Positions 1 to 64,000 of a DNA stretch of 64,000 bases are shown in pieces. How positions within the stretch are numbered: position 1 is the first letter of the stretch; every line of letters begins with the position of its first letter. The notes beneath the pieces were generated by a model. It made no database searches and was not told the DNA's origin. It was given only the letters and a program-made list of their open reading frames with translations. The translations under genes and the position numbers were made by a program. The stretch covers positions 200,065-264,064 of the forward strand of contig CATOSP010000001.1 in NCBI GenBank assembly GCA_951812625.1, given 5' to 3'. The DNA is from an uncultured Dehalococcoidia bacterium. GTDB lineage: Bacteria; Chloroflexota; Dehalococcoidia; Lucifugimonadales; UBA3495.

Positions 1-262
1 TCAATTGGGATACTACGTTGTCTCATCCTCAAAAGAACGTGCGTGGAGAGCCTTCGTTCCCTACCTCCGGCAAAGATAGTTCTTATAAGTTGCATTTAGG
101 CGCACACGTTGGCTGTTCAGTTTCCTTGCGGCTCCTTGGAGTAAGGTACCCACATTCCTTACACACTTATCCTACGGAACAGCCGCCAGCCCTTGGATTT
201 AGACCATAGTACAGATTGAATCCATCTACATAAGCTGCCACTCGTTGAATCGAAGTTGCCAT
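1..262 (-). pseudogene. Remnant of an NYN-domain gene. Only about 31 N-terminal codons (167..262) are intact; the frame is broken downstream.
   Basis: The minus-strand ATG at 262 gives MATSIQRVAAYVDGFNLYYGL. VDGFNLYYG is the typical NYN N-terminus. A stop falls at 167 and protein-like residues continue in other frames. The region is A/T-rich compared with its neighbours. Confidence 0.3.
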
Positions 263-297
263 CAGCCAGTCCACTTGCTAGATGTGCCAATAAATGA

Positions 298-324
298 TTG
301 ACACGTAGTATAGCGTGTTATGAT
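298..324 (+). promoter_or_regulatory. Sigma70-like promoter
   Basis: TTGACA at 298-303 and TGtTATGAT (extended -10) at 316-324. The spacer is only 15 nt. Confidence 0.35.
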
Positions 325-392
325 ATGGAGACACTCCCCCAGCGAGAGTATCGCTGGCCCGGCGTCCCCTCTCAAGGGGGCGTCTCTTTTTG
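325..392 (+). ncRNA. Candidate small RNA of about 65 nt, bounded by a promoter and an intrinsic terminator
   Basis: Hairpin 1 at 339-357 is a perfect 7-bp stem (CCAGCGA/TCGCTGG). Hairpin 2 at 361-384 is a 10-bp stem with two G-U pairs, followed by TCTTTTT at 385-391. There is no credible ORF. Confidence 0.3.
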
Positions 393-473
393 TCTACGCC
401 GCAGGTGCCATCACGAAAGTTCCTCCGTCGGCGCAAGCAAGAATCCATAAACCCCCGGAATACAACATTCACG

Positions 474-802
474 CCACCACCCAATTTACTGACACCCAGC
501 CCCTTCCCAACCCCCGGCGCCCTGCCCTATCATATATTCACGGGAAACGGGCGGGGTGATGCTGGGCGCGGCTGGGGAGCGTGCCCAACACCAGCAACCC
601 GTCTAACGCGAGGGAATGGGCAAAAGCTCGCCCCCGGTTGGGGTCGGGGGTGACCGGACAATGGAATTTTGCCCGGTCAGCGGTCCGCCGGTGCTGTGAG
701 CAAATGTGAGGCTTTAGACGGGGGGCCCACAGGCCAAATGTCCGGATATGTCCGGATATGTCCGCAAAAATGGAATTTTCCCCGGTAGTCCGTTGCTGGG
801 AC
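474..802 (+). repeat. Dispersed repeat family, copy A (about 330 bp)
   Basis: Block-wise similarity to 4351-4664. Shared blocks are TTCCCA-N18-TATCAT, CACGGGA..GTGATG, CAAATGnGAGGCT, the decamer triplet and TGGAATTTTCCCCGG.AGTCCGT. Confidence 0.6.
738..767 (+). promoter_or_regulatory. Three tandem 10-bp units (iteron/operator-like)
   Basis: ATGTCCGGAT ATGTCCGGAT ATGTCCGCAA, 120 nt upstream of the start at 887. Confidence 0.45.
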
Positions 803-886
803 TGCCCCCACGTTGAACGCCCCATGAGTCTTGTCTATAATTAGCTCAACATTCCGCCAGCGCGCTGGCATAGAGGGGTGCGTCCC

Positions 887-1003
887 GTGGCCAACCAGAC
901 CGGCAAACGTTATAGCTGCTCCAAGTGCGGGGCCGAGTTCATCGTCACCAAGGGCGGTGAGGGAACCATCAACTGTTGCAGCGAACCCATGCAGCAAAAG
1001 TAA
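887..1003 (+). CDS. Desulforedoxin-like small Cys4 metal-binding protein (38 aa, GTG start)
   Basis: VANQTGKRYSCSKCGAEFIVTKGGEGTINCCSEPMQQK. The pattern Y.C..CG....V..GG.GT..CC...M matches the desulforedoxin / desulfoferrodoxin N-terminal domain. The ORF is too short for the supplied track. Confidence 0.6.
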   Translation: MANQTGKRYSCSKCGAEFIVTKGGEGTINCCSEPMQQK

Positions 1004-1099
1004 ACAGCCGCCAGGCTCCGGCCCTCATACCGTGTATCCAGGGCCCCCGTATCCGGTAACCCCGTAACCAAAGACCCCGTATCCAAGGAGGACCCTCAC

Positions 1100-1243
1100 A
1101 TGGCAAACGAGTTGGGCAAACGCTACGTCTGCGGCACCTGCGGCAGCAGCGTCTTATGTACCAAGAGCGGTGAAGGAGAGATCAACTGCTGCGACGCCGA
1201 GATGGAGTTGCAGCAGCCTCGCAAGCTACCCTCCTCCGACTAG
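1100..1243 (+). CDS. Desulforedoxin-like small Cys4 metal-binding protein, paralog (47 aa)
   Basis: MANELGKRYVCGTCGSSVLCTKSGEGEINCCDAEMELQQ.. with an AAGGAGGA RBS at 1085-1092. It carries the same CxxC...CC motif as the ORF at 887..1003. Confidence 0.65.
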   Translation: MANELGKRYVCGTCGSSVLCTKSGEGEINCCDAEMELQQPRKLPSSD

Positions 1244-1246
1244 CCC

Positions 1247-2686
1247 ATGTTCACATTCAGGGCATGGCCCCGTGCGCGAACGACAGCAGGTGAACTGACC
1301 ACAGGCTTGGTCCGGTTCCTCCGGAATCACTCGCGGTTCGTCTTCGTCGCCGTGGCGGCCATCGTATCCCTGGGCGTCGTCTTCGCCTGGCCTTCCGCCG
1401 CCCACGCCGCCGGGGTGGACCCCGAGACCCAGTTCGTCCTCAACACCTTCGCCTTCCTTATATGGGGCGCACTCGTGATGTGGATGTGCGCCGGGTTCAC
1501 CATGCTCGAGGCCGGTTCGGTGCGCACCAAGAACGCATCGATGATCTGCCTCAAGAACATCGGACTCTACTCCATCGCCGGGATCGCCTTCTTCTTCATC
1601 GGCTACAACCTCATGTACGTCGATGTCTTCCACGTCATCGGCGGCTTCAAGCTACTCTACGGCCCCTCCGCCGACGAGGTGGCCCTCATCCAGGGTCAGG
1701 AGGACGCCCTCCCCGCCGTGGTTGAGAGCGGCAAGGCTGTCATGTCCGACTGGTTCTTCCAGATGGTATTCGTCGCCACCACCGCCTCCATCGTCTCCGG
1801 CACCCTTGCCGAGCGCGTCAACATGTGGTCATTCTTCATCTTCACCCTGCTGCTGACCGCCTTCACCTATCCCGTCGTCGGCGCATGGACCTGGGGTGGC
1901 GGATGGCTGGCCTCAATGGGGTTCACCGACTTCGCTGGCTCCACCATCGTGCACAGCACCGGTGGCTGGGCCGCCCTCGCCGGTGCCATGGTGGTCGGCC
2001 CCCGGCTGGGCAAGTTCCGCCGCGACGGCAGCGCCCGTATAACCCCGCCGTCCAATGTGGTTCTGGTAACGCTGGGCGTCTTCATCCTGTGGTTCGGCTG
2101 GTTCGGCTTCAACGGCGGCTCCCAGTTGGCCCTTGGCAGCGCCCTCGACGCCGTGTGGATGAGCATCGTGCTGGTAAACACCAACCTGGCCGCCGCCGCC
2201 GGTGTGCTCGCCGCCCTAGCCCTCTCCCGGCCCCTCTTCGGTCGCATCGACCTCTTCACCTGCCTAAACGGGGGTCTGGCCGGACTCGTCGCCATCACCG
2301 CCGGGCCAAACTTCGTTGACCATTACTGGGCGCTCATCATCGGCGCAATCGGCGGCGTCATCTGTGCCGGCGGCCTCAAGCTGCTGGAGATAGTCAAAGT
2401 CGACGACGTGGTTGGCGCGATCCCGGTCCACCTCTTCGCCGGAATCTGGGGGACCCTGGCCGTCTGCATCACCACCGGCGCGGACATCCTCGTCCAGCTT
2501 GCCGGGATAGGCTCCGTCGGGGTATTCGTCTTCGGAGTCTCCTGGGTCGCATGGCGCCTGCTCGGATGGACCCTGGGCGCACGCGTCTCCGAGCAGGTGG
2601 AGCAGTTGGGACAGGACGCCGCCGAGCTGGGTATCGAGGCCTACCCCGAATTCGTCCTCATGCCCGACTTCCCCGAAGACGACTAG
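1247..2686 (+). CDS. amt: Ammonium transporter (Amt family)
   Basis: 479 aa and polytopic. Amt signatures are present: AGFTMLEAGSVRTKN, DFAGSTIVHSTGGWAALAGA and FGWFGFNGGS. The start lies 3 nt after the previous stop. Confidence 0.9.
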   Translation: MFTFRAWPRARTTAGELTTGLVRFLRNHSRFVFVAVAAIVSLGVVFAWPSAAHAAGVDPETQFVLNTFAFLIWGALVMWMCAGFTMLEAGSVRTKNASMICLKNIGLYSIAGIAFFFIGYNLMYVDVFHVIGGFKLLYGPSADEVALIQGQEDALPAVVESGKAVMSDWFFQMVFVATTASIVSGTLAERVNMWSFFIFTLLLTAFTYPVVGAWTWGGGWLASMGFTDFAGSTIVHSTGGWAALAGAMVVGPRLGKFRRDGSARITPPSNVVLVTLGVFILWFGWFGFNGGSQLALGSALDAVWMSIVLVNTNLAAAAGVLAALALSRPLFGRIDLFTCLNGGLAGLVAITAGPNFVDHYWALIIGAIGGVICAGGLKLLEIVKVDDVVGAIPVHLFAGIWGTLAVCITTGADILVQLAGIGSVGVFVFGVSWVAWRLLGWTLGARVSEQVEQLGQDAAELGIEAYPEFVLMPDFPEDD

Positions 2687-2728
2687 CCGGTATCGTAAGA
2701 CCGGTACAACCCCATGACAGCATCAGAC

Positions 2729-2760
2729 AAGAAGGCCCCGGAACGCTCCGGGGCCTTCTT
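2729..2760. terminator. Bidirectional hairpin between convergent genes
   Basis: AAGAAGGCCCCGGA-ACGC-TCCGGGGCCTTCTT, a 14-bp perfect stem. Confidence 0.6.
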
Positions 2761-2786
2761 AACACTACAGCTTAGTCCGTCACATC

Positions 2787-3857
2787 CTACTGGAAGTAGG
2801 GTATCACGTGGCGGCCCATCAGCTTGATCGAGTCCATGATCCGGGTATGCTCCAGGTTCCCCGGCTGGACGAAGCATAGCACCTGGTCCACCCCCGTCTC
2901 CTGGTACTTCTTCATCACCTCTATGATGGTGTCCGGGTCGCCCATGGCGAACGCCCCCGACGCCAGGTGGTCCTCGGCGGTCTTGTCCGCCCGCTCCGTC
3001 TGCACCGCGTCCACCGCGAACCGGTAGGAATCGGGCACCTTCCGCCCCGTCCACGGCGCGTACAGGTTCTCGGCTTGCTGCACGAACCAGGCCCCCTCCT
3101 GCCCCCCGATGCGCCGCGCCTCCTCGTCGTCCTCGCCGCAATGCACGATGCACAGGGCGGCCACCTGGTTGTTGACGAAAGACCCCACCGGCTCGGCGTT
3201 CTTCACCGCCTCCTTGTAGGCCGCGACCCGCTCCTCCATCTGGGCATAGCCCCCCAGGTTGAAGCACAGCACCCCCAGCCCCAACTCCCCCGCCTGCCGG
3301 AAGGAGTCCGGCTGGCTGCAGGCCACCCACAGGGGCGGGTGCGGGTTCTGCACCGGCTTGGGGATAACCGACCGCTCCGGAATGTTGAAGAACTCCCCCT
3401 GGTGCGAGAACGGGTCCTCGGTCCACATCTTGGGTATCATGCCGATGGCTTCCCGCCACTGGGCCCTGGTCTGCTCCGGGTCAACCTCGAACCCGTCCAT
3501 CTCGATCAGCGTCGTTGACCGGCCCGTGCCCAGGTCCATGCGTCCGTCACTCAGGATGTCCAGCACCGCCGCGCGCTCCGCCACCCTGACGGGATGGTTG
3601 TACTGCCCCGGCAGCAGCGCCACCGCGTGCCCGATCCGGATGCGCTTGGTCCGCTGGGATATGGCCCCGTACAGCACCTCAGGCGCGGAGCAGTGCGAGA
3701 ACTCCCGCAGGAAGTGGTGCTCCACCGTCCAGAAGTAATCGAACCCGACCTCATCCGCCAGGTCCACCTGGGCCAGCACCTGCTTGTACCGCTCTGCCTC
3801 AACGCCGGGATAGTGTGGTTCCGGTATCTGAATCTCGTACATCAATCCGAATTTCAT
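2787..3857 (-). CDS. LLM-class (luciferase-like) flavin-dependent oxidoreductase
   Basis: MKFGLMYEIQ... FDYFWTVEHHF ... is the typical LLM N-terminus, and the 356-aa length fits. Confidence 0.85.
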   Translation of the reverse strand: MKFGLMYEIQIPEPHYPGVEAERYKQVLAQVDLADEVGFDYFWTVEHHFLREFSHCSAPEVLYGAISQRTKRIRIGHAVALLPGQYNHPVRVAERAAVLDILSDGRMDLGTGRSTTLIEMDGFEVDPEQTRAQWREAIGMIPKMWTEDPFSHQGEFFNIPERSVIPKPVQNPHPPLWVACSQPDSFRQAGELGLGVLCFNLGGYAQMEERVAAYKEAVKNAEPVGSFVNNQVAALCIVHCGEDDEEARRIGGQEGAWFVQQAENLYAPWTGRKVPDSYRFAVDAVQTERADKTAEDHLASGAFAMGDPDTIIEVMKKYQETGVDQVLCFVQPGNLEHTRIMDSIKLMGRHVIPYFQ

Positions 3858-3998
3858 AGCCCCTAACCCTCAAAGCGTGACTTCGCGGCCATTCTAGCAC
3901 ACCTGCCTCAACGGCCTTGCATGTTAGAATAGCGACTGCCTTTCATCACCCAGTTTGCTTGGTATAGACGGGCTAATCTGCCAACGGAGCGGGCACAG

Positions 3999-4223
3999 AT
4001 GCCGGAACAGATAACAGTCTCTGTCGATCCCGATTTGGCCGACATGTACCGTTCCGCTTCGGACGATGACCGTCGCAAGCTCGATTTGATTATCAACCTG
4101 CGCCTGCGCGATGCAATAGAGTCCAGGAGATCGCTCCGGGACATCATGCTGGAGATCAGCCGCAACGCGCAAAAGCGCGGCGTCACTCCGGAGATATTGC
4201 AGTCCATTCTGGACGAAGAATGA
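3999..4223 (+). CDS. Small antitoxin-like protein (74 aa)
   Basis: Its stop overlaps the ATG of a PIN-like remnant (ATGA at 4220-4223). The size and charge are typical of type II antitoxins. No specific family was recognised. Confidence 0.45.
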   Translation: MPEQITVSVDPDLADMYRSASDDDRRKLDLIINLRLRDAIESRRSLRDIMLEISRNAQKRGVTPEILQSILDEE

Positions 4224-4288
4224 CCCGCATCGTCTTTGATGCGAAAGTCATCATTAGAGGGCATGTTGAAGGCTTCAAGTCATACTAA
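4220..4288 (+). pseudogene. 5' remnant (22 codons) of a PIN/VapC-like toxin gene
   Basis: MTRIVFDAKVIIRGHVEGFKSY*. The ATGA overlap with the upstream ORF and the M..IV.D start resemble VapC. The ORF ends just before repeat copy B. Confidence 0.3.
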
Positions 4289-4350
4289 CCTCCACGGGTC
4301 GGATACAGACTAAACCCGGCTGTGGTGTAATTCCCACTGCAATCCCAAGA

Positions 4351-4664
4351 CACCAACCCACACCACTGACACTTGCCCCTTTCAAACCCGGACCCGCTAC
4401 CCTATCATATCCTCACGGGACTCGACCGGAGTGATGGGAACTTCGGGGGAATGTACCTGTCACGCGCAAACCGGCCAACACGAGGAAACTAATGAAAACG
4501 TCCGTACATGACAGGAAACACTTCGCTTTCCCCGACAGCGGGCGCCGGATCCCCGGAAGCAAATGAGAGGCTGCAAACGTGAAATCAACGGGCCAAATGT
4601 CCGCAAATGTCCGGATATGACCGGAAAATTGGAATTTTCCCCCGGCAGTCCGTCAACCCGGGAC
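4351..4664 (+). repeat. Dispersed repeat family, copy B
   Basis: See copy A. It has the same conserved TTTCAA-N17-TATCAT block at 4380-4408 and the same 3' blocks. Confidence 0.6.
4597..4626 (+). promoter_or_regulatory. Three tandem 10-bp units (iteron/operator-like)
   Basis: ATGTCCGCAA ATGTCCGGAT ATGACCGGAA, 91 nt upstream of the ATG at 4717. Confidence 0.45.
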
Positions 4665-4716
4665 CACCATCCCATCACTTGAGAGGCCAACGCGAAGGCA
4701 CTATACTGGCCCAGCT

Positions 4717-5808
4717 ATGCAGAATCGCACCGAATCGACAACCCTCAACGCCCGCCGCATCGACATCGAAAACTCATTCGACGCCATCCAGGACTACTAC
4801 GCCGCCCAGGGCTGGACCGACGGCCTCCCCGTGGTTCCCGCCACCGAGCCGCTGGTGCGCCGGATGCTGGAGGCGTGCCCGGAGGCCCTGAGCGGCCCGC
4901 CCGGCCACTCCCTCGGCATCATGCACCCGCGCAACGCCCGGGTCACCCTGGAAAAGATCGCCATCAACGCCGTCATGGCCGGTTGCCGCCCTGAGTACTT
5001 CCCCGTGGTGCTGGCCGCGGTCAAAGCCGTGATGAAGGAAGAATTCAACGTCGCTGGGGTATCCTCTACCACCGGGGGCGCAGCCCCGGTCATCATAGTC
5101 AATGGCCCCGTCGCGTCCCGCCTCGACATCAACGGCGACGCTGGCTGCTTCGGCCCCGGGTACCGCGCCAACGCCTCCATCGGCAGGGCGCTGCGCCTGC
5201 TCATCCGCAACGTGGGCGGACTCGTCCCCGGCGAGATGGACAAGGCAACCCTCGCCCTCCCCGGTCGCTACACCTTCTGCTTCTCAGAAAACGAGGCCCG
5301 CAGCCCCTGGGAACCCCGCCACGTCGAATTGGGCCGCGACGCCGGTACCAGCATGGTCACCGTCGCCGGCATCCGCGGCGTCTACCCCGTCATGGAGACC
5401 ACCGTCTCCACCGGCCTGGAAGTCCTGGCCACCATCGTCGGCACCATGCGCGGCTCCGCCGTCTCCAACTACTACCAGATCGGTACCGGTGCTCAGATTG
5501 TCCTGGTCCTCTGCCCAGAACACGCCGACGACATCGCGGGCTCTGGCCTGTCCAAGGAAGACGTGCGCCAGTACGTCTACCACAACGCCCGGATGCCCAT
5601 CGCCCAGCTGAAGGGTGTCGCCCACTACGGAAACCGCAACTGGCCCGCCTGGGTCGACGAGGACAACCCCAACACCATGGTCCCGCTGGTCCGCGACCCC
5701 AAGGACATCGCCATTGTTGTAGCCGGCGGCGACGGCCGCCACTCCGCATGGTTGGCGGGCTGGGGCGTAACCCGCATGACCACCCAGGACATAGACCTCC
5801 CCGAATAG
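4717..5808 (+). CDS. Conserved-looking protein of unknown function (363 aa)
   Basis: Long ORF with ordinary soluble-protein composition and a GWTDGLPVVPAT motif. I cannot name the family. Confidence 0.6.
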   Translation: MQNRTESTTLNARRIDIENSFDAIQDYYAAQGWTDGLPVVPATEPLVRRMLEACPEALSGPPGHSLGIMHPRNARVTLEKIAINAVMAGCRPEYFPVVLAAVKAVMKEEFNVAGVSSTTGGAAPVIIVNGPVASRLDINGDAGCFGPGYRANASIGRALRLLIRNVGGLVPGEMDKATLALPGRYTFCFSENEARSPWEPRHVELGRDAGTSMVTVAGIRGVYPVMETTVSTGLEVLATIVGTMRGSAVSNYYQIGTGAQIVLVLCPEHADDIAGSGLSKEDVRQYVYHNARMPIAQLKGVAHYGNRNWPAWVDEDNPNTMVPLVRDPKDIAIVVAGGDGRHSAWLAGWGVTRMTTQDIDLPE

Positions 5809-5847
5809 TCCACCCCACCGCACCCCACCCATCATTCCCGCGAAAAG

Positions 5848-5873
5848 CCTGCCCCTGGCTCGATCGGGGCAGG
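5848..5873 (+). terminator. Hairpin downstream of 4717..5808
   Basis: CCTGCCCC-N10-GGGGCAGG. Confidence 0.4.
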
Positions 5874-6036
5874 AATCCACAGCATGGCCCCTGTTATTTC
5901 TCTAACATTAGGTCAACCCGGAATAATTCCCGTTTCCGAACATCACAAGGACATTTGCAAACAGGACTGCAAACTTATTGACGCGGATTGACCACGAGAT
6001 GTACCATATTCGTAACCAATAGAAGGAGAGGATACT

Positions 6037-6303
6037 ATGGCACAGGCAGCTTTTGTTCCCGGCGCGGAAGACATTGTCATCCCGGTGGTTTGTCGCCATC
6101 ACTGGGTTATCCAGCCCGCCAACGGCCCCGAAAGCCAGGGTGAGTGTCAGGTCTGCGGCGAGGTCAAGTCCTTCAAAAACCACGTCGAAAACGGCTCTTG
6201 GGGCGACATTCGTCTCAATCCCCCCACCGCCATCGACCAGATCCGGGACCAGCGAAGGTCAATTATGATGGACGAGCAAGAGGACTTCGAGGAAGGGGAC
6301 TAG
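6037..6303 (+). CDS. Small Cys-containing protein (88 aa), unknown function
   Basis: GAAGGAGAGG RBS before the ATG. It contains CRHH...CQVCGE (a putative Zn site) and an acidic tail. Confidence 0.55.
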   Translation: MAQAAFVPGAEDIVIPVVCRHHWVIQPANGPESQGECQVCGEVKSFKNHVENGSWGDIRLNPPTAIDQIRDQRRSIMMDEQEDFEEGD

Positions 6304-6363
6304 CAAGGCTCACGGATTCGCCTTCGCCTCCTCTCCTCCCCCGAAATCCCAGCGTCAATCACG

Positions 6364-6419
6364 CCCCCGTGCAGGGCCAGCCAGGAAACAATCTGGCCTC
6401 GCACGGGGGCTTTCTTATC
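6364..6419 (+). terminator. Long hairpin plus T-rich tail
   Basis: CCCCCGTGC...GCACGGGGG followed by CTTTCTTAT. Confidence 0.5.
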
Positions 6420-6577
6420 CCCGGAGCATCCCCGCACTACCCATGCGCTGCTCCTCCGCGGGCCGATTTGTGGTAGCAAATCCCGACCGGATTACCAGAT
6501 ATTGTAGTTTATGTCTACTCCAGCCTTGACAGCTACCTATCGGGGTAGGGCTATAATGTCCCTTCCCGGAGGTTTAG

Positions 6578-9500
6578 ATGTCGAGTCGTCCCATTGCCAG
6601 CCCGTTCACCCACCTGCACGTCCACACCGAGTACAGCATGTTGGACGGGATCAGCCGCATCCCGGAGTTGGTGACCCAGACCGCTAACCTCGGCATGTCG
6701 GCCTTGGCAATGACCGACCACGGCACTCTCTACGGAGCGGTTGACTTCTATTCCGCCTGCATCGAGGCTGGGATCAAGCCCATCATCGGCTGCGAAGTCT
6801 ACATGGCCAGGGGCAGCCGCCTCGAACGCAGCGGCTCCGAGCGCAGCCCCCACCACCTGGTGCTGCTGGCCAGGGACAACACCGGCTACCGCAACCTGAT
6901 GCAGCTCGTTACCCTCGCCCACACTGAGGGTTTCTACTACAAACCTCGCATCGACCGGGAGATTCTGGAACAGTACCGCGGCGGCCTCATAGCCCTGTCC
7001 GGTTGCCCCTCCGCCGAAGTCCCGGAGCTGATAGCCGACGGCAACTTCGACGAGGCAAAGCGGGTCGCCAATTGGTACCGGGACCTCTTCGGCGACGGCT
7101 ACTTCCTGGAACTGCAGCGCCACGAGCACGTCCCCCAGCTATCAGAGATCAACGATGGCTTGGTCCGCATGTCCCGCGAGATGGACCTGCCTCTCGTGGT
7201 TACCAACGACGCCCACTACGTCCACCAGGCCGACTCCCCGTTGCAGGACGTTTACATCTGCATCCAGACCAACACCAACATCCACGACGAGAAACGTCTG
7301 CGCATGGAGGACACGTCCTACTACATCAAGAGCGCGGACGAGATGGCCCTCCTGTTTCCTGAGTTCCCCGAGGCGCTGGCCAACACCGGGCGCATCGCCG
7401 AGATGTGCAACGTGGAGTTGAGCTTCGGCCAGACCCACCTCCCCCGGTTCCGGACCCCCAACAACATGGACGCGGAAGAGTACCTGACCCAGTTGTGCTG
7501 GGAAGGGTTCAAGCGCCGCTACCCCAACCCGGCTCCCGAGGCCGTACAGCGGTTGGAGTACGAGTTGGAGGTCATCAAGTACACCCAGTTCGCCAACTAC
7601 TTCCTGGTGGTCTGGGACATCATCGACTTCGTTCGCAAGCAGGGCATCATGTACGGAGTCCGGGGCAGCGCCGCCGCCAGCGTGGCCCTCTACTGCCTCG
7701 GCATAACCAACGTTGACCCCCTGGAGTACCGCTTGGTATTCGAGCGGTTCCTCAACCTGGAACGCAAGGAGATGCCGGACATCGACCTCGACTTCCAGGA
7801 TGACCGCCGGGACGAGGTATTGCACTACGTCATCGATAAGTACGGCAGCGACCACGTTGCCCAGATAATCACCTTCGGCACCCTCGGCGCAAAGGCCGCT
7901 CTGCGTGACGTGGGCCGCGCAATGGGCATGGCCTACGGCGACGTGGACCGGATCGCACGCATGGTCCCCTTCAAGGCCCGCAACCTCGAGGACGCACTGC
8001 GGGTCAACCCCGAGTTCGAGACCGCCTATCAGGACGAGAACGCGACAAAGGAACTGGTCGACAAGGCTCAGGGACTGGAGGGCATAGTCCACCACGTCAG
8101 CACCCATGCCGCGGGTGTCCTTATCGCCGACGAGCCGCTGACCGAGACTGTCCCTCTGCAACGCCCCACCCGAGGCGACGAGTCCAGCCCGGTCCTGATG
8201 ACCCAGTACTCCATGGATCCTGTGGCCCATCTGGGCCTGCTCAAGATGGACTTCCTCGGTCTGACCAACCTGACCATCCTGGACCGGGCGGTCAAAATCC
8301 TGGAGCAGAACCAGGGCATCCGGATCGACTTGGACCGGCTTCCCCTCAATGACCGGGACACCTTCGACCTCCTCTCCTCTGGGCACACCACTGACCTGTT
8401 CCAGTTGGAAAGTGCCGGGATGCGCCGGTACATCAAGGAGTTGAAGCCTTCCAGCCTCAGCGACATCTCCGCCATGATCGCCCTGTACCGCCCCGGCCCG
8501 ATGGAAAACATCGACGCGTTCATCGACGCCAAGCATGGTCGGGCGCCCATCACCTACCCCCATCCCAGCTTCAAGGAGCTTCTCGACGAGACCTACGGCA
8601 TCATCGTCTACCAGGACCAGGTTCTCCTGATCCTCCAGCAGTTCGCCGGGTATTCCCTCGGCGCAGCCGACATCGTCCGCAAGGCTATGGGCAAGAAGAT
8701 TGCCGAACTGATGGCCCAGGAGCGGGATAATTTCGTCGCCGGCGCACAGTCCAAGGGATATGGCGAGGACATAGCGGTAGATATCTTCAACCTCATAGAG
8801 CCCTTCGCCGGGTACGCCTTCAACAAGGCCCATAGCGTCAGCTACGCCCTGATTTCCTACTGGACGGCCTATTTCAAGGCCCACTATCCCCTGGAATACA
8901 TGTGCGCCGTCCTCAACTCCCGGCTGGACAACCCGGACAAGATCGTTTCTTCCATCAACGAGTGTTTCCGCCTCGGCATATCCGTGCACCTGCCCGACGT
9001 AAACAGCTCCGAGGAGCTCTTCACAATAGATCACAGCGTCGGTGCAGACCCCGGCCTGAGAATCGGGCTGGCTGCCATCAAGACCGTGGGCGAGGGAGCA
9101 GTCCGTCCGCTGGTCGAGGAACGGAAGGAGAACGGGCCATACAAGTCCATCGACGACTTCTGCCGCCGCGCCGACTCCCGGGGCCTCAACCGCCGCACGA
9201 TGGAAGCCCTGGCCAAGGCAGGCGCTTTCGACACCCTCGCCCCCCGGGGCGCAGTGGTCGATGCTGTTGACCAGATTGTGGCCACCTCCCAGTTGGAAGC
9301 CCGCCGCCGCGACTCCGGCCAGACCAGCTTCTTCGACGGCGCAGCCGAAGGTGAAGGTTCCGACGCCCTCCCTGGCTTCACCCTCTCCGACCGGGACGTT
9401 GAGGACGGCACCAAGGCGGGATGGGAAAAGGAACTGCTCGGAGTATCCCTCTCCCACAACCCGCTGCTCCAGATCGCAGGTCTGGACGCCGACGATGCGG

Positions 9501-10297
9501 TCAACGCCCTGGAACAACTGGACGACGAGATGGAGGGCGAGACCAAGACCGTCCTCGGCCAGATTTCCGGTGTCAGCGAGCGTTACACCCGTGAGCAGAA
9601 GAAGTTCCTCATCGTCAACCTGGAACTCCTCGGCGGCCTCATGGAACTGGTTGTCTGGCCCAACATACTGGAGCAGACCGAGGGTCTGTGGACCGCGGGG
9701 AAAGTCGTCAAGGCCACGGGCAAGCTCCGCAACCGCAGCGACCAGTGGTCCCTCGCCTGCAACACCGTCCAGGAATATTCGACTCCCGCAGCAGTTCCGT
9801 CCCACGCCAACGGCGTCCATGAGACGCACCGCAACGGCCACACCGCGCCTCAGGACGACGCTCCACCCGTCGATGAGCAACATCCGGCAGTTGGACCGTC
9901 CCCCGCCCATACCAACGGCAACGGCACGGCAAACGGTGCTGCTCATGCCAATGGTAACGGGAAGAACGGCAACGGTAATGGGAACGGCCACCGGGAATCA
10001 TCCAACGGCAACGGCAGCTACCACCGCACTGTTTCCCTGGGCGTGGTCGAGTCAGACAACGCCTCGGAGGATGCCCACCTCCTCCGCGAGGTAATAGGCG
10101 TGCTGCTGGAATACCCTGGGCAGGACCGGGTCAACCTGGAGATTCACACCGGCGGAACCCTCGTGGTGCTGGAGATGCCCATCGTCAACACGGGCTACTG
10201 CGAAGAACTCGGCGAGCGTCTGACCATCCTCCTCGGCGCAGGCTCAGTCCGCTTCCAAGACGCCAACGGCTCCATCCCCGCCGATACTCAGGGTTAG
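6578..10297 (+). CDS. dnaE: DNA polymerase III alpha subunit, with an Asn/Gly-rich insert and an extra C-terminal module
   Basis: The PHP N-terminus FTHLHVHTEYSMLDG is present, the pol III alpha core is recognisable throughout, and the length is 1239 aa. Confidence 0.95.
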   Translation: MSSRPIASPFTHLHVHTEYSMLDGISRIPELVTQTANLGMSALAMTDHGTLYGAVDFYSACIEAGIKPIIGCEVYMARGSRLERSGSERSPHHLVLLARDNTGYRNLMQLVTLAHTEGFYYKPRIDREILEQYRGGLIALSGCPSAEVPELIADGNFDEAKRVANWYRDLFGDGYFLELQRHEHVPQLSEINDGLVRMSREMDLPLVVTNDAHYVHQADSPLQDVYICIQTNTNIHDEKRLRMEDTSYYIKSADEMALLFPEFPEALANTGRIAEMCNVELSFGQTHLPRFRTPNNMDAEEYLTQLCWEGFKRRYPNPAPEAVQRLEYELEVIKYTQFANYFLVVWDIIDFVRKQGIMYGVRGSAAASVALYCLGITNVDPLEYRLVFERFLNLERKEMPDIDLDFQDDRRDEVLHYVIDKYGSDHVAQIITFGTLGAKAALRDVGRAMGMAYGDVDRIARMVPFKARNLEDALRVNPEFETAYQDENATKELVDKAQGLEGIVHHVSTHAAGVLIADEPLTETVPLQRPTRGDESSPVLMTQYSMDPVAHLGLLKMDFLGLTNLTILDRAVKILEQNQGIRIDLDRLPLNDRDTFDLLSSGHTTDLFQLESAGMRRYIKELKPSSLSDISAMIALYRPGPMENIDAFIDAKHGRAPITYPHPSFKELLDETYGIIVYQDQVLLILQQFAGYSLGAADIVRKAMGKKIAELMAQERDNFVAGAQSKGYGEDIAVDIFNLIEPFAGYAFNKAHSVSYALISYWTAYFKAHYPLEYMCAVLNSRLDNPDKIVSSINECFRLGISVHLPDVNSSEELFTIDHSVGADPGLRIGLAAIKTVGEGAVRPLVEERKENGPYKSIDDFCRRADSRGLNRRTMEALAKAGAFDTLAPRGAVVDAVDQIVATSQLEARRRDSGQTSFFDGAAEGEGSDALPGFTLSDRDVEDGTKAGWEKELLGVSLSHNPLLQIAGLDADDAVNALEQLDDEMEGETKTVLGQISGVSERYTREQKKFLIVNLELLGGLMELVVWPNILEQTEGLWTAGKVVKATGKLRNRSDQWSLACNTVQEYSTPAAVPSHANGVHETHRNGHTAPQDDAPPVDEQHPAVGPSPAHTNGNGTANGAAHANGNGKNGNGNGNGHRESSNGNGSYHRTVSLGVVESDNASEDAHLLREVIGVLLEYPGQDRVNLEIHTGGTLVVLEMPIVNTGYCEELGERLTILLGAGSVRFQDANGSIPADTQG

Positions 10298-10385
10298 GAC
10301 TCACCGCCCTTCGGACGAATGGATTTCTGTCCCCGCCGATTATGACCCATGACGTCAGCAGTCTATTGGTATCTGTGTGGTTGTT

Positions 10386-10769
10386 CTAACCACCCTCAGC
10401 CAGCCTTTCAGCATCATCAATGTAGAGGCTCGTCTCCCGGATGCGCCGCTCCGTATCAGGAGACGAACAGCGACCGTCGTAGAAGCATTGGCCGTGCAGT
10501 TGGCTGATGCGGCTGTAGTAACGTCCGACCAATGACTTGACCTGTGAGTCATGCCGGGCCAGGGCGTCCAGGGCATCAGAAGTAATTGCGGTGGTGGCGG
10601 GCTCCTCCCCGGTCCTGGCCAAAATTAAAGCATCCGTAGCCCGCTTGGTTGCGCCCCAAGCCTTCTCCGCCGCATTGCGGACCTTCCCGAGGTCCAGCAT
10701 CTCCAGTGCATCAGCATGTAGCTGTCTCGCGTCGTCAAAAAGCTCTCTTGTGCGGTCAGTTGCAACCAT
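10386..10769 (-). CDS. PaREP1/HEPN-like helical protein (127 aa)
   Basis: AAEKAWGATKRATDALILA... resembles the PaREP1 family. The ORF is solitary. Confidence 0.4.
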   Translation of the reverse strand: MVATDRTRELFDDARQLHADALEMLDLGKVRNAAEKAWGATKRATDALILARTGEEPATTAITSDALDALARHDSQVKSLVGRYYSRISQLHGQCFYDGRCSSPDTERRIRETSLYIDDAERLAEGG

Positions 10770-11059
10770 CTGACTAAATTTTCTCCCTGATTCGTAAGTA
10801 TTCGTTAGTCGATTTCACGGCTTTCCGCAGACAAAGCCTTGAGCACACAGCCCCCTGTTATCATTAGAAAACTAACTACAATCATCAGCATACCTCCAGG
10901 AAAAACCCACCGAGGGCAGGAATGCCACCGCCGAAACTCTGTAAGACTCCTATATTCAAGAACAATCCACCCCATAGGCCAAGAGCTAGCCCCATCCAAA
11001 GCAAAAATCTTGCTGTTCGTTGCATTGTGCTCCCCAATTAGCCAACAGAAACTTCCGCC

Positions 11060-12013
11060 CTAAGACCCCTCCTCCTCTTCCTTCCCAAAGTGCTCCTCCA
11101 GCTTGACGTTGAACTCCTCCGGCGTGAACGAATACTCCTGCGTCCCCCGGACCTGCACCGCGTAGTGCGCGCACACCGTCCCCATCTCGACCGCCCGTTG
11201 CACCGGCAGCCCCCGCACCAGTCCTGCCAGCAGACCGCCCCGGAACGAGTCTCCCGCCCCCGTCGGGTCCACCGCGTTATCCGTGGGTATGGCCTGGACC
11301 GCTACCATGCCCCGGCGGGTGATGATGTCCGCCCCACGGTCTCCCTTGGTGGTGATGATCACGTTCACCGATCGCAGCATCCGCACCACCGAAAGCCCGG
11401 TGTTGTTCATGATCATGCTGAGTTCGTACTCGTTGGAAATCAGCATCCTTGCCCTGGAGATCGCCCGCGCCAGTTCCTCCGCCTCCCACGCCGGGATTGA
11501 CTGGCCGGGGTCGAAGATGGCGTAGACCCGCCGTTCCTGGTAGGCCTGCATGAACTCGGCCATGTCGGCCAGGTTCCCCGGCCCGACGATGGCGATGGCG
11601 TTCTCCGGGTCCAGTTCGCTCAGGTCGCTCCCCGCCTGGTGCATCATCGCCCCGGGGCTAAACCCCGCGATCTGGTTGCCCAGCGTGTCGGTGGTGATGT
11701 AGGCTGCCGCCGTTGGCTCATCCGGCACCACCCTGATGCCGTCGGTGGGCACCCCGCACCGCTCCAGCCACCGGAAATACTGCTCATGGTCATGGCCAAT
11801 GCTTGCCAGGATGCGCGGGTTCTCCCCGAGCAGCGACAGGCAGTACGCGATGTTGCCTGCCGTTCCGCCGAACCTCTCCACCGGCCCGTCCACCATCAGG
11901 CTCAGGTTAATCTGGTCCAGCCGGTCGGGGATGATATGGTCAGCAAACCTCCCCGCGTATGACATGATGCGGTCGTAAGCCAGCGACCCTGAAACCATTA
12001 CGTCCATGAGCAA
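11060..12013 (-). CDS. PfkB-family carbohydrate/nucleoside kinase
   Basis: GGTAGNIAY and DPTGAGDSFRGG are PfkB signatures. Confidence 0.85.
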   Translation of the reverse strand: MLMDVMVSGSLAYDRIMSYAGRFADHIIPDRLDQINLSLMVDGPVERFGGTAGNIAYCLSLLGENPRILASIGHDHEQYFRWLERCGVPTDGIRVVPDEPTAAAYITTDTLGNQIAGFSPGAMMHQAGSDLSELDPENAIAIVGPGNLADMAEFMQAYQERRVYAIFDPGQSIPAWEAEELARAISRARMLISNEYELSMIMNNTGLSVVRMLRSVNVIITTKGDRGADIITRRGMVAVQAIPTDNAVDPTGAGDSFRGGLLAGLVRGLPVQRAVEMGTVCAHYAVQVRGTQEYSFTPEEFNVKLEEHFGKEEEEGS

Positions 12014-12158
12014 ATATCCTTGTCCTGTCTGTATCCTGTAGCCTGGGACAGCCGCCCCAGCTTGCTATCATCGAAGAGTCAGATGAAGAGTCAGCCTACT
12101 CTACCCCCGCCGTACCCGCCACGCAACGCCCGGCCATTCCCCGGCTGCCCTGGACAAG

Positions 12159-12944
12159 TCAGCAGCCATACTTGCCTTCCAACCCCCCTTTGAAGACCGC
12201 CGTGTCCCCAGGCCCAAACCCGGCAGCGGCGGAGGTGCCCGCGTTAATCTCCAGCACGTACTTGGCGGGAGCTTCAGGCCCGTAGGTCGGCAGATCGGCA
12301 AGGGTCTGGCCCGGTTCGGGAATTGGCACGTCCCTGGAAATGTCCACCACCGTGCAGGATGCGTCGATCCACACCATGTCCAGCGGAAAGTTCATCTCCT
12401 TCATCCAGAACGTCAGCAACCTCTCCTGGTCGAACACGAACAACATCCCCGTGCCCTCGGCCAGCGACTCCCTGCCCGAAAGTCCCTGCTGTTGCGCCGC
12501 CCTGGTATCGGCCACATCAACCACGAACGACGCGCTCCCTATGGCCACTATGGGATGGCCATCATCGGTCTCCGGAGCAACGGTCGCCGCCGCAGGTGGC
12601 GGGTCTGTCGGAGCAGGTGCCGGGACTTGCAGTGTGGGAGTCTCAACAGGCGTTGCCGTCTCCGTGGGTGGCACAGGCGTGGGTGTAGGTGACGGCTCCG
12701 GTGTCGGAGTCACAACAACAGCAGTCGCCGTCGGGACAGCCTGTGTCGCCGCAACTTCATCGGGCGTAGGAATCTTGGTCACCACCGCCTCGGACTCAAC
12801 CGTGGCTGCCACCGTCCCGCTGCCTGTCTCCTGGGACGGCATTGCCCCACCTCCGCAACCCGCCGCCAATGCCAGCATCACTACCACCGGAAGTACCGCA
12901 ACACGCAGCGCCAGGCTCACCAGAGACGCCCGGGGGAACATCAA
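12159..12944 (-). CDS. DUF192 domain protein with signal/lipobox and a Thr/Pro-rich linker
   Basis: N-terminal LALAAGC lipobox-like segment and a TPTPEPSPTPTP linker. The C-terminal GMLFVF...FWMKEMNFPLDMVWID matches DUF192. Confidence 0.7.
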   Translation of the reverse strand: MMFPRASLVSLALRVAVLPVVVMLALAAGCGGGAMPSQETGSGTVAATVESEAVVTKIPTPDEVAATQAVPTATAVVVTPTPEPSPTPTPVPPTETATPVETPTLQVPAPAPTDPPPAAATVAPETDDGHPIVAIGSASFVVDVADTRAAQQQGLSGRESLAEGTGMLFVFDQERLLTFWMKEMNFPLDMVWIDASCTVVDISRDVPIPEPGQTLADLPTYGPEAPAKYVLEINAGTSAAAGFGPGDTAVFKGGLEGKYGC

Positions 12945-12962
12945 CGTTCAGCCGCCAGGCGG

Positions 12963-13754
12963 TTAGCCGCGGCCTGTAGCCCGGTGAATCTCTGCGACCC
13001 GGTCCGTCATGGACCGGAGCAGAATTGACGGCGGCGGCGGCGCGACGTGGGAGTACCCCACGCCCAGTTCCAGCAGTTCCTGCGGGCCAAGGGGAAGCGC
13101 CGGATGGTTCATGGACACGGCCAGTTTCGCCTTGCCGATGGCCTTGACCTTGTCGGCAAGCTCCTTCAGCTTGGCCCTCAACCTCGGGTCCGAGGGGTCG
13201 CGGATCCCCATGTACTCGGAGAAGTCCGTGGGCCCGATGGCCACCAGGTCTATCCCGTCCAATGCGGCAATCTTCTCGATGTCGTCGATCCCCTTCTCGT
13301 CCTCCGCCATCACCGACAGCAGTATCTCCTCGTTGGACTGCCGGATATGGTCCTCCCATGACACCGTGCCGAAACGTGCCGCCCTGCTGCCCCCGGCTGC
13401 GCCCCGCTGCCCCAGCGGAGGGTAGCGCACGGCATCCACGGCCCGCTTCGCCCCCTCGATGCCCTCGATGTGGGGAATGATGATGCCCTCCGCGCCCATG
13501 TCCAGGAGACGCAGGATGATGTTGGCGTCGTTGCCCGGGACCCGGATTATCGACGCCACGCCCACCAGGTCGGCGGCGCGGATCATCTCCCCCACCAACG
13601 GCAGGTCGAAGTTGGTATGCTCCATGTCGATGAAGGCGGCGTCAAACCCGGCCAACCCGATGATCTCAACTATCTGCGGGTCTGCCAGCGCAACATAAGT
13701 CCCGATGGCCAGCTTGCCCTCGGCCATCACTTCCTTCACCCGGTTCCGGCGCAT
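12963..13754 (-). CDS. HpcH/HpaI-family aldolase
   Basis: FDAAFIDMEH, IIRVPGND and the 263-aa length fit the family. Confidence 0.8.
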   Translation of the reverse strand: MRRNRVKEVMAEGKLAIGTYVALADPQIVEIIGLAGFDAAFIDMEHTNFDLPLVGEMIRAADLVGVASIIRVPGNDANIILRLLDMGAEGIIIPHIEGIEGAKRAVDAVRYPPLGQRGAAGGSRAARFGTVSWEDHIRQSNEEILLSVMAEDEKGIDDIEKIAALDGIDLVAIGPTDFSEYMGIRDPSDPRLRAKLKELADKVKAIGKAKLAVSMNHPALPLGPQELLELGVGYSHVAPPPPSILLRSMTDRVAEIHRATGRG

Positions 13755-13865
13755 CTCAGACCTCCTCAGCGTACAACGTGCGTCCTGACCGGCCCCGCCG
13801 GACCAGCAACGCAGACTATCTTAGCGTCCGGTGCCTACCGCGACAAGGAAAGCATTGGACTCAGC

Positions 13866-13894
13866 TTGATAATGGGACATATCGTATCTACAAT
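13866..13894 (+). promoter_or_regulatory. Sigma70-like promoter for brnTA
   Basis: TTGATA at 13866-13871, a 17-nt spacer, and TACAAT at 13889-13894. Confidence 0.5.
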
Positions 13895-13911
13895 AAACCC
13901 TCCAGGAAGTC

Positions 13912-14181
13912 ATGCTACAGTACGAGTGGGATGAGACCAAGCGAGCCGAAACGCTGCTGAATCCCGGAATCGACTTCGCATCAATGGCGTATTTCGACTG
14001 GGAAAACTCGATTCATCAGCGCAGTGCTAGAAACAATGAAAGCCGCTGGCCCAGCCTGGGACTGATCGGAAACCGGCTATACCACGTAGTCTGGACGGAG
14101 CGTGGAGAGAACATCCGCATCATCAGCCTTAGAAGAGCCAATGCGCGGGAGGCTACACGATATGCCCGGCAACGCAGATAA
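13912..14181 (+). CDS. brnT: BrnT-family (DUF497) toxin
   Basis: YEWDETKRAETLLNPGIDF... IRIISLRRANAREATRY matches the family. Confidence 0.8.
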   Translation: MLQYEWDETKRAETLLNPGIDFASMAYFDWENSIHQRSARNNESRWPSLGLIGNRLYHVVWTERGENIRIISLRRANAREATRYARQRR

Positions 14182-14503
14182 CATCCACATCCCAGGACCG
14201 GAAGAGGATGCCCTCGTCAACGCGGGCATCGCCGAAGATCCGGACACTTTCGAGTTGGACGACCAATGGTTCGCGGACGCCAGACCTTCCAGCGAGGCGA
14301 TACCCCACATTCTGGAGAGGCTCCGCCGGACCCGGGGAAAGCAGAAAGCGCCCACCAAGAAACAACTCCACATCCGGCTGGATGCTGACATAGTCGACTG
14401 GTTTAAGAACGCCGGGCCGGACGAAAGGGGCTACCAGACCCGCATCAATCAGGCCCTGCGTGACCACGTTGACTGGCACAGCCAGCCCCCTTGCCAACAG
14501 TAG
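14162..14503 (+). CDS. brnA: BrnA-family antitoxin (DUF4415-like)
   Basis: LHIRLDADIVDWFKNAG..GYQTRINQALRD matches the family. The ATG at 14162 overlaps the brnT 3' end. The track ORF starts earlier, at 14102. Confidence 0.75.
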   Translation: MPGNADNIHIPGPEEDALVNAGIAEDPDTFELDDQWFADARPSSEAIPHILERLRRTRGKQKAPTKKQLHIRLDADIVDWFKNAGPDERGYQTRINQALRDHVDWHSQPPCQQ

Positions 14504-14591
14504 CGGCCGCCCAACTCCGCCATATTGACGGGATGTTGCCTCTGGGGTAGTCTGAATCTTGGCAAGTCCACACCCAACGGGGAGTTAGAAC

Positions 14592-15143
14592 ATGACCCAG
14601 GAAACACAGTCCGCGCTCACCCCGGAAGTACAGGCCATGATCGGCGTCACCGGCGAGGTGGTCGAGGGCTGGGGTATCGTCGATGAGGAATACCTGCGGC
14701 GCTTCACCCAGGCCGTGATGGACCCCGACCCCAGGTACTGGGACCACGAATTCGCCGCCAGCACCAAGTTTGGGGAGGTAATCACCCCGCCCATCATGGT
14801 CAGCTACATGTCCAGCCGCATCCGTCCCGACCAGGAAGACCCCATAACCAGGGCATTTGAAGAAAACCCCATGTCCGACGGCATCGGCCGGGTCAGCCGC
14901 CCGGGTTCCCTGCCCCCGGTGCCCACCAATCTCGTCCGCGTACTCAACGCCGGCAACGAGCTGGAGATTTACAAATACCCCAGCATAGGGGACAAGATTT
15001 TCTTCCAGAATAGGTACTCGGACATCCGGGAGAGGGTCGGCAGGGACGGCAGGCCTTTCCTGATCATCACTAGCGAGACCACCTACAAGAACCAGAAAGA
15101 CGAACTGCTGTGCATCACCAGGGCCTCTTCAATCCGCCGGTAG
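14592..15143 (+). CDS. Hotdog-fold dehydratase subunit (FAS1-like / MaoC N-terminal type)
   Basis: 183 aa and paired with a MaoC-like neighbour, giving a HadA/HadB-like two-subunit layout. Confidence 0.6.
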   Translation: MTQETQSALTPEVQAMIGVTGEVVEGWGIVDEEYLRRFTQAVMDPDPRYWDHEFAASTKFGEVITPPIMVSYMSSRIRPDQEDPITRAFEENPMSDGIGRVSRPGSLPPVPTNLVRVLNAGNELEIYKYPSIGDKIFFQNRYSDIRERVGRDGRPFLIITSETTYKNQKDELLCITRASSIRR

Positions 15144-15206
15144 ACCCGTAATCTCGGGTGCCGTCGGATTCCCGGACCCCGGTATCCATTTCAGTGAGGT
15201 TGCGCC

Positions 15207-15767
15207 ATGACCATTGCGCTGGAAGACCTGCTCCAGATGTCCGCAGAGGAGATCTGGGCCCGCAACGAGCGCCCTTCTGGCGACGAGTTGCGGAACAAGG
15301 AACAGACCTATTTCGACGATGTTTACGACGGCATGGAACTGCCCAAGTACATCTATAGGCCCACGCCAACCCACCTGTTCCGGTGGAGCGCCGCCATCGA
15401 GAATTTCCACCGGATTCATTACGATTTGGACTTTGGCCTGAACCACGACAAGAACCCCAGCATCCTGGTCCACGGCTCTTGGAAGCAGAGTGTGGTGCCC
15501 CAGTTCTTGAAGGACTTCACCCTTCCCGGCGGCTGGCCGTGGAAGGCCAGGTTCGAGCACCGGGCCATGCTGGTGCCCGGCGATGTGCTGATCATGTGGG
15601 GCAAGGTCACCGGAAAGGAAGAGAAAGGCGGCATGGGCTTCGTCGACCTGGAAATCGGCATGAAGACCCATGACGGCATCGAGAGTATGCCGGGCACCGC
15701 CACCGTGGTCCTCCCGGTCCGGGGCGGCGAGCCGATTCCCTATCCCTTCGTGCCCCCGGCAGACTAG
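15207..15767 (+). CDS. MaoC-like hotdog dehydratase subunit
   Basis: FRWSAAIENFHRIHYDLDF matches the MaoC dehydratase motif region. Confidence 0.7.
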   Translation: MTIALEDLLQMSAEEIWARNERPSGDELRNKEQTYFDDVYDGMELPKYIYRPTPTHLFRWSAAIENFHRIHYDLDFGLNHDKNPSILVHGSWKQSVVPQFLKDFTLPGGWPWKARFEHRAMLVPGDVLIMWGKVTGKEEKGGMGFVDLEIGMKTHDGIESMPGTATVVLPVRGGEPIPYPFVPPAD

Positions 15768-15930
15768 CCGTCGGTTGAAGGCTGCCACTGGCTCGGAATC
15801 TCGCCCGTCATTCCCGCGGAAGCGAAAATCTGCTGCATCAACTCTGGCGTGGGGCCGGAGGACATAGATTCAGTCTGGAATTTTCCCGGCCCCTGGCGCA
15901 CGTCGGGGGCTTGAGAGGTAGACGAACAAC

Positions 15931-16200
15931 ATGGCCCGATTCATCGCCATTCATAACGTTCCGGGAATCACCGAAGAGGCTTTCCGGGAAAAGCTGGACA
16001 ATGTCAGCAAGTGGCGTCCTGACCGCCGCACGACTGTCCTGAAGGTCTACGGCGACTTTCAGACCGGGAAGCTGGTCTCGGAGTGCGAGGCAGTGGAGCA
16101 GGCCCACTTCGAGGACTGGATCAATCTGGTGGGTTGGCCGGTGGAATCAATCCACAAGGTGGATATGGTCTGCCAGGTCGGGAACTTCTGGAACCTCTAG
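15931..16200 (+). CDS. Small ferredoxin-like protein, DUF4242-like
   Basis: 89 aa. The M.RF..IH.VPG pattern resembles DUF4242. Confidence 0.45.
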   Translation: MARFIAIHNVPGITEEAFREKLDNVSKWRPDRRTTVLKVYGDFQTGKLVSECEAVEQAHFEDWINLVGWPVESIHKVDMVCQVGNFWNL

Positions 16201-16343
16201 CCCCGCCAGCCAAGGCTCCCTAACCCGCCGGTCCCCGTCCCAACACTGGGGGTTCCCTCAAAAGCGGGGACCCATACACGCAGGCCGGGGACTCCGTGCT
16301 TCTCACCAGCGCGGCGGCTTCGGGCAAATGACCGGTGTAGCGC

Positions 16344-17426
16344 CTACTCCCCGCGGACCTGGGTGGAAACCGGTTCCCTGTCGGTAGCCTCTGCCGCCCG
16401 CGCCTCTCTCTCCAACCTCTCAGCCCAGCCGTACCCGTGGCCGTTGACCCCGTTACTTGCCACACCGTTTCTGCCCCCGACCTCGGCGTGCTGCTCACGC
16501 ATCAGCCTTGCCCTCCGCCTCAGGCGGGAGCGGCTGAACTCTGAAGCTACCTCTGCGCCCAGTATCAGGATCATCGACGACAGGTATATCCACGTCAGCA
16601 GGACCACCACCGACGCGACGGAACCGTAGACCACCGTGTAGTGCGCCACGCTCTCCAGGTACCATGCGAACAGTGCCTTTCCGCCCTCGAACAGCACAGC
16701 GGCCACTGCTGCCCCGGACCAGACGTACCGCCAGTAGGTCTTGCAGTCCGGCGCGAACTTGTAAAGCAGCAGGAAAACCGAGAAACTCGCCAGGAAAGAT
16801 GTCAGCCGCAGCGCTGCGCCCGCCACGCCCCCTCCAAGGAATAAACCCTGGCTGGCAATGTTCACGTCCTGGCCCGGATGTACCAGGACCTCTACGACCG
16901 AGGTGGCGAGCGCCGAAGTCAGGAACAGAAGGGCCACTGCAAGGGCTAAGGCCAGCTGCCTCGGCTTGGCGATGAAGAATGGCCGTTCCTTGGGGATATG
17001 CCAGGCCCGGTTTACTGCCCGGTTGATCGCCGAGAACAACCCGTTCGTGGCCCATATCAGACCGATGACCGCGCCTATGCCCAGCGCGCCCCATAGCTCG
17101 GCCAACTCCCCAAGATGGTCGGAGGTGAAGGTCTCGGAGCCGTGAAGATTGTCGGTCAGATAGGAGAGCAGCTTGGCCTGTACCTCCGTTGAGGACAGGA
17201 GGAACCCGGTCAGGGAGACCATTCCCATGACCAGCGGGAACAGGGAAAAGACCGCGTAATAGGCCACTCCTGCGGCCATGTGGGTGGCGTCGTTGGCCCG
17301 CATGGTCTGGATCAGCCGCCAGGTCAACAGGAAAGGCCTGTTCCGGGCCAGCGCCTTGGGATGGGTCCGGCGCCGCGCCTCTGCGACCCATTCATTCATT
17401 CGGGAGGGATAGAGTGAGGTGATCAT
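16344..17426 (-). CDS. YihY/BrkB-family membrane protein
   Basis: AAGVAYYAVFSLFPL motif, polytopic. Confidence 0.8.
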   Translation of the reverse strand: MITSLYPSRMNEWVAEARRRTHPKALARNRPFLLTWRLIQTMRANDATHMAAGVAYYAVFSLFPLVMGMVSLTGFLLSSTEVQAKLLSYLTDNLHGSETFTSDHLGELAELWGALGIGAVIGLIWATNGLFSAINRAVNRAWHIPKERPFFIAKPRQLALALAVALLFLTSALATSVVEVLVHPGQDVNIASQGLFLGGGVAGAALRLTSFLASFSVFLLLYKFAPDCKTYWRYVWSGAAVAAVLFEGGKALFAWYLESVAHYTVVYGSVASVVVLLTWIYLSSMILILGAEVASEFSRSRLRRRARLMREQHAEVGGRNGVASNGVNGHGYGWAERLEREARAAEATDREPVSTQVRGE

Positions 17427-17519
17427 TTGAGGTCTGCGTAGACTAACTTGGAATGGTCTAATCGTAGCAGTACGTATTTACCGTTGTTGATTCCCTTAGA
17501 TTTGGCCATGAAATATGAT

Positions 17520-18104
17520 TTATGTCAAGCCTTTATTGCACGGTATACGGCCCCATGTTCCAGGCGGCCAATATCTGAACCATACCCGTCCCGCAATCAG
17601 GCTCCGGCCCACCGGACCGAACGCCCGGCTGTCCTGGCTGTCCTTCCGGTTGTCCCCCAGGAGCACGTATTCATCGGGTCCGTTCCACCACTCGCCGGAA
17701 TCGCGTCGACCCGGGACTGGCGGGATCGTGGAATACCACTCCTCCAGCAACCTCCCGTCCAGATACACCCGCCCCGACTCCATTCGCACCTCTTCACCCG
17801 GCAGACCCACTATCCTCTTGACGTACATATCATGCGGAGGTCCCGGCCTCCTGAATACCACTATATCCCCCCGCACCAGGGTCCTTTCATCCGGCCCACC
17901 TCTCGGAGAAGCGGGTTCGATCAGAACGTAGTGCCTGTCCGCCAGGTTGGGCAACATGCTGCCCCCCTCAACGCGGAAGCGCCGTGAACCGGCTGCACAA
18001 ACAAACTTACGCGCCGCAGACTTGACTGGATGTGCCCACATGTATCCAGATTCACCGATTACACGGAAATGAGAGACCCGGCGGCATGAGCCTCTGTATA
18101 GCAC
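17520..18104 (-). CDS. lepB: Signal peptidase I (S26)
   Basis: GGSMLPNL, VKRIVGLPGEEV and GDNRKDSQDSR are S26 motifs. The true start may be internal. Confidence 0.85.
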   Translation of the reverse strand: MLYRGSCRRVSHFRVIGESGYMWAHPVKSAARKFVCAAGSRRFRVEGGSMLPNLADRHYVLIEPASPRGGPDERTLVRGDIVVFRRPGPPHDMYVKRIVGLPGEEVRMESGRVYLDGRLLEEWYSTIPPVPGRRDSGEWWNGPDEYVLLGDNRKDSQDSRAFGPVGRSLIAGRVWFRYWPPGTWGRIPCNKGLT

Positions 18105-18190
18105 GCCTCCCTCCGTTTGGCTAGACGCCCGTTCCCCCGCACCCTATAATGGCCCAATCTCCTCGAATCGCCTTTATCTGGAGGAACTCC

Positions 18191-19270
18191 ATGCCCGCCG
18201 TCCCGTCAGATGGAATAGTGCGCGTCGGCCTGATCGGCGCTGGGGCCAACACCCGCCGGAGGCATATTCCCGGCCTGCGGGAGCAGCAGGGGGTGGAGAT
18301 CGTCAGCGTGGCCAACCGCAGTCGCGAGTCCGGCGAGCGCGTCGCCGGGGAGTTCGAGATTCCCACGGTCTACGACAACTGGCTTGATCTGGTCCAGGCC
18401 GATGACATCGACGCTGTCTGCATCGGCACTTGGCCCTACATGCACCGCACCTTGACCCTCGCGGCATTGGAGAACGAGAAGCACGTCCTCTGCGAAGCGC
18501 GCATGGCCATGAACGCCAGGGAGGCCCGCGACATGCTGGACGCCTCCCGCCGGAAGCCCCATCTGGTCACCCAGATTGTCCCTGCCCCAGCCACCCTCGA
18601 GGTGGACGAAACTATCCAGGACCACATCGCCAGCGGCTATCTGGGAGAGTTACTGGCAGTCCGGCTCCGCGTGGCCAACACCGAGGGACGGGCCACCCCC
18701 GGCGACACCTTCGCCGACCTCGATTCTCCCTTGCACTGGCGGCAGGACCGCGACCTTAGCGGGTACAACGCCATGAGCATGGGCATCTGGTACGAACAGC
18801 TCATGCGTTACGTCGGCCCAGCCACCAAGGTCATGGCCATGACCAAGGTCTGCGTTCAGCAACGCCTCGACGAAAACGGCCACATGAGGGCCGTATCAGT
18901 CCCCGACCACATCAGCGTCATCTGCCAGATGGCCTGCGGCGCGCAGGCCGACCTTGGCTGGAGTTCCGTGGCTGGCCTGCAAACAGGCTCGGAACTCTGG
19001 CTCTTCGGCACCGACGGTACCCTGCTGCTGAAGGGCCCGCCCATGAACACCCTTATGGGCGGAAGAAGAGATGGCGACGGACTGGCGGAAATACCCATCC
19101 CGCCTGAGAAGCGCGGCGGTTGGCGCGTTGAGGAAGAGTTCATCAACGCCATCCGGGGCGAGGAAAAGGTGACCCGCACCCCCTTCGAGGTGGGTGTGCA
19201 GTACATGGAGTTCACCGAAGCGGTGGCTCGCAGCGCCCAGACCGGACAAGCCATCTCCCTCCCGCTCTAA
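18191..19270 (+). CDS. Gfo/Idh/MocA-family oxidoreductase
   Basis: VRVGLIGAGANTRRRHIPG Rossmann N-terminus. GGAGGA RBS before the ATG at 18191. The track ORF starts at 18149. Confidence 0.8.
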   Translation: MPAVPSDGIVRVGLIGAGANTRRRHIPGLREQQGVEIVSVANRSRESGERVAGEFEIPTVYDNWLDLVQADDIDAVCIGTWPYMHRTLTLAALENEKHVLCEARMAMNAREARDMLDASRRKPHLVTQIVPAPATLEVDETIQDHIASGYLGELLAVRLRVANTEGRATPGDTFADLDSPLHWRQDRDLSGYNAMSMGIWYEQLMRYVGPATKVMAMTKVCVQQRLDENGHMRAVSVPDHISVICQMACGAQADLGWSSVAGLQTGSELWLFGTDGTLLLKGPPMNTLMGGRRDGDGLAEIPIPPEKRGGWRVEEEFINAIRGEEKVTRTPFEVGVQYMEFTEAVARSAQTGQAISLPL

Positions 19271-19303
19271 ATCCCGGTCCGCAACATTAGAGGAGGCAGT
19301 ATC

Positions 19304-20341
19304 ATGCCCAATGACGAAGTCCGAGTCGGCCTGATAGGCGCAGGCCGCAACACCCGGGAGCGCCACATCCCAGGCTTCCACCAAGTCGACGGCGTCGAAA
19401 TAGTCAGCGTCGCCAACCGCAGCCGCGAGTCGGGACGCCGCGTGGCCGACCAGTTCAATATCCCCGAGGTATACGACAACTGGCGCGACCTGCTGGAAGA
19501 CGACAGCATCAATGCCGTCTGCATCGGCACCTGGCCCAACATGCACCGCACCCTCACCGTCGCGGCCTTGGAAGCAGGCAAGCACGTCCTCTGCGAGGCC
19601 CGCATGGCCGCCTCAGCCCAGGACGCCCGCGAAATGCTGGCCGCCTCCCGTCGGCGCCCCGACCTGGTTACCCAGATCGTACCCTCGCCCCTCTCCTTCA
19701 AGATCGACAACGTGCTCCAGGAGATGATCGGGGACGGTTACCTGGGCGAGCTGCTCTCCGTCGAGCTTCAGTCCTTGGGGCCGGAGTTCGTCGACACTAC
19801 CAGCCCGTTGCACTGGCGGCAGAACCGCGACATCAGCGGCTTCAACATCCTCAACATGGGCATCTGGTACGAGGCCATGATCCGCTGGGTCGGCCGCGCC
19901 ACCAGGGTCATGGCCATGGGCAAGGTCAACGTCCCCTACCGCCGGGACGAGGAGGGGACCATCCACTCCGTCACCATCCCCGACCACGTGGACATCCTCT
20001 GCGAGCTGGCCAATGGCGCACAGGCCCACCTCAAGTTCAGTGCCGCCACCGGCCTCTCCACCGGGAACGAGGTCTGGCTGTACGGCAGCGAGGGCACCAT
20101 TCGCCTCGACCACCGCCTCAACATCTACGCCGGCAAGCGCGGCGACCACGTCCTCGCCGAGGTGCCCGTTCCAGAGGAGAAGCAGGGCTTCTGGCGCGTT
20201 GAGGAAGAGTTCGTCAACGCCATTCGCGGCAACGAAGAGGTCGCCCGCACCCCCTTCGAGGTCGGCGTCCACTACATGGAATGGACCGAGGCGGTCAGCC
20301 GCAGCGCCCAGACCGGCCAGGCCGTGTCCCTCCCTCTGTAA
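19304..20341 (+). CDS. Gfo/Idh/MocA-family oxidoreductase, tandem paralog
   Basis: Collinear similarity to 18191..19270 along the whole length, down to the shared ending SAQTGQA.SLPL. Confidence 0.8.
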   Translation: MPNDEVRVGLIGAGRNTRERHIPGFHQVDGVEIVSVANRSRESGRRVADQFNIPEVYDNWRDLLEDDSINAVCIGTWPNMHRTLTVAALEAGKHVLCEARMAASAQDAREMLAASRRRPDLVTQIVPSPLSFKIDNVLQEMIGDGYLGELLSVELQSLGPEFVDTTSPLHWRQNRDISGFNILNMGIWYEAMIRWVGRATRVMAMGKVNVPYRRDEEGTIHSVTIPDHVDILCELANGAQAHLKFSAATGLSTGNEVWLYGSEGTIRLDHRLNIYAGKRGDHVLAEVPVPEEKQGFWRVEEEFVNAIRGNEEVARTPFEVGVHYMEWTEAVSRSAQTGQAVSLPL

Positions 20342-20371
20342 CCACACCCCGTCTTTCCCATGCAACCATAA

Positions 20372-20405
20372 CCCCGCCATTCCCGCTTTCGCAGGAATGG
20401 CGGGG
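20372..20405 (+). terminator. Perfect 12-bp hairpin (REP-like CATTCCCGC motif)
   Basis: CCCCGCCATTCC-N10-GGAATGGCGGGG. Confidence 0.5.
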
Positions 20406-20432
20406 CGTCCTTATTCATGGTAGCTTCACGAT

Positions 20433-21593
20433 ATGGCTGAAATCCTACCCGACTCCCAGGGTATCTTCCCGTCCGATTGGCTGCGCCAGACCGTCGCCGA
20501 CGGGATAATCAGCGCTGGCGAGTATCGCATTCCCGACGAGAACTTCCAGCCCGCCAGCCTCGACCTGCGCCTAGGCCCGAAGGCGTACCGGCTCCGTTGC
20601 AGCTTCCTGCCCCATGACATGTCAGTGGAAGCCAAGCAGGAAGACGGTTACGTCATGGATGAGATCGACATCCGCGACGGCGCTATCCTGGAGCGGGAAC
20701 GCCCCTACCTTATTCCCCTGGTCGAGGAACTGCGGCTCCCGCCCGACATCCACGCCCGCACCAACCCACGCAGCTCCACCGGAAGGCTCGACATCTTCAC
20801 CCGTGTCATAACCGACCGCAGCGACCGGTTCGACGAAATCAGGCCGGGCTACCGTGGCAAGCTATACCTTGAGGTCGCCTCCCGGTCCTTCACCGTCTAC
20901 GTCAAGGAAGGTCTCTCCCTGAACCAGTTGCGCCTCATCAGGGGCGCTTACCGGGAGTCCCAACGCCACTCAGCGCAGGCCGGAACAGAGCAGCGACCAT
21001 CCCCGGACTTGGAACCCGCACACCTTAGCCCCGCCTCCGGCCCCGAGGTGTTCCTGAGCATCGACCTCTCCGGGGGGGAAGACCGGGTGGTCGGCTACAA
21101 GGCGCGGAAAAACAGCTTCCTGCTCGACCTGTCCCGGGTCGGCAGGTACGATGTTGAAGACTTCTGGGAACCAGTCTACCGCGAGCGCCGGGAGCGGCTG
21201 GTGCTGGAACCGGAGGAGTTCTACCTGTTGCTGTCGTCGGAAACGGTCACCGTGCCCCCGGGCCACGCCGCCGAGATGACCGCCTACGACCCCACCAGCG
21301 GCGAACTGCGGACCCACTACGCCGGCTTCTTCGATCCGGGGTTCGGATACGATCCCCAGGGACTCTCGCCGGGAAGCAAGGCCGTCCTGGAAGTCCGCGC
21401 CCACGACGTCCCATTCATGATTGAGAACGGCCAGAAAGTATGCCGCCTGGAGTTCCAGACAATGGCCCAGGCCCCATCACTGCTCTACGGCCCCGACGCA
21501 GGCTCCTCATACCAGTACCAGGAACTGACCCTGAGCAAACACTTCAAGCGCGCAACCAACCCCATCCCCTCCCGCCAGCTACCCCTCTTCTAA
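20433..21593 (+). CDS. dcd: Long-form 2'-deoxycytidine 5'-triphosphate deaminase (DCD family)
   Basis: 386 aa. N-terminal ...FQPASLDLRLG and the tandem dUTPase-like layout fit the family. Confidence 0.7.
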   Translation: MAEILPDSQGIFPSDWLRQTVADGIISAGEYRIPDENFQPASLDLRLGPKAYRLRCSFLPHDMSVEAKQEDGYVMDEIDIRDGAILERERPYLIPLVEELRLPPDIHARTNPRSSTGRLDIFTRVITDRSDRFDEIRPGYRGKLYLEVASRSFTVYVKEGLSLNQLRLIRGAYRESQRHSAQAGTEQRPSPDLEPAHLSPASGPEVFLSIDLSGGEDRVVGYKARKNSFLLDLSRVGRYDVEDFWEPVYRERRERLVLEPEEFYLLLSSETVTVPPGHAAEMTAYDPTSGELRTHYAGFFDPGFGYDPQGLSPGSKAVLEVRAHDVPFMIENGQKVCRLEFQTMAQAPSLLYGPDAGSSYQYQELTLSKHFKRATNPIPSRQLPLF

Positions 21594-21608
21594 CGAGTGC
21601 AACCTGTC

Positions 21609-22970
21609 TCAATCGGGGTCTTCACCTAGAATTAGGCTGTCCCAGTTCGGAATCTCGCCCTCCTCGATTACGGACTTGATCCCTTGCCAGCACATTTCTT
21701 GGGCACTACTGACCAATCTCGAAACGTCGAACGAAGATCTAGCCCTTCTGCCCCTCAATTGTCCGGCGTGCATAACATCTGAACGGGCACGGTAAATCTC
21801 TTGAAACTCTTCCCTAAATGCTTGTCGTTCCGCCTTATTCTTCCCTAGGTGCCATGCAGCATTGAGGGCAAACCTCAAACTCGTTTCACCCTCTCCCTGG
21901 GGAACATAAAGAGACTCGAGAGATATGCCGAGGTCAATAATTTGGTCCAAAGGATTGGTTTCTTCCATCGACTTCATGAGACGGTCTATAGGAATCCGCA
22001 GCTTTTCCAATGTTTCAGGTGGTAGCTGCATCAACCCTTGGTAGAGAGTCTTGACGGCATCCAATTGTGCTCGGTTTACTAAATCAGACTCATCAAGACG
22101 AAGGAATGGGAATGTTGCACTGTACCCGTTACCCCCGATTCCCCACGTAGTGCTCAGGTCGAAAATTTCGTAATCCAGCATCGATGTCCAGGTCACTGCT
22201 GACCGAACGCTGCAACGGCCTGCCACCCCTAAAGCCTGACACAAGACCTCCAAGTTCAAACTCTGAGACTCCTCGCTGCTCTTAATTCCGATACGGAAAT
22301 GCTGCTCGGGTCCGGACTCGAACGTGTAATGCTCTTCCGGTCGGTGGAAAATCGGAGAAGCCTCATACTCCACGCGGACGACGGTCTTACCCAAGAGATG
22401 CTGAACGCTGACGCGATGCTCGTCACCGGGTAGATCGATGATAGTAGGTAAATGAGGTGGAAGCTCTGCGACCGATTCGGGCAAGGGTATTAGAGTGATC
22501 CCGTCGAACACCTCAATTGGAGCATCAACACGCATCCCGGAGAGCAAAAAGAACTGATAGAAGCTGCACGGCGAACTCTTGACGCAGTCAGAGAAGGCTT
22601 GAACGGCCGCTGTCACTCCATCGACGATGGCGCGCCTAACCAGATTCTGGACTACATCTTCAACCGGAGCACCGCCACCCAAACCTCCGACAAAGGCGAT
22701 AGTAGCGGAGTGGATCCTGCCATCCCGGATATAGTCCGACAGTTCCTGATTTACGAAACCCAATAGCTTGTCTTTGATGTCGGTGCGAGCAATATCTGGA
22801 CGGAAGAGGGAGAGCCACATCCTGCGCGAAGGATCGTAACGTTCCCGGCACTGCTGCATGTACCGCCGATAATTGTCGTGGCTCAGTCCCTCAGTTCCAC
22901 GGCGAAGTTCCACATAGGGCAACACTTCCGACAAGAGCCCTTCCAGTTCTAAAACTCTGCTCGTATCCAT
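21609..22970 (-). CDS. HEPN-domain protein (ApeA-like architecture), candidate single-gene defence/abortive-infection factor
   Basis: The C-terminal block is LESLY..E.SLRFALNAAWHLG...IYRARSDVMHAG. The Rx4H motif RSDVMH lies at nt 21768-21785. About 340 aa of the N-terminus are unrecognised. The gene is A/T-richer than its flanks. Confidence 0.5.
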   Translation of the reverse strand: MDTSRVLELEGLLSEVLPYVELRRGTEGLSHDNYRRYMQQCRERYDPSRRMWLSLFRPDIARTDIKDKLLGFVNQELSDYIRDGRIHSATIAFVGGLGGGAPVEDVVQNLVRRAIVDGVTAAVQAFSDCVKSSPCSFYQFFLLSGMRVDAPIEVFDGITLIPLPESVAELPPHLPTIIDLPGDEHRVSVQHLLGKTVVRVEYEASPIFHRPEEHYTFESGPEQHFRIGIKSSEESQSLNLEVLCQALGVAGRCSVRSAVTWTSMLDYEIFDLSTTWGIGGNGYSATFPFLRLDESDLVNRAQLDAVKTLYQGLMQLPPETLEKLRIPIDRLMKSMEETNPLDQIIDLGISLESLYVPQGEGETSLRFALNAAWHLGKNKAERQAFREEFQEIYRARSDVMHAGQLRGRRARSSFDVSRLVSSAQEMCWQGIKSVIEEGEIPNWDSLILGEDPD

Positions 22971-23055
22971 GATTCTCCAGAAAGAATGAAAGCGGGGATG
23001 ACGAAGTCGTCATCCCCGCGCAAAATCACCCACGCCCCACGTCAGCCAGCCATGT

Positions 23056-24312
23056 CTACTTCGGGTCGTTCTTCGGGAACAGGTCCGGCAGCGGGATCCG
23101 CGGCAGCGACCGCTCATCAGGGATGGGCAAACGCTCCCGTGACCGGCTGCCAAACTCCCGGTCCTCCGGCCATTCAGCGAGCGTAACCGTCACGGCAACC
23201 TCATCCCCGTCCCGCAGCACCGTCAGCTGCACTTCGTCCCCCGGCAGATGCTTGTTAAGCTCAGTGATAAGGTCCGGCACGGTCTCGACCGGCGCCTCAT
23301 TCAGCGAGAGAATGATATCCCCGCCGCGGGTCGGCATTCCTTCCATGTCCGCGCCCGAGGGTATCAGCTTGGCTTCCTGTGCCGGGCTGCCGCTCATCAC
23401 CTGGGTCACGTACACGCCGCTGTCCACGGGCAGGTCCAGCGCCTCCACCAGCAGCGGCTCCAGGGTGGCCGCGCCGATGCCCAGCCACGGCGGCTTGACC
23501 TCTCCCTTGCTCTTCATTCTCGGCAGCAGGTCGCCCAGGGTGTTGGATGGTACGGCAAAGGCGATGCTCCCCTGCCCCAGGGTGCGCGGCGCCAATCCCG
23601 GCGCGACATGTATTGCCGTGTTGATACCCACCACCTGTCCGTCCCGGTTGAGCAGCGGCCCGCCGGAGTTGCCGGGGTTGATCAGCGCATCCGTCTGCAC
23701 TGCCCCGGAGATGAGCCGGGAAATGTCGCTGGGGATGGTGCGGTCCACACCGCTAATCACACCCACCGTCACCGAGCCGTCCAGCCCGAAGGGACTGCCG
23801 ATGGCGATGGCCAGCTGACCGGGCCGCAGGTTGTCCGAATCACCCAGGGTAAGCGGCGTGATCCCCTTCACGGCATCCGGGTCCACCTTGATAATCGCCA
23901 GGTCGTTGGCCGGGTTCATCCCCAGCACCTCCGCCTCAACGCTGGTGCGGTCCTGGAACGACACCCGGACCCGGTCCGCGTCCTGGATCACGTGGTTGTT
24001 GGTCACGATGTGACCTTCCATGTCTATCAGGAATCCGGACCCCGCCCCCAGCCGGTTGAACGACTGGGCCATCTGCAGGTCCACGTTCACGTCCACCACC
24101 GCCGGGCTGGCCTCCTCGTAGATTCGCTGCACCAGGTTCTCGTCGAACAGCGACGCCGACGCCGGTGGCGTAACCCTGTCCAGCCCGGGACCGAACCACG
24201 CAAAGGCAACGATAGCAATCACAGCCAGCGACAGCGACGTCACCGCCAGAGCAAACGATTTAGATAGTCTGTTCATCTCGCCCACTTCCTCATCTGGAAT
24301 TCGTCCCGGCAA
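23056..24312 (-). CDS. HtrA/DegP-family serine protease with PDZ domain
   Basis: TNNHV, GNSGGPLLN, an N-terminal TM segment and a C-terminal PDZ-like region. The likely true start is MNRLSK at 24276. Confidence 0.9.
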   Translation of the reverse strand: MPGRIPDEEVGEMNRLSKSFALAVTSLSLAVIAIVAFAWFGPGLDRVTPPASASLFDENLVQRIYEEASPAVVDVNVDLQMAQSFNRLGAGSGFLIDMEGHIVTNNHVIQDADRVRVSFQDRTSVEAEVLGMNPANDLAIIKVDPDAVKGITPLTLGDSDNLRPGQLAIAIGSPFGLDGSVTVGVISGVDRTIPSDISRLISGAVQTDALINPGNSGGPLLNRDGQVVGINTAIHVAPGLAPRTLGQGSIAFAVPSNTLGDLLPRMKSKGEVKPPWLGIGAATLEPLLVEALDLPVDSGVYVTQVMSGSPAQEAKLIPSGADMEGMPTRGGDIILSLNEAPVETVPDLITELNKHLPGDEVQLTVLRDGDEVAVTVTLAEWPEDREFGSRSRERLPIPDERSLPRIPLPDLFPKNDPK

Positions 24313-24555
24313 GCCGGGGCATTATTCTGGTTGACTATCCTCATCCTTGTCAATACATACTATCAACTCACATGCCAGCCAGTACGACCGCCACAAGTGT
24401 ATACAAATAGTTTGTATCATCAATACGCCTCCAACGGCCAAACGGTTTCACCCGGCTTGAACAAGTCGCGGAAATGAAGAAAACACCGCCCAGCCTGTCC
24501 CATCGGCGAATGGGAGGCTCCAGGAGTGGAACAGTGGACCGCGGGACCGTGTACT

Positions 24556-26019
24556 TTATCGGGGGCCTGGGCGATTCCCCCTGCGCCTCTGCCTCGCACC
24601 CCCCGGCTGCGGCGTATCCTCCACAGGCCCGGAAGCGCTTCCCCGCCCCTGGTCCCGGTAGTTGGGAGCGGTAATGGGCACATCGTTGACCACATTTATG
24701 TCCACCAGCCTGGCGGCAAGCCGGGGCTTGGTCTTCCTCAGCTCTTCCATATCCGAGGCAGTGGTTATCACCGTGGGCAGGTTGGACTCGTGGCGGTGCA
24801 CGATGATCTGGTACAGCTTTTCCTCGGCCCAGGGAGTGCTGCTTTCGGTCCCAAGATCGTCCAGCACCAGCAGCGGGACAGTGATGAGCTGCTCGAACAA
24901 CTCGTCGTACCCGATCACGCTGTCCGGCCTGAACGTGGCCCTCAGGTGGTCCATCAATGTAGGGACGAAGGCGAAGAACACCGGGCGGTCCTGCAGAAGG
25001 CTGACTCCCGCAATCGCCACCGCAAGGTGCGTCTTCCCGGAACCCCACGGCCCGGTGAACAGCAGCCACCCCTCCGGGTCGGCGGCAAAGCTCCGGGCCG
25101 CCCCCAGGGCTTCCGCCAGCGATTCCTGGTCGGTGCGGGTCGCCCCCTGTCCGCCGTGAGGGTCGAAATTATCGAATGTCATCCGGGACAGCATACTGTC
25201 CGGCACTGCGCCGATGTCCAGATCGGGCCTGTTGTTGAAGTAGCCCAACTGCCACACCCGGGAAAATCCGTTGAAGCCTTCCAACCGCGTCCGCAGGGCA
25301 TCGTCCATCCGCTGCATTGGCCCCCGGACGGTGATCACGGTCGGAAGCGCGTTGTTGTAGCGGTGGTTCACCACCTGGAACAGCTTTTCCTCCGCCCACG
25401 GAGTCGCGCTCGTCGTCCCCAGGTCGTCGAGGACCAGCAGGGGCACGTTCCGCACCTGCTCGAACAACTCGTCGTAGGTCACCGGGCTCTCCGGGGAGTA
25501 GGTGGCCCGCAGGTGGTCCAGCAGGTCGGCTGCCACGATGAAGAAAGTCGTCTGCTGCCGTTCAATGCACTGGTTGGCAATCGCTGCAGCCAGGTGAGTC
25601 TTGCCGCTCCCGCTGGGACCAGACAACACCAGCCAGCCCTCGGGGCTCTCGGCATAGGCCGCTGCGAAGGCATACGCATCGGCAAACATCTGGCGGTTGG
25701 CCGCTCCGCCTGGCGGTCCCTCCGGCCGGGTATTGGCGAAGGTGATCCGGGCCAGCGCCCCCAGGTTGCTGTAGCGCCGCAGGGCCGTGATGCGAGTGGG
25801 AACGTTCTGCGTCTCCTGGCACACGCACGGAAACGCCTGCCCGAACTCCGGGTGACCCACATGTACCCGCTTGGACACCCACCCGCTGCCATTGCAGCGG
25901 TGGCACAGGTTAACTTCCTCGACTTCAGCGGGCCGTGCGGTCCCTCGCCCTGCGCCGTTGGTATGCTTCAAGGTGCTTGCGGCGTTGATCCTCCGCAGGA
26001 TGTCGCCCAGGCTTTCCAT
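24556..26019 (-). CDS. Helicase loader with two tandem DnaC/DnaI-type AAA+ modules and an N-terminal Cys cluster
   Basis: Two Walker A sites are present: GPSGSGKTH (about aa 134) and GPWGSGKTH (about aa 323). Each is followed by PLLVLDDLGT..STPWAEEKL. The N-terminus carries CHRCNGSG...CVC. Confidence 0.8.
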   Translation of the reverse strand: MESLGDILRRINAASTLKHTNGAGRGTARPAEVEEVNLCHRCNGSGWVSKRVHVGHPEFGQAFPCVCQETQNVPTRITALRRYSNLGALARITFANTRPEGPPGGAANRQMFADAYAFAAAYAESPEGWLVLSGPSGSGKTHLAAAIANQCIERQQTTFFIVAADLLDHLRATYSPESPVTYDELFEQVRNVPLLVLDDLGTTSATPWAEEKLFQVVNHRYNNALPTVITVRGPMQRMDDALRTRLEGFNGFSRVWQLGYFNNRPDLDIGAVPDSMLSRMTFDNFDPHGGQGATRTDQESLAEALGAARSFAADPEGWLLFTGPWGSGKTHLAVAIAGVSLLQDRPVFFAFVPTLMDHLRATFRPDSVIGYDELFEQLITVPLLVLDDLGTESSTPWAEEKLYQIIVHRHESNLPTVITTASDMEELRKTKPRLAARLVDINVVNDVPITAPNYRDQGRGSASGPVEDTPQPGGARQRRRGNRPGPR

Positions 26020-26662
26020 CGTTCCTTCCTGTGCCCCTTCCTTCCGATGCCCACCGTCGCAGAATGCCGGAGACGTAGCGCCAGTTCCGCTTGTTTTCTG
26101 CGGCGGCTATGGCGAACGCCTCACTCACCCATTCTGCGGAGTAGTTGTCCTCCGCGTCCTTCAACTCCTCCGCCAGCATCGGGGAGAGCATACCAATGGT
26201 CTCTTCGTAGAGTGCGAAGATATTAGGTTTTCGAGCAGGGTCTGGCTGCATGTCCAGCGAGAGTGCATGGTCTGTCCCCGGCCCCGGCGCTTCCTGTCCT
26301 CGCAGCCTGTCCAGCGCCCTGCGGTCATGGAGCGTGTTGAGCAGATAATACTCCCCACCATCCGGCGATTCAGGCGCGTAACGGAGAAACACCCCCCGCT
26401 CCACCGCCAGCCGCAGCCCCCGCCGTATCTCCGGAACCGCGTCCCGTCCCGGTCCGCCCAACCCCCGAAGCAACGCCCGGTCGTTGACGAACTCGGCCAG
26501 CGGAGTCATCCGGGGCGATCCCCGCTGCCGATGGCACAGCCAGATACCCCGCAGCGTGACCTTCAGCTCGGCCAGGTCGTCAATCTCTTCGAGCAGCGGC
26601 CCGAACAGCGGGTTGGGCACCGGCGTATACAGCGTGTCCCGGCTGAAACCGGAGAAGGCCAT
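25925..26662 (-). CDS. DnaD-domain replication initiation protein
   Basis: NIFALYEETIGMLSPMLAEELKDAE..YSAEWVSEAFAIAAAENKRNWRYVSGILRRW is the DnaD/DnaB_2 C-terminal domain signature. Confidence 0.8.
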   Translation of the reverse strand: MAFSGFSRDTLYTPVPNPLFGPLLEEIDDLAELKVTLRGIWLCHRQRGSPRMTPLAEFVNDRALLRGLGGPGRDAVPEIRRGLRLAVERGVFLRYAPESPDGGEYYLLNTLHDRRALDRLRGQEAPGPGTDHALSLDMQPDPARKPNIFALYEETIGMLSPMLAEELKDAEDNYSAEWVSEAFAIAAAENKRNWRYVSGILRRWASEGRGTGRNDGKPGRHPAEDQRRKHLEAYQRRRARDRTAR

Positions 26663-26732
26663 GGAGAGGAATCCCCCTTAGCCTCTCCTTTCCGCAAGGG
26701 GAATTCTCTGGTGCCCTCTTGCGAAAGGAGAT

Positions 26733-26790
26733 TTTCTTGATTTTCCGGTCAAATCCGGACATATCCGGACATTTTGCCCTGCACACAAGG
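26733..26790 (-). repeat. Dispersed repeat family, partial copy C (core only)
   Basis: The minus strand reads GGCAAAATGTCCGGATATGTCCGGATTTGACCGGAAAAT. The decamer triplet is at 26743-26772. It sits between the dnaB stop and the DnaD-like start. Confidence 0.55.
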
Positions 26791-26800
26791 AGTTGGTCTG

Positions 26801-28165
26801 CTAGAAGTCGTCCACCTGGGCCAATGCGTCAAACCGGACCAGGTTGTCCCGGAAGAAGAGTCTCAGGCTGCCCGTTGGCCCGTTGCGGTGCTTGGCGACG
26901 ATTATCTCCGCGATATTGCGCGGATACTCGCGGCCCGGGAAGTGCTGCTCCCACTCCTCCTCAGTGTTGTGGATGTCCTCCCGGTGGATGAACATCACCA
27001 CGTCCGAGTCCTGCTCGATGCTGCCGCTGTCCCGCAGGTCAGAAAGCTGGGGCCGGTGCCCCGGACGGTTCTCCACCACGCGGCTCAACTGGGAGCAGGT
27101 GACGACCGCCACGTCCAGGTCACGGGCCATCGCCTTGATCGACCTGGAAATCTCGCTGATCTCCTGCACCCGGTTCGCTCCGTTGTGGCTCCGGCCCTGG
27201 ATCAACTGGAGGTAGTCAATCACCAGCATGTCCAGCCCGCGCTCAAGCATCAGCCGCCGCGACTTGCTGCGCATCTCCACCAGCCCCTGGAAGGGAGTGT
27301 CGTCGATGTACAGCGGCAACTCCGACAGCCTTCCGATGGAGTCGATGATGCGCTGCTCCTCGGCCTCGGTGTACAGGCCCAGCCGGAGGCGGTGGGAGTC
27401 GATTTCCGCGTCCGCCGACAGGATACGCAGCGCCAGTTGCTCCCGGCTCATCTCCAGGCTGAACACGCCCACGACAGACCCGGCCTTGGCCGCGTTGATG
27501 GAAACGTTCAGCGCCAGGGTGCTCTTGCCGGTGGAGGGACGCGCCCCCAGCACGATCATATCCGAGCGTTGCAGCCCGCCCAGCAGCTCGTCCATCTCGT
27601 TGTAGCCCGTCAGAACCGGGGCCTTGGTGTGAAGGTCCGGTTCCACCGCCGCCGCCCGTTCTTCCAGGTACTGGTCGTAGATCATCCGCAGCGGGATGAA
27701 ACCCCGGGGCGTCTGCCCGGCGCGCACCCCGAACAGCACGTCCTCCGCCTGCTGCAGCGTGGCGTCTACGTCGGCAGTGTCCCCGTACCCGATGGCCGAA
27801 ATCTCGTTGGCTGCGTCGATCAGCCTCCGCATGACGGCGGTCTTGGAGATGACCTCGGCGTAATACTCCGCGTGGGTCGAGGTCGGGGTCACCGCCACCA
27901 GGCCGCTGAGGTAGGACATACCGCCCACCATCTCCAGCTTCTCCGTGCGCTGGAGTTCCCTGGCCAGGGTCACCTGGTCAATGGCCTCGTCGCGCTCGAA
28001 CAGCGACTGGCAGGCGACGAAACACGCCTGGTTCCGTTCCCGGTAGAAGTCGTCGGCCCGGAGCAGCGATGAGACGCGGGAGAAACACTCCCCGTCGATC
28101 AGCAGGGACCCGATAACCGCTGCCTCGGCCTCCAGATCGTGAGGAAGCAGTTTCTCTGCATACAT
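26801..28165 (-). CDS. dnaB: Replicative DNA helicase DnaB
   Basis: LPHDLEAEAAVIGSLL, GARPSTGKSTLALN and the full-length DnaB layout. Confidence 0.95.
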   Translation of the reverse strand: MYAEKLLPHDLEAEAAVIGSLLIDGECFSRVSSLLRADDFYRERNQACFVACQSLFERDEAIDQVTLARELQRTEKLEMVGGMSYLSGLVAVTPTSTHAEYYAEVISKTAVMRRLIDAANEISAIGYGDTADVDATLQQAEDVLFGVRAGQTPRGFIPLRMIYDQYLEERAAAVEPDLHTKAPVLTGYNEMDELLGGLQRSDMIVLGARPSTGKSTLALNVSINAAKAGSVVGVFSLEMSREQLALRILSADAEIDSHRLRLGLYTEAEEQRIIDSIGRLSELPLYIDDTPFQGLVEMRSKSRRLMLERGLDMLVIDYLQLIQGRSHNGANRVQEISEISRSIKAMARDLDVAVVTCSQLSRVVENRPGHRPQLSDLRDSGSIEQDSDVVMFIHREDIHNTEEEWEQHFPGREYPRNIAEIIVAKHRNGPTGSLRLFFRDNLVRFDALAQVDDF

Positions 28166-28250
28166 CCGGGCGCACTCCTGGCTACTGAGAATGCCACCCC
28201 ATACCGCCCTGCCGGACGGGGAGCGGCGGATAGGATCCGTCCCTCGATGC

Positions 28251-28700
28251 TTACTCTTCCACTTCGGCGTTGATGTTGATGGTAGCCTCGATATCGGTGG
28301 AAAGCCGCAGCGTCACCTGGTACTCTCCCGGCTCCCGGATCGGCTCCCCGGCCTCCACCAGCCGCCGGTCGATCTCCCGCCCCACGGTGTTGCTCAACTC
28401 CGTGGCGATCATCGCGCCGCTGATTGTCCCGTAGTAGCGGCCCATCGGAGTCACGCGGGCCTCCACCGTGATGCTGGTCCCGTCGAGCAGTTCGGCAAGC
28501 TCGGTAAGCTCCGCGGTCTCCCGGATGCGTACCTCGTCGCCCGCGGCCTTGATCTTGTGCAGCCGCTTCAGCACCTCGGGCGTGGCCGCTTCGGCCAGCC
28601 CCTTGGGGATCAGGTAGTTGCGGGCGTAGCCGTCGGCCACTCGCTTGATCTCTCCCGCTCGCGCCTGGTTCACAACGTCCTGAATGAATATCACTTCCAT
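28251..28700 (-). CDS. rplI: 50S ribosomal protein L9
   Basis: MEVIFIQDV...VADGYARNYLIPKGLA. Confidence 0.95.
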   Translation of the reverse strand: MEVIFIQDVVNQARAGEIKRVADGYARNYLIPKGLAEAATPEVLKRLHKIKAAGDEVRIRETAELTELAELLDGTSITVEARVTPMGRYYGTISGAMIATELSNTVGREIDRRLVEAGEPIREPGEYQVTLRLSTDIEATININAEVEE

Positions 28701-29063
28701 GGCTATCTTTATCCTTTCCGAGAACGCTGCCCCAAGCTATTGTGCCGGTCGGCACGCCCGTCCAGGGTCCGTCCCTCGATGGTTGGTGTCTCGGTACGAG
28801 CCAGCGGCCCGTTCCATGCAAGACCCATTATAAGCCCGGCGCGTCCGGCCCGGAAACCGCCAGGTGTCAGGGTGTTGCCCTGCATGACACCTCGGAATGA
28901 TGCGTCCGACTGGTGAAAGACAAGATTCTACTCTACCCCACCTATCCCGCTGTCAAGACGAATTTCAGGCAATCCCCGCAGGATTTCGCGTCCGGCGTCA
29001 TCCTGAAGGACCCGCCAGCATGGTGTAGGATTAGCGCAAACCCGGCAACACGGAGCAGATGGC

Positions 29064-29675
29064 GTGAACCCTATAGAGGCGGTCTCTTCGGCTTTTCGCA
29101 ATTACGTCAACTTCAGCGGCCGCGCCTGCCGGTCCGAATTTTGGTGGTTCACCCTGTTCTCATTCATTTCGCAAGCTGTCTTGGGCTGGATACCCTTGAT
29201 CGGGGGGATTTATGTTCTTGCCTTGGTATTGCCTTCGCTGGCGGTAACGGTGCGTAGGCTGCACGACACCAACCGGGCGGCATGGTGGCTCCTTCTCCAG
29301 ATAATCCCCGCTTTGGTATGGGTAGTGTTGACTGCATTGTTGGTTTGGGTATTGATCTCCAGCCTCCTATCTGGGCATCTGATTGACCAGGAAGTTTCGG
29401 AGGGCTTTCTTACTTTCCTCATTCCCGCCTTTGTCGTTTGGACCCTGGTCGCCATTGCATTCTTTATACTGATGTTCGTGGTCCTGGCCTTGCCGGGAAC
29501 CAGCGGACTCAACCGCTACGGTCCCGACCCGTTGCAGCCTGATCCAGGTGCAGGCCCCGGCTATCCTAATCCGCCGCCGGGAACGGGACAGGGTGAAGGG
29601 CAGTATTGCCCACGGTGCGGGGCGGAAGTGCAACCATATGCACAGTTCTGCTTCGCCTGTGGCGCGAATGTCTGA
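29064..29675 (+). CDS. DUF805 membrane protein with C-terminal zinc ribbon
   Basis: FSGRACRSEFWWF (DUF805), TM segments, and a C-terminal CPRCG...CFACG. Confidence 0.75.
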   Translation: MNPIEAVSSAFRNYVNFSGRACRSEFWWFTLFSFISQAVLGWIPLIGGIYVLALVLPSLAVTVRRLHDTNRAAWWLLLQIIPALVWVVLTALLVWVLISSLLSGHLIDQEVSEGFLTFLIPAFVVWTLVAIAFFILMFVVLALPGTSGLNRYGPDPLQPDPGAGPGYPNPPPGTGQGEGQYCPRCGAEVQPYAQFCFACGANV

Positions 29676-29707
29676 ATGTCCCGACCCGCCAGGAACGGAG
29701 GCATAAA

Positions 29708-30376
29708 TTGAGCTTTTCCGAAGACATCGAAAAAAGGGCCTTGCCGGTCCGCCAGGCAATCCTCGGTCACCCCTTCGTCACCGGCGTGGGCGATGGGACT
29801 CTGCCCGTGGAGAAGTTCAAGCATTACGTGATGCAGGACTACGTGTATCTGATCGACTACAGCCGCGTCCTCGCCCTGGCGTCGGCGCGCGCCCCCGACC
29901 TGGAAACAATGGGCTGGTTCGCCCGCCTGCTGGACGAGACCCTGAACACCGAGATGGAGCTGCACCGGGGCTACTGCGCCGGGTTCGGCATCACGCGGGA
30001 AGAACTGGAAGCCACCCGCGCCGCGCCCACCACCGTGGCCTACACCAGCTTCCTGCTCAGCGTGGCCCACCAGGGCAGCTTCGAGACGCTGGTCGCTTCA
30101 CTGCTCCCCTGCCAGTGGGGCTACTGGGAGGTTGGGGAACGGCTGGCCGTGCAGGGAGAACCCAGGCACGCGCCCTTGTACTGCCAGTGGATCCAGATGT
30201 ACACATCCCCGGAGTTCGCGGAACTGGCCAGGACCATCCGCGCAATGGCCGACCGCCTCGGGGAAAGGGCTGGCCCCGACGAGGTGGCCGCAATGGGCGA
30301 GGCCTACCTCACCAGCCTGCGCTTTGAGCACCGCTTCTGGGAAATGTCCTACACCCTAGAAGACTGGGCGGCGTGA
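29708..30376 (+). CDS. tenA: TenA-family aminopyrimidine aminohydrolase (thiaminase II)
   Basis: HPFVTGVGDGTLPVEKFKHYVMQDYVYL and LPCQWGYWEVG. A TTG start at 29708 after GGAACGGAGG is likely. The track ORF starts at 29606, inside the previous gene. Confidence 0.8.
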   Translation: MSFSEDIEKRALPVRQAILGHPFVTGVGDGTLPVEKFKHYVMQDYVYLIDYSRVLALASARAPDLETMGWFARLLDETLNTEMELHRGYCAGFGITREELEATRAAPTTVAYTSFLLSVAHQGSFETLVASLLPCQWGYWEVGERLAVQGEPRHAPLYCQWIQMYTSPEFAELARTIRAMADRLGERAGPDEVAAMGEAYLTSLRFEHRFWEMSYTLEDWAA

Positions 30377-30403
30377 GAAAGCCCGGTAATGAACGGAGTG
30401 CGT

Positions 30404-30883
30404 CTACCCCTCCAACACGCGGGTGATGAGTTCCAACTCATCCAAGACCTCAGTGAAAACAGGAAACTGGTATCGGAGCAACGTCTCGTAGCCGACCTCC
30501 TCTCCAGTCAAGGGGTTGAAAACCCGGTGGTGGTATTCCTCATCGTTCCGATGGACGTTGTGATAGCGGAGCACTGGATGGCCACCCTCCACCCATGCAG
30601 CATAACGATAGGAGTAACAACGTACCCGGCGGAGGGTTCCAAAATACTGGGTCTCATACCATTTTTCCACTTCCAGGACCACTCCCCGGAAACAGTGCAC
30701 CCTCCCCTGCAATGAAAGGACGCTCCCGGTCTCCAGGAACACGAGGGTATTCGGGTTCGAGTGATCAACGAAAGGGTGCTCTTCTAATCGCCGCTCGTGG
30801 ATATTCCGGTAATGGTCCCATGTATTCCAATCATGGGGGTCGGCTCTCTCAGGGATTGATGCACGTGATAGGACTGCATCCAC
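30404..30883 (-). CDS. TumE-like (DUF6516-like) putative toxin
   Basis: YSYRY....VLRYHNVHRNDEEYHHR......E....E.L follows the Y.Y.Y...RYDN..H...HH.H pattern of the TumE family. A GTG at 30742 would remove the 100-nt overlap with the upstream ORF. Confidence 0.4.
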   Translation of the reverse strand: MDAVLSRASIPERADPHDWNTWDHYRNIHERRLEEHPFVDHSNPNTLVFLETGSVLSLQGRVHCFRGVVLEVEKWYETQYFGTLRRVRCYSYRYAAWVEGGHPVLRYHNVHRNDEEYHHRVFNPLTGEEVGYETLLRYQFPVFTEVLDELELITRVLEG

Positions 30884-31059
30884 TTGAGCAGCTCCTCAGT
30901 CTCCTTGACATCGCCATTGGCGAGCAACCGACACATCTCTGCCGAGGACACACGGTAGCTTTGCTCGTAAGCACGGATGCAACCGAACAATGTTGCCCTA
31001 ATATCGTCAAGGGTGACATGTCGTACAGGGATTTCCATCCGGTTACCTGCCTTCACCAA
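30784..31059 (-). CDS. Small upstream partner ORF (putative antitoxin), family unknown
   Basis: Immediately upstream of the TumE-like ORF on the same strand. The likely start is MEIPVRH at 31038. Confidence 0.35.
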   Translation of the reverse strand: MVKAGNRMEIPVRHVTLDDIRATLFGCIRAYEQSYRVSSAEMCRLLANGDVKETEELLKWMQSYHVHQSLREPTPMIGIHGTITGISTSGD

Positions 31060-31255
31060 ACACTGTCTTATGTCGCAGGGTTATACGGAACAAGACTCCA
31101 ATCGTCAACCCGATGATTGCCATAGTCTGGATTTCCTGTTGTCCGAAGGGAGTTCGCAAGTCCTTGTGGTGACCCGGAGTAGCGGATGGCCACCATCGCC
31201 GGAATGATGGACCAAGCGCCGAAACTGCGGCATCCCCGTCCCTGCGCTGGCCCCC

Positions 31256-32116
31256 CTACCCCTTAACCGCCCGCAGCACCAGGCAGGGCCAGGAAAAATG
31301 GATGTCCCCATTCGCGGGCCGGATCTGAAACGCTTCTATGACCTCCCCGGACGCTCCGAGAAAGTCCTTCCGCAGCCTCCCCGTTTCCTCCTCGGATGTC
31401 CCGGTGCGTTTGGCCCAGCTTTCGAACTGGAGATGAATCCGCGTAAACTCCCGCTCCGCGATACCCAACCCGTGACCGGCCAGCATCGCCTCCAGTTGCG
31501 ACGGAGGCCGGTTATTGACGTGGCTGAAGTCCCGGCGCAGTTCAATATCGTTCATCCAGTCCGCCACCACGCCATCCTCCGGCGAAACGCTGTCCGCCAT
31601 CACCAGCGCCCCGCCCGGGGTCAACACCCGGCGCACCTCGTCCAGCGCCAGGTCCAGGTCCTCGAAGTGATGGAACGCGGCCCGGCTGGTGACCAGGTCC
31701 AAAGAGCCGTCCGCGAAGGGCAGATGCTCGGCTGCGTTGCGCACCAGCGCCAGGTTAGTCAGGCCCCGGTCGCGCCCTATGCGCCGGGTCTCCTCCAGCA
31801 TCGGTCCGGTAATGTCGCTGGCCACCACCTGGTTGAACCCCATGAGATGCGGGTCCTCAGCGAGTGAAGCGGCCCCCCGCCGCGCAGAGGGTCCACGATT
31901 CCAGTCGGCCAATGCGAAGGCGGTGAATCCCGCGCCCGACCCCAGGTCCATCGCCCAGGCCCGCGACTCCGCCGGCAACTCCCCGGCCATGCGCATCATT
32001 ATGTCGATGCGGTCATCGTACATATGCACCGGGCTGGCGGCATACGCACTGGCATTGGGTCCAAACGTTTCCTGTGCGCGTTGTCCCCTGGGCGCGTGTC
32101 CGGCATCTTGAGTCAT
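31256..32116 (-). CDS. Class I SAM-dependent methyltransferase
   Basis: DLGSGAGFTA (motif I) and PGGALVMAD. Confidence 0.75.
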   Translation of the reverse strand: MTQDAGHAPRGQRAQETFGPNASAYAASPVHMYDDRIDIMMRMAGELPAESRAWAMDLGSGAGFTAFALADWNRGPSARRGAASLAEDPHLMGFNQVVASDITGPMLEETRRIGRDRGLTNLALVRNAAEHLPFADGSLDLVTSRAAFHHFEDLDLALDEVRRVLTPGGALVMADSVSPEDGVVADWMNDIELRRDFSHVNNRPPSQLEAMLAGHGLGIAEREFTRIHLQFESWAKRTGTSEEETGRLRKDFLGASGEVIEAFQIRPANGDIHFSWPCLVLRAVKG

Positions 32117-32181
32117 GGGAATCTAGTCACCTCTGTCAACCTGTTTGCCATTTGGTGGATTCAGGATCTGGCTGCCCTGAA

Positions 32182-32808
32182 TCAGACCGCTGGACGCCGC
32201 GACAAGTCCAGTTTTGCTGGAGGACGCGCTTGGGCAAGTTGATGACCTGGACGGGACGGCTCCATAAAGGTTATGGAGTCGTAGAAGTCGTCCAACGCCA
32301 CGAATACCCCGTTTTCTTCGGCCCACTGGCGCATCCTCTGGTTGCAGGAATGGGCCCATGATAGAATTTCCACCCTCCAGCCCCGGTTGTGCATCCGTTC
32401 CAGCGTTCTGTGGAAGCCGGCGCCTTCGACATAACCCGCGCCGTCTCCGGTAAGCAATGCGACAATGCCTGGGTCGCCGTTGTTATCCAGGGCATCTTCG
32501 AGCATCCGCAACTGCAACACGCGGTCAGGCATTTCTTGCTCCCCGCTTCCGGCGCCGCCGCGGTCAAACAACTGCACCTCCACGCCTTGATTCTCCAGCC
32601 GGTTCCATAGTTGGCGCATTTCCGGTGGCACAGACCCGGCGGCAAGGGCCTTCTGCAACGGGCGGTCAGCCTGTGCCAAGAGCAGCAGGTTTTCAAAGTG
32701 GATACGTACTCGGTAGCGGGCATCTGGACCTCCATTCCGTTCTTCGGCAAGGCGCTGTGCCTCGAGGAAGATGTTGGAGTTGTCCCAGTAGATGAAAACG
32801 GAGTCCAT
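32182..32808 (-). CDS. NYN-domain (LabA/PIN-like) protein
   Basis: VFIYWDNSNIF N-terminus and LLTGDGAGY. Confidence 0.65.
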   Translation of the reverse strand: MDSVFIYWDNSNIFLEAQRLAEERNGGPDARYRVRIHFENLLLLAQADRPLQKALAAGSVPPEMRQLWNRLENQGVEVQLFDRGGAGSGEQEMPDRVLQLRMLEDALDNNGDPGIVALLTGDGAGYVEGAGFHRTLERMHNRGWRVEILSWAHSCNQRMRQWAEENGVFVALDDFYDSITFMEPSRPGHQLAQARPPAKLDLSRRPAV

Positions 32809-32825
32809 GTTCGATTACCTCCGGG

Positions 32826-33422
32826 TCATGGGGTCAAATTCCGCAGGAACTTGTCGGCATCCCGCGAGCGGCGGAACTCAATGAAATTGAGGTCCGGGTA
32901 CTCCCCGCTGTCAAACAGTGCCCGGTACCGTTTCCGCCTCGGGAAATAAGTCGTAAGCACCCACAGCAGTATCGAGTCCTTGTTGAGGAACGCCTTCCTC
33001 AGCGATTCCCTGTTCCCCGAAAAAAGCTCCCGGCCCGTTATGCTCCGCGCCATCGTCCGGGTGAACGCCCGGTACCACACCAGCGGGAACGAGTAGTTGA
33101 GCCAGACCACAGCGGTGGCCCGGTCCCAGATAATGTCCTGGGCATAGCTGTAATTCCCGTCCGCAACCCAACGCTCCACGCCGGTGGCCTCGTCTACAAT
33201 CTCCCGGAATTCGTCGTTGGGGCGTTCCACCCAGTTGGGCAGCCAGTGAATGGCATCCAGCTCGACGAATGACGCTCCCGTCGCGGCGGCCAGGCGTCGG
33301 GCGAACGTGGTCTTCCCGGCGCAGCTGCACCCGATGACCGCGACCCTCCGCAGGTCCGGCAACACGTCGCCGCCAGCCGCGCCTTGCCGATCTCGATCGG
33401 CCCATGTCCTGATTACGCTCAT
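32826..33422 (-). CDS. P-loop kinase-like ATPase (adenylate kinase / topology-modulation-protein-like)
   Basis: VAVIGCSCAGKTTFARRLA Walker A motif, 198 aa. Confidence 0.65.
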   Translation of the reverse strand: MSVIRTWADRDRQGAAGGDVLPDLRRVAVIGCSCAGKTTFARRLAAATGASFVELDAIHWLPNWVERPNDEFREIVDEATGVERWVADGNYSYAQDIIWDRATAVVWLNYSFPLVWYRAFTRTMARSITGRELFSGNRESLRKAFLNKDSILLWVLTTYFPRRKRYRALFDSGEYPDLNFIEFRRSRDADKFLRNLTP

Positions 33423-33537
33423 AAAATCATTCTAACAGAGCGTATATACATACTGCCCATAATCGACTTAGTCTATAATGAATGGGAGCCAATCGCTTCA
33501 AATCCCCAATCACGGTTGGCCAACAGGAGAGAGAACC

Positions 33538-33771
33538 ATGAGCATGGATCACACTTATAAAGTCGTCGAACTGGTTGGCTCGTCCAGCGAGGGACTCCAA
33601 CAGGCTATTGAGAACGCCGTCAACCGTGCCGGTCAGACCCTGCGGGGACTGGACTGGTTCGAGGTCAAGGAAATCAGGGGCAACATCCAGGAAGGCAACA
33701 TCGCCTGGTACCAGGTCAAGGTGGGCATAGGCTTCCGGGTCCTCGACCCAGCCGATCTCCACCGGGAGTAA
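33538..33771 (+). CDS. Dodecin-family flavin-binding protein
   Basis: YKVVELVGSS..G.QQAIENAV..A..TLRGLDWFEV. AGGAGAGAG RBS before the ATG at 33538. Confidence 0.8.
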   Translation: MSMDHTYKVVELVGSSSEGLQQAIENAVNRAGQTLRGLDWFEVKEIRGNIQEGNIAWYQVKVGIGFRVLDPADLHRE

Positions 33772-33794
33772 CGGCACGGGGCATCAGGTGCCTG

Positions 33795-33834
33795 CGCTGC
33801 GGGGGACTGGGGAAATTTCCAGTCCTCCGCAGCG
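33795..33834. terminator. Bidirectional hairpin between convergent genes
   Basis: CGCTGCGGGGGACTGG-loop-CCAGTCCTCCGCAGCG (one mismatch). Confidence 0.55.
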
Positions 33835-33839
33835 TCATT

Positions 33840-35444
33840 TTAGAATGCCGGTCCGGGGACGCCCTCCGGTTTGGGAGGGTTCACCTGGTCGAACGTTTCC
33901 ACGACCTCATCCGGCGGCGGGGCGGTCAGCAGGGAAACCCCCACGCCCAGGATAGTAGCCGCCGCGAAGCCGGGGACAGCCGGGTTCAACTGCCAGATTC
34001 CCACCTCTTCCATCAAGGTTAGAGTCGCTTCAAACCCTAACCATACGGCCCAGCCGCCGACCTGATCGTACCCCAGGCCCATCAACCACCAGAAGGTTGA
34101 GACCACCGTGCCGGACAACACCGCAGCCAGGGCGCCCCAGCGATTGAAACGCCGCCAGTAAAGCGCCAGGATCAGTGCCGGCCCGAATGCCGCCCCCATG
34201 CCACCCCACGCCAGGGAGACCAGGGCAAACACCGACTCCGGGAAGGCTATGGATATTATTGCGGCGGCAACCCCCACCATAATCAGCAAAATGCGCCCAA
34301 ACCAGACCCTGGAGCGGGTTCGCATGGAGTAGGTAAATTTCTTGACGAGAGGCATATCGTCAGTAGCTATTGCAGAAGCGATCAGCAATTGGGAGTCGGC
34401 GGTGCTCATTACCGCAGCAACAACCGCGGTTAGCAGCAGTCCGGCAACCACCGGGTGGAAGAAGGTTTCGGCCACCACCAGGAAGAGCTTCTCCGCATCG
34501 GGAAGAGCGATACCACGTTCAATCAGGGCAGGAGCCGCCACCAGCCCCACAAGCAGACCAAGGGAGAACATAAGGACAACCCAGAGAATGCTCACGTTCC
34601 GGCTCCGGTTTATGTCCTCTTCCCGTTCCACCGCCATAAACCTGGCCAGAAGCCGGTGTGCCCCGAATGCCCCCAGGGCCCAGCCCAGGGAGGACAGGAA
34701 GAACAGTATGCCAAGCGGCTGATTGGCTGCATCGGTAAACGGGTTCCAGAAACCGGCGCCCGTGGACTGCATACCTTGGAAGGGATTGCCTGCGATAAAG
34801 ATCAGGGTTACAGGCATGATGACGAATCCGGCCAGCATTATCAGGGCCTGGAATACGTCGGTGCGGGAGACTGCCAGAAAGCCGCCGATGATGGTATAAG
34901 AGACCACCGCCACCAGGGAAATAATGACTGCTATCTCGTGACCGGGTCCTGCGGGGTCCAAACCGAAGACTACTTCCAGCAGCTTGGCTCCGGCAATCAG
35001 GCCGGAGCAAACGTACAGGGTGATGAAGTAGAGGCTGATGAATGCCGACAGGTAGCGCAGAGCGCCGCTCTGGTCGCCAAAGCGCTTCTCCAGGAATTCC
35101 GGCAAAGTCAAAGAGTCTTCGGTGGCGATGGTATAGCGACGCAGGCGGCGCGCCATTACCGTCCAGGCCGCCCAACCGCCCAGCACAATGAAGAACGCCG
35201 TCCATAGATGCATCATCCCGGCGGCAAAGGCCAGCGCCGGGAAGACCAGCATCGTCCAGCCGCTGGCGGTGGAAGAGCCGCTGCTCAGGGCGGAGGTAAT
35301 CATTCCCATCCGCCGGCCGCCCAGCACGTAGTCCGTCATCCCCTGCATCTGCCGGGACCGCGCTACTGCGATGCCGATCAGGGCGGCGAAGTAGGCGACG
35401 AAAACGGCGAGTATCCACCAACTGAACAGATCAAGACCAATCAT
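33840..35444 (-). CDS. Sodium:solute symporter family transporter (PutP-like)
   Basis: 534 aa with about 13 TM segments and SSF-type motifs (GGRRMG, FLAVSRTDV). Confidence 0.8.
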   Translation of the reverse strand: MIGLDLFSWWILAVFVAYFAALIGIAVARSRQMQGMTDYVLGGRRMGMITSALSSGSSTASGWTMLVFPALAFAAGMMHLWTAFFIVLGGWAAWTVMARRLRRYTIATEDSLTLPEFLEKRFGDQSGALRYLSAFISLYFITLYVCSGLIAGAKLLEVVFGLDPAGPGHEIAVIISLVAVVSYTIIGGFLAVSRTDVFQALIMLAGFVIMPVTLIFIAGNPFQGMQSTGAGFWNPFTDAANQPLGILFFLSSLGWALGAFGAHRLLARFMAVEREEDINRSRNVSILWVVLMFSLGLLVGLVAAPALIERGIALPDAEKLFLVVAETFFHPVVAGLLLTAVVAAVMSTADSQLLIASAIATDDMPLVKKFTYSMRTRSRVWFGRILLIMVGVAAAIISIAFPESVFALVSLAWGGMGAAFGPALILALYWRRFNRWGALAAVLSGTVVSTFWWLMGLGYDQVGGWAVWLGFEATLTLMEEVGIWQLNPAVPGFAAATILGVGVSLLTAPPPDEVVETFDQVNPPKPEGVPGPAF

Positions 35445-35679
35445 GTTTGGATTAACTCCACAGTACTGTCAGACCGGTCAATCCACCACGGTCCGGCAAG
35501 TGGAACCAATATCAAGCCACCCACCAACCCGGTGAGATTCGACCACAATGACACTCTATCCCGTACCTTTGGGAACGAATCGGTGCCGGTCTGCGTCTAT
35601 ATAAACTATACGGTCTCGCTTACCAGGAGTATCTCAATTCTGTACCCTTTATTCTATTCCCTTTGTAGAGGTTACCCGC

Positions 35680-36831
35680 ATGAACTCCCCAATCAGGATT
35701 GCCCTGATTTTCGCTGCATCCATGTTGGCCGTGCTGCTGTCTGCCGCCTGCCAGGGCGGACCCACACCTGCCAACGCGACGCTGGAAGTACCATCGGGAC
35801 GCAGTACAAACGCATCGGTAAAGGGTACTGTGACATACCGGGAACGGTTGGCACTCACCCCCGGCGCAACCCTGGTCGTGGAGCTCCGGGACGTGTCCTT
35901 GGCCGACGCTGCCTCCACCCTCATAGCCCGCCAGACCATCCCCGACCCTGGTCAGGTCCCCATCAGGTTCGAGGTCGAATACAACCGCGACGACATCGAC
36001 TCCCGGAACAGGTACTCCGTGAGCGCCAAGATCGTCGAGTCGGACGGACGCCTCGCCTTCACCAACGACATGGCGTATGAGGTCATAACCCGCGGGAATC
36101 CCAGCAGGGCGGACATGGTATTGGTCTTGGTCCAGCCGCCGCCCGAAATGGAGAAGGACGCAGGCCCGGACTGGCGCACCTGGGAGGAAGTACCGGTACA
36201 GGTAATCTCGGCCAGCCTGATACCGAACGAGCCGGAACACTATCTGAGGGTCAACTACTACCAGTCCACGATAGAGGGCTGCGCCCGACCCGGCAGCAAG
36301 CGATTGGAGGTGGACGGCTTCGACATCGTCGCCAGCGTCACCCTGATGCAGCCGCCGCCCACGGCGTGGGCCATTCCATGCCAAGAGCAGGTCGTGGAGC
36401 TTGATGAGGTAATACCGGTACAGGAGTCCCTCGAACCGGGACCAACCTACCGGGTGATAGTAAACGGCTGGGAGACCACCACCTTCACTATCCCGAAACC
36501 CGGCCTCGGCCACACCGTCATCGCCGAGTCGCCCATACAGAGCAGCGAGGTCATCCTGGGAGGCGCGCCCCCCGAGTACCAGCTAAACGTCGTCTCCGGT
36601 ATGCCCAGGGGCAGCGGCTGCTCCCAGTTCAACGGCTACGAAATCCAGCGGACAGAATCAAACAGGATAAACGTCGTCATCACCCACCACCAGGTATCCG
36701 ACCCGGATGTCGTCTGCACCGCCGACTTCCCCGAAGTGGAGACCCTTGTCCCCCTGGGCTCCGGCTATGAACCCGGCACGGAATACACCGTCACCATCAA
36801 CTCCGGCGCCACCAAATTCAAGGCCCAATAG
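35680..36831 (+). CDS. Lipoprotein with YbaY-like N-terminal domain and an unknown C-terminal half
   Basis: LLSAAC lipobox. VKGTVTYRERLALTPGATLVVELRDVSLADA...RYSVSAKI is YbaY-like. Confidence 0.65.
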   Translation: MNSPIRIALIFAASMLAVLLSAACQGGPTPANATLEVPSGRSTNASVKGTVTYRERLALTPGATLVVELRDVSLADAASTLIARQTIPDPGQVPIRFEVEYNRDDIDSRNRYSVSAKIVESDGRLAFTNDMAYEVITRGNPSRADMVLVLVQPPPEMEKDAGPDWRTWEEVPVQVISASLIPNEPEHYLRVNYYQSTIEGCARPGSKRLEVDGFDIVASVTLMQPPPTAWAIPCQEQVVELDEVIPVQESLEPGPTYRVIVNGWETTTFTIPKPGLGHTVIAESPIQSSEVILGGAPPEYQLNVVSGMPRGSGCSQFNGYEIQRTESNRINVVITHHQVSDPDVVCTADFPEVETLVPLGSGYEPGTEYTVTINSGATKFKAQ

Positions 36832-36840
36832 CCGCGACCC

Positions 36841-37935
36841 TCATAGCACGCCGCTTGCCTCCCGGTAAGCGCCGGTCAACACATTCAAAACTCTGTCTGT
36901 CAGTTCATCGGGTACGGCATAGTACGATTCGGCTAAAGGATCCGGCCCCACAATTTCCTCTAGCGGCGGCACTGACTCAGGAGCAAGCCTTTTGATCGCT
37001 GAAACGTTTATTCCAATTAGTCCTTTTCTCCCGAGATTGTAGTAAATGATCGCAAGTCTTTGATTGACAGTCGGCAACGTGGGCCACAAGTTAGTCGAGC
37101 TTTTGCCCCGTTTTGTCGTAAGGGACGCCAGACCCCCTTCTTCCAGTTCTACCGCCCACTCGCAGAGGAGGGTCAACTTTTCTCTAATTTCCTCTGGACC
37201 GGCATCAACAGCATCACGGAACACCTCGGCACCCGAGAATGTTTCTGGCTGCCGGGACTCTTGCTTTTCTGCTTCCTTCTCCCGGTCTCGCAGTCGGACC
37301 ATGTAGTCTGACGCTTCTGGCACCGGGATAACTTGGCTTCTTTCCACGAACAGCTCATCGCCTACTCTGGAGGGCTGTAACTTGACACAGGTGATATCTA
37401 TGTCCCTCTGGTTAAGCCACAATACATGCGTGGTCAACTCTTTGGAAAAGTTAGCTGACACCAGGATAATCCGCGGGTTGCCCGTGCTTATGTGGATTTC
37501 CTCGTCGTCCGAGCCTAGGTGTTCCCGGATACGGGACTGCGCATCCTCGCTGATCCCCCGTTTCTGAATATAGCGACGGTGGGCTTCAACCACCTGTTCC
37601 ACTGTCATGTTGGCGACCATCGATGCGTATCGCGTCGCTTGCATGTCCATGAAGCTATCCCGATCGCTCCGCTTGAGTTCAACGACCACTAGCCGTCCAT
37701 TCTCGTCCAGAGCCAACAGGTCAATCCAGCGGTTGGATTCCTGCCAATCACCGTACTCATCGGATACGATGAGCAACCCTTCCTCCAGAACATCGGGCTG
37801 GTCACGAAGAATTCTCTGGAGGTCTTCCCGCTCTCTAATGTTCTCGGCCTCGAAAGAGGTCTCGGGCAACTCCTCGAACTTTTCACCGGTCATCCCGGTA
37901 CACGGCCATTTGAACCACTCCCAACCCTTGTTCAC
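36841..37935 (-). CDS. NucS/DUF91-like PD-(D/E)xK nuclease-domain protein
   Basis: WIDLLALDENGRLVVVELKR...ATRY. A/T-richer than its flanks. The likely start is MTGEKF at 37893. Confidence 0.6.
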   Translation of the reverse strand: MNKGWEWFKWPCTGMTGEKFEELPETSFEAENIREREDLQRILRDQPDVLEEGLLIVSDEYGDWQESNRWIDLLALDENGRLVVVELKRSDRDSFMDMQATRYASMVANMTVEQVVEAHRRYIQKRGISEDAQSRIREHLGSDDEEIHISTGNPRIILVSANFSKELTTHVLWLNQRDIDITCVKLQPSRVGDELFVERSQVIPVPEASDYMVRLRDREKEAEKQESRQPETFSGAEVFRDAVDAGPEEIREKLTLLCEWAVELEEGGLASLTTKRGKSSTNLWPTLPTVNQRLAIIYYNLGRKGLIGINVSAIKRLAPESVPPLEEIVGPDPLAESYYAVPDELTDRVLNVLTGAYREASGVL

Positions 37936-38000
37936 ATTGCCTAATGACTACTGGCAGCCCCCGGAACCGAGCGGCGGAAGCTGCCAGACATATCATTGTC

Positions 38001-39080
38001 CTACGTCAGATCTTCAACCTTCGGCCCGACCTCCTCCTTCAACAGGCGCAGGGAACGCTGCATCAGCGAATGGTCATCCGGGTCCTGGGTAATGGCCAGG
38101 AGGTGCCCGAACCCGCCCACCTCCTCGTAGCTCTTCCGGATCTTGTCCGCGCACTCCTGCGGGTCGCCGACGATCCAGACGTTCTCGATCATGTAGTCAA
38201 CGTCCACCGCCTCGTCGGGCATGTCCGGGTCCACCTTCACGTATGCCAGGTTGCCCCCGGCCTTGCGGTTGATGTACTGGTGCTCATCGAACGGACGCCC
38301 CAGCACGACCCGCGCCTCTTCCCTGGCCGACTCGGGAGTCTCACCGACGTAGACCTCCCGGCCAACGCGAAGCTCGCTCCGGTCCGGCGTCCTTCCCGTA
38401 ACGGCCGCGCCTTCCTCGACCCGCTGCCACAACTCCTCGATGTGCTGGTCCATCAGGTTCGTCATGGGTATCCAGCCCCGCTCTCCGGCCATGCGCAGCG
38501 TCTCCGAGGTGGGGGTCGAGGCCGCCACGCCGATGGGCGGGTGCGGCTTCTGGAACGGCTTGTAGTGAAGACGCCGCTCCAGCACCGGGTCCGTCTCCGG
38601 CGCGTGTACCTGGTAATACTTGCCCTCATACCCGAACTTCCCGTCCTCCGCCTCCCACAGCCCCAGCACAATGTCCAGCGCCTCCTTGCCCTGCTCCCGC
38701 ACATCGTCCATCGAGTTGTACTCGATGCCGTAAAGGTGCAGGTCGGTGGGCAGCGAGCGCACCCCGATGCCCCAGTAGAACCGGCCCCGCGCCATGTGGT
38801 CCAGCATCGCTATCCGGTGGGCGGTGTCCACCGGGTGGTGCAGCGGCAGCATCGTCACGCCCGTGGCCAGCACAATGTTTTCCGTCAACGCCAGCGCCTG
38901 CGCTATCAGAAGCTCCGGAACCGGGGCGTTCTCCCACATCTCCGTGATGTGCTCCCCGATCCATGCCTCGTGATAGCCCAGCTTGTCCGCCAGTACGATC
39001 AGATCCATGTCTCGGTCATAAGAGTCGGCGTAAGACCGCCGTGGGGGATGCAGCGGCATCATAAACAGTCCGAATTCCAT
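38001..39080 (-). CDS. LLM-class flavin-dependent oxidoreductase
   Basis: MEFGLFMMP...GYHEAWIGEH... LLM pattern. Confidence 0.85.
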   Translation of the reverse strand: MEFGLFMMPLHPPRRSYADSYDRDMDLIVLADKLGYHEAWIGEHITEMWENAPVPELLIAQALALTENIVLATGVTMLPLHHPVDTAHRIAMLDHMARGRFYWGIGVRSLPTDLHLYGIEYNSMDDVREQGKEALDIVLGLWEAEDGKFGYEGKYYQVHAPETDPVLERRLHYKPFQKPHPPIGVAASTPTSETLRMAGERGWIPMTNLMDQHIEELWQRVEEGAAVTGRTPDRSELRVGREVYVGETPESAREEARVVLGRPFDEHQYINRKAGGNLAYVKVDPDMPDEAVDVDYMIENVWIVGDPQECADKIRKSYEEVGGFGHLLAITQDPDDHSLMQRSLRLLKEEVGPKVEDLT

Positions 39081-39317
39081 GTCTCCCGTCTCCTCTGCTG
39101 CCGGTAAGCGGTTGAGGGCATCTGCGTCGGAACCCAGAGCCAGCCAGCCCCATCCCGGCGAAATTGCGCCAATGTCCTCGGTCTATGGGTGGTAGTCTGT
39201 GAATGGATTGTAGGTACGCCCCCCAACCGGGTCAAGCCAAAGACCAGAGGGTTCCGTTTGCTTGTAGAGTATGGAGATTAGGGAGCGTGCGGCTCCCGAA
39301 TCCATAGAGGACATGGG

Positions 39318-40472
39318 CTAGGATTGATCTGTCGAGCGGCGTTCCCCGATCACTACGAAGCCGTGTGGGTTCATCAATCGATATGTCCGGCCATTCCGAT
39401 GGATGTCACCATTCACGCTGATTTCAAGGCTATCACGAAAAGCGCGCACAACTTCCTCTCGGTCTGAAATTTCAAACTGGACATGCAACGCAACGGGCCG
39501 ACCATCAAGTTCGAACAACACCAGTGAATGACCGTCGAACTCTTCCTGAGATTCACGGTCCAGCCGGACTATTTCACCGGTTACATGTGCATCAAGAAAC
39601 GGACTGTTTCGGCGTAAGAACTCCGCTCCTTCTGTGAACACGTCAGCCGCGCTTTCCGTAAATGCATACTCGCCGCCGGGGACCTCGGCAGGTCGCACCT
39701 CTGCCCACGACAAGCTGATCCCGATGCCGCTTCCACAACGTGCCAGAGCTGCTACCGCATCATAGAGATTGGCATTGACGGCTTGAGGTGTCCCTCGGTC
39801 AATGACTTGCGAAATCCGCTCACCGGCGAAAATCGCCTCAGCAGTTCTACTAGCCTCACGTAATCCGGCGTCAAGGGCAATGGTAACGCGACGAGCGAAA
39901 GGTGCCCGAATGGGGTCGCCCATATCCAACTGGACTCCGTACCCGGACTGCACATGGGAATGCAGTATCAACTCAGGTCCAGCCTCATATCCGGGCAATG
40001 GCCGGACTCTCTGCACGTACTCCGTCACTTCCCCACTGGCTCTGCCACGATACACTGGCTGGCCGGGGCGTTCAGCGGCGCGAGCCGCTGCGGTCATGAG
40101 GTCACGGGAACGTGTGAGAAAATCCACGCTGTCGCCCAGGGTCCAGCCAGATTGACCGACCCCGTTCAGCGGTCGCAATCGAATGACATCAGCTCCAGCA
40201 CCGAGTAGGTCGTAGTAGACGTCAATCTCGGAACGCTCTTCTACCTCGGCGAGTAACGATACAGCTTCGGAAACCCGCACGGCATAGGCGTCGGATTGTT
40301 CCCGCAGCGGCATCAATATCTCTCTGTATTGGCCATTGTGTCTACCTGACCACACAACAATCCGGTCTCGCCACACCTGTTCATCAACCCACTCGTGGGC
40401 ATCAAGGTAGGCACGTAGCATGGTGGGGGACACGCGCCTCAGTGCCCTGGCGTCCTTAATTTGTACATCCAT
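39318..40472 (-). CDS. Unknown protein (385 aa from MDVQIKD), downstream partner of the DUF4365 gene
   Basis: GGAGG RBS 6 nt before the ATG at 40472, 11 nt after the DUF4365 stop. No motif recognised. Confidence 0.55.
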   Translation of the reverse strand: MDVQIKDARALRRVSPTMLRAYLDAHEWVDEQVWRDRIVVWSGRHNGQYREILMPLREQSDAYAVRVSEAVSLLAEVEERSEIDVYYDLLGAGADVIRLRPLNGVGQSGWTLGDSVDFLTRSRDLMTAAARAAERPGQPVYRGRASGEVTEYVQRVRPLPGYEAGPELILHSHVQSGYGVQLDMGDPIRAPFARRVTIALDAGLREASRTAEAIFAGERISQVIDRGTPQAVNANLYDAVAALARCGSGIGISLSWAEVRPAEVPGGEYAFTESAADVFTEGAEFLRRNSPFLDAHVTGEIVRLDRESQEEFDGHSLVLFELDGRPVALHVQFEISDREEVVRAFRDSLEISVNGDIHRNGRTYRLMNPHGFVVIGERRSTDQS

Positions 40473-40483
40473 ATCAGCCTCCG

Positions 40484-40954
40484 TTACACCAATAGTCGGC
40501 GAAACATATCCGACAGGCCGTCTACGTCGAACACATTGCTCAATGGCACGGAAACCCGGACAGTCCTCACATTCCCTGAAGGTACTCCTCCCATTAGGGA
40601 AACCCAATATGCGCACTTGCGCAGACATAGCTCCTCAAGGCTCTTGACAAGCCATTGAGAGGGATCCTCAGGCATAATGAACAAGATCAAAACTCTGGGA
40701 AGGCCATCGTCTCTCACCAATTGGTTAAAGTTCTCAACCCGCAGGTCATACCTGATTTCCCCGCCCGTGATTTCGTAGTTGGTTGTGGCCTTGAGTTGAA
40801 AGTCAATCTTGTTGATTCCGCGGCCGTAAGATTCAACCGTTCCATCGATACCATGGTCGTCGACCACTGGAACACTCAAGCTATACCCGGCTCGGAAGAT
40901 CACAGCCCTAACAAATGCCCAGGACAGTTGCTCCTGGATAAAGTTGGGAGACAT
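40484..40954 (-). CDS. DUF4365-like restriction-endonuclease-fold protein
   Basis: VVDDHGIDGTVES...IDFQLKAT is a D...(D/E)xK-type core typical of DUF4365. The likely start is MSPNFIQ. Confidence 0.55.
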   Translation of the reverse strand: MSPNFIQEQLSWAFVRAVIFRAGYSLSVPVVDDHGIDGTVESYGRGINKIDFQLKATTNYEITGGEIRYDLRVENFNQLVRDDGLPRVLILFIMPEDPSQWLVKSLEELCLRKCAYWVSLMGGVPSGNVRTVRVSVPLSNVFDVDGLSDMFRRLLV

Positions 40955-41238
40955 CCTGCTCAATCCCACTCCACATTGCCAAGAAGACCACTGCGCCACC
41001 CTGATCACTATGACGGCGACAAGATTATACAGTCCTGCGATTGGGCAGGCACGCGGCGTCTGTCATCCACCATGACCCAAACTACGCTCTGCGCCTGCCG
41101 ATGGTTCCCAACGCCGGTCCAGCACAAAGGAGTCACCACCCTAACTGAAACCCCCTCCCACCTCTCCCCTGGGGCTTGCCACTAGCCGCGTCACGCCCTA
41201 AAGTAGGGGCGCCATCATCCCCAACCAGGGAGGTCAAC

Positions 41239-42339
41239 ATGCGACTCGACCCCATCAACCTCTACGACTACGAGGAACGTGCCAAACTGGCCTTGCCCCA
41301 CGACGATTGGGACACCATCGACGCCGGGGCAATGGACATGTTCACCACCCGGCGCAACCGCACCGCCTTCGAGGAACTCACCCTGCGCCCCAGGTTCCTC
41401 CGCGACACCGGCGAGCGCGACCTGTCGACCACCATGCTGGGCAATGAACTCAGTATGCCCGTCTTCGTCTGCCCCGCCGGTTCCCACCACCGCGCCCACC
41501 CCGAGGGAGAGGTGGCCACCGCTCGCGGCGCAAGCATGTCCAACACCCTGATGATGCTCAGCACCGGCTCCAATTGCAGCATGGAAGAGGTCGCCGAGGA
41601 AGCCACCAGCCCCCTCTTCTTCCAGCTTTACCACCGGGGCTACGACCTAACCGAGATGCTGGTCCGCCGCGCCGAGGAGGCCGGGTTCAAGGCCATCACC
41701 CTGACTGTGGACACGCCCGCCCCCAGCCCCAAGGAGCGCGACCTGCGCAACCGCTACAACCGGAACTTCGAGCAGGGCAACTTCCGTGGCGTCAACAAGC
41801 CGGAAAACGTCCTGCGGGGCACCGACGAGTCTGTCGGCTGGAACGTCAACCGGACTGTGCCCCTGTCCTGGCAGGAGCTTGAATGGCTCCGGGGACTCAC
41901 CGGCCTGCCCCTGGTGCTCAAGGGCATCCGCACCGCCGAGGACGCCCACATTGCCGCCGAGAGCGGCGTGGACGGTGTACTGGTATCCACCCACGGCGGC
42001 CGTCAGCTCGACATGACAATGGGCGCAATCGAAATGGTCCCCGAGGTGGTCGATGCGGTCAAGGGCAACTGCGAAGTCTACGTTGACTCCGGCGTCCGCC
42101 GGGGCAGCGACGTAGTGAAAGCGCTGGCCCTGGGCGCAAAGGCCGTCGGCATCGGGCGTCCCCTCTTCTGGGGACTGGCCGTCAACGGTGCCGAGGGTGT
42201 TCACGGCGTCCTGGAACTGCTTCGGGAAGAGGTCGATCGGGCCATGGCCTACTGCGGCCAGACATCCGTCCAGGACCTTGAGCCGAATCTGGTCAACGTC
42301 CCCCAGGGCTGGGGTGCCCCGCCCCAACCCGACTTCTAA
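41239..42339 (+). CDS. FMN-dependent alpha-hydroxy-acid oxidase/dehydrogenase (LldD / glycolate oxidase family)
   Basis: TLTVDTP, VLKGI, VSTHGGRQLD and GIGRP motifs. GGGAGG RBS before the ATG at 41239. Confidence 0.85.
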   Translation: MRLDPINLYDYEERAKLALPHDDWDTIDAGAMDMFTTRRNRTAFEELTLRPRFLRDTGERDLSTTMLGNELSMPVFVCPAGSHHRAHPEGEVATARGASMSNTLMMLSTGSNCSMEEVAEEATSPLFFQLYHRGYDLTEMLVRRAEEAGFKAITLTVDTPAPSPKERDLRNRYNRNFEQGNFRGVNKPENVLRGTDESVGWNVNRTVPLSWQELEWLRGLTGLPLVLKGIRTAEDAHIAAESGVDGVLVSTHGGRQLDMTMGAIEMVPEVVDAVKGNCEVYVDSGVRRGSDVVKALALGAKAVGIGRPLFWGLAVNGAEGVHGVLELLREEVDRAMAYCGQTSVQDLEPNLVNVPQGWGAPPQPDF

Positions 42340-42351
42340 CCAAACCGCTGC

Positions 42352-42378
42352 GGGGGAGACAACTTCATCGTCTCCCCC
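42352..42378 (+). terminator. Hairpin downstream of the hydroxy-acid oxidase gene
   Basis: GGGGGAGAC-N9-GTCTCCCCC. Confidence 0.5.
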
Positions 42379-42489
42379 ATCGCCAACCCGGCCACCAATA
42401 ACCTAATCCCAAAAACAAGTGATACCCTGCATATTAGCTATGGAAATCCCATACCTGTGTGGATATTAGGATAGGCTCCACGTCAGATT

Positions 42490-43189
42490 ATGCCAGTTAT
42501 GGGCAACTCTATATACAACGTGTTCGGAATACTCGACTCATCCTTCGATTTAGAACTGATCGGTGAACATTTGGGCCTAGTCGATGAACAAGGGGAGCAG
42601 TACCGCAAAACGGCGGAGGACATTCTCGAGACTTTGCTGGAGGAATTGCCTGCTCACAGCCGAAATGACCGGCAAGCTTGGTCACAGTTTGCACATGGAA
42701 TCCACGATGGCTTGGTGGAACACCACCTTCCGCGCATCCTCTACAATCCTTTCCTAGTTTCCATGTACGCCGTATATGAATCAGCAGTAACAAGAAATCG
42801 CTAGTATCGTGCAAGAGAGGAAAGGACTGGAAACCCCTCTGAATGCCGGGAAAGGAGATTTCCTGGGCCGCGCAAGAAAATACTATCGGGACGATCTCAA
42901 TCTCGAATTATCAAGTAGCAACCAGTCTTGGGAGAGGTTGAAGATTCTTGCTATGCTTCGTAACGCTATCGTCCATGCGAACGGTCATCTCGATAGGGTC
43001 AACCCCCAAAACCGCAAGAAAATCTTTAAGTGGATTGAGCAGGATATAGGAATTGAAGACTACGACGGAGAATTGACTGTCAACGGGTCGTTCGTCAGGA
43101 AAACGTTTCAGATTGTAAAAGGCGATTTGGAAGACCTGATTAACAGATTCAAGAAGAATCACAGTCCCGGTTGGACCGTCAGCAAATGA
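42490..43189 (+). pseudogene. HEPN-domain gene split by a +1 frameshift (ORFs 42490..42804 and 42809..43189)
   Basis: The second ORF carries LRNAIVHANG, with the Rx4H motif at 42959-42976. Skipping one A in ACAAGAAATC (42790-42799) joins ..YESAVT to EIASIVQERKG. A/T-rich islet. Confidence 0.55.
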
Positions 43190-43377
43190 TTAGGAAAGTA
43201 GCACGCGACTACCTACATCAAAATACGGCCCTGAACCACGCCGACGCTCTTGAGTTACTGAACCAATAAGAGCCTGTCCCAAAATCGAGTTATGGCCTTT
43301 ATCTCGGCCATGAAATATCATAGACGAAGACGTTACGCTTTGTAGGATAGGCTCAAACCCAGGAGGTAGACCCGACA

Positions 43378-44706
43378 ATGGTGGAATTCCGCCCCTTCCG
43401 GGCATGGCGGTACAACCCCGTCGTAGTGGGGGACCTGTCATCCGTCGTCTGCCCACCCTACGACCTGATAACCCCCGAGCTTCAGCAGTCCCTCCTGCAA
43501 CTCAGTCCCTACAACGTGGTCCACCTGGAAGCGGGCGAGAGCTTGGACTGGCATGACCCCGCCGAGGGCCAGTACCGCCAGACCGCCGTGGTGTTCGACG
43601 AGTGGCAGTCCCAGGACGTGCTGCGCCGGGAGGACTCGCCCAGCTTCTACCTGCTGCGCCACACCTTCGAGTTCCAGGGCCAGCAGCGTACCCGCCTGGG
43701 CCTCACCGGCTGTGTCGGCCTTGCGCCCTACGGAGGCGGAAGCGGGGCGGCGGCGGGATCTAATGACGCAGGGCAGGTATTCCCCCATGAGTACACCGAA
43801 GAACCCGCCGTCATGGACCGGGTCTCCCTCATGCGCCAGTGCAGCGCCAACTTCAGCCCCATAATGTCCCTCTACCGCGACCCGGAAGGCTCCCTGGCCT
43901 CATTGCTCCAGCAGGTAATGGCCCAACCCCCGGTTATCGACATTACCGCCGACCAGTCCCAGGGCCTCACCCTCTGGCGCATCTCCGGCAGCGACGCCCT
44001 GCATCAGGTGCAGGACTTCTTCTCCCGCACCGCAGTGTTCCTCGCCGACGGCCACCACCGCTACGAGGCCGCGCTGCGCTTCCAGGGCGATCATGCAACG
44101 TCCCAGTCCGGCCAGATGGCGGGCCACGACTACGTGATGATGACCCTCATAGAGTTCTCCGACCCGGGCCTGATGGTCCTCCCCTACCACCGGGTCGTGG
44201 GCGGACTGTCCGAGCCGTCCCTGGGAAGACTTCTGGAGCGGTTGGGAGAGGTGTTCACCTCAGGGCCGATGGAGATGGAAGCGGGCCAGGACGTTGCCGG
44301 AGAGATGGCGGCGAAGGTCGCGGGATGCGGTCTGGACGAGAAGGTTGCCGGAATGATCGGCCCCGCCGGGAGCGGCCCGCAGATTCTGACGCTGAGGCCG
44401 GAACTGGACTGGCAGGCATGGGGCCCTCTGGCCGTCTCCGAGGCGTGGATACTGGAAGAGCAGGTGCTGAAGCCCGTCCTCGGAGAATCCCTGCCCCGGC
44501 ACGTCGGCTACATCCACGACCACGACGACGCTGCCAGGCAGGTGGCGTCAGGCGAGAGCCAGCTAGCATTCCTCCTCAAGCCCTTCCCCATGGGCCCCTT
44601 CGAGGAAATCGTCCGCCAGGGCCAGCGTCTGCCCCGCAAGTCCACCTTCTTCTATCCCAAGCTGCCCACCGGCCTCGTAATCAACCAACTGGACGACGCC
44701 CTCTAG
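43378..44706 (+). CDS. DUF1015 domain protein
   Basis: FRPFRAWRYNP......VVCPPYDLI N-terminus, 442 aa. Confidence 0.8.
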   Translation: MVEFRPFRAWRYNPVVVGDLSSVVCPPYDLITPELQQSLLQLSPYNVVHLEAGESLDWHDPAEGQYRQTAVVFDEWQSQDVLRREDSPSFYLLRHTFEFQGQQRTRLGLTGCVGLAPYGGGSGAAAGSNDAGQVFPHEYTEEPAVMDRVSLMRQCSANFSPIMSLYRDPEGSLASLLQQVMAQPPVIDITADQSQGLTLWRISGSDALHQVQDFFSRTAVFLADGHHRYEAALRFQGDHATSQSGQMAGHDYVMMTLIEFSDPGLMVLPYHRVVGGLSEPSLGRLLERLGEVFTSGPMEMEAGQDVAGEMAAKVAGCGLDEKVAGMIGPAGSGPQILTLRPELDWQAWGPLAVSEAWILEEQVLKPVLGESLPRHVGYIHDHDDAARQVASGESQLAFLLKPFPMGPFEEIVRQGQRLPRKSTFFYPKLPTGLVINQLDDAL

Positions 44707-44715
44707 CCCACCGGG

Positions 44716-44904
44716 TTAATCGTCGTCCCTCTTGCCGTTAGCACCGTTTGAGTCAGAGGGCGGTATCTCGATATCCGGCGGCAGCAACCCGTCCTCTATA
44801 AGTTGCTTGGCCCATTCCTCCCATTTACTTCGCTCCTCTTCCCTGCCCTGCCTGAACCGGCGTCTCAAATATCTCTCTGACAGCATTCTAAGCGCCTCTA
44901 CCAT
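44716..44904 (-). CDS. Small charged ORF (62 aa), unknown
   Basis: ORF only. It sits at the boundary of the accessory island. Confidence 0.25.
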   Translation of the reverse strand: MVEALRMLSERYLRRRFRQGREEERSKWEEWAKQLIEDGLLPPDIEIPPSDSNGANGKRDDD

Positions 44905-45050
44905 TACGATTGTTACGGCGGGGGCAAGGCCATCTGCGTACTAGCTGTCTTTTTTCGAGAGAAGTGCATAAGTTGGACTCAGGAACGAATCTGACAACCC
45001 GCTGACAACCAGACCGCCACCAATGTCCATCATCCTAGTACCGAACCAAA

Positions 45051-45419
45051 TCAGGATTGGCAGGGGTATAGACGGTGGAGTTTACGTCTGGCGTCTTGGG
45101 CAGTGAACCGCCAGTTAATGGTGGCCCCTGCCGCGTTCCGCTCTGACACACAGGCGCCGACTGCTCTTTCCAGGCTGTCCTCGTCGGCGTTGCGTCCGCG
45201 CAGGCAGGCTCGGGCCAGCACGCTGAACTCGATCTCCGCCATATTCAGCCAGCTTCCATGCTTGGGAGTGTGGTGGAACTCCAGCCGCTTGGCAATGCGC
45301 CGGGCCTCAGCGGCCGGAAAGGTCTCGTACAGGGACGCCATGCGATGGGTGTTCAGGTTGCCCAGCACCAGTCGGACCGCCGGGATGTCGGGGTAGGCCT
45401 CGTCCACCAGCCAGCGCAT
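45051..45419 (-). mobile_element. IS630-family transposase, C-terminal fragment only
   Basis: LGNLNTH....LEFHHTPKHGSWLNMAEIEFS is the DDE C-terminal region. About 200 N-terminal residues are missing. Confidence 0.75.
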
Positions 45420-45493
45420 CTGGTGGCAAAAGCCCCCGGAGACTCCACTGACCGGGCAAGCCGACCTGATGGGAACGGGGTATAATCCCCGGC

Positions 45494-46177
45494 ATGACGA
45501 TCACACAAGCACCCGACATGAACCAAGTCATGGAGACACTGGCCCGGTCCAGGCCCGTCTTTCACTCGGAGTCCGACTTCAAGCACGCCCTTTCCTGGCA
45601 GGTCCAGTCGGAACACCCAGCCATGAGGGTCAGGCAGGAGGTAGGGAATCTGATAGAGGGGCTGGATCGACGCTACGTGGACATCTGGTTCCCAGACTCC
45701 GGCACTGCTGTCGAGCTCAAGTACCGGACCACACCAGCAGCAATCCAGCTTGATGACGAGTACTTCGACCTGAAGGGGCAGGGAGCCACCCTCATCGGCA
45801 GATACGACTTCTGGCACGACGTCGCCAGACTGGAGGGATCAGTGATGAGTGGCAGGGCTCAACAGGCCTACGCCATTTTCCTTACCAACGACCACCTATA
45901 TTGGGACCCAGGGAGGCCGAACACCTATGACAGCGAGTTCCGTATACACGAGGGGAGGGAAGTTACGGCAACCCTGGCATGGGCACCCAAAACGGGGTCA
46001 GGGACGAAAAAAGACAGGGAAGCCCCGCTGACCCTCAGGGGCGCGTACCGAACTCACTGGGTGGAGTACTCAAAACCCCAGGGGAGGGGAAACACCAGAT
46101 TCAGGTACCTGTTACTCCATGTGAGCAACCAGATGGCTGACCGCGGGAGTGAGAAAGAAAGAGTGGGCGGAATGTAG
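45494..46177 (+). CDS. Unknown protein with a PD-(D/E)xK-like core
   Basis: SESDFKHAL...YVDIWFPDSGTAVELKY. TATAAT lies 12 nt upstream of the ATG. The ORF sits between two IS remnants. Confidence 0.5.
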   Translation: MTITQAPDMNQVMETLARSRPVFHSESDFKHALSWQVQSEHPAMRVRQEVGNLIEGLDRRYVDIWFPDSGTAVELKYRTTPAAIQLDDEYFDLKGQGATLIGRYDFWHDVARLEGSVMSGRAQQAYAIFLTNDHLYWDPGRPNTYDSEFRIHEGREVTATLAWAPKTGSGTKKDREAPLTLRGAYRTHWVEYSKPQGRGNTRFRYLLLHVSNQMADRGSEKERVGGM

Positions 46178-46449
46178 AACGCAACCCAATCCTTGCGAAG
46201 AAGGGACGCCCCCAAGTGCTGTAGTCGGCTTGGGCATCGGGGCTTTCGCACGACCAACTATTCCGCTTCAGTATCGGTGCGACACCAAAAGCGAGCAGAG
46301 ATGATTATCAGTCTAACGGTGGAGCCGACCAACAACGACCACAAGGTTTACCATACCAAGGAGCGGTGCCCGTCCAACCTCTTCCATCCTTTCTTCCTTC
46401 ACTATTCCCCTCCACTGCGTCAACCATCAGCTATTCATTCACCATTCTC

Positions 46450-46985
46450 TTATGCTCTCATCACAATTAAAAGACTCTGCAACTCGGGCCGGTTCCCCTT
46501 GACTCGCACCAGATAGTCCCGTCCGTGGCTGACTATGGCTTGGCACAGGTCCCGCTCCGCGTACAGTGCGCCATGGTCAGGAGCGCCAGGCCGGGATAGC
46601 GCTCGAACAGTTGCCCCAGTTGTTCCCGCAACACCCCGGGTTCGTACCTTTTCTCCGATGCCGGCCACTGAGCCAGGCACAGCTTCAGATCGTGGGCCAG
46701 CACGTTCACCATCACCAGGGGGTTGCCGCTTGCGTCCCCGGACTGCTTGGCCCACTTGCCGTCTACCGAGGCGTACATCTCCTGGTCCGACACCACCCCC
46801 GGGCCACCCATCCGGTCAGAGCCCCTGCAACTGCTCATACTGAACCCCGGCCAGGGTGCGGGAAATGTGCTGGCATGAGGCGGATGGTCCCGTACAAACC
46901 CGAGAGGTTCCTTCAGCACCGGCCAGTGCATCCTGGCGAAGAGGGAGATGTGGGCCATGGTGGTCTGACCACAGACCAAGCCCAC
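46450..46985 (-). mobile_element. ISAs1/IS4-like transposase remnant, frameshifted (ORFs 46533..46985 and 46450..46755)
   Basis: VDGKWAKQS...LVMVNVLAHDL in one frame. ALYAERDLCQAIVSHGRDYLVRVKGNRPEL in another. Confidence 0.6.
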
Positions 46986-47036
46986 TCGGACTCCTAGACC
47001 GACAGTCCCCCCGCACGGCTGCGATGTCTCCTGCAG

Positions 47037-47270
47037 TCAGCCGGAAAGTGACCGCCACTTGACGACGCCAATGATGAATGTCACTACACCCCCGATAAAC
47101 ATAGCACTGATGATGAGTCCGCCGACAGGTCCTGCCACGTTACTGGTGACAAACAACAGGATGACTGCGACCACTGCAAGCAAGGCTCCGACCAGCATGT
47201 ATTTGCCACCTGTTTTCATCTCAGTTAACCCCCTCTGAATACCCTCGCGTAAGCGAGCAATACGGACCAA
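47037..47270 (-). CDS. Small 2-TM membrane protein
   Basis: Hydrophobic stretches LVGALLAVVAVILLFV and LIISAMFIGGVVTFIIGV. The start may be MKTGG at 47219. Confidence 0.45.
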   Translation of the reverse strand: MVRIARLREGIQRGLTEMKTGGKYMLVGALLAVVAVILLFVTSNVAGPVGGLIISAMFIGGVVTFIIGVVKWRSLSG

Positions 47271-47632
47271 AGGGCACCACTCGCCCCAAACACGTAAGCA
47301 CCCGTTGCTGGATCGTTCTTGAGCAATCCCACGCCAACGCCTATGGCCGCGAAAACAGCGATCGGTGAGGCCCAGATTGCCAGCTTCTTGAGTGCAGCCT
47401 TTTGTTGCTCAGCAACCGCAGGCGGCGTGGAAGTCGAACCCCTAACCGGAACCTTGCCGCGCTGAGGAGACGACGCCTTTGGGTTGGGTTTGGGAGCGGG
47501 CCGCGGGCGGAGATTCTCGATATCGGGCGGACCTGTCTTGGGCCTCCCGGACCTCCGACGCAGGTCGCACTTTACGCACGTGCAAGCCGGGGGATGAGAA
47601 CCGCGTGTATATCCGTGGTCTATATTCGACAT
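47225..47632 (-). CDS. Protein with an N-terminal CxCxxC knuckle, a disordered basic/Pro linker and C-terminal TM segments
   Basis: ACTCVKCDLRRR, then a Pro/Lys-rich segment, then WASPIAVFAAIGVGVGLL. Confidence 0.45.
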   Translation of the reverse strand: MSNIDHGYTRGSHPPACTCVKCDLRRRSGRPKTGPPDIENLRPRPAPKPNPKASSPQRGKVPVRGSTSTPPAVAEQQKAALKKLAIWASPIAVFAAIGVGVGLLKNDPATGAYVFGASGALWSVLLAYARVFRGG

Positions 47633-47863
47633 TTCTAACCCCCATGCGGTTATGACTTACGCAGCTATAGAACAATAGGATTACGCTTTCCATCAAGACA
47701 TTTGGGCCGAACAGACAGCGGGCAAAGGGGGAGCGAGAGGAAATGGCGACAGGAATCGGAAGTAGGAACTTAGCGGTTCTGTCACAGGGTACCACCTTGC
47801 GAGGAGATAGATGGGCCGGGGCCTGAGTCCTTATGTGCCATTTGGACTTAAGTACTGAAGTGC

Positions 47864-48073
47864 TTACCTCCTTCGTCTGATATTTCGTTCAGCACCCTCT
47901 GTACCGCTCTTCGGAAAAGCCAACGGCGCGAGGAGTAACGCCGTCGTTAAACCAGCAATAACCCAGAACCCACTGTCGCCATCGCCAATGATCATCTCTC
48001 CGCAGGCGATGATGCCTACACTAAGAGAAAGCCAGAACCCGAACTTCCACATAAAAACCCTCGGGCGCGACAC
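47864..48073 (-). CDS. Small 2-TM membrane protein
   Basis: FGFWLSLSVGIIACG and FWVIAGLTTALLLAPLAF. Confidence 0.4.
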   Translation of the reverse strand: MSRPRVFMWKFGFWLSLSVGIIACGEMIIGDGDSGFWVIAGLTTALLLAPLAFPKSGTEGAERNIRRRR

Positions 48074-48437
48074 TCGCCGGAGGGTTTATTGCCAGTGGCC
48101 CAGACGGACTGGTAAGATGGATCCGTCCTGGACACAGGAGCCGCTTGCTAACGACGAGGTTCCGCGCTCTGCCCGCTGCCCAACAGCGGGTTTTGCGTTT
48201 TAAGATACCCGGTTTCTCTCAGGCTCAAACCCAGATTAGTATACTGACAGGTTCACAGTCAACCACACCGACCAGAAGAGAAAATTGCGAAACTCAGGAT
48301 ACGCCGCAACAATTGCGGTTTGCGTCAAATAAAATGACGAAACCGTCATCGGAGCAAGTCAACAAATGGTCAGCACTTAAGGGAGACCGACTAGGTGTCA
48401 TCCAACAATCTCGACGAGAAGCCCCTACTTCAATGGG

Positions 48438-48806
48438 CTATCCAGCCATCTGTTCCAGCAACAGGATCGGGATTCCAACGAGAGATACAAGCACCAGCCC
48501 TCCAAGCATCAAGGCATACATCCACCTAGTTCCAGCACGGTTGTTGCCAGTGCGAAGCGGGTATACGACATGCTCCCCTACCCATCGTCCAAAAAGCCCG
48601 CTGCCACCAAGAAAAAAACCAAGCATTCCGACAACCAGACTCCCGGCTACAAGGTCAACAACGAGCCAGTCGACTCCTTCCGTGACCTTGAAAAGTTGAC
48701 TCATAAAGTAAGCGCCAAATCCTACACCGGCAGAAGTCATTCCTGCCAGTGCCCCTAGAGCACGACACTTATGGAGACGGTCTACATCCAAGTCCCTTGT
48801 TTCCAT
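48438..48806 (-). CDS. Membrane protein (122 aa, 3-4 TM)
   Basis: Several hydrophobic helices. No family recognised. Confidence 0.45.
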   Translation of the reverse strand: METRDLDVDRLHKCRALGALAGMTSAGVGFGAYFMSQLFKVTEGVDWLVVDLVAGSLVVGMLGFFLGGSGLFGRWVGEHVVYPLRTGNNRAGTRWMYALMLGGLVLVSLVGIPILLLEQMAG

Positions 48807-49089
48807 ATTTGCTCCACCCCGTCATAGCATAATCTCCTGGGTCGGACAAGAAAGCCAACCCAGAAGCCCAGAGATTCTATATGTTATAACGGAGGGAAGC
48901 ACACAAGTTGCAGCTTCGAGTGAGCACGGCGGGAGATTGAAAATAAGAGTGCCGCCAAACAACAATGGCTCTCAACAAGAGCACTCCAAGGAGGAATGAC
49001 CACTGTAGCAAGGCACAGCCCAAGAGAAATCGAGATCAACCAGCACCAATCATTCCAAAATTAACCGCCGCACTCATACACTCATGCGA

Positions 49090-50295
49090 TCACAATACCG
49101 GCAACGGACAAGGCGGCACGTAATCCATGAACCACTTCAAGGAGATCAATCTGTCCTTCTTGTCATACCCCGAAGACTCGGACTCGGAAACGTAGCTGTC
49201 ACCAACGCCCTCCTCCCAGTCCCAGTCATAAATATTGTTCTTGAACAGGACAGCTCCCGAAATCTCGTCCAGCTCCCTCAGCAGTTGATACATCCGCCGA
49301 GGCAAAGGCCGATCAGGGTACATTTCCTTTCCCAGAAAAGCATACCATCTGAGCATCATCACCACCGCCAACAGTTGTTCCTTGGTAACGGTACTCCCAG
49401 CAACCTCGTACTGCTGTACTCGCTTCTCGGGCTCATGGACCCAACGAACACCATATCGCTCCGGCATCTCCAGGACCTTTCGCTCCGGCATTGCATAAGA
49501 GTCCTTCATCTTCTCAGCTTCAACAGCCTCGCACTCCGGGCAACCCGGCATCGGGGACCACTCAGCAAGCTCCTCCGACCGGATTCCTGTCATGCCTCCC
49601 ATCAGCTCCATCCAGCAGCCGTCGCACAGCGATACTTCACCGCACCGCCCTCCCGGGCGATGAACAAACATGCCCACGGAGGAATAACTTCCCTCGGCCA
49701 ATCCAGCAAAATCTCCGCCACATCGAGCACAGTAAACCTCTTTGTCTTTCAGCGCGGACATATTGGCCTCAAACCTCTCTATCCACTCCTCATACTCCCG
49801 CTGCTTCCTAGCGTCACTACGCATGTCCTCACGGATACCAATCTGCGCGATCTCCGACTTCTGAAGCCGCTCCCAAATCGCTGTAATACGCCTTCTCTCG
49901 CGGTCCCGGCAGTTCCCCGGAGCAATATGCGCTCTACCGACAGCGCACCCATCCGGGCTGTCTCCAGTCTCCAGCTCAAAGACATCTATCCCGTGCCCCA
50001 TACAATGGGCCACCTTCTCGACCGGCAGACCTTCAGTGCCAGTAAACAGCAGCCAAGTGGATGGCCTGGTTCCACGCTCCAACAGAATGTCAGGACCGTC
50101 ACCGCTGCTTCCAGGATCCAGCTGCACCGCTGTGACATCAATCAGAATGTTCTCCACGAACCCTACCCCTGTACAACGGCCACAGCACTCCTTAAAGAAC
50201 AGCCAGAACCCCATCTGCTTCCTCCGGCAAGTCTCCAGCCTATTGAAAAGCATCGCCCGGTTAGCAAAACGAGCGATGTTCTCCCGTTCACTCAT
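49090..50295 (-). CDS. Unknown 401-aa Cys-rich protein
   Basis: Natural acidic/basic composition. Cys pairs CCGRC, CARCGG, CDGC and CPEC. The opposite-strand ORF 49084..50349 looks like a shadow. Confidence 0.6.
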   Translation of the reverse strand: MSERENIARFANRAMLFNRLETCRRKQMGFWLFFKECCGRCTGVGFVENILIDVTAVQLDPGSSGDGPDILLERGTRPSTWLLFTGTEGLPVEKVAHCMGHGIDVFELETGDSPDGCAVGRAHIAPGNCRDRERRRITAIWERLQKSEIAQIGIREDMRSDARKQREYEEWIERFEANMSALKDKEVYCARCGGDFAGLAEGSYSSVGMFVHRPGGRCGEVSLCDGCWMELMGGMTGIRSEELAEWSPMPGCPECEAVEAEKMKDSYAMPERKVLEMPERYGVRWVHEPEKRVQQYEVAGSTVTKEQLLAVVMMLRWYAFLGKEMYPDRPLPRRMYQLLRELDEISGAVLFKNNIYDWDWEEGVGDSYVSESESSGYDKKDRLISLKWFMDYVPPCPLPVL

Positions 50296-50450
50296 CTACT
50301 GCTCCAGCATTATTGGTTTCAAAGTCTTCCTGAATGGGCAACAGGATAGCTCAATCGAGCGCGATCCGTTAGAATCAGAACTCCAAGGAAGCGGAATGCA
50401 ATTCCTAAGCATCCAGACAGACCCAATACTCTTCTGGAAACTCATATCTG

Positions 50451-50810
50451 TCACATTTCTTGTAATGTGGCTACTAACGACCTTAACTCTAGTATTACTA
50501 GGAGCAACACTACGCCTAGTACTGCGCAGGCTAGTCCTGCGAGAAGAATCCACACACCCAAACCAAGGTCTTCTTCCACCGGATCAACCCTCAACCGGCG
50601 ACAACGCCACCTCGAAGTATCCTGTCGCTGAATCCAAAGGCTCAGCATAGACGAAATCAGAACAACCAATCCTATAAAGGTGATAGCGACTCCAAAAGCG
50701 ACCATCGAACCAAAAACCGCGTAGGGAAGCCACCAGAGGCCAACACTTCCCTCACCGTATAAGCCCATGTTCATACTGGCTCTGATGCCTATCACAGTAT
50801 TTGAACACAC
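50451..50810 (-). CDS. Membrane protein (about 105-119 aa)
   Basis: Two long hydrophobic helices separated by a basic loop (RWRCRRLR). Confidence 0.45.
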   Translation of the reverse strand: MCSNTVIGIRASMNMGLYGEGSVGLWWLPYAVFGSMVAFGVAITFIGLVVLISSMLSLWIQRQDTSRWRCRRLRVDPVEEDLGLGVWILLAGLACAVLGVVLLLVILELRSLVATLQEM

Positions 50811-50988
50811 CCATCCCGAAGATGTTCTTGGCTACGGGCTGGTGACATCTCCCATACTGACACTGCCCAACCTGTTTCCGCGCAGGTTTCCCCTTCAACT
50901 TCTTGTGGCAGTTGAGACAGTACGGAAACTTCACCTTCTTTGGACGCTTGCAGATTGGACAACGGCTCCGTCCTCCTCTCGCCACCAT
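50752..50988 (-). CDS. Small Cys/His-rich zinc-finger-like basic protein (78 aa)
   Basis: MVARGGRSRCPICKRP...CLNCHKK...CQYGRC...YCDRH. Its ATG overlaps the stop of the upstream ORF at 50988. The track ORF extends to 51183. Confidence 0.45.
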   Translation of the reverse strand: MVARGGRSRCPICKRPKKVKFPYCLNCHKKLKGKPARKQVGQCQYGRCHQPVAKNIFGMGVFKYCDRHQSQYEHGLIR

Positions 50989-51431
50989 CACGACAATCTC
51001 CAGGTATCTGCGCAGAAGTGCGCGATGGTGTAGATCGGGTATCCCATCTCCTCGCGGAATTCTTTCATGTACTCGATGGTTTGTTTTAGCCCCCAAGCTA
51101 TTCCCTGAATGCGCGGAGGCACAGGGTTGGTTTCCGTGGCCAATGCATGTTCGTCCCAGTCGTTTCTCTGAAGGGCGATACATGCGAGCCTGTATTCGCC
51201 GTCTGTGGGCGGTTCTATCCTGGTGGATTCGAGGACCTCCTTAAACGCTTGGGTTACCATATTGTGGGGCTCTTGGTCTTCGATATGGATTTCAGTGAAA
51301 CCACTGTCTGCCCGAGACTCACTGCCGAACGGATTCCCCATGTCTCGTATTTGGCCAGCTATGGCAAGTGCTCCAGCCATTCCCAATGCAGCCACTATTC
51401 CCCAAAAACCCTGCTGCCAACTCACGCTCAT
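50988..51431 (-). CDS. N-terminally anchored protein of unknown function (147 aa)
   Basis: N-terminal TM FWGIVAALGMAGALAIAG followed by a soluble domain. Confidence 0.5.
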   Translation of the reverse strand: MSVSWQQGFWGIVAALGMAGALAIAGQIRDMGNPFGSESRADSGFTEIHIEDQEPHNMVTQAFKEVLESTRIEPPTDGEYRLACIALQRNDWDEHALATETNPVPPRIQGIAWGLKQTIEYMKEFREEMGYPIYTIAHFCADTWRLS

Positions 51432-51468
51432 TTAATTCCTCCAGCAACTTTGTGCGCAGCTCCGATCC

Positions 51469-51756
51469 TCACATGCACCGCTCTACCGGCAATAACACGA
51501 GAGCCCCCAAGCAGAGACCAAAGAGCACAAGGCCCACGAACACCGTCATTCGGATGAATCTCCGGTCCGCGAGGAGAGCCTCATCACTGACTTGGTACTG
51601 AGGCATGAACCGGACAATAACCGCGCCGACCACCATCACAACTCCAACCACAACGCCCAACGCCGCCAATGAACCCAGCGCACACATCACTCGCGCTCTT
51701 TCATGCCAAAGCAAACAGGCTGGCCCAACAGGATAGAAGATTGGCATCGCCAACAC
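51469..51756 (-). CDS. Small membrane protein (95 aa)
   Basis: Two or three hydrophobic helices. Confidence 0.4.
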   Translation of the reverse strand: MLAMPIFYPVGPACLLWHERARVMCALGSLAALGVVVGVVMVVGAVIVRFMPQYQVSDEALLADRRFIRMTVFVGLVLFGLCLGALVLLPVERCM

Positions 51757-51807
51757 TGCCGTGGGCCAGCTCCATCACCAAGCCACGGGTCTTCTGACAT
51801 AGAAAAA

Positions 51808-51845
51808 CCTCCCGTTCAACGGTGACCACTCACCGGAACGGGAGG
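51808..51845 (-). terminator. Strong intrinsic terminator (minus strand)
   Basis: 10-bp GC stem CCTCCCGTTC/GAACGGGAGG with a nested GGTGA/TCACC hairpin. On the minus strand it is followed by TTTTTCT. Confidence 0.6.
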
Positions 51846-52102
51846 CCAGGGTCGCTTGACTGCCGACGAAAACCTTAACGCCGTTGCTCATGGAGGACGC
51901 CCCCTTTCGGTGGTGGGATAGAGGCTACCTGCCAGAGCAACCTTGATCCTCAATGAGCCGCAAGGGGGCACGAATGCCCCTTTCCCAATGCTCACCGGAC
52001 AACGGACTCTCAAAGACTAACTGGGGTTGCTCTGGCACGCCCATTCAAGCACAGAGAGGGAGTGACTGTAAAGAAAACCCTGTCACAATTGTTTTACATG
52101 GC
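51846..52102 (-). ncRNA. Candidate structured RNA bounded by two minus-strand terminators
   Basis: A 12-bp long-range pairing (51931-51942 GCCAGAGCAACC with 52025-52036 GGTTGCTCTGGC) encloses a hairpin at 51962-51982. No convincing ORF. No class recognised. Confidence 0.25.
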
Positions 52103-52140
52103 AAAAAGAAAAGCCGCCGGCAGAGTCCGGCGACTTTGTT
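52103..52140. terminator. Hairpin with T-runs on both strands
   Basis: GCCGCCGG-CAGAGT-CCGGCGAC. The minus strand continues TTTTCTTTTT and the plus strand TTTGTT. Confidence 0.5.
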
Positions 52141-52619
52141 ATTATAGTAGAAAAGTTGGGCTGGAGGCCCCGATTTAGCTACGAACGCAACTTATGTCCC
52201 TGCCTCAACCCTGTTAGCAGTTTCCTGCACCCAAACCCCAAGATAGCCTAACACTTCCAACTCCTTTCAATAATGGATCGGCTATCGACTAACAAGAGTC
52301 GTCAGGGAGCGGTGGCCGTTGGCAGTCTGGGGTCGGGCCTTCCAGTCCCACCACACTGGACAAAATCAGGAACCTTCACCATCTCGTTCGCTTTAGCCCT
52401 GTAACCGGGCTGGCACCGCCCTGCCAAATGTATGCCCCGCGGGTGTAAATGGGGGTGCCGGGCGCGAATAGAGTGGGTCTGATGCCCCTGTAGCGAAACG
52501 AAGGGCATCGGTCATATACCGTCTCCCCTCACCGCTCCTGCTTCCCCCGAGACCCCATGCCTGCCTTTGCCCGGTCCTGAAGGTCTTGGCATTCCGTTAG
52601 CATAGGGTGCGCGGACAAT

Positions 52620-53225
52620 TCATTGCCTGGCGACGGTCTTCCTCCTTCGTGAGAACTGACGCTCTACTCCGGTGACCCTCATTCGGAAATCCATCATCTG
52701 CCTACTAACCCCAAATTCGTCGCACGCTACATCCTTCGGCCTCTTTTGGGCACTCAATCTCACAAGGGCATCCCTAGGTAGCAACAGGGCGCCAGCGAGC
52801 CAATTTGCCTCTTCTTCGGCAGCCTTGTTAAACCCACGTAAGGCGAGGTTCTCCTGCCCAGCGAAAAACATAGTGCTTGGTTCATGGCCTAGCAAGAGGT
52901 GAGCCAATTCGTGCATCACATCGCTGGAATAGCGACCACGCCGGTGATTTGGGTTTAGGATGATGGCGTCCCGGTTAGCGGCCGATACAGTTATAGCGGA
53001 CCAAGAATCCGGGTCGCTATGCACCAGTTGCGTGACGTCGGCAGGAGCTAATCCAAGGTCTTCGACTGACCAAAGATATACTCCCAAATACGACGCGAGT
53101 TGTTCTGCTGGTAAGGGGGCAGCCGGGTCCAAGCCTAACTCTGCTCGTAGCGAGCGGGACATCTCCTCACAGCGGGTTTTAAAGCCCTTCTCCATCCACT
53201 TCTCCCACCTTTCCAGGTGCATCAT
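52620..53225 (-). CDS. capP: ImmA/IrrE-family Zn metallopeptidase (CapP-like)
   Basis: HELAHLLLGH (HEXXH) and a 201-aa length. It lies immediately downstream of, and overlaps, the XRE gene. Confidence 0.7.
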   Translation of the reverse strand: MMHLERWEKWMEKGFKTRCEEMSRSLRAELGLDPAAPLPAEQLASYLGVYLWSVEDLGLAPADVTQLVHSDPDSWSAITVSAANRDAIILNPNHRRGRYSSDVMHELAHLLLGHEPSTMFFAGQENLALRGFNKAAEEEANWLAGALLLPRDALVRLSAQKRPKDVACDEFGVSRQMMDFRMRVTGVERQFSRRRKTVARQ

Positions 53226-53574
53226 GCAACATCAACTGTGCCCTGAGAATGGCGTTAGCCAGAGCGCCCGCCGTGTTCGGGTCGATCTCGCGATGTGCCT
53301 TCAGGTGCGCAGCAGCGACATGGGTAGGGGTTGTTTCCGTTGATTGGGGCGTAACGTCCAAAAGGGCACCCGGGTCTACACCTAGCCAGCGACATAGTTT
53401 CCCGAAGGTTTGGAGGTCGGGCATTTTGCCTGACTCAATGCGAGAGAGGGTCGGCGCGCTGGTGCCAATTTCGCTCGCCACCGTCCTAAGCCCTCGAGAA
53501 CCCCGTTTTTCACGGACAATGGTTCCTAGGTTCTGTAATGTGACCTTAACCACAGCGCCTCCCGTTCCAGCCAT
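53179..53574 (-). CDS. capH: XRE-family helix-turn-helix regulator (CapH-like)
   Basis: LRTVASEIGTSAPTLSRIESGK is an XRE HTH. The gene is divergent from the CBASS-like operon. Confidence 0.7.
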   Translation of the reverse strand: MAGTGGAVVKVTLQNLGTIVREKRGSRGLRTVASEIGTSAPTLSRIESGKMPDLQTFGKLCRWLGVDPGALLDVTPQSTETTPTHVAAAHLKAHREIDPNTAGALANAILRAQLMLHDAPGKVGEVDGEGL

Positions 53575-53686
53575 GAAACAACGTCTTGACAGCGTAACGT
53601 CTGTTGGGTTAGCCTATGCGTAACCCTAGCAAAACGCTGTTTCACTCGTGGTGATTGGATGATAATCAAGAACCAAGCCGTAGTCA
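53575..53686. promoter_or_regulatory. Divergent control region between the XRE regulator and the patatin gene
   Basis: TTGACA at 53586-53591 with TAGCCT about 18 nt downstream. ACGTCT is repeated at 53582 and 53597, and a related ACGCTGTT sits at 53634. Confidence 0.3.
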
Positions 53687-54667
53687 ATGGTGGTGTTCGG
53701 AGAGCTTGTCGTGTCTAGCTTCGACCGGACAAGGCCACCGACAGTTCCAACAGAGAGCTTCAGCATCCTGGCGGTGGATGGAGGTGGTACGAGAGGGATT
53801 TACGCCGCTCAAATCCTTGCCAAAGTCGAAGATGCTCTCGGGCGGCAGGTCAACGACTGTTTTGACCTTCTCGCTGGGACGAGCACCGGATCCATCATCA
53901 CGGGAGCCGCGGCGTCGGGAGTTCCATTGAAAGAAGTGGTCGCTTTATTCGAGAAAGAATCGCCGCGCATTTTTGGGAAAGCCCGCTTTCCTGCTCGCAT
54001 CTCCGTGTTCTGGCGTAGCCGGTACTCCAGGACGACTCTCGAAAGCGTGCTACAAGAATACCTGCCCCAGGCCGTCCTTCGGGATATATCGACCCCACTG
54101 ATGATAACGAGCGCTGATATAGCCACGGGCGGAGTCCACGTCTTCAAGTCCCGCTACTTGGGCGATCTCGGAGAACCCTATGAGAGGGACGGAGAGGTGC
54201 TCCTCAGCGATGCGATTCTTGCCTCCTGCGCGGCGCCGACCTATTTCGACCCCAAGGCAGTGGGGCCGTATCTGCTGACGGATGGCGGCCTTTGGGCCAA
54301 CAATCCGTCAATCATAGCGTTTACCGAGGCTGTATCAAAATTCAAGAAGGAGGTGGCGGAGGTAAGAGTTTTGTCCGTAGGCACTGGCCACACGACGACC
54401 ATGTACACGAAACGGAGTTCTTGGGGCCTCCTGACCGGATGGGGAGGTAACAAGCTGGTCTCATACACTTTGGGGCTTCAATCACAGGCTTCTACGAACA
54501 TGGCAAAGCTTATTTTAGGCGACCGATACCTGCGTCTTGACCCGGAGATTGACAGCTGGGAATTGGACGATACCAGGCACCTCGCTAACCTAAAAGCTCT
54601 CGCAGAGAGGGATTTCACATACCGGTCCAAAACAATCCTAGACCACATAAGGAGAAACACCGAATGA
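53687..54667 (+). CDS. Patatin-like phospholipase (CapV-like CBASS effector)
   Basis: DGGGTRG oxyanion motif, GTSTGS nucleophile elbow and a DGG catalytic Asp region. Confidence 0.85.
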   Translation: MVVFGELVVSSFDRTRPPTVPTESFSILAVDGGGTRGIYAAQILAKVEDALGRQVNDCFDLLAGTSTGSIITGAAASGVPLKEVVALFEKESPRIFGKARFPARISVFWRSRYSRTTLESVLQEYLPQAVLRDISTPLMITSADIATGGVHVFKSRYLGDLGEPYERDGEVLLSDAILASCAAPTYFDPKAVGPYLLTDGGLWANNPSIIAFTEAVSKFKKEVAEVRVLSVGTGHTTTMYTKRSSWGLLTGWGGNKLVSYTLGLQSQASTNMAKLILGDRYLRLDPEIDSWELDDTRHLANLKALAERDFTYRSKTILDHIRRNTE

Positions 54668-55623
54668 AGCGGGTAGAAGACTTCAACGAATTCCTGTCCA
54701 ACCATGTGAACATCAACCAGTCCCGGTTGGACGATCTGAACGACCATGTCGCGGCTGTGACGACGCACTTGAGTCGGGACTTGGAGTCGTTCAAAAAAGT
54801 GGAGCGCCAAGGCTCCTATGCCTTGCGGATGATTATCAAGCCGAAGGAAAAGAAGGAATACGACGCCGACGTGCTGCTCTTCATGAAGTACCAGCCGGGA
54901 AAGAAACCTGCCGAGTACATCAACGACGCTTACAACTGCCTCCGGCAACACGGCACCTACAAGGACATGGTGCATAGGAAGACCCGCTGCGTGATGGTGG
55001 ATTACGCCGGGGATTTTCACTTGGACATCGTTCCTTGCGTCGAGTTCAACGGCCAACGCTACGTCTGCAACAACAAGACCAACCAGTTCGAAGTCACGGA
55101 CGGAACCGGCTATCGGGACTGGTTCAACCGGAAGACCCAGATCACCAACGGCAATCTCAAGCGAGCCACAAGGGTTCTCAAGTATATGCGAGACCACAAG
55201 GGCAACTTCACCGCCCCTTCGATCCTCCTCACCACTCTTATCGGAATGAGTGTGCAGGACAACGAGGGCGACGCCTGCTTCAAAACCGTCCCCGACACGT
55301 TGAAGACGGTATGCAACCGCATAAACGCTTTCTTGCAGGCCAATCCCAACCAGCCCGAAATACGCAACCCGGTGCTACACCAGGAGACCTTCACGCGGCA
55401 TTGGGACCAGAACAAGTACCGGAACTTCCGGGACAAGTTCAAGATTTACAATGACCAAGTAAACGACGCCTATGATGAGACCGACCCCCAGAAGAGCGTA
55501 CAGAAATGGCAGAAGCTGTTCGGTGAGGACTTCGGCAAGTCGAAGTCCAAGAGCAGCGGAGCGTCTGGCGCCGCGGCAATGGCTGCCACGACCGTAACTC
55601 CCAGGAAGCCTTGGGCGAGATGA
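54664..55623 (+). CDS. SMODS/CD-NTase-type nucleotidyltransferase (putative cyclic oligonucleotide synthase)
   Basis: QGSYALRMIIKP....EYDADVLLF....FHLDIVPC gives the pol-beta GS / DxD / D triad. ATGA overlap with the patatin stop. Confidence 0.75.
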   Translation: MKRVEDFNEFLSNHVNINQSRLDDLNDHVAAVTTHLSRDLESFKKVERQGSYALRMIIKPKEKKEYDADVLLFMKYQPGKKPAEYINDAYNCLRQHGTYKDMVHRKTRCVMVDYAGDFHLDIVPCVEFNGQRYVCNNKTNQFEVTDGTGYRDWFNRKTQITNGNLKRATRVLKYMRDHKGNFTAPSILLTTLIGMSVQDNEGDACFKTVPDTLKTVCNRINAFLQANPNQPEIRNPVLHQETFTRHWDQNKYRNFRDKFKIYNDQVNDAYDETDPQKSVQKWQKLFGEDFGKSKSKSSGASGAAAMAATTVTPRKPWAR

Positions 55624-56252
55624 AACTGCAAGACACTGATCCGGAATGGCTGGCATCAAACTTCCCGGAATTGGATTTCCAGCCGGATGGCCAGCAGATT
55701 ACCGGGGAGCTTCGCTTCTGCGCTGCCTTTGACCGGGACTCAGGCCAACTGAGGTTGGGTGACACCGACGAGCATCGGGCAATTGGCACTTTTCTGTGCG
55801 ACGCGTTCAAGGTAAGGATCGACTTGGGCCATCTGGGAGACAATGGATGGCCCAGGGTCTATGAGGTTGGCGGGCGTTGCATCGACATTGCGGAGCAAAA
55901 TCAATGCGCTATGATTGACCTGCATCTGTTTGAAGATGGAGCTTGCTGCTTAGGTCTGAATTTCGCCACCGACAGGAATCTTACCCTTCACCGGTTTGTG
56001 CTCGAGCTGGTGATTCCCTTCTTTTACCGCCTGTCTTACACCGACCGTAATGGGTTGGCTGCTGCCAAGGACGACCTGTGGGGAGAGTATTTCCACGGGG
56101 ATGCTGGTGTACGCAAATACAAAGAGGAGATTCTCCAACTGGTCGGCAACAATCCTGGTAGAAACGAATCTTGCCCTTGCGGGAGTGGGCTAAAATACAA
56201 GAGATGCCACTTGGACGAAGTAGAAGCAGTTAAACGCCGTTGGTTGCGCTAA
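55620..56252 (+). CDS. SEC-C-motif protein, possibly an E2/UBC-like CBASS accessory
   Basis: C-terminal CPCGSGLKYKRCH. F.V.IDL....GWPRVYEVGG...IDLHLFEDGACCLGL resembles the UBC layout (YP..PP.v.F...HPN...G.iCl). ATGA overlap with the CD-NTase stop. Confidence 0.45.
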   Translation: MKLQDTDPEWLASNFPELDFQPDGQQITGELRFCAAFDRDSGQLRLGDTDEHRAIGTFLCDAFKVRIDLGHLGDNGWPRVYEVGGRCIDIAEQNQCAMIDLHLFEDGACCLGLNFATDRNLTLHRFVLELVIPFFYRLSYTDRNGLAAAKDDLWGEYFHGDAGVRKYKEEILQLVGNNPGRNESCPCGSGLKYKRCHLDEVEAVKRRWLR

Positions 56253-56278
56253 TTATCGTCCGATAGAGAGGGACGACC

Positions 56279-59200
56279 GTGACAACATCCACCGTCAACC
56301 CAATACCTTTCCGCCTTGAATCCACCTTCGGAGCCGGCCGAAAATGGACTTCCCAGGCTGGCTCTATTGCTACAGCCTGGGAGTTGCCCGCCTACCATCT
56401 GCTGTGGGCCGGTGACACAACCGCCGAAGGTGAAGTCCGCAGATTGTGGGAGGCGAGAAAGGGCCGCCAAGCCTATCCTGTGGTCCTACTGTCCCCGTCG
56501 GACGATGAAACGAAAGTCAAGGTGGCCGGCCCGCAGGACGCTCGCCCGGTACGGGAATTGCCCGTCGGCCGGGTACTCGACCTGCTGGAAGACAGCCATA
56601 ACCTAGCGGCCCGCGAAGCGGCATCGTTCCTGGCGAGGGAGTTCGCCCGCCTTGAGGAGGCCGTGGTTCCCGGCCTGCGGGTCAAGGACCTGCTCACGCC
56701 TCATTTCCTACGGGAGCGGATGCGCTGGCCCGTGAACCGGGGGCGATTGTCCGGCGCTGTTGAAGGCAAGGGACGCACTGGGAGTATCGCATGGCGCTCC
56801 CTGTTTCAGGAAATGGGTTACCAAGTGGAGCAACTGCCGCAGCGCGGCTACCTGCTCCGGTACGACAACGCTCCGGTTGCCGTCGTACATCCCCACCGCG
56901 ACCCATCCCAGTTCAGCCGTCTCACAGACAACGGGGAACTGCCCGAAGGAATGGTGCTGGCTGACTGCGGGCAGTACGGAGCTCAGTGGGGCGTCCTGGC
57001 AGCATCCGGACGCTACCGGCTTTTCCAGCGGCGGCCTCCGGTCGGCCCGGCTACCGGGCAGCACTTGGAAATAGATACGGCTGAGTTGGAACGGAAAGAC
57101 CGTTTTTATCTTGGCCTTCTTGCGCCGGAATCTCTCAAGGAAGATGGCTGGCTGACCGGGTGGGTTGCGGAAGCGAAGGACTTTGGCGAAGAGTTGCGCA
57201 AGGGACTGGAAGAGCGCCTGATCAAGGACGCGCTACCCAACATCGCCCGGGGCTTGGGCGAGTATCTTGAATCGCTGGGCACCGACTTGAACGACCCTGA
57301 ACAGCTTCGGCAGATTGAAGAGGCGGCGCTGACTCTGGTGTTTCGGTTCATGTTCCTGCTTCACACCGAAGCCCGTGGCTACCTGCCCATTGGTTCGGCG
57401 GCTTACCGACCCCACAGCGCCCGTCAACTGGCCGAGGATTCCCGCCTGGCCGGGTCTTCCCTCAGCCGGAAAGCCACACAACGGTGGGACCGCTTGCGGA
57501 CTCTCGTGCGGATGATTCGAACCGGGGACCGCTCCGCTGGGGTCCCCGCGTACAACGGCAGCCTGTTTGCTGCCGACGGCTTCCCCGGCAGCGCCTTGCT
57601 GGAACGGGCCGAGATTGCCGACGTTTACCTGGCTCCCGCCCTCGTGTCCATCGCCTATGAAACCGATAAGGTCGACTCTCCGGGGTTGGACTACGCCGGC
57701 CTACAAATCGGCCACCTTGGAGCCATCTATGAAGCCTTGCTGACCTTGAGGCTGACCCGTGCACCCGAAGACCTGGCCTACGATTCTAAGCGTGACATGT
57801 TTCGACCCATTCGTTCTGGAGAGAAGCCGGAGCTCACCAAGGCCCAACTCTATTACCAATCGGAGGCGGGCGGGCGCAAGGCTCGGGGAGTTTTTTACAC
57901 CCGCCACGAGTTCGTTAGCCACCTGCTGAATCATTCTCTGTTGCCCGCCCTCGACGACCATTTGGCCGAAATCGGGGAGGTGGCTGACCGGAGTCCCATT
58001 GAAGCCGCGCAGAGGCTCTTTGATTTCTCCGTTGTGGACCCGGCGATGGGCAGCGCCCACTTCCTCACGGCGGCCTTGGATATGATGGCCGACCGTATCG
58101 AGATTTTCCTGGCCGAGGTTGGCGGCTTGCCCGGTATTGCTCAGCAACTCAGCGAGTTGAGTCAGGACAGCGGAGCAGTCTCCCAGCAGCCGGAGGACGG
58201 GGACCTGCTGCGGCGACTCGTCCTAAAACGCTGCATCTACGGCGTTGACCTTTCCCCCATGGCGGTGGAAGTCGCCAATGTCACCCTGTGGCTGGCGTCT
58301 TTCGTCCCTGGTCTGGCCCTCTCCTACCTGGGCAGCAACCTTAAATGCGGCGATGCCCTCATCGGCGTGGCCGACCCTTCCGTTGTCGGGGCCAGCGACA
58401 GCCCCATGTTCACCGGCCAGAACGTGCGTAACGCGATGGAACAAGCGGCCCGGTTGCAACGGGAGCAGGCGGCCATTCCAGACCGTACTCCCGAAGAGGT
58501 CAAACGCTCCGAGGAACTTGGCGCTCAGCGCGACGAGGCTACCGCCGGTCTGCGGTCAGCTTTCGACCTGTGGACGGCGGAACCGCTGGGACTGGACGGC
58601 GCCCGCCATACCCTGGAGACCCACGCGGACTCCATCATCGAAGCTGGCAAACAGTCGGCTGCTGAAGTTACGGATGCGATTGCGGAAGCATCGCATATCG
58701 GCAGCCAATACCGCTTTTTCCACTGGCCCCTGGAGTTACCCAACGTTTTTTACCGGGAACGTGCAGGATTCGACGTGGTTGTGGGCAATCCACCGTGGAA
58801 CGAAATAACCATCGAGGAACTGGCCTTCTACGCGCTGCGTGAGCCAGGACTGCGTGGATTGCCTAATCTAGCTGAAAGAAGAAAGCGCATAGCGCAACTC
58901 GACAAACAAAACCCTGACTGGCGAGAGGAGTTTGAGGACCAGCAGAGACAATTGAAAACAGTCCGGGGGTTCTTTTCAGAAAGCGGGGGATACCAGCTTC
59001 AAGGAGTAGGCGACAAAGATCTGTACCAACTCTTTTGCGAGCGGTACAGCCATCTCGTTAGGCAGGATGGTCGTTTAGGAGTAGTGCTACCCAGAACGGC
59101 ATTCCTTGCAGAAGGTGCCAAGGGTTTCAGGAGATGGTTGTATGAGCGGACCACGGTAACGACGGTCGACTTTCTCTTGAATGCTGGGCGCTGGGCGTTT

Positions 59201-60262
59201 GATATGGAACCTCGGTACACAGTTGCACTGTTGACTGCTCAACGCAGAACACCAAGCAAGGAAGCCACTTTCCAAATAACAGGACCTTCCGCAAACCTCA
59301 AAGAGTTCCATGATGCGTCACTCGGCCAAGGCGTAAGCGTTCCGGCGTCCTCCTTGGGAAGCGCCCGGGTAGTGCCTCTGTTGCCAAGCCAGATGCACGC
59401 CGATGTGTTAGCCAAATTACGTCGCGGCGTCCAGTTCGATTCGCTCCAAAATCCCGAAAATCAAAAAATTTCAAAAGGGCGCGCTGCTGTGTCTCATCTA
59501 GCTCCCTATACGGAATTGCATGAGACACAGCAGCGCGCCCTTTTCTCTCATTCCAGAGGTTTTCCAGTGTGGAAGGGCCGGTCCTTTGATCAGTACGAGC
59601 CTCATGGTAATGAACCTGCCGGGTACTCCAAGTGGAATGAGGTCCTTTCTTGGGCACAACAGAAGCGCAAGCGATCCCCCGTCTTCAAGCGGATGTTCTC
59701 CACCGAAGAACTTTCCGATCCTAATACCCACCCAATAAACTACTGCCGAGTCGCATTCCGGGATGTGACACGAACCACCGACTCCCGAACAGTAAGAGCC
59801 TGCTTGGTTCCACCACGGACGCCGTTAACCAACAAAGGACCGTACTTGATATTTTCTGGGTGGAGCAGTTTGGCACAGGCCAGCGTCTTGGGGACTTTGA
59901 ACAGCCTTCCGTTTGACTGGATTGCCCGGCGTTACGTTGAAACGAACATGAACTACTTTATTTTGAATATGCTCACCTTCCCACCGCCAGCTAACACTCC
60001 TTGGCAGGGCATCGGCAGATTGGCAGCACGGCTGTCCTGCGTGGACGAGCGGTTCGCTGACTTTGCGGCGGAGACCGGAGTGCAGTGCGGGCCGTTGACC
60101 GATGCCGACCGCAACGACAAGCGGGCGGAAATCGACGCACTGGTGGCTCACGCCTACGGGCTGACCGAGGACGAACTGCGGTTCATATTCACCGACTTCA
60201 CCGAGAACGCTGTTACTCCCGCCTACCGGGAGAAAGTCTTGGAATGGTTCGAGCGTTTGTAA
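56279..60262 (+). CDS. Large N6-adenine DNA methyltransferase of the Eco57I / MmeI / PglX-like (type IIG / BREX / DISARM-MI) kind
   Basis: AYNGSLF, GVFYTRHEFV, VVDPAMGSAHFL (motif I, about nt 58034), IYGVDLSPMAVEVA and FHWPLELPNVF...FDVVVGNPPW (motif IV at nt 58787-58798). About 340 aa of the N-terminus are unassigned. Confidence 0.8.
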   Translation: MTTSTVNPIPFRLESTFGAGRKWTSQAGSIATAWELPAYHLLWAGDTTAEGEVRRLWEARKGRQAYPVVLLSPSDDETKVKVAGPQDARPVRELPVGRVLDLLEDSHNLAAREAASFLAREFARLEEAVVPGLRVKDLLTPHFLRERMRWPVNRGRLSGAVEGKGRTGSIAWRSLFQEMGYQVEQLPQRGYLLRYDNAPVAVVHPHRDPSQFSRLTDNGELPEGMVLADCGQYGAQWGVLAASGRYRLFQRRPPVGPATGQHLEIDTAELERKDRFYLGLLAPESLKEDGWLTGWVAEAKDFGEELRKGLEERLIKDALPNIARGLGEYLESLGTDLNDPEQLRQIEEAALTLVFRFMFLLHTEARGYLPIGSAAYRPHSARQLAEDSRLAGSSLSRKATQRWDRLRTLVRMIRTGDRSAGVPAYNGSLFAADGFPGSALLERAEIADVYLAPALVSIAYETDKVDSPGLDYAGLQIGHLGAIYEALLTLRLTRAPEDLAYDSKRDMFRPIRSGEKPELTKAQLYYQSEAGGRKARGVFYTRHEFVSHLLNHSLLPALDDHLAEIGEVADRSPIEAAQRLFDFSVVDPAMGSAHFLTAALDMMADRIEIFLAEVGGLPGIAQQLSELSQDSGAVSQQPEDGDLLRRLVLKRCIYGVDLSPMAVEVANVTLWLASFVPGLALSYLGSNLKCGDALIGVADPSVVGASDSPMFTGQNVRNAMEQAARLQREQAAIPDRTPEEVKRSEELGAQRDEATAGLRSAFDLWTAEPLGLDGARHTLETHADSIIEAGKQSAAEVTDAIAEASHIGSQYRFFHWPLELPNVFYRERAGFDVVVGNPPWNEITIEELAFYALREPGLRGLPNLAERRKRIAQLDKQNPDWREEFEDQQRQLKTVRGFFSESGGYQLQGVGDKDLYQLFCERYSHLVRQDGRLGVVLPRTAFLAEGAKGFRRWLYERTTVTTVDFLLNAGRWAFDMEPRYTVALLTAQRRTPSKEATFQITGPSANLKEFHDASLGQGVSVPASSLGSARVVPLLPSQMHADVLAKLRRGVQFDSLQNPENQKISKGRAAVSHLAPYTELHETQQRALFSHSRGFPVWKGRSFDQYEPHGNEPAGYSKWNEVLSWAQQKRKRSPVFKRMFSTEELSDPNTHPINYCRVAFRDVTRTTDSRTVRACLVPPRTPLTNKGPYLIFSGWSSLAQASVLGTLNSLPFDWIARRYVETNMNYFILNMLTFPPPANTPWQGIGRLAARLSCVDERFADFAAETGVQCGPLTDADRNDKRAEIDALVAHAYGLTEDELRFIFTDFTENAVTPAYREKVLEWFERL

Positions 60263-60263
60263 G

Positions 60264-63200
60264 ATGACTACTCGCCAGCCCCGGTTTACCCCCCTCGGCA
60301 GTTCTTACGAACTGGTCGATAACGATGTCTTCGGCTCCCACGAACAGGCGTTGGAGTGGCTGGCGAACACCTATGTCGATCCCCTCAACGTCGCCACCGG
60401 ATACGTCAGTCTGGAAGGGCTGGACGCACTGGCGAAGATAGTGACCGGCAGGGTCGGCGGAGGCAGGCTCCTTATCGGGGCAACCCCCTTGTCCGAGAGC
60501 CTAATTGGTCCGGTAAGCGAGACCATAGCCGGGCGGCTTGAACAATCGGTGAGTTCGCTGGGGCGGCAGCGGGACTTCTCGGCCTTTCCTGCCGCCCGCC
60601 GGGCTGTCCTGGAGCGGGTGACAGGTTTCATCGAGGCCGGGAACGTTGAGGTTAAACGGTACGCCAGGGGCTTCCTGCACGGCAAGGCGTACATCTTCGG
60701 CGATTTCGAAGGCAGGACCATCGGGACCGGCGCGGCCCTGGTTTCTTCGGCCAACCTCACCTTCGGCGGCTTGGTGTCCAACCGGGAACTGGGCATGGTT
60801 CACTACCAGCCCAACGTGGTGGCGATGGCGTTGGACTGGTATCAGCGCTTGTGGGATGACGCCTTGGATTTTCGGGAAGGGTTGCTGGAACTGCTGCGAC
60901 CTCCGTTACTGGAGAGCGATCCGCAAACCGTGTTCCTGCGGGCTCTGCTGGAACTTTACCAGAGCGACTTAGATGACGCTGAAGTTGACCTTCCCGACCT
61001 CCACACGCTTACCGCTTTCCAACGGGACGGGTTGGCGCGGGCCAAACGCATTCTGGATCAGCACGGCGGCGTCCTTTACGCCGACGGCGTGGGCATGGGT
61101 AAGACCGAGATCGGCGTCCAGTTCATCCGGGAGTACATTCGGGACCGTGGGCAATACGCTCTGGTAATCTCCCCGGCACAGTTGCGGGACCACCTGTGGG
61201 ACCAGCGCCTGAGCGAAGAGAACGTCCGCACAACCGTGGTTTCCTATCAACAGTTGGCCCAAGACCGCCAACTCGTCGCTCGCGGCGGGCGACAAGTCTT
61301 ACCGGTAGATAAGGACTCATACCGGTTGGTCGTAATTGACGAGGCACACGCCTACCGCAACGTGGACAACACCTGGTACGCGGCACTGGACCGCCTCATG
61401 GGAGGTACGCCGAAGAAGCTGCTCCTTTTGACCGCCACGCCGGTCAACAACTCCCTGTGGGATCTGCACAACCTCTTCCTACTATTCGCACGCCACGACA
61501 GCGCCTTCAGTGGGGAACCACTGAGGATTTCCAGCTTGCGGAAGTTCTTTACCGACGCCGGCGCGTCCAGGACTGAAAACCTCTCTGAGGCCAAGCTGTT
61601 CCCTTTGGTCGACGCTCTGACGGTGCGGCGTGACAGGGCTTTTATCAAGGACCGCTACCGGAACGAGCGATTCATTGACGGAACGCCAGTCAAGTTCCCC
61701 GAACCGGAACTGCATGAGCGCCGTTATGACTTGGACAACGCCCATCCCGGAATCGTCCAGGCCATTTACGACGGGATAGACGGTCTGACAATGGCCCGTT
61801 ATCGCCTGTCAGCCTATAGGGTAGACAAACAGGAAGAGTCAGCGTCGGAAGAAGCGCTGGCCGGTTTGATACAGTCCCAATTGCTGAAACGCTTCGAGTC
61901 GTCCTGGTATGCGGCGCTGCAAACCGTGAACAGGATGCGAGATGGCAACGACGTGCTGCTACGTGTTATCAGAGAGCGGGGAGTTGTGCCGCCTCCGGAG
62001 GTCATCAGGGACTTGGTTGGCGATTCCAGAGAGGATGACACCTTCCTTAGCACCGACCTGATTGACGAGGCATTGGCCGACTCCGAGGGCGGGATTTCCG
62101 CTGACAAGTTCAACGACCATTTCTTGCCAGACTTGGAAAGAGACCGGGATGCCCTGGCAGCCATGTCAATACAGTTGGAGCACTTGGAGGGCAGACCCGA
62201 TCCCAAGCTGGATACCCTCACAGAGGTAATGTCCGCGACGCCCTCCCAGAAGATAGCGGTGTTCACAGCTTTCCAGGACACCGCCACCTACTTGAAGGAG
62301 CAAATCGAGAGTCAACCGGAAGTGTTAGGGCACCGTAATTGGACGGTGGTGATTGGTTCCGAGACCAGTGCCGATGCCCGTACCAGGGAGCTTGAAAGGT
62401 TCTGCCCGGAGTCGGTCACGGACGAGCCGGGCTTTGTGCCTGAAAACGGCGAAGTGGACGTAATCATCAGCACCGACATCCTCTCGGAGGGGCAGAACCT
62501 TCAGCAAGCCCAAGCTGTACTCTCTTTTGACATGCCCTGGAACCCCCAGCGCGTAGTGCAGCGCAATGGCCGCATCATCCGCCTGCGCAGCCCCCACGAC
62601 ACCGCGTACCTCTACACTCTGCTTCCCGAACAGGGGGACCTGGACCGACTGTTGAGACTGGAGGCCAAGCTCCAGGCAAAAATTATGGCAGCGAACGCGT
62701 CAGTGGGTATGGAAACTCCGGTGTTGGCCGACGTAGAAACCGAATCTCAAGTGTACGCTGATCTGAACACTTTTGTAGAACGTCTTGCCAGTGGAGACAC
62801 GACCCTGCTGGACGAGCAGGAAAGCAGCGGGGAGAGCGGTTCGGCGTTTGCGGGTGAACTATTCCGCTCCCATCTTCGCCGGGCGGCCGAGGAAGGCGAA
62901 GTGGACCGGCTCCAGAGCTTGCCCTGGGGCATCGGAGCCGCTTTCGTTCAACGACTGCCGTCACTGGCGGAGCCTGCGGTGTTCTTCGCCTGCCGCACTC
63001 GTGGCGATGAACGCTACTGGCGCATGGTGTCCCAATCAGGAGAAATCCTGCACCGGGATGACTTACCGATGCTCCGCTTGATAGACCCCCAGCAACAACC
63101 TGGCATTCCTGTCCCCGATGGTCTCGACCTGGAGCATCTGTTTACGGTTGCTGCCGACGACATCTGCGCCGAGCATAACGCGCTGCTCGACCCTGAAACG

Positions 63201-63521
63201 CGGTTCGCTTCCCTTCCGGCCAGCCAGCGTTGGGCGCTGGACGTATTACGTTCACCGGACGCTCCATCCGGCGATGAGTACGACGAGGGAGACCAAGCCC
63301 TTTCGGTAGGCCGGAACAACCTAGTCAGGCGTCAGTTATCCGAACTGCGGCGGGAGTACGAAGGTGGCGGCATGAGCGTGACTGACTGTGCTCGTCGGAT
63401 CACAGAAGTAGTCGCACAGTTCGGACTGCGCGTGGTGGGACTTCCCCAAGCTCCCGAACCTATAACTGAGGACGACCTTGGAGTCGTCTGCTACCAGGTG
63501 GTGGTGCCGTCGAGAATGTAG
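60264..63521 (+). CDS. PLD-nuclease / SNF2-family helicase fusion
   Basis: LHGKAYIF...SSANLT is a single HKD motif (about nt 60678-60761). SNF2 motifs are DGVGMGKT, VIDEAHAYRN, LLLTATPVNNSLWDL, SEGQNLQ and QRNGRIIR. The start lies 1 nt after the MTase stop. Confidence 0.8.
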   Translation: MTTRQPRFTPLGSSYELVDNDVFGSHEQALEWLANTYVDPLNVATGYVSLEGLDALAKIVTGRVGGGRLLIGATPLSESLIGPVSETIAGRLEQSVSSLGRQRDFSAFPAARRAVLERVTGFIEAGNVEVKRYARGFLHGKAYIFGDFEGRTIGTGAALVSSANLTFGGLVSNRELGMVHYQPNVVAMALDWYQRLWDDALDFREGLLELLRPPLLESDPQTVFLRALLELYQSDLDDAEVDLPDLHTLTAFQRDGLARAKRILDQHGGVLYADGVGMGKTEIGVQFIREYIRDRGQYALVISPAQLRDHLWDQRLSEENVRTTVVSYQQLAQDRQLVARGGRQVLPVDKDSYRLVVIDEAHAYRNVDNTWYAALDRLMGGTPKKLLLLTATPVNNSLWDLHNLFLLFARHDSAFSGEPLRISSLRKFFTDAGASRTENLSEAKLFPLVDALTVRRDRAFIKDRYRNERFIDGTPVKFPEPELHERRYDLDNAHPGIVQAIYDGIDGLTMARYRLSAYRVDKQEESASEEALAGLIQSQLLKRFESSWYAALQTVNRMRDGNDVLLRVIRERGVVPPPEVIRDLVGDSREDDTFLSTDLIDEALADSEGGISADKFNDHFLPDLERDRDALAAMSIQLEHLEGRPDPKLDTLTEVMSATPSQKIAVFTAFQDTATYLKEQIESQPEVLGHRNWTVVIGSETSADARTRELERFCPESVTDEPGFVPENGEVDVIISTDILSEGQNLQQAQAVLSFDMPWNPQRVVQRNGRIIRLRSPHDTAYLYTLLPEQGDLDRLLRLEAKLQAKIMAANASVGMETPVLADVETESQVYADLNTFVERLASGDTTLLDEQESSGESGSAFAGELFRSHLRRAAEEGEVDRLQSLPWGIGAAFVQRLPSLAEPAVFFACRTRGDERYWRMVSQSGEILHRDDLPMLRLIDPQQQPGIPVPDGLDLEHLFTVAADDICAEHNALLDPETRFASLPASQRWALDVLRSPDAPSGDEYDEGDQALSVGRNNLVRRQLSELRREYEGGGMSVTDCARRITEVVAQFGLRVVGLPQAPEPITEDDLGVVCYQVVVPSRM

Positions 63522-63743
63522 GATGTTAGAACGGGACCGTGAGACGAGCAAATTGAGTAGACACGATTGAGCGGTAGAAAGCCCAGGGCCGAGCGACGAC
63601 GAGAAGCTCGCCAGGCACGAAAGGCAAGACCACCTCGTAGGTCCGAGGAGCTTCTGTATCCCTTGGACAATCTGAGCACGACCACCGCAGATTCGGCGAG
63701 TTGGTTGGCTGAGCGGGAAAGGCGCGGGGCGACAAGGGTCGAG

Positions 63744-64000
63744 ATGGATGCAATGTTTGACGATGCAGTCGTCGTTTTCCCAGCTTCGACCAGCAGACCC
63801 ATCGCTGAGCCATGCGTCGAGATGTACGAGTTCATCTCAGCCGCGTCACGATCCGCAGCCGCCGGGGTCGAAGTTCTCGACCGCCTAAACACTGAGGACG
63901 ATCCGCACCTTGTCGCCGCCCTAAAGAGATACATTGAGGACACAGGACAAGCACTGAAGGAAGTAGACAACCGGCTCAAGAAGCTGCATTCTGGGCTGAA
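63744..64000 (+). CDS. 5' part of a further ORF running off the window (function unknown)
   Basis: MDAMFDDAVVVFPAS...LKRYIEDTGQALKEVDNRLKKLHSGL has natural composition. The frame is open from 63561, and a TTG at 63567 is possible. The competing minus ORF 63491..63979 is Ser/Arg-rich. Confidence 0.4.
   Translation, partial: MDAMFDDAVVVFPASTSRPIAEPCVEMYEFISAASRSAAAGVEVLDRLNTEDDPHLVAALKRYIEDTGQALKEVDNRLKKLHSGL

Follow-up and report, generated by a model that had tools for sequence, protein, structure and literature searches.

In Type IIG restriction enzymes such as BpuSI and MmeI, REase-like folds at the N-terminus are followed by a helical region, a gamma-class N6-adenine methyltransferase (MTase) core and a variable target-recognition domain (TRD), and Type ISP enzymes bring SF2 ATPase, nuclease, MTase and TRD together. 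Type II (short) CBASS with CapV and CapH/CapP regulation (Lau et al., bioRxiv 10.1101/2022.04.27.489752) pairs a CD-NTase with a patatin effector and an E2-only Cap2—a CBASS type also mentioned in PMC11153139—without an E1/JAB gene, and is preceded by divergent HTH and M78 peptidase genes and a conserved promoter-operator region. Class 1 DISARM combines a SNF2 helicase with an N6-adenine MTase and a PLD nuclease domain, and some of its loci carry CapH/CapP-like regulators (Lau et al.). In Type-2 BREX-related systems (Hma-like, DUF499-centred; Rakesh and Krishnan, NAR 2026, PMC12839542), the helicase carries an HKD nuclease at its N-terminus, ahead of a RapA-like Swi2/Snf2 core, and its partner is a large N6-adenine methyltransferase; a restriction-modification-like logic has been proposed for these systems. 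The 10.9-kb gene string described here, near the end of the window (the whole 64,000-nucleotide stretch of DNA analysed), shares features with all of these. It is a CBASS operon and a methylase/helicase-nuclease restriction-like pair, joined end to end (Table 1). It matches Type II-short CBASS in each of the respects listed above, but the operon continues past the E2 gene, with no recognisable terminator, into two large restriction-like genes. Our preferred reading, to which we give a probability of about 70%, is that the string is a composite defence cassette: two ordinary anti-phage systems, each self-sufficient, were joined in a single ancestral operon fusion, and the two arms act independently.

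Table 1. Features of the gene string and its surroundings (window coordinates)
Feature	Position	Strand	Basis or remark
capP-like ImmA/IrrE metallopeptidase	52620..53195	-	Pfam Peptidase_M78 4e-16; PADLOC capP 1e-9
capH-like XRE helix-turn-helix repressor	53179..53574	-	Pfam HTH_3 4e-8
Divergent promoter/operator region	53574..53687		function predicted from sequence
CapV-like patatin phospholipase, CBASS effector	53687..54667	+	NCBIfam CBASS_lipase NF041079 238 bits (cutoff 200); PADLOC Effector 7e-83
CD-NTase, CBASS cyclase	54664..55623	+	Pfam SMODS 3e-31; PADLOC Cyclase 9e-117
E2-only Cap2 with C-terminal SEC-C zinc motif	55620..56252	+	PADLOC CBASS E2 PDLC00872 3e-24, aa 15-208; Pfam SEC-C
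Fusion junction	56253..56278	+	26 nt; only RBS-like GAGAGGG and weak 6-bp hairpin
Type IIG-like N6-adenine DNA methyltransferase, 1327 aa	56279..60262	+	PADLOC REase_MTase_IIG 5e-116, full length; Pfam Eco57I
Variable TRD-like MTase segment	58801..59897	+	aa ~841-1206; low-consensus alignment columns
HKD(PLD)-SNF2 helicase-nuclease, 1085 aa	60264..63521	+	Pfam PLDc_2, SNF2-rel_dom, Helicase_C; PADLOC C3a139 'HKD+Snf2' 8e-49
Unrelated downstream ORF, start only	63663..64000	+	runs off window; outside conserved block

Type II-short CBASS makes up the first arm and is complete: its CD-NTase is accompanied by a CapV-like patatin and by an E2-only Cap2 with a SEC-C tail, the last being the accessory gene of this CBASS type. 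A preliminary description had already named the patatin, CD-NTase, SEC-C, XRE/ImmA, MTase and PLD-SNF2 genes, and these identities were both borne out and sharpened by Pfam, NCBIfam and PADLOC profile matches; its ORFs, ATGA overlaps, 26-nt gap and 1-nt gap were all found in place. The patatin motifs GGGTRG, GTSTG and DGG are intact, the CD-NTase has GSY and DAD motifs, and 557-aa CD-NTase/SEC-C fusion proteins are found among relatives of 58-61% identity. Patatin and CD-NTase genes overlap by ATGA, and the CD-NTase stop codon (55621-55623) is in turn overlapped by the SEC-C start, an ATG at 55620 adopted from the gene calls of relatives, the mechanical ORF beginning at TTG 55611. The GC content is about 0.55 across CBASS and 0.60-0.63 across the 5' half of the MTase gene. 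Divergent and upstream, the XRE and ImmA proteins correspond to CapH and CapP, judging by their position and the match to the capP model. The capP-like protein has a HELAH motif at aa 105 of a 201-aa ORF, which mechanically reaches 53225 (191 aa in the gene calls of relatives), and the capH-like protein is 88-98% identical among CBASS-linked relatives. Between the two transcription directions lie an invariant TTGACA (53586-91), a 26-nt imperfect inverted repeat (53574-99 and 53619-44) and, on the minus strand, a promoter-like TTGACT-17-TATCAT (53687-53659). Both the TTGACA and the TGAAACA/TGTTTCA arms are retained across CBASS loci, whether or not the restriction-like pair is present.

The second arm, a two-gene restriction-like module that is widespread and unnamed, consists of a Type IIG-like N6-adenine methyltransferase and an HKD(PLD)-SNF2 helicase, whose genes in the window are separated by 1 nt (stop at 60262, ATG at 60264). 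The MTase has the domain layout of Type IIG enzymes—REase-like N-terminal folds, helical region, MTase core (DPAMGS587, NPPW837), variable TRD-like region—followed by a C-terminal domain, and the best Foldseek match of an AF2 model of aa 1-560 (pLDDT 87.6) is BpuSI, albeit weak (E 4.7e-3). No catalytic D/ExK is conserved in its N-terminus; judging from the modelled REase-like folds, the MTase might cut DNA by itself. In the TRD-like segment, two relatives (L003 and L004) are unalignable at the DNA level and the alignment of a third (L008) breaks nearby, while the flanks are about 80% identical; the L003 MTase falls in another part of a neighbour-joining tree without support values. The helicase is RapA-like in a PDB sequence search and carries the motifs HGKAYIFGD, GMGKT, DEAH and QRNGRIIR. 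Like Type ISP enzymes, the pair thus unites SF2 ATPase, nuclease, MTase and TRD, but unlike in Type IIG and Type ISP the helicase-nuclease is a separate protein and its nuclease is PLD/HKD rather than PD-(D/E)xK. Its best PADLOC model, C3a139 'HKD+Snf2', is a Type III CRISPR-associated accessory cluster (Shah et al. 2018, PMC6546367), so this protein type had previously been noticed beside another defence system; there, however, the association was with CRISPR-Cas loci, and neither function nor partnership with an MTase was established.

Could the pair instead belong to class 1 DISARM, a Hma/BREX-related Type-2 system or BREX type 3, with the remaining genes past the window end? The HKD-then-SNF2 architecture, as in the Type-2 BREX-related helicase (PMC12839542), and partial matches to DrmMI, DrmD, HmaA, BrxHI/BrxHII and PglX models speak for it. 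However, all of these matches fall far under the family cutoffs (for example 109 bits against a cutoff of 610 for DrmD, with DrmMI likewise far short), the MTase matches the Type IIG family best and PglX/PglXI only weakly (2e-9), and, unlike in DISARM, the helicase itself carries the fused PLD domain, with DrmA and DrmB (DUF1998) missing. DrmA, DUF1998, DUF499, DUF3780, PglZ and BrxC were absent within 10 kb in 44 helicase-anchored loci (the DUF499 ATPase and DUF3780 genes of Type-2 BREX-related systems in 0/44), in the Pfam-annotated L056 and L068, and on plasmids, and no conserved third gene stood beside the pair within 10 kb in the 44 loci. Conservation ends at the helicase stop codon. The expectation that a DrmA/DUF1998-like gene or an ATPase would follow was not realized, since nothing is conserved 3' of the helicase in relatives. 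The further plus-strand ORF that had been reported is present, although it is not tightly joined, starting about 140 nt past the helicase stop (its frame is open from 63564, and the start at ~63663 is taken from the gene call in L056). It has no Pfam, NCBIfam or PADLOC match and occurs in no compared relative but L056, where 11326-11760 is 97% identical to it (gene called at 11425-12195). Membership in one of these known systems is therefore very improbable.

The genomic distribution of the two arms is what favours a composite cassette. Among the 44 helicase-anchored loci, mostly from MAGs and mapped with crude ORF calling, 39 have MTase and helicase genes adjoining on one strand, with 0.37-3.1 kb between them in 22 of the 39; the pair is also found on Rhodococcus, Euzebya and haloarchaeal plasmids at 26-32% identity. 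Genes beside or inside the pair elsewhere encode AbiEi/AbiEii, a TIR protein, DUF5131 plus TcmP, Uma2, PIN or a protease, a frequent insertion of foreign defence genes reminiscent of Hma, which is reported as an insertion hotspot for other defence genes (PMC11232893). A full CBASS lies directly upstream only in the window and in L001, L002, L003, L008 and L068, in which gene order and junctions recur. These loci form one clade of the helicase neighbour-joining tree (no support values) with L056 and with L004 and L005. Five other genomes share the stretch between the capP stop and the helicase end (52.6-63.5 kb) as a colinear block of 80-86% DNA identity, whose left edge lies at 52604-52645 next to the capP stop and whose right edge lies at 63511, with unrelated flanks; carriers of the string include several sponge-symbiont-like Chloroflexota genomes. 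Loss has occurred in both directions, sister loci having dropped either half while the other stayed intact. In L004, L005 and L042, only the 3' end of the E2 gene is left before the MTase gene, and conversely a decayed MTase 5' end lies behind CBASS in L063-66 (~24 nt, CBASS intact) and L069 (~410 nt, with one in-frame stop in patatin and the rest intact). Because each half also survives alone, we favour a stacked cassette over a new coupled mechanism. Of the two readings offered in the preliminary description, the stack of defence genes is thus preferred, although it is not fortuitous but a single-origin fusion inherited as one block; a genuinely coupled system fits poorly with a pair that mostly occurs without CBASS, with close CBASS relatives that lack the pair, and with decay both ways. 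Against this reading, the intactness of the block in at least six species-level genomes, together with a second, independent adjacency in L057 in a different order (helicase, then patatin/CD-NTase/E2), might reflect selection for keeping the two together, more than chance alone.

The strongest form of coupling would be a single novel system with nucleotide signalling and methylation-dependent discrimination relying on one another; the CD-NTase product might, for instance, gate the HKD-SNF2 nuclease, or methylation status the cyclase. Only tight packing, block conservation and the L057 adjacency point that way, and we consider it highly unlikely. In a tblastn census, both genes were present in ~38/42 close relatives, with a full CBASS upstream in only 4 of these; close CBASS relatives (L067, L070 and L071, with 72-79% CD-NTase identity) stand alone, with neither MTase nor relic; and the relics amount to independent loss of each arm. 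Moreover, CBASS has an effector of its own, and family scans of the MTase and helicase detected no nucleotide-sensor domain (SAVED, CARF, STING or similar). Across census, relics and family scans, no support for mechanistic coupling was found.

Shared regulation is a different matter. The junction, conserved in the six full-CBASS loci and persisting as a relic in L004, L005, L042, L063-66 and L069, runs from the SEC-C stop at 56252 to the MTase GTG at 56279 and holds TCGTCC (56256-61), GAGAGGG (56266-72) and GGACGA (56271-76). The 6-bp hairpin has its arms as first noted, but it is statistically unremarkable (z = 0.37, with 127/200 shuffles folding equally well), loses one pair by mismatch in L008 and 2/6 pairs in L003, has one G-U in L068, and shows no compensatory changes among the relatives compared. 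No terminator-like or sigma-70-like site was found within 56253-56278, Chloroflexota promoters being poorly defined. Loci with AbiE upstream, plus L013, have in common a TTGCAA-N17-GATAAT located some 50 nt before the MTase ATG; this promoter-like motif is absent from the CBASS clade, where nothing but the 'agagaggg' RBS is retained behind the E2 stop and the MTase mostly starts with GTG instead of ATG. Since the motif of the other loci is missing here, co-transcription of the pair from the CapH/CapP promoter is plausible, and an internal promoter within the E2 gene may provide an alternative start.

A looser, two-layer coupling could build on this: restriction would cut incoming DNA, the damaged or single-stranded DNA would activate CapP, CapH would be cleaved and the whole string induced, with abortive infection following when restriction fails. 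Lau et al. proposed such CBASS-restriction cooperation via CapH/CapP and noted CapH/CapP-like genes on DISARM (bioRxiv 10.1101/2022.04.27.489752), and the conserved divergent promoter-operator, the lack of a promoter-like motif or terminator before the MTase and inheritance of the block as a unit agree with it. We nevertheless judge it unlikely, though less so than the obligate form. After loss of one arm the other persists with intact ORFs, and the fusion is not required for synergy because any restriction system in trans would serve equally well. In addition, keeping the methylase and nuclease repressed carries a risk of under-methylation, an argument for some constitutive expression.

How, then, would the composite cassette work? 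In the CBASS arm, from what is known of the family (Lau et al., bioRxiv 10.1101/2022.04.27.489752), infection would lead the CD-NTase, modulated by the E2-only Cap2, to make a cyclic nucleotide; this would switch on the patatin phospholipase and cause cell death, the operon being repressed by CapH until CapP cleaves it after DNA damage. For the other arm, domain content suggests that the Type IIG-like MTase, bearing the target-recognition region, would mark host DNA, and that its HKD-SNF2 partner would provide ATP-driven translocation and the nuclease that attacks unmarked DNA, so that the pair would function as a Type ISP or Type I-like enzyme divided over two genes. The fusion would have set CBASS directly before the MTase ribosome-binding site and removed the upstream promoter-like motif, so that the pair is most likely transcribed by read-through from the CapH/CapP-controlled promoter. 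CapH/CapP-like regulators also accompany the RM-like DISARM. The two arms would thus share inheritance and probably regulation, but not mechanism.

We estimate at about 70% the probability that the gene string is a single-origin fusion of two autonomous systems, a CBASS and a pair formed by an N6-adenine methyltransferase (MTase) and an HKD-SNF2 helicase, which are passed on together as one cassette, probably share transcription and work independently of each other. When read in the window, the ORFs and junctions of the preliminary description proved exactly placed (see the table), and the arrangement is real and conserved. The next plus-strand ORF begins ~140 nt past the helicase gene, has no match in family scans and, among loci of relatives (designated L with a number), is common to L056 only, so the tight string comprises five genes, or seven with the divergent regulators. 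For this downstream region L056 served as proxy, with 93% identity in the helicase and 88% DNA identity up to position 64000.

Genes of the string in the window, and loci of relatives with insertions in the slot between the last two genes
Feature	Position in window, or loci	Strand	Remark
Patatin	53687-54667	+	
CD-NTase	54664-55623	+	ATGA overlap with the patatin gene
SEC-C protein	ATG 55620, end 56252	+	ATGA overlap with the CD-NTase stop
MTase	GTG 56279-60262	+	26-nt gap after the SEC-C gene
Helicase	ATG 60264-63521	+	starts one nucleotide beyond the MTase gene
Slot insertions	L006, L012, L013, L016-L019, L021-L023, L030, L032, L034, L035, L038, L042		between MTase and helicase

Profile searches of the string's genes against Pfam, PADLOC and NCBIfam bore out the earlier gene calls. 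The patatin scores 238 bits against NF041079 CBASS_lipase ("CBASS cGAMP-activated phospholipase"; curated cutoff 200) and lies in the same operon as the cyclase, as does the patatin/CapV effector of CBASS Type II (short). The CD-NTase matches Pfam SMODS (3e-31) and PADLOC Cyclase (9e-117), carries the catalytic GS and DxD motifs of the SMODS/DncV family (GSY50 and DAD67) and falls below the cutoffs of the NCBIfam cyclase equivalogs. The SEC-C protein (210-213 aa) is a CBASS E2, matched by PADLOC E2 models at 3e-24 to 2e-6, the best of which (3e-24) spans nearly the whole protein. Because neither an E1 domain nor a JAB/Cap3 gene was found, the capH-to-MTase interval of the window holding no further gene, this arm is classified by its component genes and motifs as Type II-short CBASS; its catalytic motifs are all intact. 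Five CD-NTase relatives (proteins P0180, P0187, P0188, P0200 and P0225; 58-61% identity) are natural cyclase-E2 fusions of 557 aa with a SEC-C domain. Upstream and divergent lie an HTH_3 gene and a Peptidase_M78 gene with the motif HELAH (PADLOC capP, 1e-9), a layout of XRE and M78-peptidase genes equal to that of CapH/CapP, in which an HTH repressor and an M78 Zn-peptidase are encoded divergently upstream (Lau et al., bioRxiv 10.1101/2022.04.27.489752). The capH-patatin intergenic region contains TTGACA, which is invariant, together with an imperfect inverted repeat of 26 nt; all close CBASS relatives keep the two. XRE/ImmA-type regulator pairs recur around the MTase/helicase module in other arrangements: in L009 (2031-3147) and L010 (2791-3763), a different plus-strand XRE and ImmA pair, 31-35% identical to that of the window, is found upstream of both the AbiE genes and the MTase.

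The second arm begins with a 1327-aa protein that matches the Type IIG "REase_MTase" model PDLC03620 over its full length (5e-116), with DPAMGS as motif I and NPPW as motif IV, and that unites an MTase core and a target-recognition domain on a single polypeptide, as Type IIG enzymes do. Sequence and profile comparison with the PDB returned just a short match to the BsaXI MTase core, and PglX matches are weak (2e-9). An earlier AF2 model from a shallow alignment had a pLDDT of 61 and no significant fold matches; with a diverse-representative alignment, residues 1-560 were modelled at pLDDT 87.6 as two alpha/beta domains and a long helical region. The best structural match of that model is the Type IIG enzyme BpuSI, a weak one (E = 4.7e-3), and the PD-(D/E)xK nuclease folds of Hjc, SPARDA and HsdR gave E > 0.08. 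A nuclease borne by the MTase itself is unproven, because no D/ExK within residues 1-260 is invariant across the family. Just past NPPW lies a variable segment (aa ~841-1206; window 58801-59897), over which DNA alignment fails in L003 and L004 and breaks nearby in L008 between flanks ~80% identical; this looks like an exchange of target-recognition domains between close relatives. In L003, MTase and helicase fall in different clades. The second protein of the pair, of 1085 aa, has a single N-terminal HKD/PLD domain (PLDc_2, aa 113-197) followed by SNF2/Helicase_C (aa 234-774), a RapA-like core (RapA being its best PDB sequence relative) with Walker A, DEAH and motif VI. Its best PADLOC model, C3a139 "HKD+Snf2", represents a cluster first spotted beside Type III CRISPR loci (Shah et al. 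2018, PMC6546367).

How widespread is this pair? A helicase-side census limited to a single genome for each species yielded 42 close relatives (54-91% identity), mostly Dehalococcoidia/Chloroflexota MAGs, several of them labelled sponge-derived bins, and a few in Binatia, Acidimicrobiales and Gemmatimonadota. Many of the relatives seem to be long-read assemblies, and helicase relatives altogether number roughly 1600. In 39 of 44 mapped loci, tblastn and ORF clustering place the MTase upstream of, and co-directional with, the helicase, ORF calls being a simple longest-ORF heuristic on sequences mostly from MAGs; no conserved third gene accompanies the pair in the 44 loci. Full-length pairs at 26-32% identity occur on Rhodococcus erythropolis, Euzebya pacifica and haloarchaeal plasmids, annotated in RefSeq merely as "hypothetical protein" and "helicase-related protein", and the N-terminal region of the MTase matches 981 cluster representatives (50% identity clusters, E <= 1e-10). 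By this distribution the pair qualifies as an old, widespread and unnamed two-gene module of bacteria, archaea and plasmids. Gene content further marks it as a site at which other defence genes dock. AbiEi/AbiEii lies upstream in eight loci and a TIR protein downstream in three, and the slot between MTase and helicase is an insertion hotspot, holding 0.37-3.1 kb in 22 of 39 loci, mostly other defence genes: DUF5131 with TcmP (PADLOC PDC-M30/M41), Uma2 (PDC-S03), a PIN protein, a trypsin-like protease and unassigned genes. This parallels Hma, a reported hotspot for the insertion of further defence genes (PMC11232893).

Such parallels do not amount to membership of a known system: assignment to DISARM, Hma/BREX-related systems, BREX or Type ISP fails on the components or architecture that define each. 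Type-2 BREX-related/Hma systems are defined by an HKD and Swi2/Snf2 helicase, a DUF499 AAA+ ATPase and a standalone DUF3780 gene (PMC12839542). The helicase has their architecture, an N-terminal HKD followed by Swi2/Snf2, and no DUF499 ATPase or DUF3780 neighbour is conserved in the 44 loci, in L056 and L068 or on the plasmids. As to DISARM class 1, the helicase reaches 109 bits against a DrmD cutoff of 610, the PADLOC DrmMI matches of the MTase cover aa 516-841 only, and DrmA/DrmB (DUF1998) are absent. The preliminary description had named a DrmA/DUF1998-like gene as one candidate for the genes downstream; none is present among the Pfam-annotated neighbours of L056 and L068, nor is anything conserved there in the 44 loci. 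PglZ and BrxC, which would indicate BREX, are absent from the window region and the conserved neighbours. Type ISP requires nuclease, ATPase, MTase and target-recognition domain on one polypeptide; here there are two separate genes, with the slot insertions between. The mechanism that we infer for the pair is Type I-like or that of a split Type ISP, in which the MTase would recognise the target sequence and mark host DNA as self, and the HKD-SNF2 protein would translocate and cleave; its single HKD motif would require a dimer or two converging enzymes. The helicase is intact in L056 and L025, where within 10 kb upstream the MTase is truncated or absent, and the L028 match is shortened N-terminally. 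Persistence of the helicase without a full MTase fits restriction targeting that depends on the MTase, and early decay would also be compatible.

Several observations bear on how the two arms came together. Only the window, L001, L002, L003, L008 and L068 have a full capP-capH-patatin-cyclase-E2 set directly before the MTase. In the helicase tree (neighbour joining, without support values) these loci form a single clade with L004/L005 and L056, which indicates one fusion event. Between the capP stop at ~52.6 kb and the end of the helicase gene at 63511, the block is colinear at 80-86% DNA identity with five other genomes, and its flanks are unrelated among genomes. Most members of the CBASS-fused clade (window, L001, L002, L004/5, L008, L068 and the L069 relic) start their MTase with GTG; the start is ATG in L003, L042, the L063/64 relics and nearly all remaining loci with a recognisable start.

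Decay has proceeded from either side. Only the 3' part of E2 is left before the MTase in L004, L005 and L042, and L056 has lost the CBASS and most of the MTase through IS insertions. Conversely, the CBASS of L063-66 is complete, with ~24 nt of the MTase start left between it and an IS, and L069 has ~410 nt of decayed MTase behind a CBASS complete but for one in-frame patatin stop; the single in-frame stops in some relatives' CBASS genes may reflect decay or assembly error. Upstream of the E2 relic in L004 and L005, where the CBASS was lost, a 990-aa Type IIG-like RM gene and a gene for a 222-aa protein lie on the same strand (1979-5616), an arrangement that we read as one defence module replaced by another at the same site. 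On the CBASS side, the comparison comprised a protein search and seven contig look-ups; nothing of the pair is seen in the more distant relatives (72-79% identity), and a metagenome scan with the CD-NTase gave only 6 loci, none close. L057 (contig MKWU01001877.1, 1-6310) encodes, in this order, a Uma2 C-terminus, an HKD-SNF2 helicase (56% identity), a patatin, a CD-NTase and an E2; its distant CBASS lies downstream of the helicase with no CapH/CapP between, the contig ending before any MTase is visible. It is a second, independent CBASS adjacency, differently ordered. As a new coupled system, one of the two readings offered in the preliminary description, the string does not hold up: the arrangement is a composite cassette of known kinds. 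An obligate mechanistic coupling of CBASS and pair, which would sit well with the conserved order and poorly with these losses, is poorly supported and very improbable.

Whether the fused arms are expressed together can be approached from the junction before the MTase. The 26-nt gap holds TCGTCC/GGACGA flanking GAGAGGG and lacks a T-tract. The 6-bp hairpin to which attention had been drawn is unremarkable (z = 0.37 against shuffles), and mismatches in relatives lack compensation; we dropped it as a regulatory element. A consensus scan, uninformative as such scans are for this phylum, detected neither terminator-like nor promoter-like sites here. The motif TTGCAA-N17-GATAAT stands ~50 nt before the ATG of the MTase in nine loci, of which eight have AbiE upstream. 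The CBASS clade lacks this motif and retains the shared "agagaggg" RBS motif directly past the E2 stop. With the motif absent and no terminator, read-through from the CapH/CapP-controlled promoter is the simplest expectation for MTase and helicase, an internal promoter in the E2 gene being another possibility. A softer coupling, in which CapP would sense DNA damage generated by restriction, was conceptually anticipated by Lau et al. (bioRxiv 10.1101/2022.04.27.489752); set against the losses on both sides, we hold it to be unlikely.

The surroundings of the cassette suggest mobility. A Replic_Relax-family protein and a large serine recombinase occur a few kb past the helicase in L056 (13488-18187), L068 (18697-18966) and cluster c2/c8 (L009, L014, L015, L017 and L028); this suggests that the pair often rides an integrative mobile element, and the window probably continues into an L056-like backbone of that kind. 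To the left, the ORFs of the ~8-kb stretch that separates capP from a DUF1015 gene (44700-52600) match nothing in Pfam or PADLOC; GC content is lower there (0.51-0.56) and GC skew strongly negative (to -0.32), and the region may be further island cargo. Within it, two ~400-aa antiparallel ORFs cover the same DNA (49084-50349, plus strand; 49090-50295, minus strand), either of which may code. A ~390-nt element at 45032-45425 shares 89% identity with a stretch (7300-7693) of the insertion by which the L007 MTase gene is split, with weaker copies in L028 and L067, and is probably an IS or MITE-like repeat common to these genomes.

Stacking and embedding in defence islands are well documented. Among the papers listed by our literature search on CBASS-RM co-operons, none describes this arrangement. 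A fusion that is itself adaptive, with a promoter-less pair brought under the DNA-damage-responsive CapH/CapP switch together with the CBASS as a two-layer operon and the pair a distinct minimal restriction system, strikes us as unlikely. If true, damage by or failure of restriction would feed forward into more restriction and abortive infection, with more-than-additive protection, and the pair would be a widespread "split Type ISP" whose nuclease is of the PLD type, and an insertion hotspot for defence genes as well. Compact and clonable at 10.9 kb, the cassette offers a test case for synergy and co-regulation of layered defence. The census also defines an uncharacterised two-gene restriction-like family of a Type IIG-like methylase and an HKD-SNF2 helicase, and if read-through is real, DNA restriction and abortive nucleotide signalling, immune layers of different mechanism, would in a clean natural example stand under one DNA-damage-sensing switch.

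Follow-up and report, generated by a model that had tools for sequence, protein, structure and literature searches.

Organization of the locus

Inspection of the window (the whole stretch of DNA analysed, 64,000 nt) revealed an operon that comprises genes for a CapH/CapP-like regulatory pair, a CapV-type patatin, a CD-NTase and an E2-like protein. The CapP-like ImmA/IrrE metallopeptidase, the regulator partner (52620..53225; Pfam Peptidase_M78 E=4.2e-16), and the CapH-like XRE helix-turn-helix repressor (53179..53574; Pfam HTH_3 E=3.6e-08) are encoded on the minus strand, divergent from the CBASS genes. The divergent promoter region contains a 26-nt imperfect inverted repeat (53574..53644; arms 53574-53599 and 53619-53644, 77% complementary), which we infer to be a candidate CapH operator, and a minus-strand site that resembles a promoter (53687-53659). 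The overlap of the XRE and M78 genes and their divergent orientation resemble the CapH/CapP module described previously (bioRxiv 10.1101/2022.04.27.489752), and the pairing recurs in homologous loci; at this locus the two genes were assigned by domain content and position only. The flanking genes encode HTH, M78, type IIG methyltransferase and HKD-SNF2 proteins.

On the plus strand, the CapV-type patatin phospholipase effector (53687..54667) was recognized by Pfam Patatin (E=6.3e-27), by the PADLOC phospholipase effector model (E=7e-83) and by the NCBIfam model for CBASS cGAMP-activated phospholipases (CBASS_lipase; 238 bits against a cut-off of 200). Its end overlaps the start of the CD-NTase (SMODS) cyclase gene (54664..55623, plus strand; 319 aa) in an ATGA sequence, and a second ATGA joins the cyclase stop codon to the ATG at 55620 of the gene for the 210-aa E2-like protein (55620..56252, plus strand), which is a genuine open reading frame. 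A TTG at 55611 is a possible earlier start, and homologues begin at the ATG. Minus-strand open reading frames within this gene (54-62 aa) were unsupported, and an Rfam search over 51500-56600 returned no RNA family. Neither Pfam nor PADLOC detected an E1 (ThiF) or JAB gene in or adjoining the operon; since it combines a cyclase gene, an effector gene and an E2-without-E1 gene with no JAB, the operon is classified as type II-short CBASS (Millman et al. 2020 classification as implemented in PADLOC).

An E2-like fold joined to a SEC-C knuckle

The initial annotation, made from the sequence, had proposed that the third gene encodes a SEC-C protein with a UBC/E2-like core, belonging to an E2-only CBASS. 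All of the strings that it quoted are present in the protein, namely FKVRIDL (residues 63-69), GWPRVYEVGG (76-85), IDLHLFEDGACCLGL (99-113) and CPCGSGLKYKRCH (185-197). To evaluate the E2 assignment, the protein was compared with PADLOC models, revealing a best match to the CBASS E2 model PDLC00872 (E=2.8e-24, residues 12-205) and matches to six further E2 models, for a total of seven; all 81 distant relatives matched PADLOC CBASS E2 models as well. The AlphaFold2 model (pLDDT 90.1, pTM 0.85) displayed a UBC-type topology consisting of alpha1, a four- to five-strand beta-meander, a Cys loop and a long helix within a core that spans approximately residues 1-176. DSSP assigned H6-14, E18-21, E26-38, E43-46, E59-72 and E78-82, followed by a loop with H102 and C110 and then by H123-144, H146-152 and H160-176. 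Approximately 38 of the top 50 Foldseek matches in the PDB were UFC1, UEV or E2 proteins with probabilities of up to 0.99, and their scores were weak (best E=3.9e-3, TM 0.33-0.46); the deposited SmE2 chain of Serratia was absent from these 50. The structure prediction and fold search that had been suggested as a check thus agree with the E2 reading.

The suggested comparison with Pfam Prok-E2 families, by contrast, gave nothing usable. Models Prok-E2_A to E and UQ_con did not match the protein at E<=0.1, and a scan of the 81 relatives at E<=1 returned only PF20298 E2-ntca twice (weak, E=0.032) and RWD once. Pfam and NCBIfam scans of the 210-aa protein returned SEC-C as the sole match. HMMER searches of PDB sequences with the single protein, a close-family profile and a wide-family profile reached only SecA and YchJ knuckles and never SmE2. 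Taken together, the PADLOC matches, topology and fold matches support the assignment of 55620-56252 as the E2-like protein of a type II-short (E2-only) CBASS, a known kind of anti-phage system. Homologues carry the name 'SEC-C metal-binding domain-containing protein' in public records.

The SEC-C knuckle lies at residues 181-198 (56160..56213, plus strand; Pfam SEC-C, PF02810, 37.3 bits against a gathering cut-off of 20.4) and SecA zinc-finger peptides in the PDB match it at E=1e-05. The motif had been described as the end of the protein; it is present as stated, but 13 residues come after it. Its predicted zinc ligands are C185, C187, C196 and H197. Among 81 representatives, the three cysteines are invariant (81/81), 52 have His and 29 have Cys at position 197, and K192 and K194 inside the knuckle are also conserved. 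The knuckle shares the CxC-x8-C[H/C] pattern and the conserved G-S-G-x-K-Y-K of the zinc finger at the C terminus of SecA and of YchJ-type SEC-C domains; unlike in those proteins, it forms part of a defence-operon protein that has an E2 core and no translocase or NTF2-like domain. SEC-C was found in 82 of 99 family representatives (~83%). Short homologues seemingly lacking SEC-C were not accepted as natural short forms, as at least one of them (P0128) represents the front half of a gene split by a frameshift.

Conservation of the active-site loop

Next, we examined residue conservation in 81 distant family representatives with 24-52% identity. The loop from H102 to C110 (DLH-x6-CC; 55923..55949, plus strand) contains His at position 102 in 81/81 and Cys at position 110 in 80/81 members, whereas C109 is shared by just 42/81. 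The conserved cysteine that had been anticipated at the CC pair is therefore C110, which we propose as the catalytic residue on the basis of this pattern. A second histidine, H159 (WGEY-x-HG; 56094..56096, plus strand), is invariant (81/81) and is proposed to be equivalent to H152 of SmE2. H102, C110 and H159 mirror the H87/C101/H152 arrangement of SmE2, which was reported to be specific to E2s of E2-CBASS (Yan et al., 10.1101/2022.05.25.493364). The spacing from His to Cys is usually 8 in the SEC-C family compared with 14 in SmE2, and the spacing from Cys to the second His is 43-52 in nearly all members compared with 51. Since SmE2 was missed by both the Foldseek top 50 and HMMER, these equivalences are based on pattern and spacing. 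The acceptor lysine of SmE2, K159, has no conserved counterpart among the 81 representatives; K166 (H159+7) was considered as its equivalent and rejected, the position being Glu in 66/81.

The cyclase and its C-terminal tail

The identity of the cyclase was established by Pfam SMODS (E=2.7e-31) and the PADLOC Cyclase model (E=9.4e-117), and by an AlphaFold2 model (pLDDT 87.6) that aligned with CdnD, CdnB, CdnC and CdnG at Foldseek TM values of 0.7-0.83, the highest being for CdnD. The catalytic residues G50-S51, D67, D69 and D121 are invariant in homologues, and homologous cyclases are 313-345 aa in length. The last helix of the model stops at residue 286, and residues 295-319 (55546..55620, plus strand; pLDDT <50) form a disordered tail that ends P313-R-K-P-W-A318-R319. 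The ending ...TVTPRKPWAR was correctly read in the initial annotation, which took the lack of the usual terminal glycine as a sign that the E2 analogy is wrong, that the attachment or processing chemistry differs, or that the SEC-C domain provides a new regulatory input.

Comparison of 111 homologous cyclases mostly dissolves this paradox. Despite the disorder, conservation extends over the final seven residues, with Ala (94/111) or Ser (9/111) in the penultimate position, and 94/111 end in [Y/W]-Ala-X. The motif is retained internally in natural fusions of cyclase and E2, of which 5 are close and 12 distant (with Ser replacing Ala in one fusion), and one relative carries Tyr-Gly at the Ala position, PYG being followed by 6 residues. 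A different, 388-aa cyclase that is partnered with a SEC-C E2 ends ...SKSYAR, and the cyclase of one distant member ends ...KPYYWE, with no small residue. Given the [Y/W]-Ala-X majority, the motif inside fusions and the Tyr-Gly relative, the missing glycine is no anomaly.

The [Y/W]-Ala-X ending matches the Tyr-Gly-Glu ending of the Serratia cyclase, for which SmE2 alone cuts off whatever follows G406 and makes both thioester and isopeptide bonds, the G406A substitution being tolerated (10.1101/2022.05.25.493364; PMC12948482). Furthermore, E. cloacae CdnD is conjugated via a C-terminal Ala (...GRFA) (Ledvina et al. 2023; Jenson et al. 2023). The chemistry at this locus thus need not differ, and because such E2s trim beyond a small residue and tolerate Ala, Ala318 is the likely attachment site once R319 has been removed. 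As near-invariant E2 residues occur together with a tail motif conserved in 111 homologues, these sequence features of the E2 and the cyclase tail are not attributable to chance.

Gene order in homologous loci

The E2 gene adjoins or is fused to a CD-NTase gene in all 16 neighbourhoods inspected, in line with the expectation that homologues would lie in nucleotidyltransferase neighbourhoods. The CD-NTase is immediately upstream of the E2 in 12/12 unfused systems, where it is intact with the tail motif at its end except on one short contig (L092), and at least 9 of the 12 have a patatin gene ahead of it; two cyclase-E2 fusions (G143 and G310) also lie behind a patatin gene, and one tandem system (L093) has a SAVED-domain gene in place of the patatin. 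An M78 gene adjoins the CBASS genes in 5/6 homologous loci first examined, and the HTH and M78 pair is found upstream in L086, L089 and L091. A scan of genome contigs was dominated by the generic SEC-C peptide pattern and yielded, among 80 loci, a single relative of full length (L001); the gene contexts described above come instead from separate searches for homologue-encoding contigs and of genomes.

Comparison with known CBASS systems

The mechanistic reference for E2-only CBASS is SmCdnG-SmE2 of Serratia marcescens (Yan et al. 2024 Nat Microbiol, preprint 10.1101/2022.05.25.493364; Xiao et al. 2026, PMC12948482; PDB 8HSB and 8YJY). Both systems are three-part operons of cyclase, effector and stand-alone E2 without E1 or JAB; both E2s have a Cys, predicted to be catalytic at this locus, flanked by two conserved His; and both tails consist of an aromatic residue, a small residue and one trailing residue (Y-G-E in Serratia, W-A-R here). 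Relatedness is evident between the cyclase cores (8hsb E=7.7e-12; TM 0.7), whereas the E2s have diverged too far to be linked by HMMER profiles. The E2 at this locus is 210 aa with a C-terminal SEC-C knuckle, compared with ~162 aa for SmE2, and the acceptor Lys of SmE2 is not conserved in its family. The cyclase is 319 aa rather than the 407 aa of SmCdnG, and its tail, as modelled, is disordered and lacks the folded helix plus three-strand E2-binding motif of SmCdnG. Serratia-type cyclases are long (~400 aa) and mostly of clade G (10.1101/2022.05.25.493364; PMC12948482). At the proposed conjugation position, Ala replaces Gly, with 1-6 trailing residues in the subfamily, within which the tail sequence is strongly conserved. 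The locus is a variant of the known E2-only CBASS that departs from Serratia in three respects (SEC-C on the E2, a short cyclase whose tail is disordered, and Ala for Gly), and no new kind of system is revealed.

Type II CBASS with Cap2 (an E1-E2 fusion) and Cap3 (JAB), as in V. cholerae and E. cloacae, shares with this locus a disordered cyclase tail and a small conjugated residue (Gly, or Ala in E. cloacae; proposed here), and the CapV patatin effector present here is common in those systems. The locus differs in having neither an E1 adenylation domain nor a JAB isopeptidase. Since the proposed conjugated residue is not the last one, proteolytic exposure would be needed here, unlike in Cap2/Cap3 systems.

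Proposed mechanism and alternatives

We consider it probable that the protein is an E2-like regulator of type II-short CBASS that acts by a Serratia-like mechanism. According to this model, the disordered cyclase tail (...TPRKPWA-R) would be bound by the E2, and C110, helped by H102, would cut after A318, releasing R319 and leaving an A318~C110 thioester; neither E1 nor ATP would be required because the peptide bond supplies the energy. The acyl group would then pass to a lysine, whether of the E2 itself, of a second cyclase molecule or of some other target, leaving the cyclase primed. Upon infection, the cyclic nucleotide produced by the cyclase would activate the CapV phospholipase, resulting in the death of the infected cell, and transcription of the operon is probably gated by CapH/CapP.

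The E2-like protein might instead be a protease or a non-covalent partner only, trimming or holding the cyclase tail with no productive conjugate, lysine transfer or chains, for example by keeping the cyclase inactive until infection. We regard this as unlikely: while the lack of a conserved lysine at the position of SmE2 K159 and the absence of E1 and JAB from E2-only systems would fit, the Cys/His/His set matches that of an enzyme shown to make thioester and isopeptide links, cleavage by a Cys nucleophile must proceed via an acyl-enzyme, and the conserved knuckle lysines K192 and K194 could be acceptors. It is somewhat less probable still that the tail is not an E2 substrate and has another role, for example in membrane targeting or as a sensor or degron for a protease of phage or host origin, while the E2 modifies another substrate. 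Phage prohead proteases activate CD-NTases by cutting exposed loops, and TPRKP[Y/W]A shows far greater conservation than has been reported for tails of the Serratia type; against this, the motif is found alongside the SEC-C E2 in two distinct families of cyclase, occurs in the linker immediately ahead of the E2 in natural fusions, and has variable residues beyond the Ala that suit a leaving group. A third reading, a generic metal-binding protein of the SEC-C/YchJ type that resembles E2 by coincidence, would agree with the recognition of SEC-C alone by Pfam and NCBIfam and with the public names of homologues, and is nevertheless very improbable, given that the core without the knuckle (residues 1-175) retrieves 310 representative clusters, including cyclase fusions, that PADLOC E2 models span this core, whose fold matches E2/UEV proteins, and that the invariant residues sit in the E2 active-site loop.

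Within the Serratia-like mechanism, the knuckle would bind zinc and most likely serves as a structural clamp or as a docking element for short cyclases without a folded E2-binding motif. More tentatively, and with the odds leaning against it, SEC-C may mark a distinct branch of E2-only CBASS, in which the knuckle captures the TPRKP[Y/W]A tail instead of a folded motif or adds an input not found in Serratia; candidate inputs may include SecA-like tethering to ribosomes, membranes or anionic lipids, zinc or redox gating of the E2, and the use of K192/K194 as acyl acceptors.

To our knowledge, no ubiquitin-like conjugation machine is simpler than E2-only CBASS, in which a single small enzyme serves as protease, E1, E2 and E3, and all of the mechanistic work that we know of comes from one Serratia system. 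Three generalizations have been drawn from that system, namely that the cyclase has a glycine at its end, that it carries a folded motif for E2 binding and that it is a long enzyme of clade G; the SEC-C branch deviates from all three and adds a zinc knuckle, and its proposed attachment residue can be Ala or Ser. Recognition of the branch corrects the SEC-C-based annotation of its members, and the natural cyclase-E2 fusions provide ready-made substrates for the study of self-processing. The branch to which this locus belongs is large and environmental, comprising 310 clusters at 50% identity, with members in, for example, Chloroflexota and Poribacteria MAGs.

Organization of the CBASS operon

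The 210-aa E2-like protein is encoded at 55620-56252 (+) by an open reading frame whose start codon shares the four bases ATGA with the stop codon of the preceding gene, with no competing minus-strand gene evident. It follows the genes for a CapV patatin (53687-54667), scoring above the NCBIfam CBASS_lipase cut-off, and a 319-aa SMODS CD-NTase (54664-55623); the three genes are coupled in translation, consistent with a single operon. The minus strand carries genes for a CapH-like HTH protein (53179-53574) and a CapP-like M78 peptidase (52620-53225), and neither an E1 nor a JAB gene was found among the genes of this locus. The locus contains every part that defines type II-short CBASS in Millman's scheme and is a genuine member of that class. 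Between the CapH-like and patatin genes lies a 26-nt imperfect inverted repeat (53574-53644; 77% complementary, 19-nt spacer), a candidate operator, together with a minus-strand promoter-like site (53687-53659). No RNA family was detected by Rfam within 51500-56600.

Homologues of the E2 occupy nucleotidyltransferase neighbourhoods, a CD-NTase adjoining or being fused to the E2 in all 16 related systems inspected (directly upstream in 14, fused in two). Effector calls covered the systems other than L001, L092 and the first L093 operon, and gave a patatin gene in 11: loci L086-L091 and L094, the second L093 operon, genome G318, and genomes G143 and G310, which carry the fusions. Furthermore, an M78 peptidase gene adjoins the CBASS genes in five of six loci (L086-L091).

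The protein is a remote E2 carrying a SEC-C knuckle

The E2-like core proposed in the initial annotation stands, and we regard the E2 assignment as secure where family and fold are concerned. Seven PADLOC CBASS 'E2' models matched the protein, the best being PDLC00872 (E=2.8e-24; residues 12-205 aligned to positions 12-194 of the 216-position profile), and PADLOC E2 models also matched 81/81 aligned distant relatives. An AlphaFold2 model (33 homologues; pLDDT 90.1, pTM 0.85) displayed UBC topology, with a helix (6-14) and strands (18-21, 26-38, 43-46, 59-72 and 78-82) preceding the H102/C110 loop, helices 123-144, 146-152 and 160-176, and the knuckle. Foldseek comparison with the PDB returned mostly UFC1, UEV domains and ubiquitin E2s, with modest scores (best E=3.9e-3, probability 0.99, TM 0.33-0.46). 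The Prok-E2 families suggested for comparison gave no match in Pfam, nor did UQ_con, and HMMER profiles of the family reached no solved E2, that of Serratia included; judged by sequence, the protein is a remote branch.

The sole Pfam family matched was SEC-C (37.3 bits; cut-off 20.4). All sequence strings quoted in the initial annotation were recovered in the product, and the SEC-C motif CPCGSGLKYKRCH (residues 185-197) is indeed C-terminal, although 13 further residues follow it, so that the protein does not literally end there. The knuckle, CxC...C[H/C], occurs in 82 of the 99 full-length-range representatives and is a family trait of this E2 branch; among the remainder, several show a variant form of the knuckle, and one or more represent only half of a gene broken by a frameshift. 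The PDLC00872 match extends through the knuckle, indicating that SEC-C-bearing E2s already lie within catalogued CBASS E2 families. Public records call the homologues 'SEC-C metal-binding domain-containing protein', and no paper linking SEC-C motifs to CBASS E2 proteins was found in the literature searched. The SEC-C region alone (56142-56213; residues 175-198) matched PDC-S12, a candidate defence protein of PADLOC, at its C-terminus (E=1.3e-4), as did 25/81 relatives, suggesting that other defence proteins also end in such knuckles.

Conserved active-site residues

The E2 core without the knuckle (residues 1-175), searched against 1.84 billion representatives, retrieved 310 clusters at E<=1e-3, several of which were cyclase-E2 fusions of 476-607 aa. 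In an alignment of 81 representatives (24-52% identity), H102, H159, C185, C187 and C196 were each invariant (81/81), and position 197 was His in 52 and Cys in 29. A conserved cysteine was likewise found at the 'CC pair' noted initially: C110 was retained in 80/81 representatives versus 42/81 for C109, which identifies C110 as the predicted catalytic residue. In the E2 of the Serratia marcescens system (SmE2), C101 and H87 form a cysteine-protease-like dyad and H152 is a second active-site histidine, these histidines being reported as conserved only in E2s of E2-only CBASS (Yan et al., 10.1101/2022.05.25.493364). The C-to-H spacing is 43-52 residues in the SEC-C family versus 51 in SmE2, and the H-to-C spacing is usually 8 (14 in two members). 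From this H...C...H pattern and spacing, rather than a direct alignment, we infer that H102/C110/H159 are equivalent to H87/C101/H152.

A conserved alanine tail on the cyclase

The CD-NTase C-terminus, ...TVTPRKPWAR, was confirmed as initially quoted. The cyclase model was confident for residues 1-290 and disordered at 295-319 (pLDDT <50), the last seven residues being the most conserved stretch of the tail. The consensus across 111 full-length homologues (57-92% identity) was [T]P[R]KP[Y/W]-A-X, with Ala (94/111) or Ser (9/111) at the penultimate position and a variable last residue (R 71, W 10, K 9, Q 7, others); in a few, the Ala is trailed by two or three residues. In five close natural fusions (557 aa), PRKPYA(R) persists inside the chain, with ~22 linker residues separating it from the E2, and 12/12 distant fusion representatives keep P-x-x-[Y/W]-[A/S] 8-45 residues before the E2 domain. 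The G318 cyclase ends ...PRRPYG then RHGWSL, with Gly at the Ala position and six trailing residues, and a 388-aa DncV-like cyclase that has a SEC-C E2 partner of its own ends ...SKSYAR. An exception is the L092 cyclase, which appears split or ambiguous (X residues) and whose tail, ...ISKPYYWE, has neither Ala nor Gly after the aromatic residue; it precedes P0207, the most distant E2 relative among the loci inspected (29% identity; L092:1653-3425).

This pattern is that expected of a processing and attachment site, in which residues past the small residue would be the leaving group. The Serratia cyclase SmCdnG ends in Y405-G406-E407; SmE2 alone removes anything after G406, even MBP or GFP, and a G406~C101 thioester proceeds to an isopeptide, G406A still being linked (Yan et al., 10.1101/2022.05.25.493364; Xiao et al., PMC12948482). 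A C-terminal Ala (...GRFA) serves as the conjugated residue of E. cloacae CdnD, which belongs to the E1-E2 type II systems, and a later paper gives "glycine or alanine" as the residue that is conjugated. The match to this chemistry mostly resolves the dilemma raised initially: the terminal Gly is indeed missing, but the conserved [Y/W]-Ala-X tail and the tolerance of G406A remove the need for a different chemistry or a failed E2 analogy. A318 is the probable attachment residue once R319 is removed.

Comparison with the Serratia system and proposed mechanism

E2-CBASS cyclases are described as long, mostly of clade G, with a conserved C-terminal helix and three-strand sheet that recruits E2 and a tail without sequence conservation apart from the Gly (Xiao et al., PMC12948482). 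In contrast, the cyclase here has 319 aa, lacks the helix and three-strand motif, and ends in a linear tail of strongly conserved sequence with Ala at the Gly position of SmCdnG, the layout of small and trailing residues being common to both. The E2 differs in its SEC-C zinc knuckle, and no conserved residue of the family corresponds to the acceptor lysine of SmE2. The locus belongs to a branch of this known system type that is marked by the knuckle, the Ala tail and a short cyclase, and that has so far been described through computational cataloguing rather than mechanistic work.

The observations cover domain identities, conserved residues and gene order; past these, we infer a mechanism in which CapH/CapP, as in the published module, would gate expression of the CBASS genes. 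The substrate of the E2 would be the linear TPRKP[Y/W]A tail, which it would recognise and, through C110 and H102, cleave after A318 to form a thioester; acyl transfer to a lysine would then prime the cyclase. Upon infection, the cyclic nucleotide would activate CapV, destroying the membrane. Our leading guess for the knuckle is a docking or clamp element compensating for the missing folded E2-binding motif; alternatively, it might serve in SecA-like localisation, in zinc or redox gating, or provide acceptor lysines (K192 and K194).

Distribution and neighbouring genes

The E2 family was present in 4/401 genomes sampled from the phylum to which the window belongs, a sporadic distribution as expected of a mobile defence gene. 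Single CD-NTase-E2-SEC-C polypeptides (541-567 aa) occur in same-phylum genomes and metagenomes (L082 in G143, L083 in G310, P0330, P0337, P0338, P0350 and P0375); with the PRKPYA site kept inside the linker, they are ready-made substrates for self-processing tests. Locus L093 (902-6726) holds two CBASS operons in tandem, each with a SEC-C E2, the first encoding the 388-aa DncV-like cyclase with the ...SKSYAR tail, the E2 and a nearby SAVED-domain protein, and the second a patatin, a 322-aa cyclase (...PKLYAR) and the E2. In G318 (L084/L085; G318:C1:2777508-2781130) the E2 gene is frameshift-split, with matches to residues 1-152 and 149-208, and this system may be decaying. Directly downstream of the E2 in the window lie genes for a large Eco57I-type methyltransferase and a PLD-SNF2 helicase (56279-63521), a pair found in the same order directly after the 76% identical E2 of L091 (6659-12699), indicating that this restriction-type pair accompanies the CBASS genes in at least two genomes.

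Follow-up and report, generated by a model that had tools for sequence, protein, structure and literature searches.

The Hma/Type-2 BREX-related systems are defined by a DUF499 AAA+ ATPase, a DUF1156-type N6-methyltransferase and DUF3780, and the effector of the Type-2 BREX-related systems joins an HKD motif to a Swi2/Snf2 ATPase (PMC12839542). In MANTIS, the effector is a dimeric PLD-helicase with one shared PLD active site, and its action is proposed to follow recognition directed by the methylase (bioRxiv 10.64898/2026.09.23.753747). Milman et al. (2023) found Cj0031-like genes beside genes that encode PLD (cd09178) and SNF proteins; phase variation in Cj0031 involves a polyG tract, whereas the cases that they described are programmed inversions with no polyG tract (PMC9881135).

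Here, we describe two adjacent genes that we read, with confidence somewhat above even, as a self-contained, two-subunit, ATP-dependent restriction-modification module, a "split Type ISP" system that carries a flip switch. Our literature search found no paper that characterizes the gene pair or the flip element.

Organization and conservation of the gene pair

The window, that is, the whole 64-kb stretch of DNA that was analyzed, contains gene 1 (56279..60262), which has a GTG start and encodes a putative methyltransferase/specificity subunit of 1327 aa, and gene 2 (60264..63521), which has an ATG start and encodes a predicted PLD(HKD)-SNF2 nuclease-motor subunit of 1085 aa. Both genes, and the protein features described below, lie on the plus strand, and a single base separates the TAA stop codon of gene 1 from the ATG of gene 2. 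Profile searches of the window placed CBASS genes directly upstream of the pair, and the copy in L002, the nearest relative that runs past the window end (96% nucleotide identity to the window tail), has GmrSD and HEPN genes close by; judged by gene content, the pair sits in a defense-island context. Exact-sequence look-ups with both window proteins gave no match, and the wider context was therefore taken from relatives; a viral contig scan and a JGI metagenome pattern scan gained nothing further, and a scan for promoters and terminators was likewise uninformative.

Of 44 related loci, 39 have a methylase homologue no more than 10 kb from the PLD-SNF2 gene, and in most of those loci it lies directly upstream on the same strand. 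No third conserved gene was detected in flanks of up to 10 kb in the 44 loci, where other neighbors were common to at most nine, and neither DrmA/DrmB nor DUF499 was found among the conserved neighbors. Across loci, the two proteins vary together in their identity to the window copies (r=0.87), and plasmids of Halorubrum lacusprofundi, Euzebya pacifica and Rhodococcus erythropolis (L058 to L060) retain the same gene order, sizes and full-length collinearity at 29 to 33% identity. The methylase gene is disrupted and the PLD-SNF2 gene intact in L002 and L009, a pattern to be expected were the specificity subunit required for cutting. In five of the 44 loci, no intact methylase gene lies next to the PLD-SNF2 gene, so the PLD-SNF2 protein might have some function alone. 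The pair is found in both bacteria and archaea, from Chloroflexota to haloarchaea. The PADLOC label "C3a139" goes back to a list of Type III CRISPR-associated gene clusters and denotes no defined system (PMC6546367).

Domains of the two proteins and a proposed mechanism

Translation and profile searches recovered both open reading frames and every motif cited in an earlier, sequence-only reading of the window, and its domain calls, an Eco57I-type methylase in gene 1 and one HKD/PLD motif with a complete SNF2 ATPase in gene 2, were borne out by Pfam and PADLOC. Gene 1 encodes, in order, an N-terminal domain, a helical domain, a gamma-class N6-adenine methyltransferase and a C-terminal predicted target-recognition region; with motifs I and IV, the helical domain and the predicted recognition domain, it has the methyltransferase layout of the Type IIG/IIL enzymes. 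Pfam Eco57I matches the protein at 9e-20 and MmeI_Mtase matches it in part, its homologues are collinear over their full length down to 29% identity, and PDB sequence and profile searches found no close solved relative. The motif AYNGSLF (57548..57568; residues 424 to 430), in the helical domain ahead of the methyltransferase core, is invariant in close homologues; motif I, DPAMGSAHFL (58037..58066; residues 587 to 596), is the AdoMet-binding motif, and motif IV, GNPPW (58784..58798; residues 836 to 840), is catalytic. Degeneracy of these motifs had been raised as a concern; the catalytic motifs of both genes are not degenerate, because they are invariant or nearly so across 33 to 45 homologues.

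The N-terminal region of about 340 aa, which the sequence-only reading had left unassigned, is a genuine domain (aa 1 to 340; 56279..57298) of two alpha/beta subdomains with a confidently predicted fold (AF2 pLDDT of 86.5), for which a fold search against the PDB returned no significant match (best E=0.02). It is family specific, with 269 representatives among 1.84 billion proteins, and its only invariant residues in 17 homologues are G84, G132, L138, P222, R247, L248, L286, L306 and P320. We propose that it is a docking or regulatory domain. The C-terminal region (58830..60259; aa ~850 to 1327) is the least conserved part of the protein, with a mean identity of 0.52 to 0.66 at aa 841 to 1080, and is predicted from its position, its variability and analogy to be the target-recognition domain.

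Gene 2 matches PLDc_2, SNF2-rel_dom and Helicase_C of Pfam in one chain and the PADLOC model "HKD+Snf2" at 8e-49. Its single HKD-type motif, FLHGKAY...SSANLT (60672..60761; residues 137 to 166, with H139, K141 and S162-x-N164), has the HxK...(G)SxN form of the PLD/HKD superfamily, and H139, G140, K141, S162, A163 and N164 are invariant among homologues. The PLDc_2 match (residues 113 to 197) scores 28.2 bits against a cutoff of 27, and the Halorubrum homologue scores 43.5 bits. One HKD motif per chain implies that the active site would need a dimer, and we infer that the gene 2 protein dimerizes. The SNF2 ATPase core (61086..62591) contains Walker A or motif I (GVGMGKTE, 61086-61109; residues 275 to 282), motif II (DEAH, 61338-61349; residues 359 to 362), motif III (61431-61454) and motif VI (QRNGRIIRLRS, 62559-62591; residues 766 to 776) and is similar to Rad54, RapA and ISWI; PDB sequence and profile searches with gene 2 returned only generic SNF2 cores. 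The conserved C-terminal region (62781..63518; aa ~840 to 1085; mean identity of about 0.8) had no family match in a Pfam search. AF2 modeled gene 2 poorly, with a pLDDT of 52 overall that rose to about 75 to 87 at aa 900 to 1085 only.

The domain content, the intact motifs and the strict two-gene conservation pattern are established from the sequences compared. We postulate that gene 1, through its C-terminal region, would recognize a short DNA sequence and methylate an adenine, thereby marking self DNA, and that on unmarked DNA the gene 1 subunit would recruit or license gene 2. Gene 2 would translocate along double-stranded DNA by means of its SNF2 motor, and pairing of its single-HKD PLD domains would create one nuclease site for cutting. 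The N-terminal domain of gene 1 would have no nuclease function and probably couples the two subunits. Finally, a 72-bp palindrome in gene 1 would let its 22-bp loop invert without a dedicated recombinase, and this inversion, by toggling between LAPYTELH and AIPYRELD, would probably produce another target specificity.

A palindrome with an invertible loop in gene 1

The palindrome of 72 nt (59473..59544; aa 1066 to 1089) lies in the predicted recognition region, where perfect 25-nt arms (59473-59497 and 59520-59544) enclose a 22-nt invertible loop (59498-59519). In the window, it codes for KGRAAVSH-LAPYTELH-ETQQRALF. The loop is found in two exact reverse-complement orientations, both in frame, which encode LAPYTELH or AIPYRELD; a flip swaps four residues, including the pair T..H <-> R..D (residue 1078, T or R; residue 1081, H or D). 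This element is a new observation that goes beyond the sequence-only reading.

The palindrome is carried by 35 of 38 gene copies, and the methylase genes that bear it range down to 53% protein identity and come from several phyla. Arm positions are paired in 98.8% of cases, with compensatory double changes at 17 of the 25 pairs. Among the loci, the loop is in the "same" orientation in 16, flipped in 18 and hybrid in 1, and among 120 cluster representatives the two states number 57 and 52, which is about 50:50. Both states occur in near-identical genomes: they were present in 10 of the 10 clusters at 90% identity that were examined, some same/flipped pairs differ elsewhere by only 1 residue, and L006 and L007 differ by the flip and 3 SNPs over 14,185 nt. 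The maintenance of the palindrome and the frequent flipping of its loop are established from the sequences compared; flipping within one population was deduced by comparing assemblies rather than from reads. No conserved recombinase was found at the loci. An assembly artifact is unlikely by argument: the 25-nt arms are shorter than the usual final k-mer or read lengths, both states occur in assemblies of different naming styles, and one state is also present in records deposited as complete chromosomes.

Tentatively, and at somewhat less than even confidence, we read the palindrome as a recombinase-independent, in-frame hairpin-loop inversion that toggles a specificity-determining pair, T..H <-> R..D, and that has spread horizontally. 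The arms would be kept perfectly complementary while the loop flips far above the point-mutation rate, a picture to which we assign the same cautious standing, as we do to its horizontal spread between lineages whose annotations place them in at least five different groups. Morgan and Luyten are said to have reported in 2009 that covarying residue pairs set specificity in the MmeI family. In distant homologues, where the palindrome is absent, the corresponding x-E-L-z pair is R/D, T|A|I/H or Q/N. Because the toggled pair covaries across the whole family, the flip of the loop probably switches target specificity; R..D versus T..H could also be a purely structural covariation within a helix.

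A rather unlikely alternative is that the genes do form a restriction-modification pair but that the palindrome is a self-perpetuating quasi-palindrome or a regulatory element with no role as a specificity switch. Template switching from arm to arm would keep the palindrome perfect and the loop flip would be a neutral by-product, or else the element would act in regulation at the DNA or RNA level, for instance in pausing, in processing or in setting the dosage of gene 2. Template switching at quasi-palindromes is established, as are the minute inversions of chloroplast hairpins, and loop inversion is expected for any long hairpin. The compensatory changes in the arms are strictly Watson-Crick, with almost no G-U, which fits mechanical homogenization of the arms and, for the same reason, disfavors a role in RNA structure. 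The hybrid loop of L009, which has 33-nt arms, and a clean deletion in P0173 point to mechanical instability, and the hairpin is very stable (DNA, -34 kcal/mol, z=-11; RNA, -53 kcal/mol). However, long palindromes are known to be unstable, and this one has been kept across phyla in nearly all copies despite that instability. It lies in the most variable segment of the protein, both of its orientations are in frame and give the R..D and T..H pairs, and these pairs recur in distant homologues that have no palindrome. It is also the sole such palindrome in the 64-kb window, which rules out a genome-wide REP-like element.

Relationship to known restriction and defense systems

The reading of the pair as one module has to be weighed against two independent neighbors, in which gene 1 would be a complete, single-chain Type IIG/IIL enzyme whose N-terminal domain does the cutting, while gene 2 would stand alone as a separate nuclease-helicase defense gene, for example a SauUSI-like Type IV enzyme. 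We regard this explanation as improbable. The PADLOC model REase_MTase_IIG (PDLC03620) spans gene 1 over its full length (residues 49 to 1310; 5e-116), SauUSI is a PLD-helicase able to act alone, and the PLD-SNF2 gene has no nearby methylase gene in L027 and L030. The weak fold matches of the N-terminal domain include the PD-(D/E)xK proteins HsdR, Hjc and BpuSI; however, all of these matches are nonsignificant (E>=0.02, TM of about 0.15), and no D...(D/E)xK residues are conserved in aa 1 to 340 among the 17 diverse homologues (21 to 61% identity). A PD-(D/E)xK-like fold is a weak suggestion that we do not claim, there being no significant fold match. Since the domain has neither conserved acidic/lysine residues nor such a match, the only recognizable nuclease is the PLD domain of gene 2. 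Pfam detected no modified-base reader domain in gene 2, and gene order, adjacency and codivergence are kept from Chloroflexota to haloarchaea, which also argues against independence.

It is highly improbable that the pair is only part of a larger system already catalogued (DISARM class 1 or Hma/Type-2 BREX-related) whose other genes lie beyond the window end. The window ends 479 nt past gene 2, the best named partial matches of the pair are DrmMI (1e-64; gene 1 residues 516 to 841 only) and DrmD (5e-25; gene 2), HmaA also matches gene 2 (3e-22; residues 658 to 787 only), and the Type-2 BREX-related effector is likewise HKD+Swi2/Snf2 (PMC12839542), an architectural match that does not imply orthology to HmaA, but the 44 loci have no third conserved gene, NCBIfam DISARM_DrmD scores 109 bits against a cutoff of 610 (residues 514 to 837 only), the genes that follow downstream in L002 are HepT-like (a weak match), Replic_Relax and HTH_17, none of the 15 to 17 annotated genes at each of the plasmid loci L058 to L060 is named as DrmA/DrmB- or DUF499-like, and gene 1 is Eco57I-type, while BREX-related systems need DUF499, a DUF1156-type methylase and DUF3780. 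The sequence-only reading had allowed that downstream genes might complete a catalogued system, which those in L002 do not. Its "split Type ISP-like pair" stands, whereas its other suggestions fall. DISARM class 1 is ruled out by the neighborhoods, in which only two genes are conserved, and by scores far under the family cutoffs, with DrmMI and DrmD matching catalytic cores only; Hma and the BREX-related systems are ruled out by the lack of DUF499, a DUF1156-type methylase, DUF3780 and any third conserved gene, the neighbors in the window being CBASS genes.

The two-subunit module that we favor resembles the Type ISP enzymes LlaGI and LlaBIII in combining a nuclease, an SF2 double-stranded DNA translocase ATPase, a gamma-class N6-adenine methylase and a target-recognition domain, with one recognition domain predicted to serve both modification and restriction. 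Unlike Type ISP, which is a single polypeptide with an Mrr/PD-(D/E)xK nuclease, the pair divides these activities between two polypeptides and has a single-HKD PLD nuclease, an SNF2-family motor and an additional 340-aa N-terminal domain on the methylase subunit; it does not belong to Type ISP at the sequence level. Type ISP enzymes are further marked by translocation that requires ATP and by cleavage that depends on collision at head-to-head sites. Gene 1 shares its helical domain, gamma-class methyltransferase, C-terminal recognition region and motif types with the MmeI-family Type IIL/IIG enzymes (MmeI, Eco57I and Cj0031), but it lacks their N-terminal PD-(D/E)xK catalytic residues and has a separate nuclease-motor partner. 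Type III systems, in which a beta-class Mod with an internal recognition domain is joined by Res, an SF2 helicase with a C-terminal PD-(D/E)xK nuclease, were rejected because gene 1 is gamma-class and Eco57I-type and gene 2, an SNF2 motor with an N-terminal PLD domain, is unlike Res. Like gene 2, the Type IV PLD-helicase SauUSI has an N-terminal PLD domain followed by an SF2 ATPase in one chain; it dimerizes via the PLD domain and translocates in an ATP-driven manner before cutting, which we count as a further likeness. SauUSI, however, has its own modified-cytosine reader and attacks modified DNA, whereas no reader was detected in gene 2, which is tied to a methylase.

The closest precedents for the proposed switch are likewise only partly similar. 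In Type I hsdS inversions, inverted repeats also surround a segment whose inversion changes the encoded specificity, but there the segments are long, the gene copies are separate and a recombinase usually takes part. Chloroplast hairpins have arms of 20 to 30 bp, a loop of about 20 bp and spontaneous flipping; their loop inversions are noncoding, whereas the 22-bp loop described here is in frame inside a single gene. If our reading is correct, the element would add to the contingency loci a new class in which 22 bp invert in frame without a recombinase, and it would be a previously undescribed minimal mechanism by which the specificity of restriction and methylation becomes phase variable. Natural genome pairs that are distinguished by the flip alone make this idea open to direct testing. 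Short hairpin loops in coding regions would also be an easily overlooked form of protein variation in metagenome assemblies.

DISARM class 1 (DrmD, DrmMI, DrmA, DrmB and DrmC) shares with the pair an Eco57I-type adenine methylase, an SNF2 ATPase and a PLD nuclease; it differs in that here PLD is fused to SNF2 and neither DrmA (a YprA-like DEAD helicase) nor DrmB (DUF1998) is among the conserved neighbors. MANTIS/Gao_RL (MtsA to MtsD) and the Type-2 BREX-related systems likewise pair a specificity-directing methylase with a PLD/HKD-helicase effector, and the two chains of the MtsD dimer share one PLD site, as proposed for gene 2. Those systems, however, need an AAA+ ATPase (DUF499/MtsA) and an accessory MtsB or DUF3780, none of which is present here, and the BREX-related methylase is of the DUF1156/PglXI type, unlike the 1327-aa Eco57I-type protein with its own predicted recognition region. 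The pair would thus offer a simple model for the licensing of a PLD-helicase effector by a methylase, a step that has not yet been reconstituted for MANTIS. Composed of a methylase/specificity subunit and a nuclease-motor of the PLD-SNF2 type, it would be a minimal, two-gene form of ATP-dependent restriction, intermediate between Type ISP, DISARM and the BREX-related/MANTIS systems.

The methylase and PLD-SNF2 genes

The methylase gene (ORF1, 56279-60262, plus strand) begins with a GTG codon preceded by a purine-rich stretch (GAGAGGGA), ends with TAA, and encodes 1327 amino acids; a gap of 1 base separates this stop codon from the ATG of the PLD-SNF2 gene (ORF2, 60264-63521, plus strand), which encodes 1085 amino acids. 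The sequence-only reading had placed both genes at these positions, and every motif quoted was located: AYNGSLF (residues 424-430), DPAMGSAHFL (587-596), and GNPPW (836-840) in ORF1, and FLHGKAY...SSANLT (137-166), GVGMGKTE (275-282), DEAH (359-362), and QRNGRIIRLRS (766-776) in ORF2. It had allowed that the methylase motifs might prove degenerate; instead, the catalytic motifs of both proteins were invariant or nearly so among 33 to 45 homologues.

In profile searches, ORF1 matched Pfam Eco57I (9e-20) and the PADLOC REase_MTase_IIG model PDLC03620 (5e-116), with residues 49-1310 corresponding to profile positions 53-1355. Conservation was lowest at residues 841-1080 (mean identity, 0.52-0.66). 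Residues 1-340 were predicted with confidence (pLDDT 86.5) to form two alpha/beta subdomains and then a long helix. A Foldseek search of this N-terminal domain against the PDB found nothing significant (best E-value, 0.02; TM-scores of approximately 0.15), the weak, scattered matches including the PD-(D/E)xK proteins HsdR, Hjc, and BpuSI. In an alignment of 17 homologues (21-61% identity), only G84, G132, L138, P222, R247, L248, L286, L306, and P320 were invariant, and a conserved acidic or lysine constellation was absent. A full-library search at E<=1e-3 recovered only 269 representatives among 1.84 billion, and the complete proteins among them were all approximately 1250 to 1360 amino acids long. 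We conclude that the N-terminal domain is a non-nuclease domain peculiar to this methylase family; its proposed role would be coupling to ORF2.

The claim that ORF2 fuses one HKD motif to an SNF2 ATPase was confirmed by matches to PLDc_2, SNF2-rel_dom, and Helicase_C, and its top PADLOC model was 'HKD+Snf2' (C3a139; 8e-49). PDB profile searches returned RapA, Rad54, SsoRad54, ISWI, and ZorD, all confined to the SNF2 core; the C-terminal 245 residues are conserved (identity, approximately 0.8) and had no family match, and the AF2 model of the protein was poor overall (pLDDT 52). The residues of the single HKD-type motif (H139, K141, S162, and N164) are invariant among homologues. Since each chain carries only one such motif, an active PLD site would need two chains, a basis established for Nuc, BfiI, and SauUSI. 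MtsD, the PLD-helicase effector of the methylase-directed system MANTIS, is described as a dimer (bioRxiv 10.64898/2026.09.23.753747).

An invertible loop in the predicted recognition region

Within the least conserved part of ORF1, in its predicted target-recognition region, lies a 72-nt palindrome (59473-59544), whose two 25-nt arms (AAAAGGGCGCGCTGCTGTGTCTCAT and its complement) match perfectly around a 22-nt loop (CTAGCTCCCTATACGGAATTGC); there is no second palindrome like it in the 64 kb of the window. Folded as single-stranded DNA, it reaches -34 kcal/mol (z=-11). Of 38 related gene copies, 35 carry it, with 29 distinct left-arm sequences that differ between lineages and retain complementarity: 98.8% of arm positions pair, and sliding the partner arm by 1 to 3 columns reduces pairing to 30-55%. 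Compensatory double changes were found in 17 of the 25 arm pairs (107 cells, versus 23.5 +/- 4.5 in shuffles). G-U pairs are nearly absent from the arms, which indicates that complementarity acts at the DNA level rather than through RNA structure. The palindrome is absent from distant ORF1 homologues, and close variants without it read ...QELNET....

Two loop orientations are known, each the exact reverse complement of the other and both in frame. The orientation in the window (S) encodes ...SH-LAPYTELH-ET..., and the inverted loop (F) encodes ...SH-AIPYRELD-ET..., so that the flip swaps the residue pair x, z of an x-E-L-z motif between T..H and R..D. Distant homologues without the palindrome conserve this motif, with x and z covarying: of 11 representatives compared at 50% clustering, six had R/D, three had T, I, or A with H, one had Q/N, and one had R/N. 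The covariation may reflect a structural helix pair. From these comparisons, the x/z pair nevertheless has the pattern expected of a specificity-determining pair and, since R/D and T|I|A/H recur in palindrome-free homologues, the flip would alternate two allelic states used elsewhere in the family.

The window shares its loop orientation with the related loci L019 and L036, whereas L003, L004, and L010 have the opposite one; across loci, 16 loops were in the window's orientation, 18 were flipped, and 1 was a hybrid. Over 14,185 collinear nt, loci L006 and L007 differ by 3 SNPs and the inverted loop. Of 120 cluster representatives, 57 were S and 52 were F, both states were present in all 10 of the 90%-identity clusters examined, and certain S/F pairs had a single residue difference elsewhere in 1241 to 1327 amino acids. 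Loop flipping therefore appears to be fast relative to point mutation. We judge it unlikely that the two orientations are an assembly artefact, since usual k-mers or reads exceed the arms in length and assemblies of different naming styles contain both states. From these comparisons between assemblies, we infer that flipping occurs inside single populations. No recombinase gene was conserved near the pair among the clustered flanking ORFs of 44 loci; judging from the known behaviour of inverted repeats, a hairpin or template switch likely mediates the inversion. The hybrid, in L009 (7131-7202), combines both loop orientations to give 33-nt arms and a 6-nt loop, and the homologous protein P0173 has a clean deletion of the entire palindrome-encoded segment; both are by-products of palindrome instability.

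Distribution and surroundings of the pair

Neither protein was on record in an exact-sequence look-up, and each has more than 120 cluster representatives as relatives (ORF1, 71-87% identity; ORF2, 74-93% identity). In the methylase clusters of P0171, P0159, P0205, and P0235, many members are 290- to 1000-amino-acid fragments on very long contigs, which points to frequent frameshifts or pseudogenisation, or else to errors in the consensus of long-read assemblies. A scan of species-representative genomes found 42 close loci (54-91% identity; L003, 91% to the window), nearly all in MAGs annotated as Chloroflexota or Dehalococcoidia; other annotated hosts were Candidatus Entotheonella (81%), Binatia (73%), Acidimicrobiales (70%), and Gemmatimonadota (64%). 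Across the MAGs of all these groups (L003-L044), the pair is 64-81% identical, and some isolate names resemble marine-sponge sample codes; recent horizontal transfer inside one community type is suggested. The identity to L003 makes a Chloroflexota MAG the probable source of the window.

The neighbourhood was surveyed by tblastn of the window methylase against 44 related loci and by clustering of all flanking ORFs. In 39 of the 44 loci, an ORF1 homologue was located no more than 10 kb from that of ORF2, in most of them directly upstream on the same strand, and across loci the two proteins correlated in their identity to the window copies (r=0.87). Any other gene family was common to at most 9 loci. 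The same order and sizes recur at approximately 30% identity on three plasmids, from the archaeon Halorubrum lacusprofundi (pHLAC01), Euzebya pacifica, and Rhodococcus erythropolis; the Halorubrum ORF1 partner, also of Eco57I type, is collinear with residues 49-1324 (29% identity; E=1e-149). Because no third gene family is widely common and the ordered pair is kept on distant plasmids, ORF1 and ORF2 appear to be an old, self-contained two-gene module.

The interval between the two genes is a hotspot for insertions, which in close relatives (L001, 9619-9990; L017, 8118-9975; L021, 7945-9997) encode PIN, or DUF5131 with an approximately 360- to 430-amino-acid protein without assignment, or Uma2. 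In more distant relatives, the PLD-SNF2 homologue is paired with other large methylases, and small toxin or defence cassettes often lie in between (L061-L064: VapC in Synechocystis pSYSX, AbiEii in Thermococcus, a nucleotidyltransferase with SLATT in Microcystis, and DUF262 in Deinococcus).

Directly 5' of ORF1 is a complete CBASS operon (52620-56252), comprising genes for a patatin effector (53687-54667), a CD-NTase (54664-55623), and an E2/SEC-C protein (55611-56252) on the plus strand and an M78 (CapP-like) peptidase on the opposite strand (52620-53225). Only 26 nt separate it from the methylase gene, with no terminator-like site between them, and CBASS and the pair occur together again in L003, L004, L005, and L010. 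GC content is 0.535-0.55 between 48 and 56 kb, versus about 0.60-0.64 elsewhere in the window, and this low-GC stretch (48000-56000) is consistent with an acquired island. ORFs at 45-52 kb mostly lack a Pfam match; the 40-64 kb interval yielded no tRNA gene, and none of the ten ORFs scanned at 43.4-53.6 kb matched an integrase.

The window extends 479 nt past ORF2, and this tail has 96% nucleotide identity to L002 (11284-11762). A partial ORF (approximately 63663-64000) runs off its end; in L002 (11425-15954), the counterpart, of 256 amino acids, has a HepT-like (HEPN) match below threshold, and Replic_Relax and HTH_17 genes come next. In 6 loci, a Replic_Relax-like gene is located downstream of the two genes, a hint that they may travel with a mobile element.

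Proposed mechanism and comparison with known systems

We propose that ORF1 would bind a short, probably asymmetric site and methylate adenine and that, at an unmodified site, it would load or license ORF2, whose SNF2 motor would translocate along double-stranded DNA; the cutting site would be formed by two HKD domains, through either a standing dimer or the convergence of two motors. In L002 (an IS element) and L009 (an insertion), the methylase gene is interrupted and the PLD-SNF2 gene is intact; these copies fit a scheme in which cutting would depend on the specificity subunit, so that its loss would be safe. The proposed logic is that of Type ISP enzymes and of the MANTIS working model, but without the AAA+ loader of the latter.

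Judged from its sequence, the pair would be an ATP-dependent restriction-modification-like module, built of well-known domains as a distinct and conserved set of two genes. To this extent the sequence-only reading stands; the DISARM class 1 and Hma affinities that it considered do not. DrmA and DrmB are not among the conserved neighbours in the 44 loci, and the DrmMI and DrmD models match catalytic cores only and score well short of the family thresholds (for NCBIfam DrmD, 109 bits versus 610). The DUF499 ATPase expected of Hma is found neither among the conserved neighbours nor among the window's own. BREX-related systems are defined by DUF499 and a DUF1156-type methylase, with Type 2 additionally having DUF3780 with an HKD+Swi2/Snf2 effector (Rakesh and Krishnan, PMC12839542); membership was rejected here too, only the effector architecture being held in common.

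Literature searches found no paper characterising the pair or the flip element. Of the features described here, hairpin-loop flipping in the predicted recognition region is the newest, and it can be tested directly. The PLD+SNF2 fusion itself is already catalogued, as CDD cd09178, cited by Milman et al. (PMC9881135), and as 'C3a139, HKD+Snf2' in Shah et al. 2019 (PMC6546367); Milman et al. 2023 also listed two cases of a Cj0031-like Type II restriction-modification gene adjoining a PLD+SNF gene.
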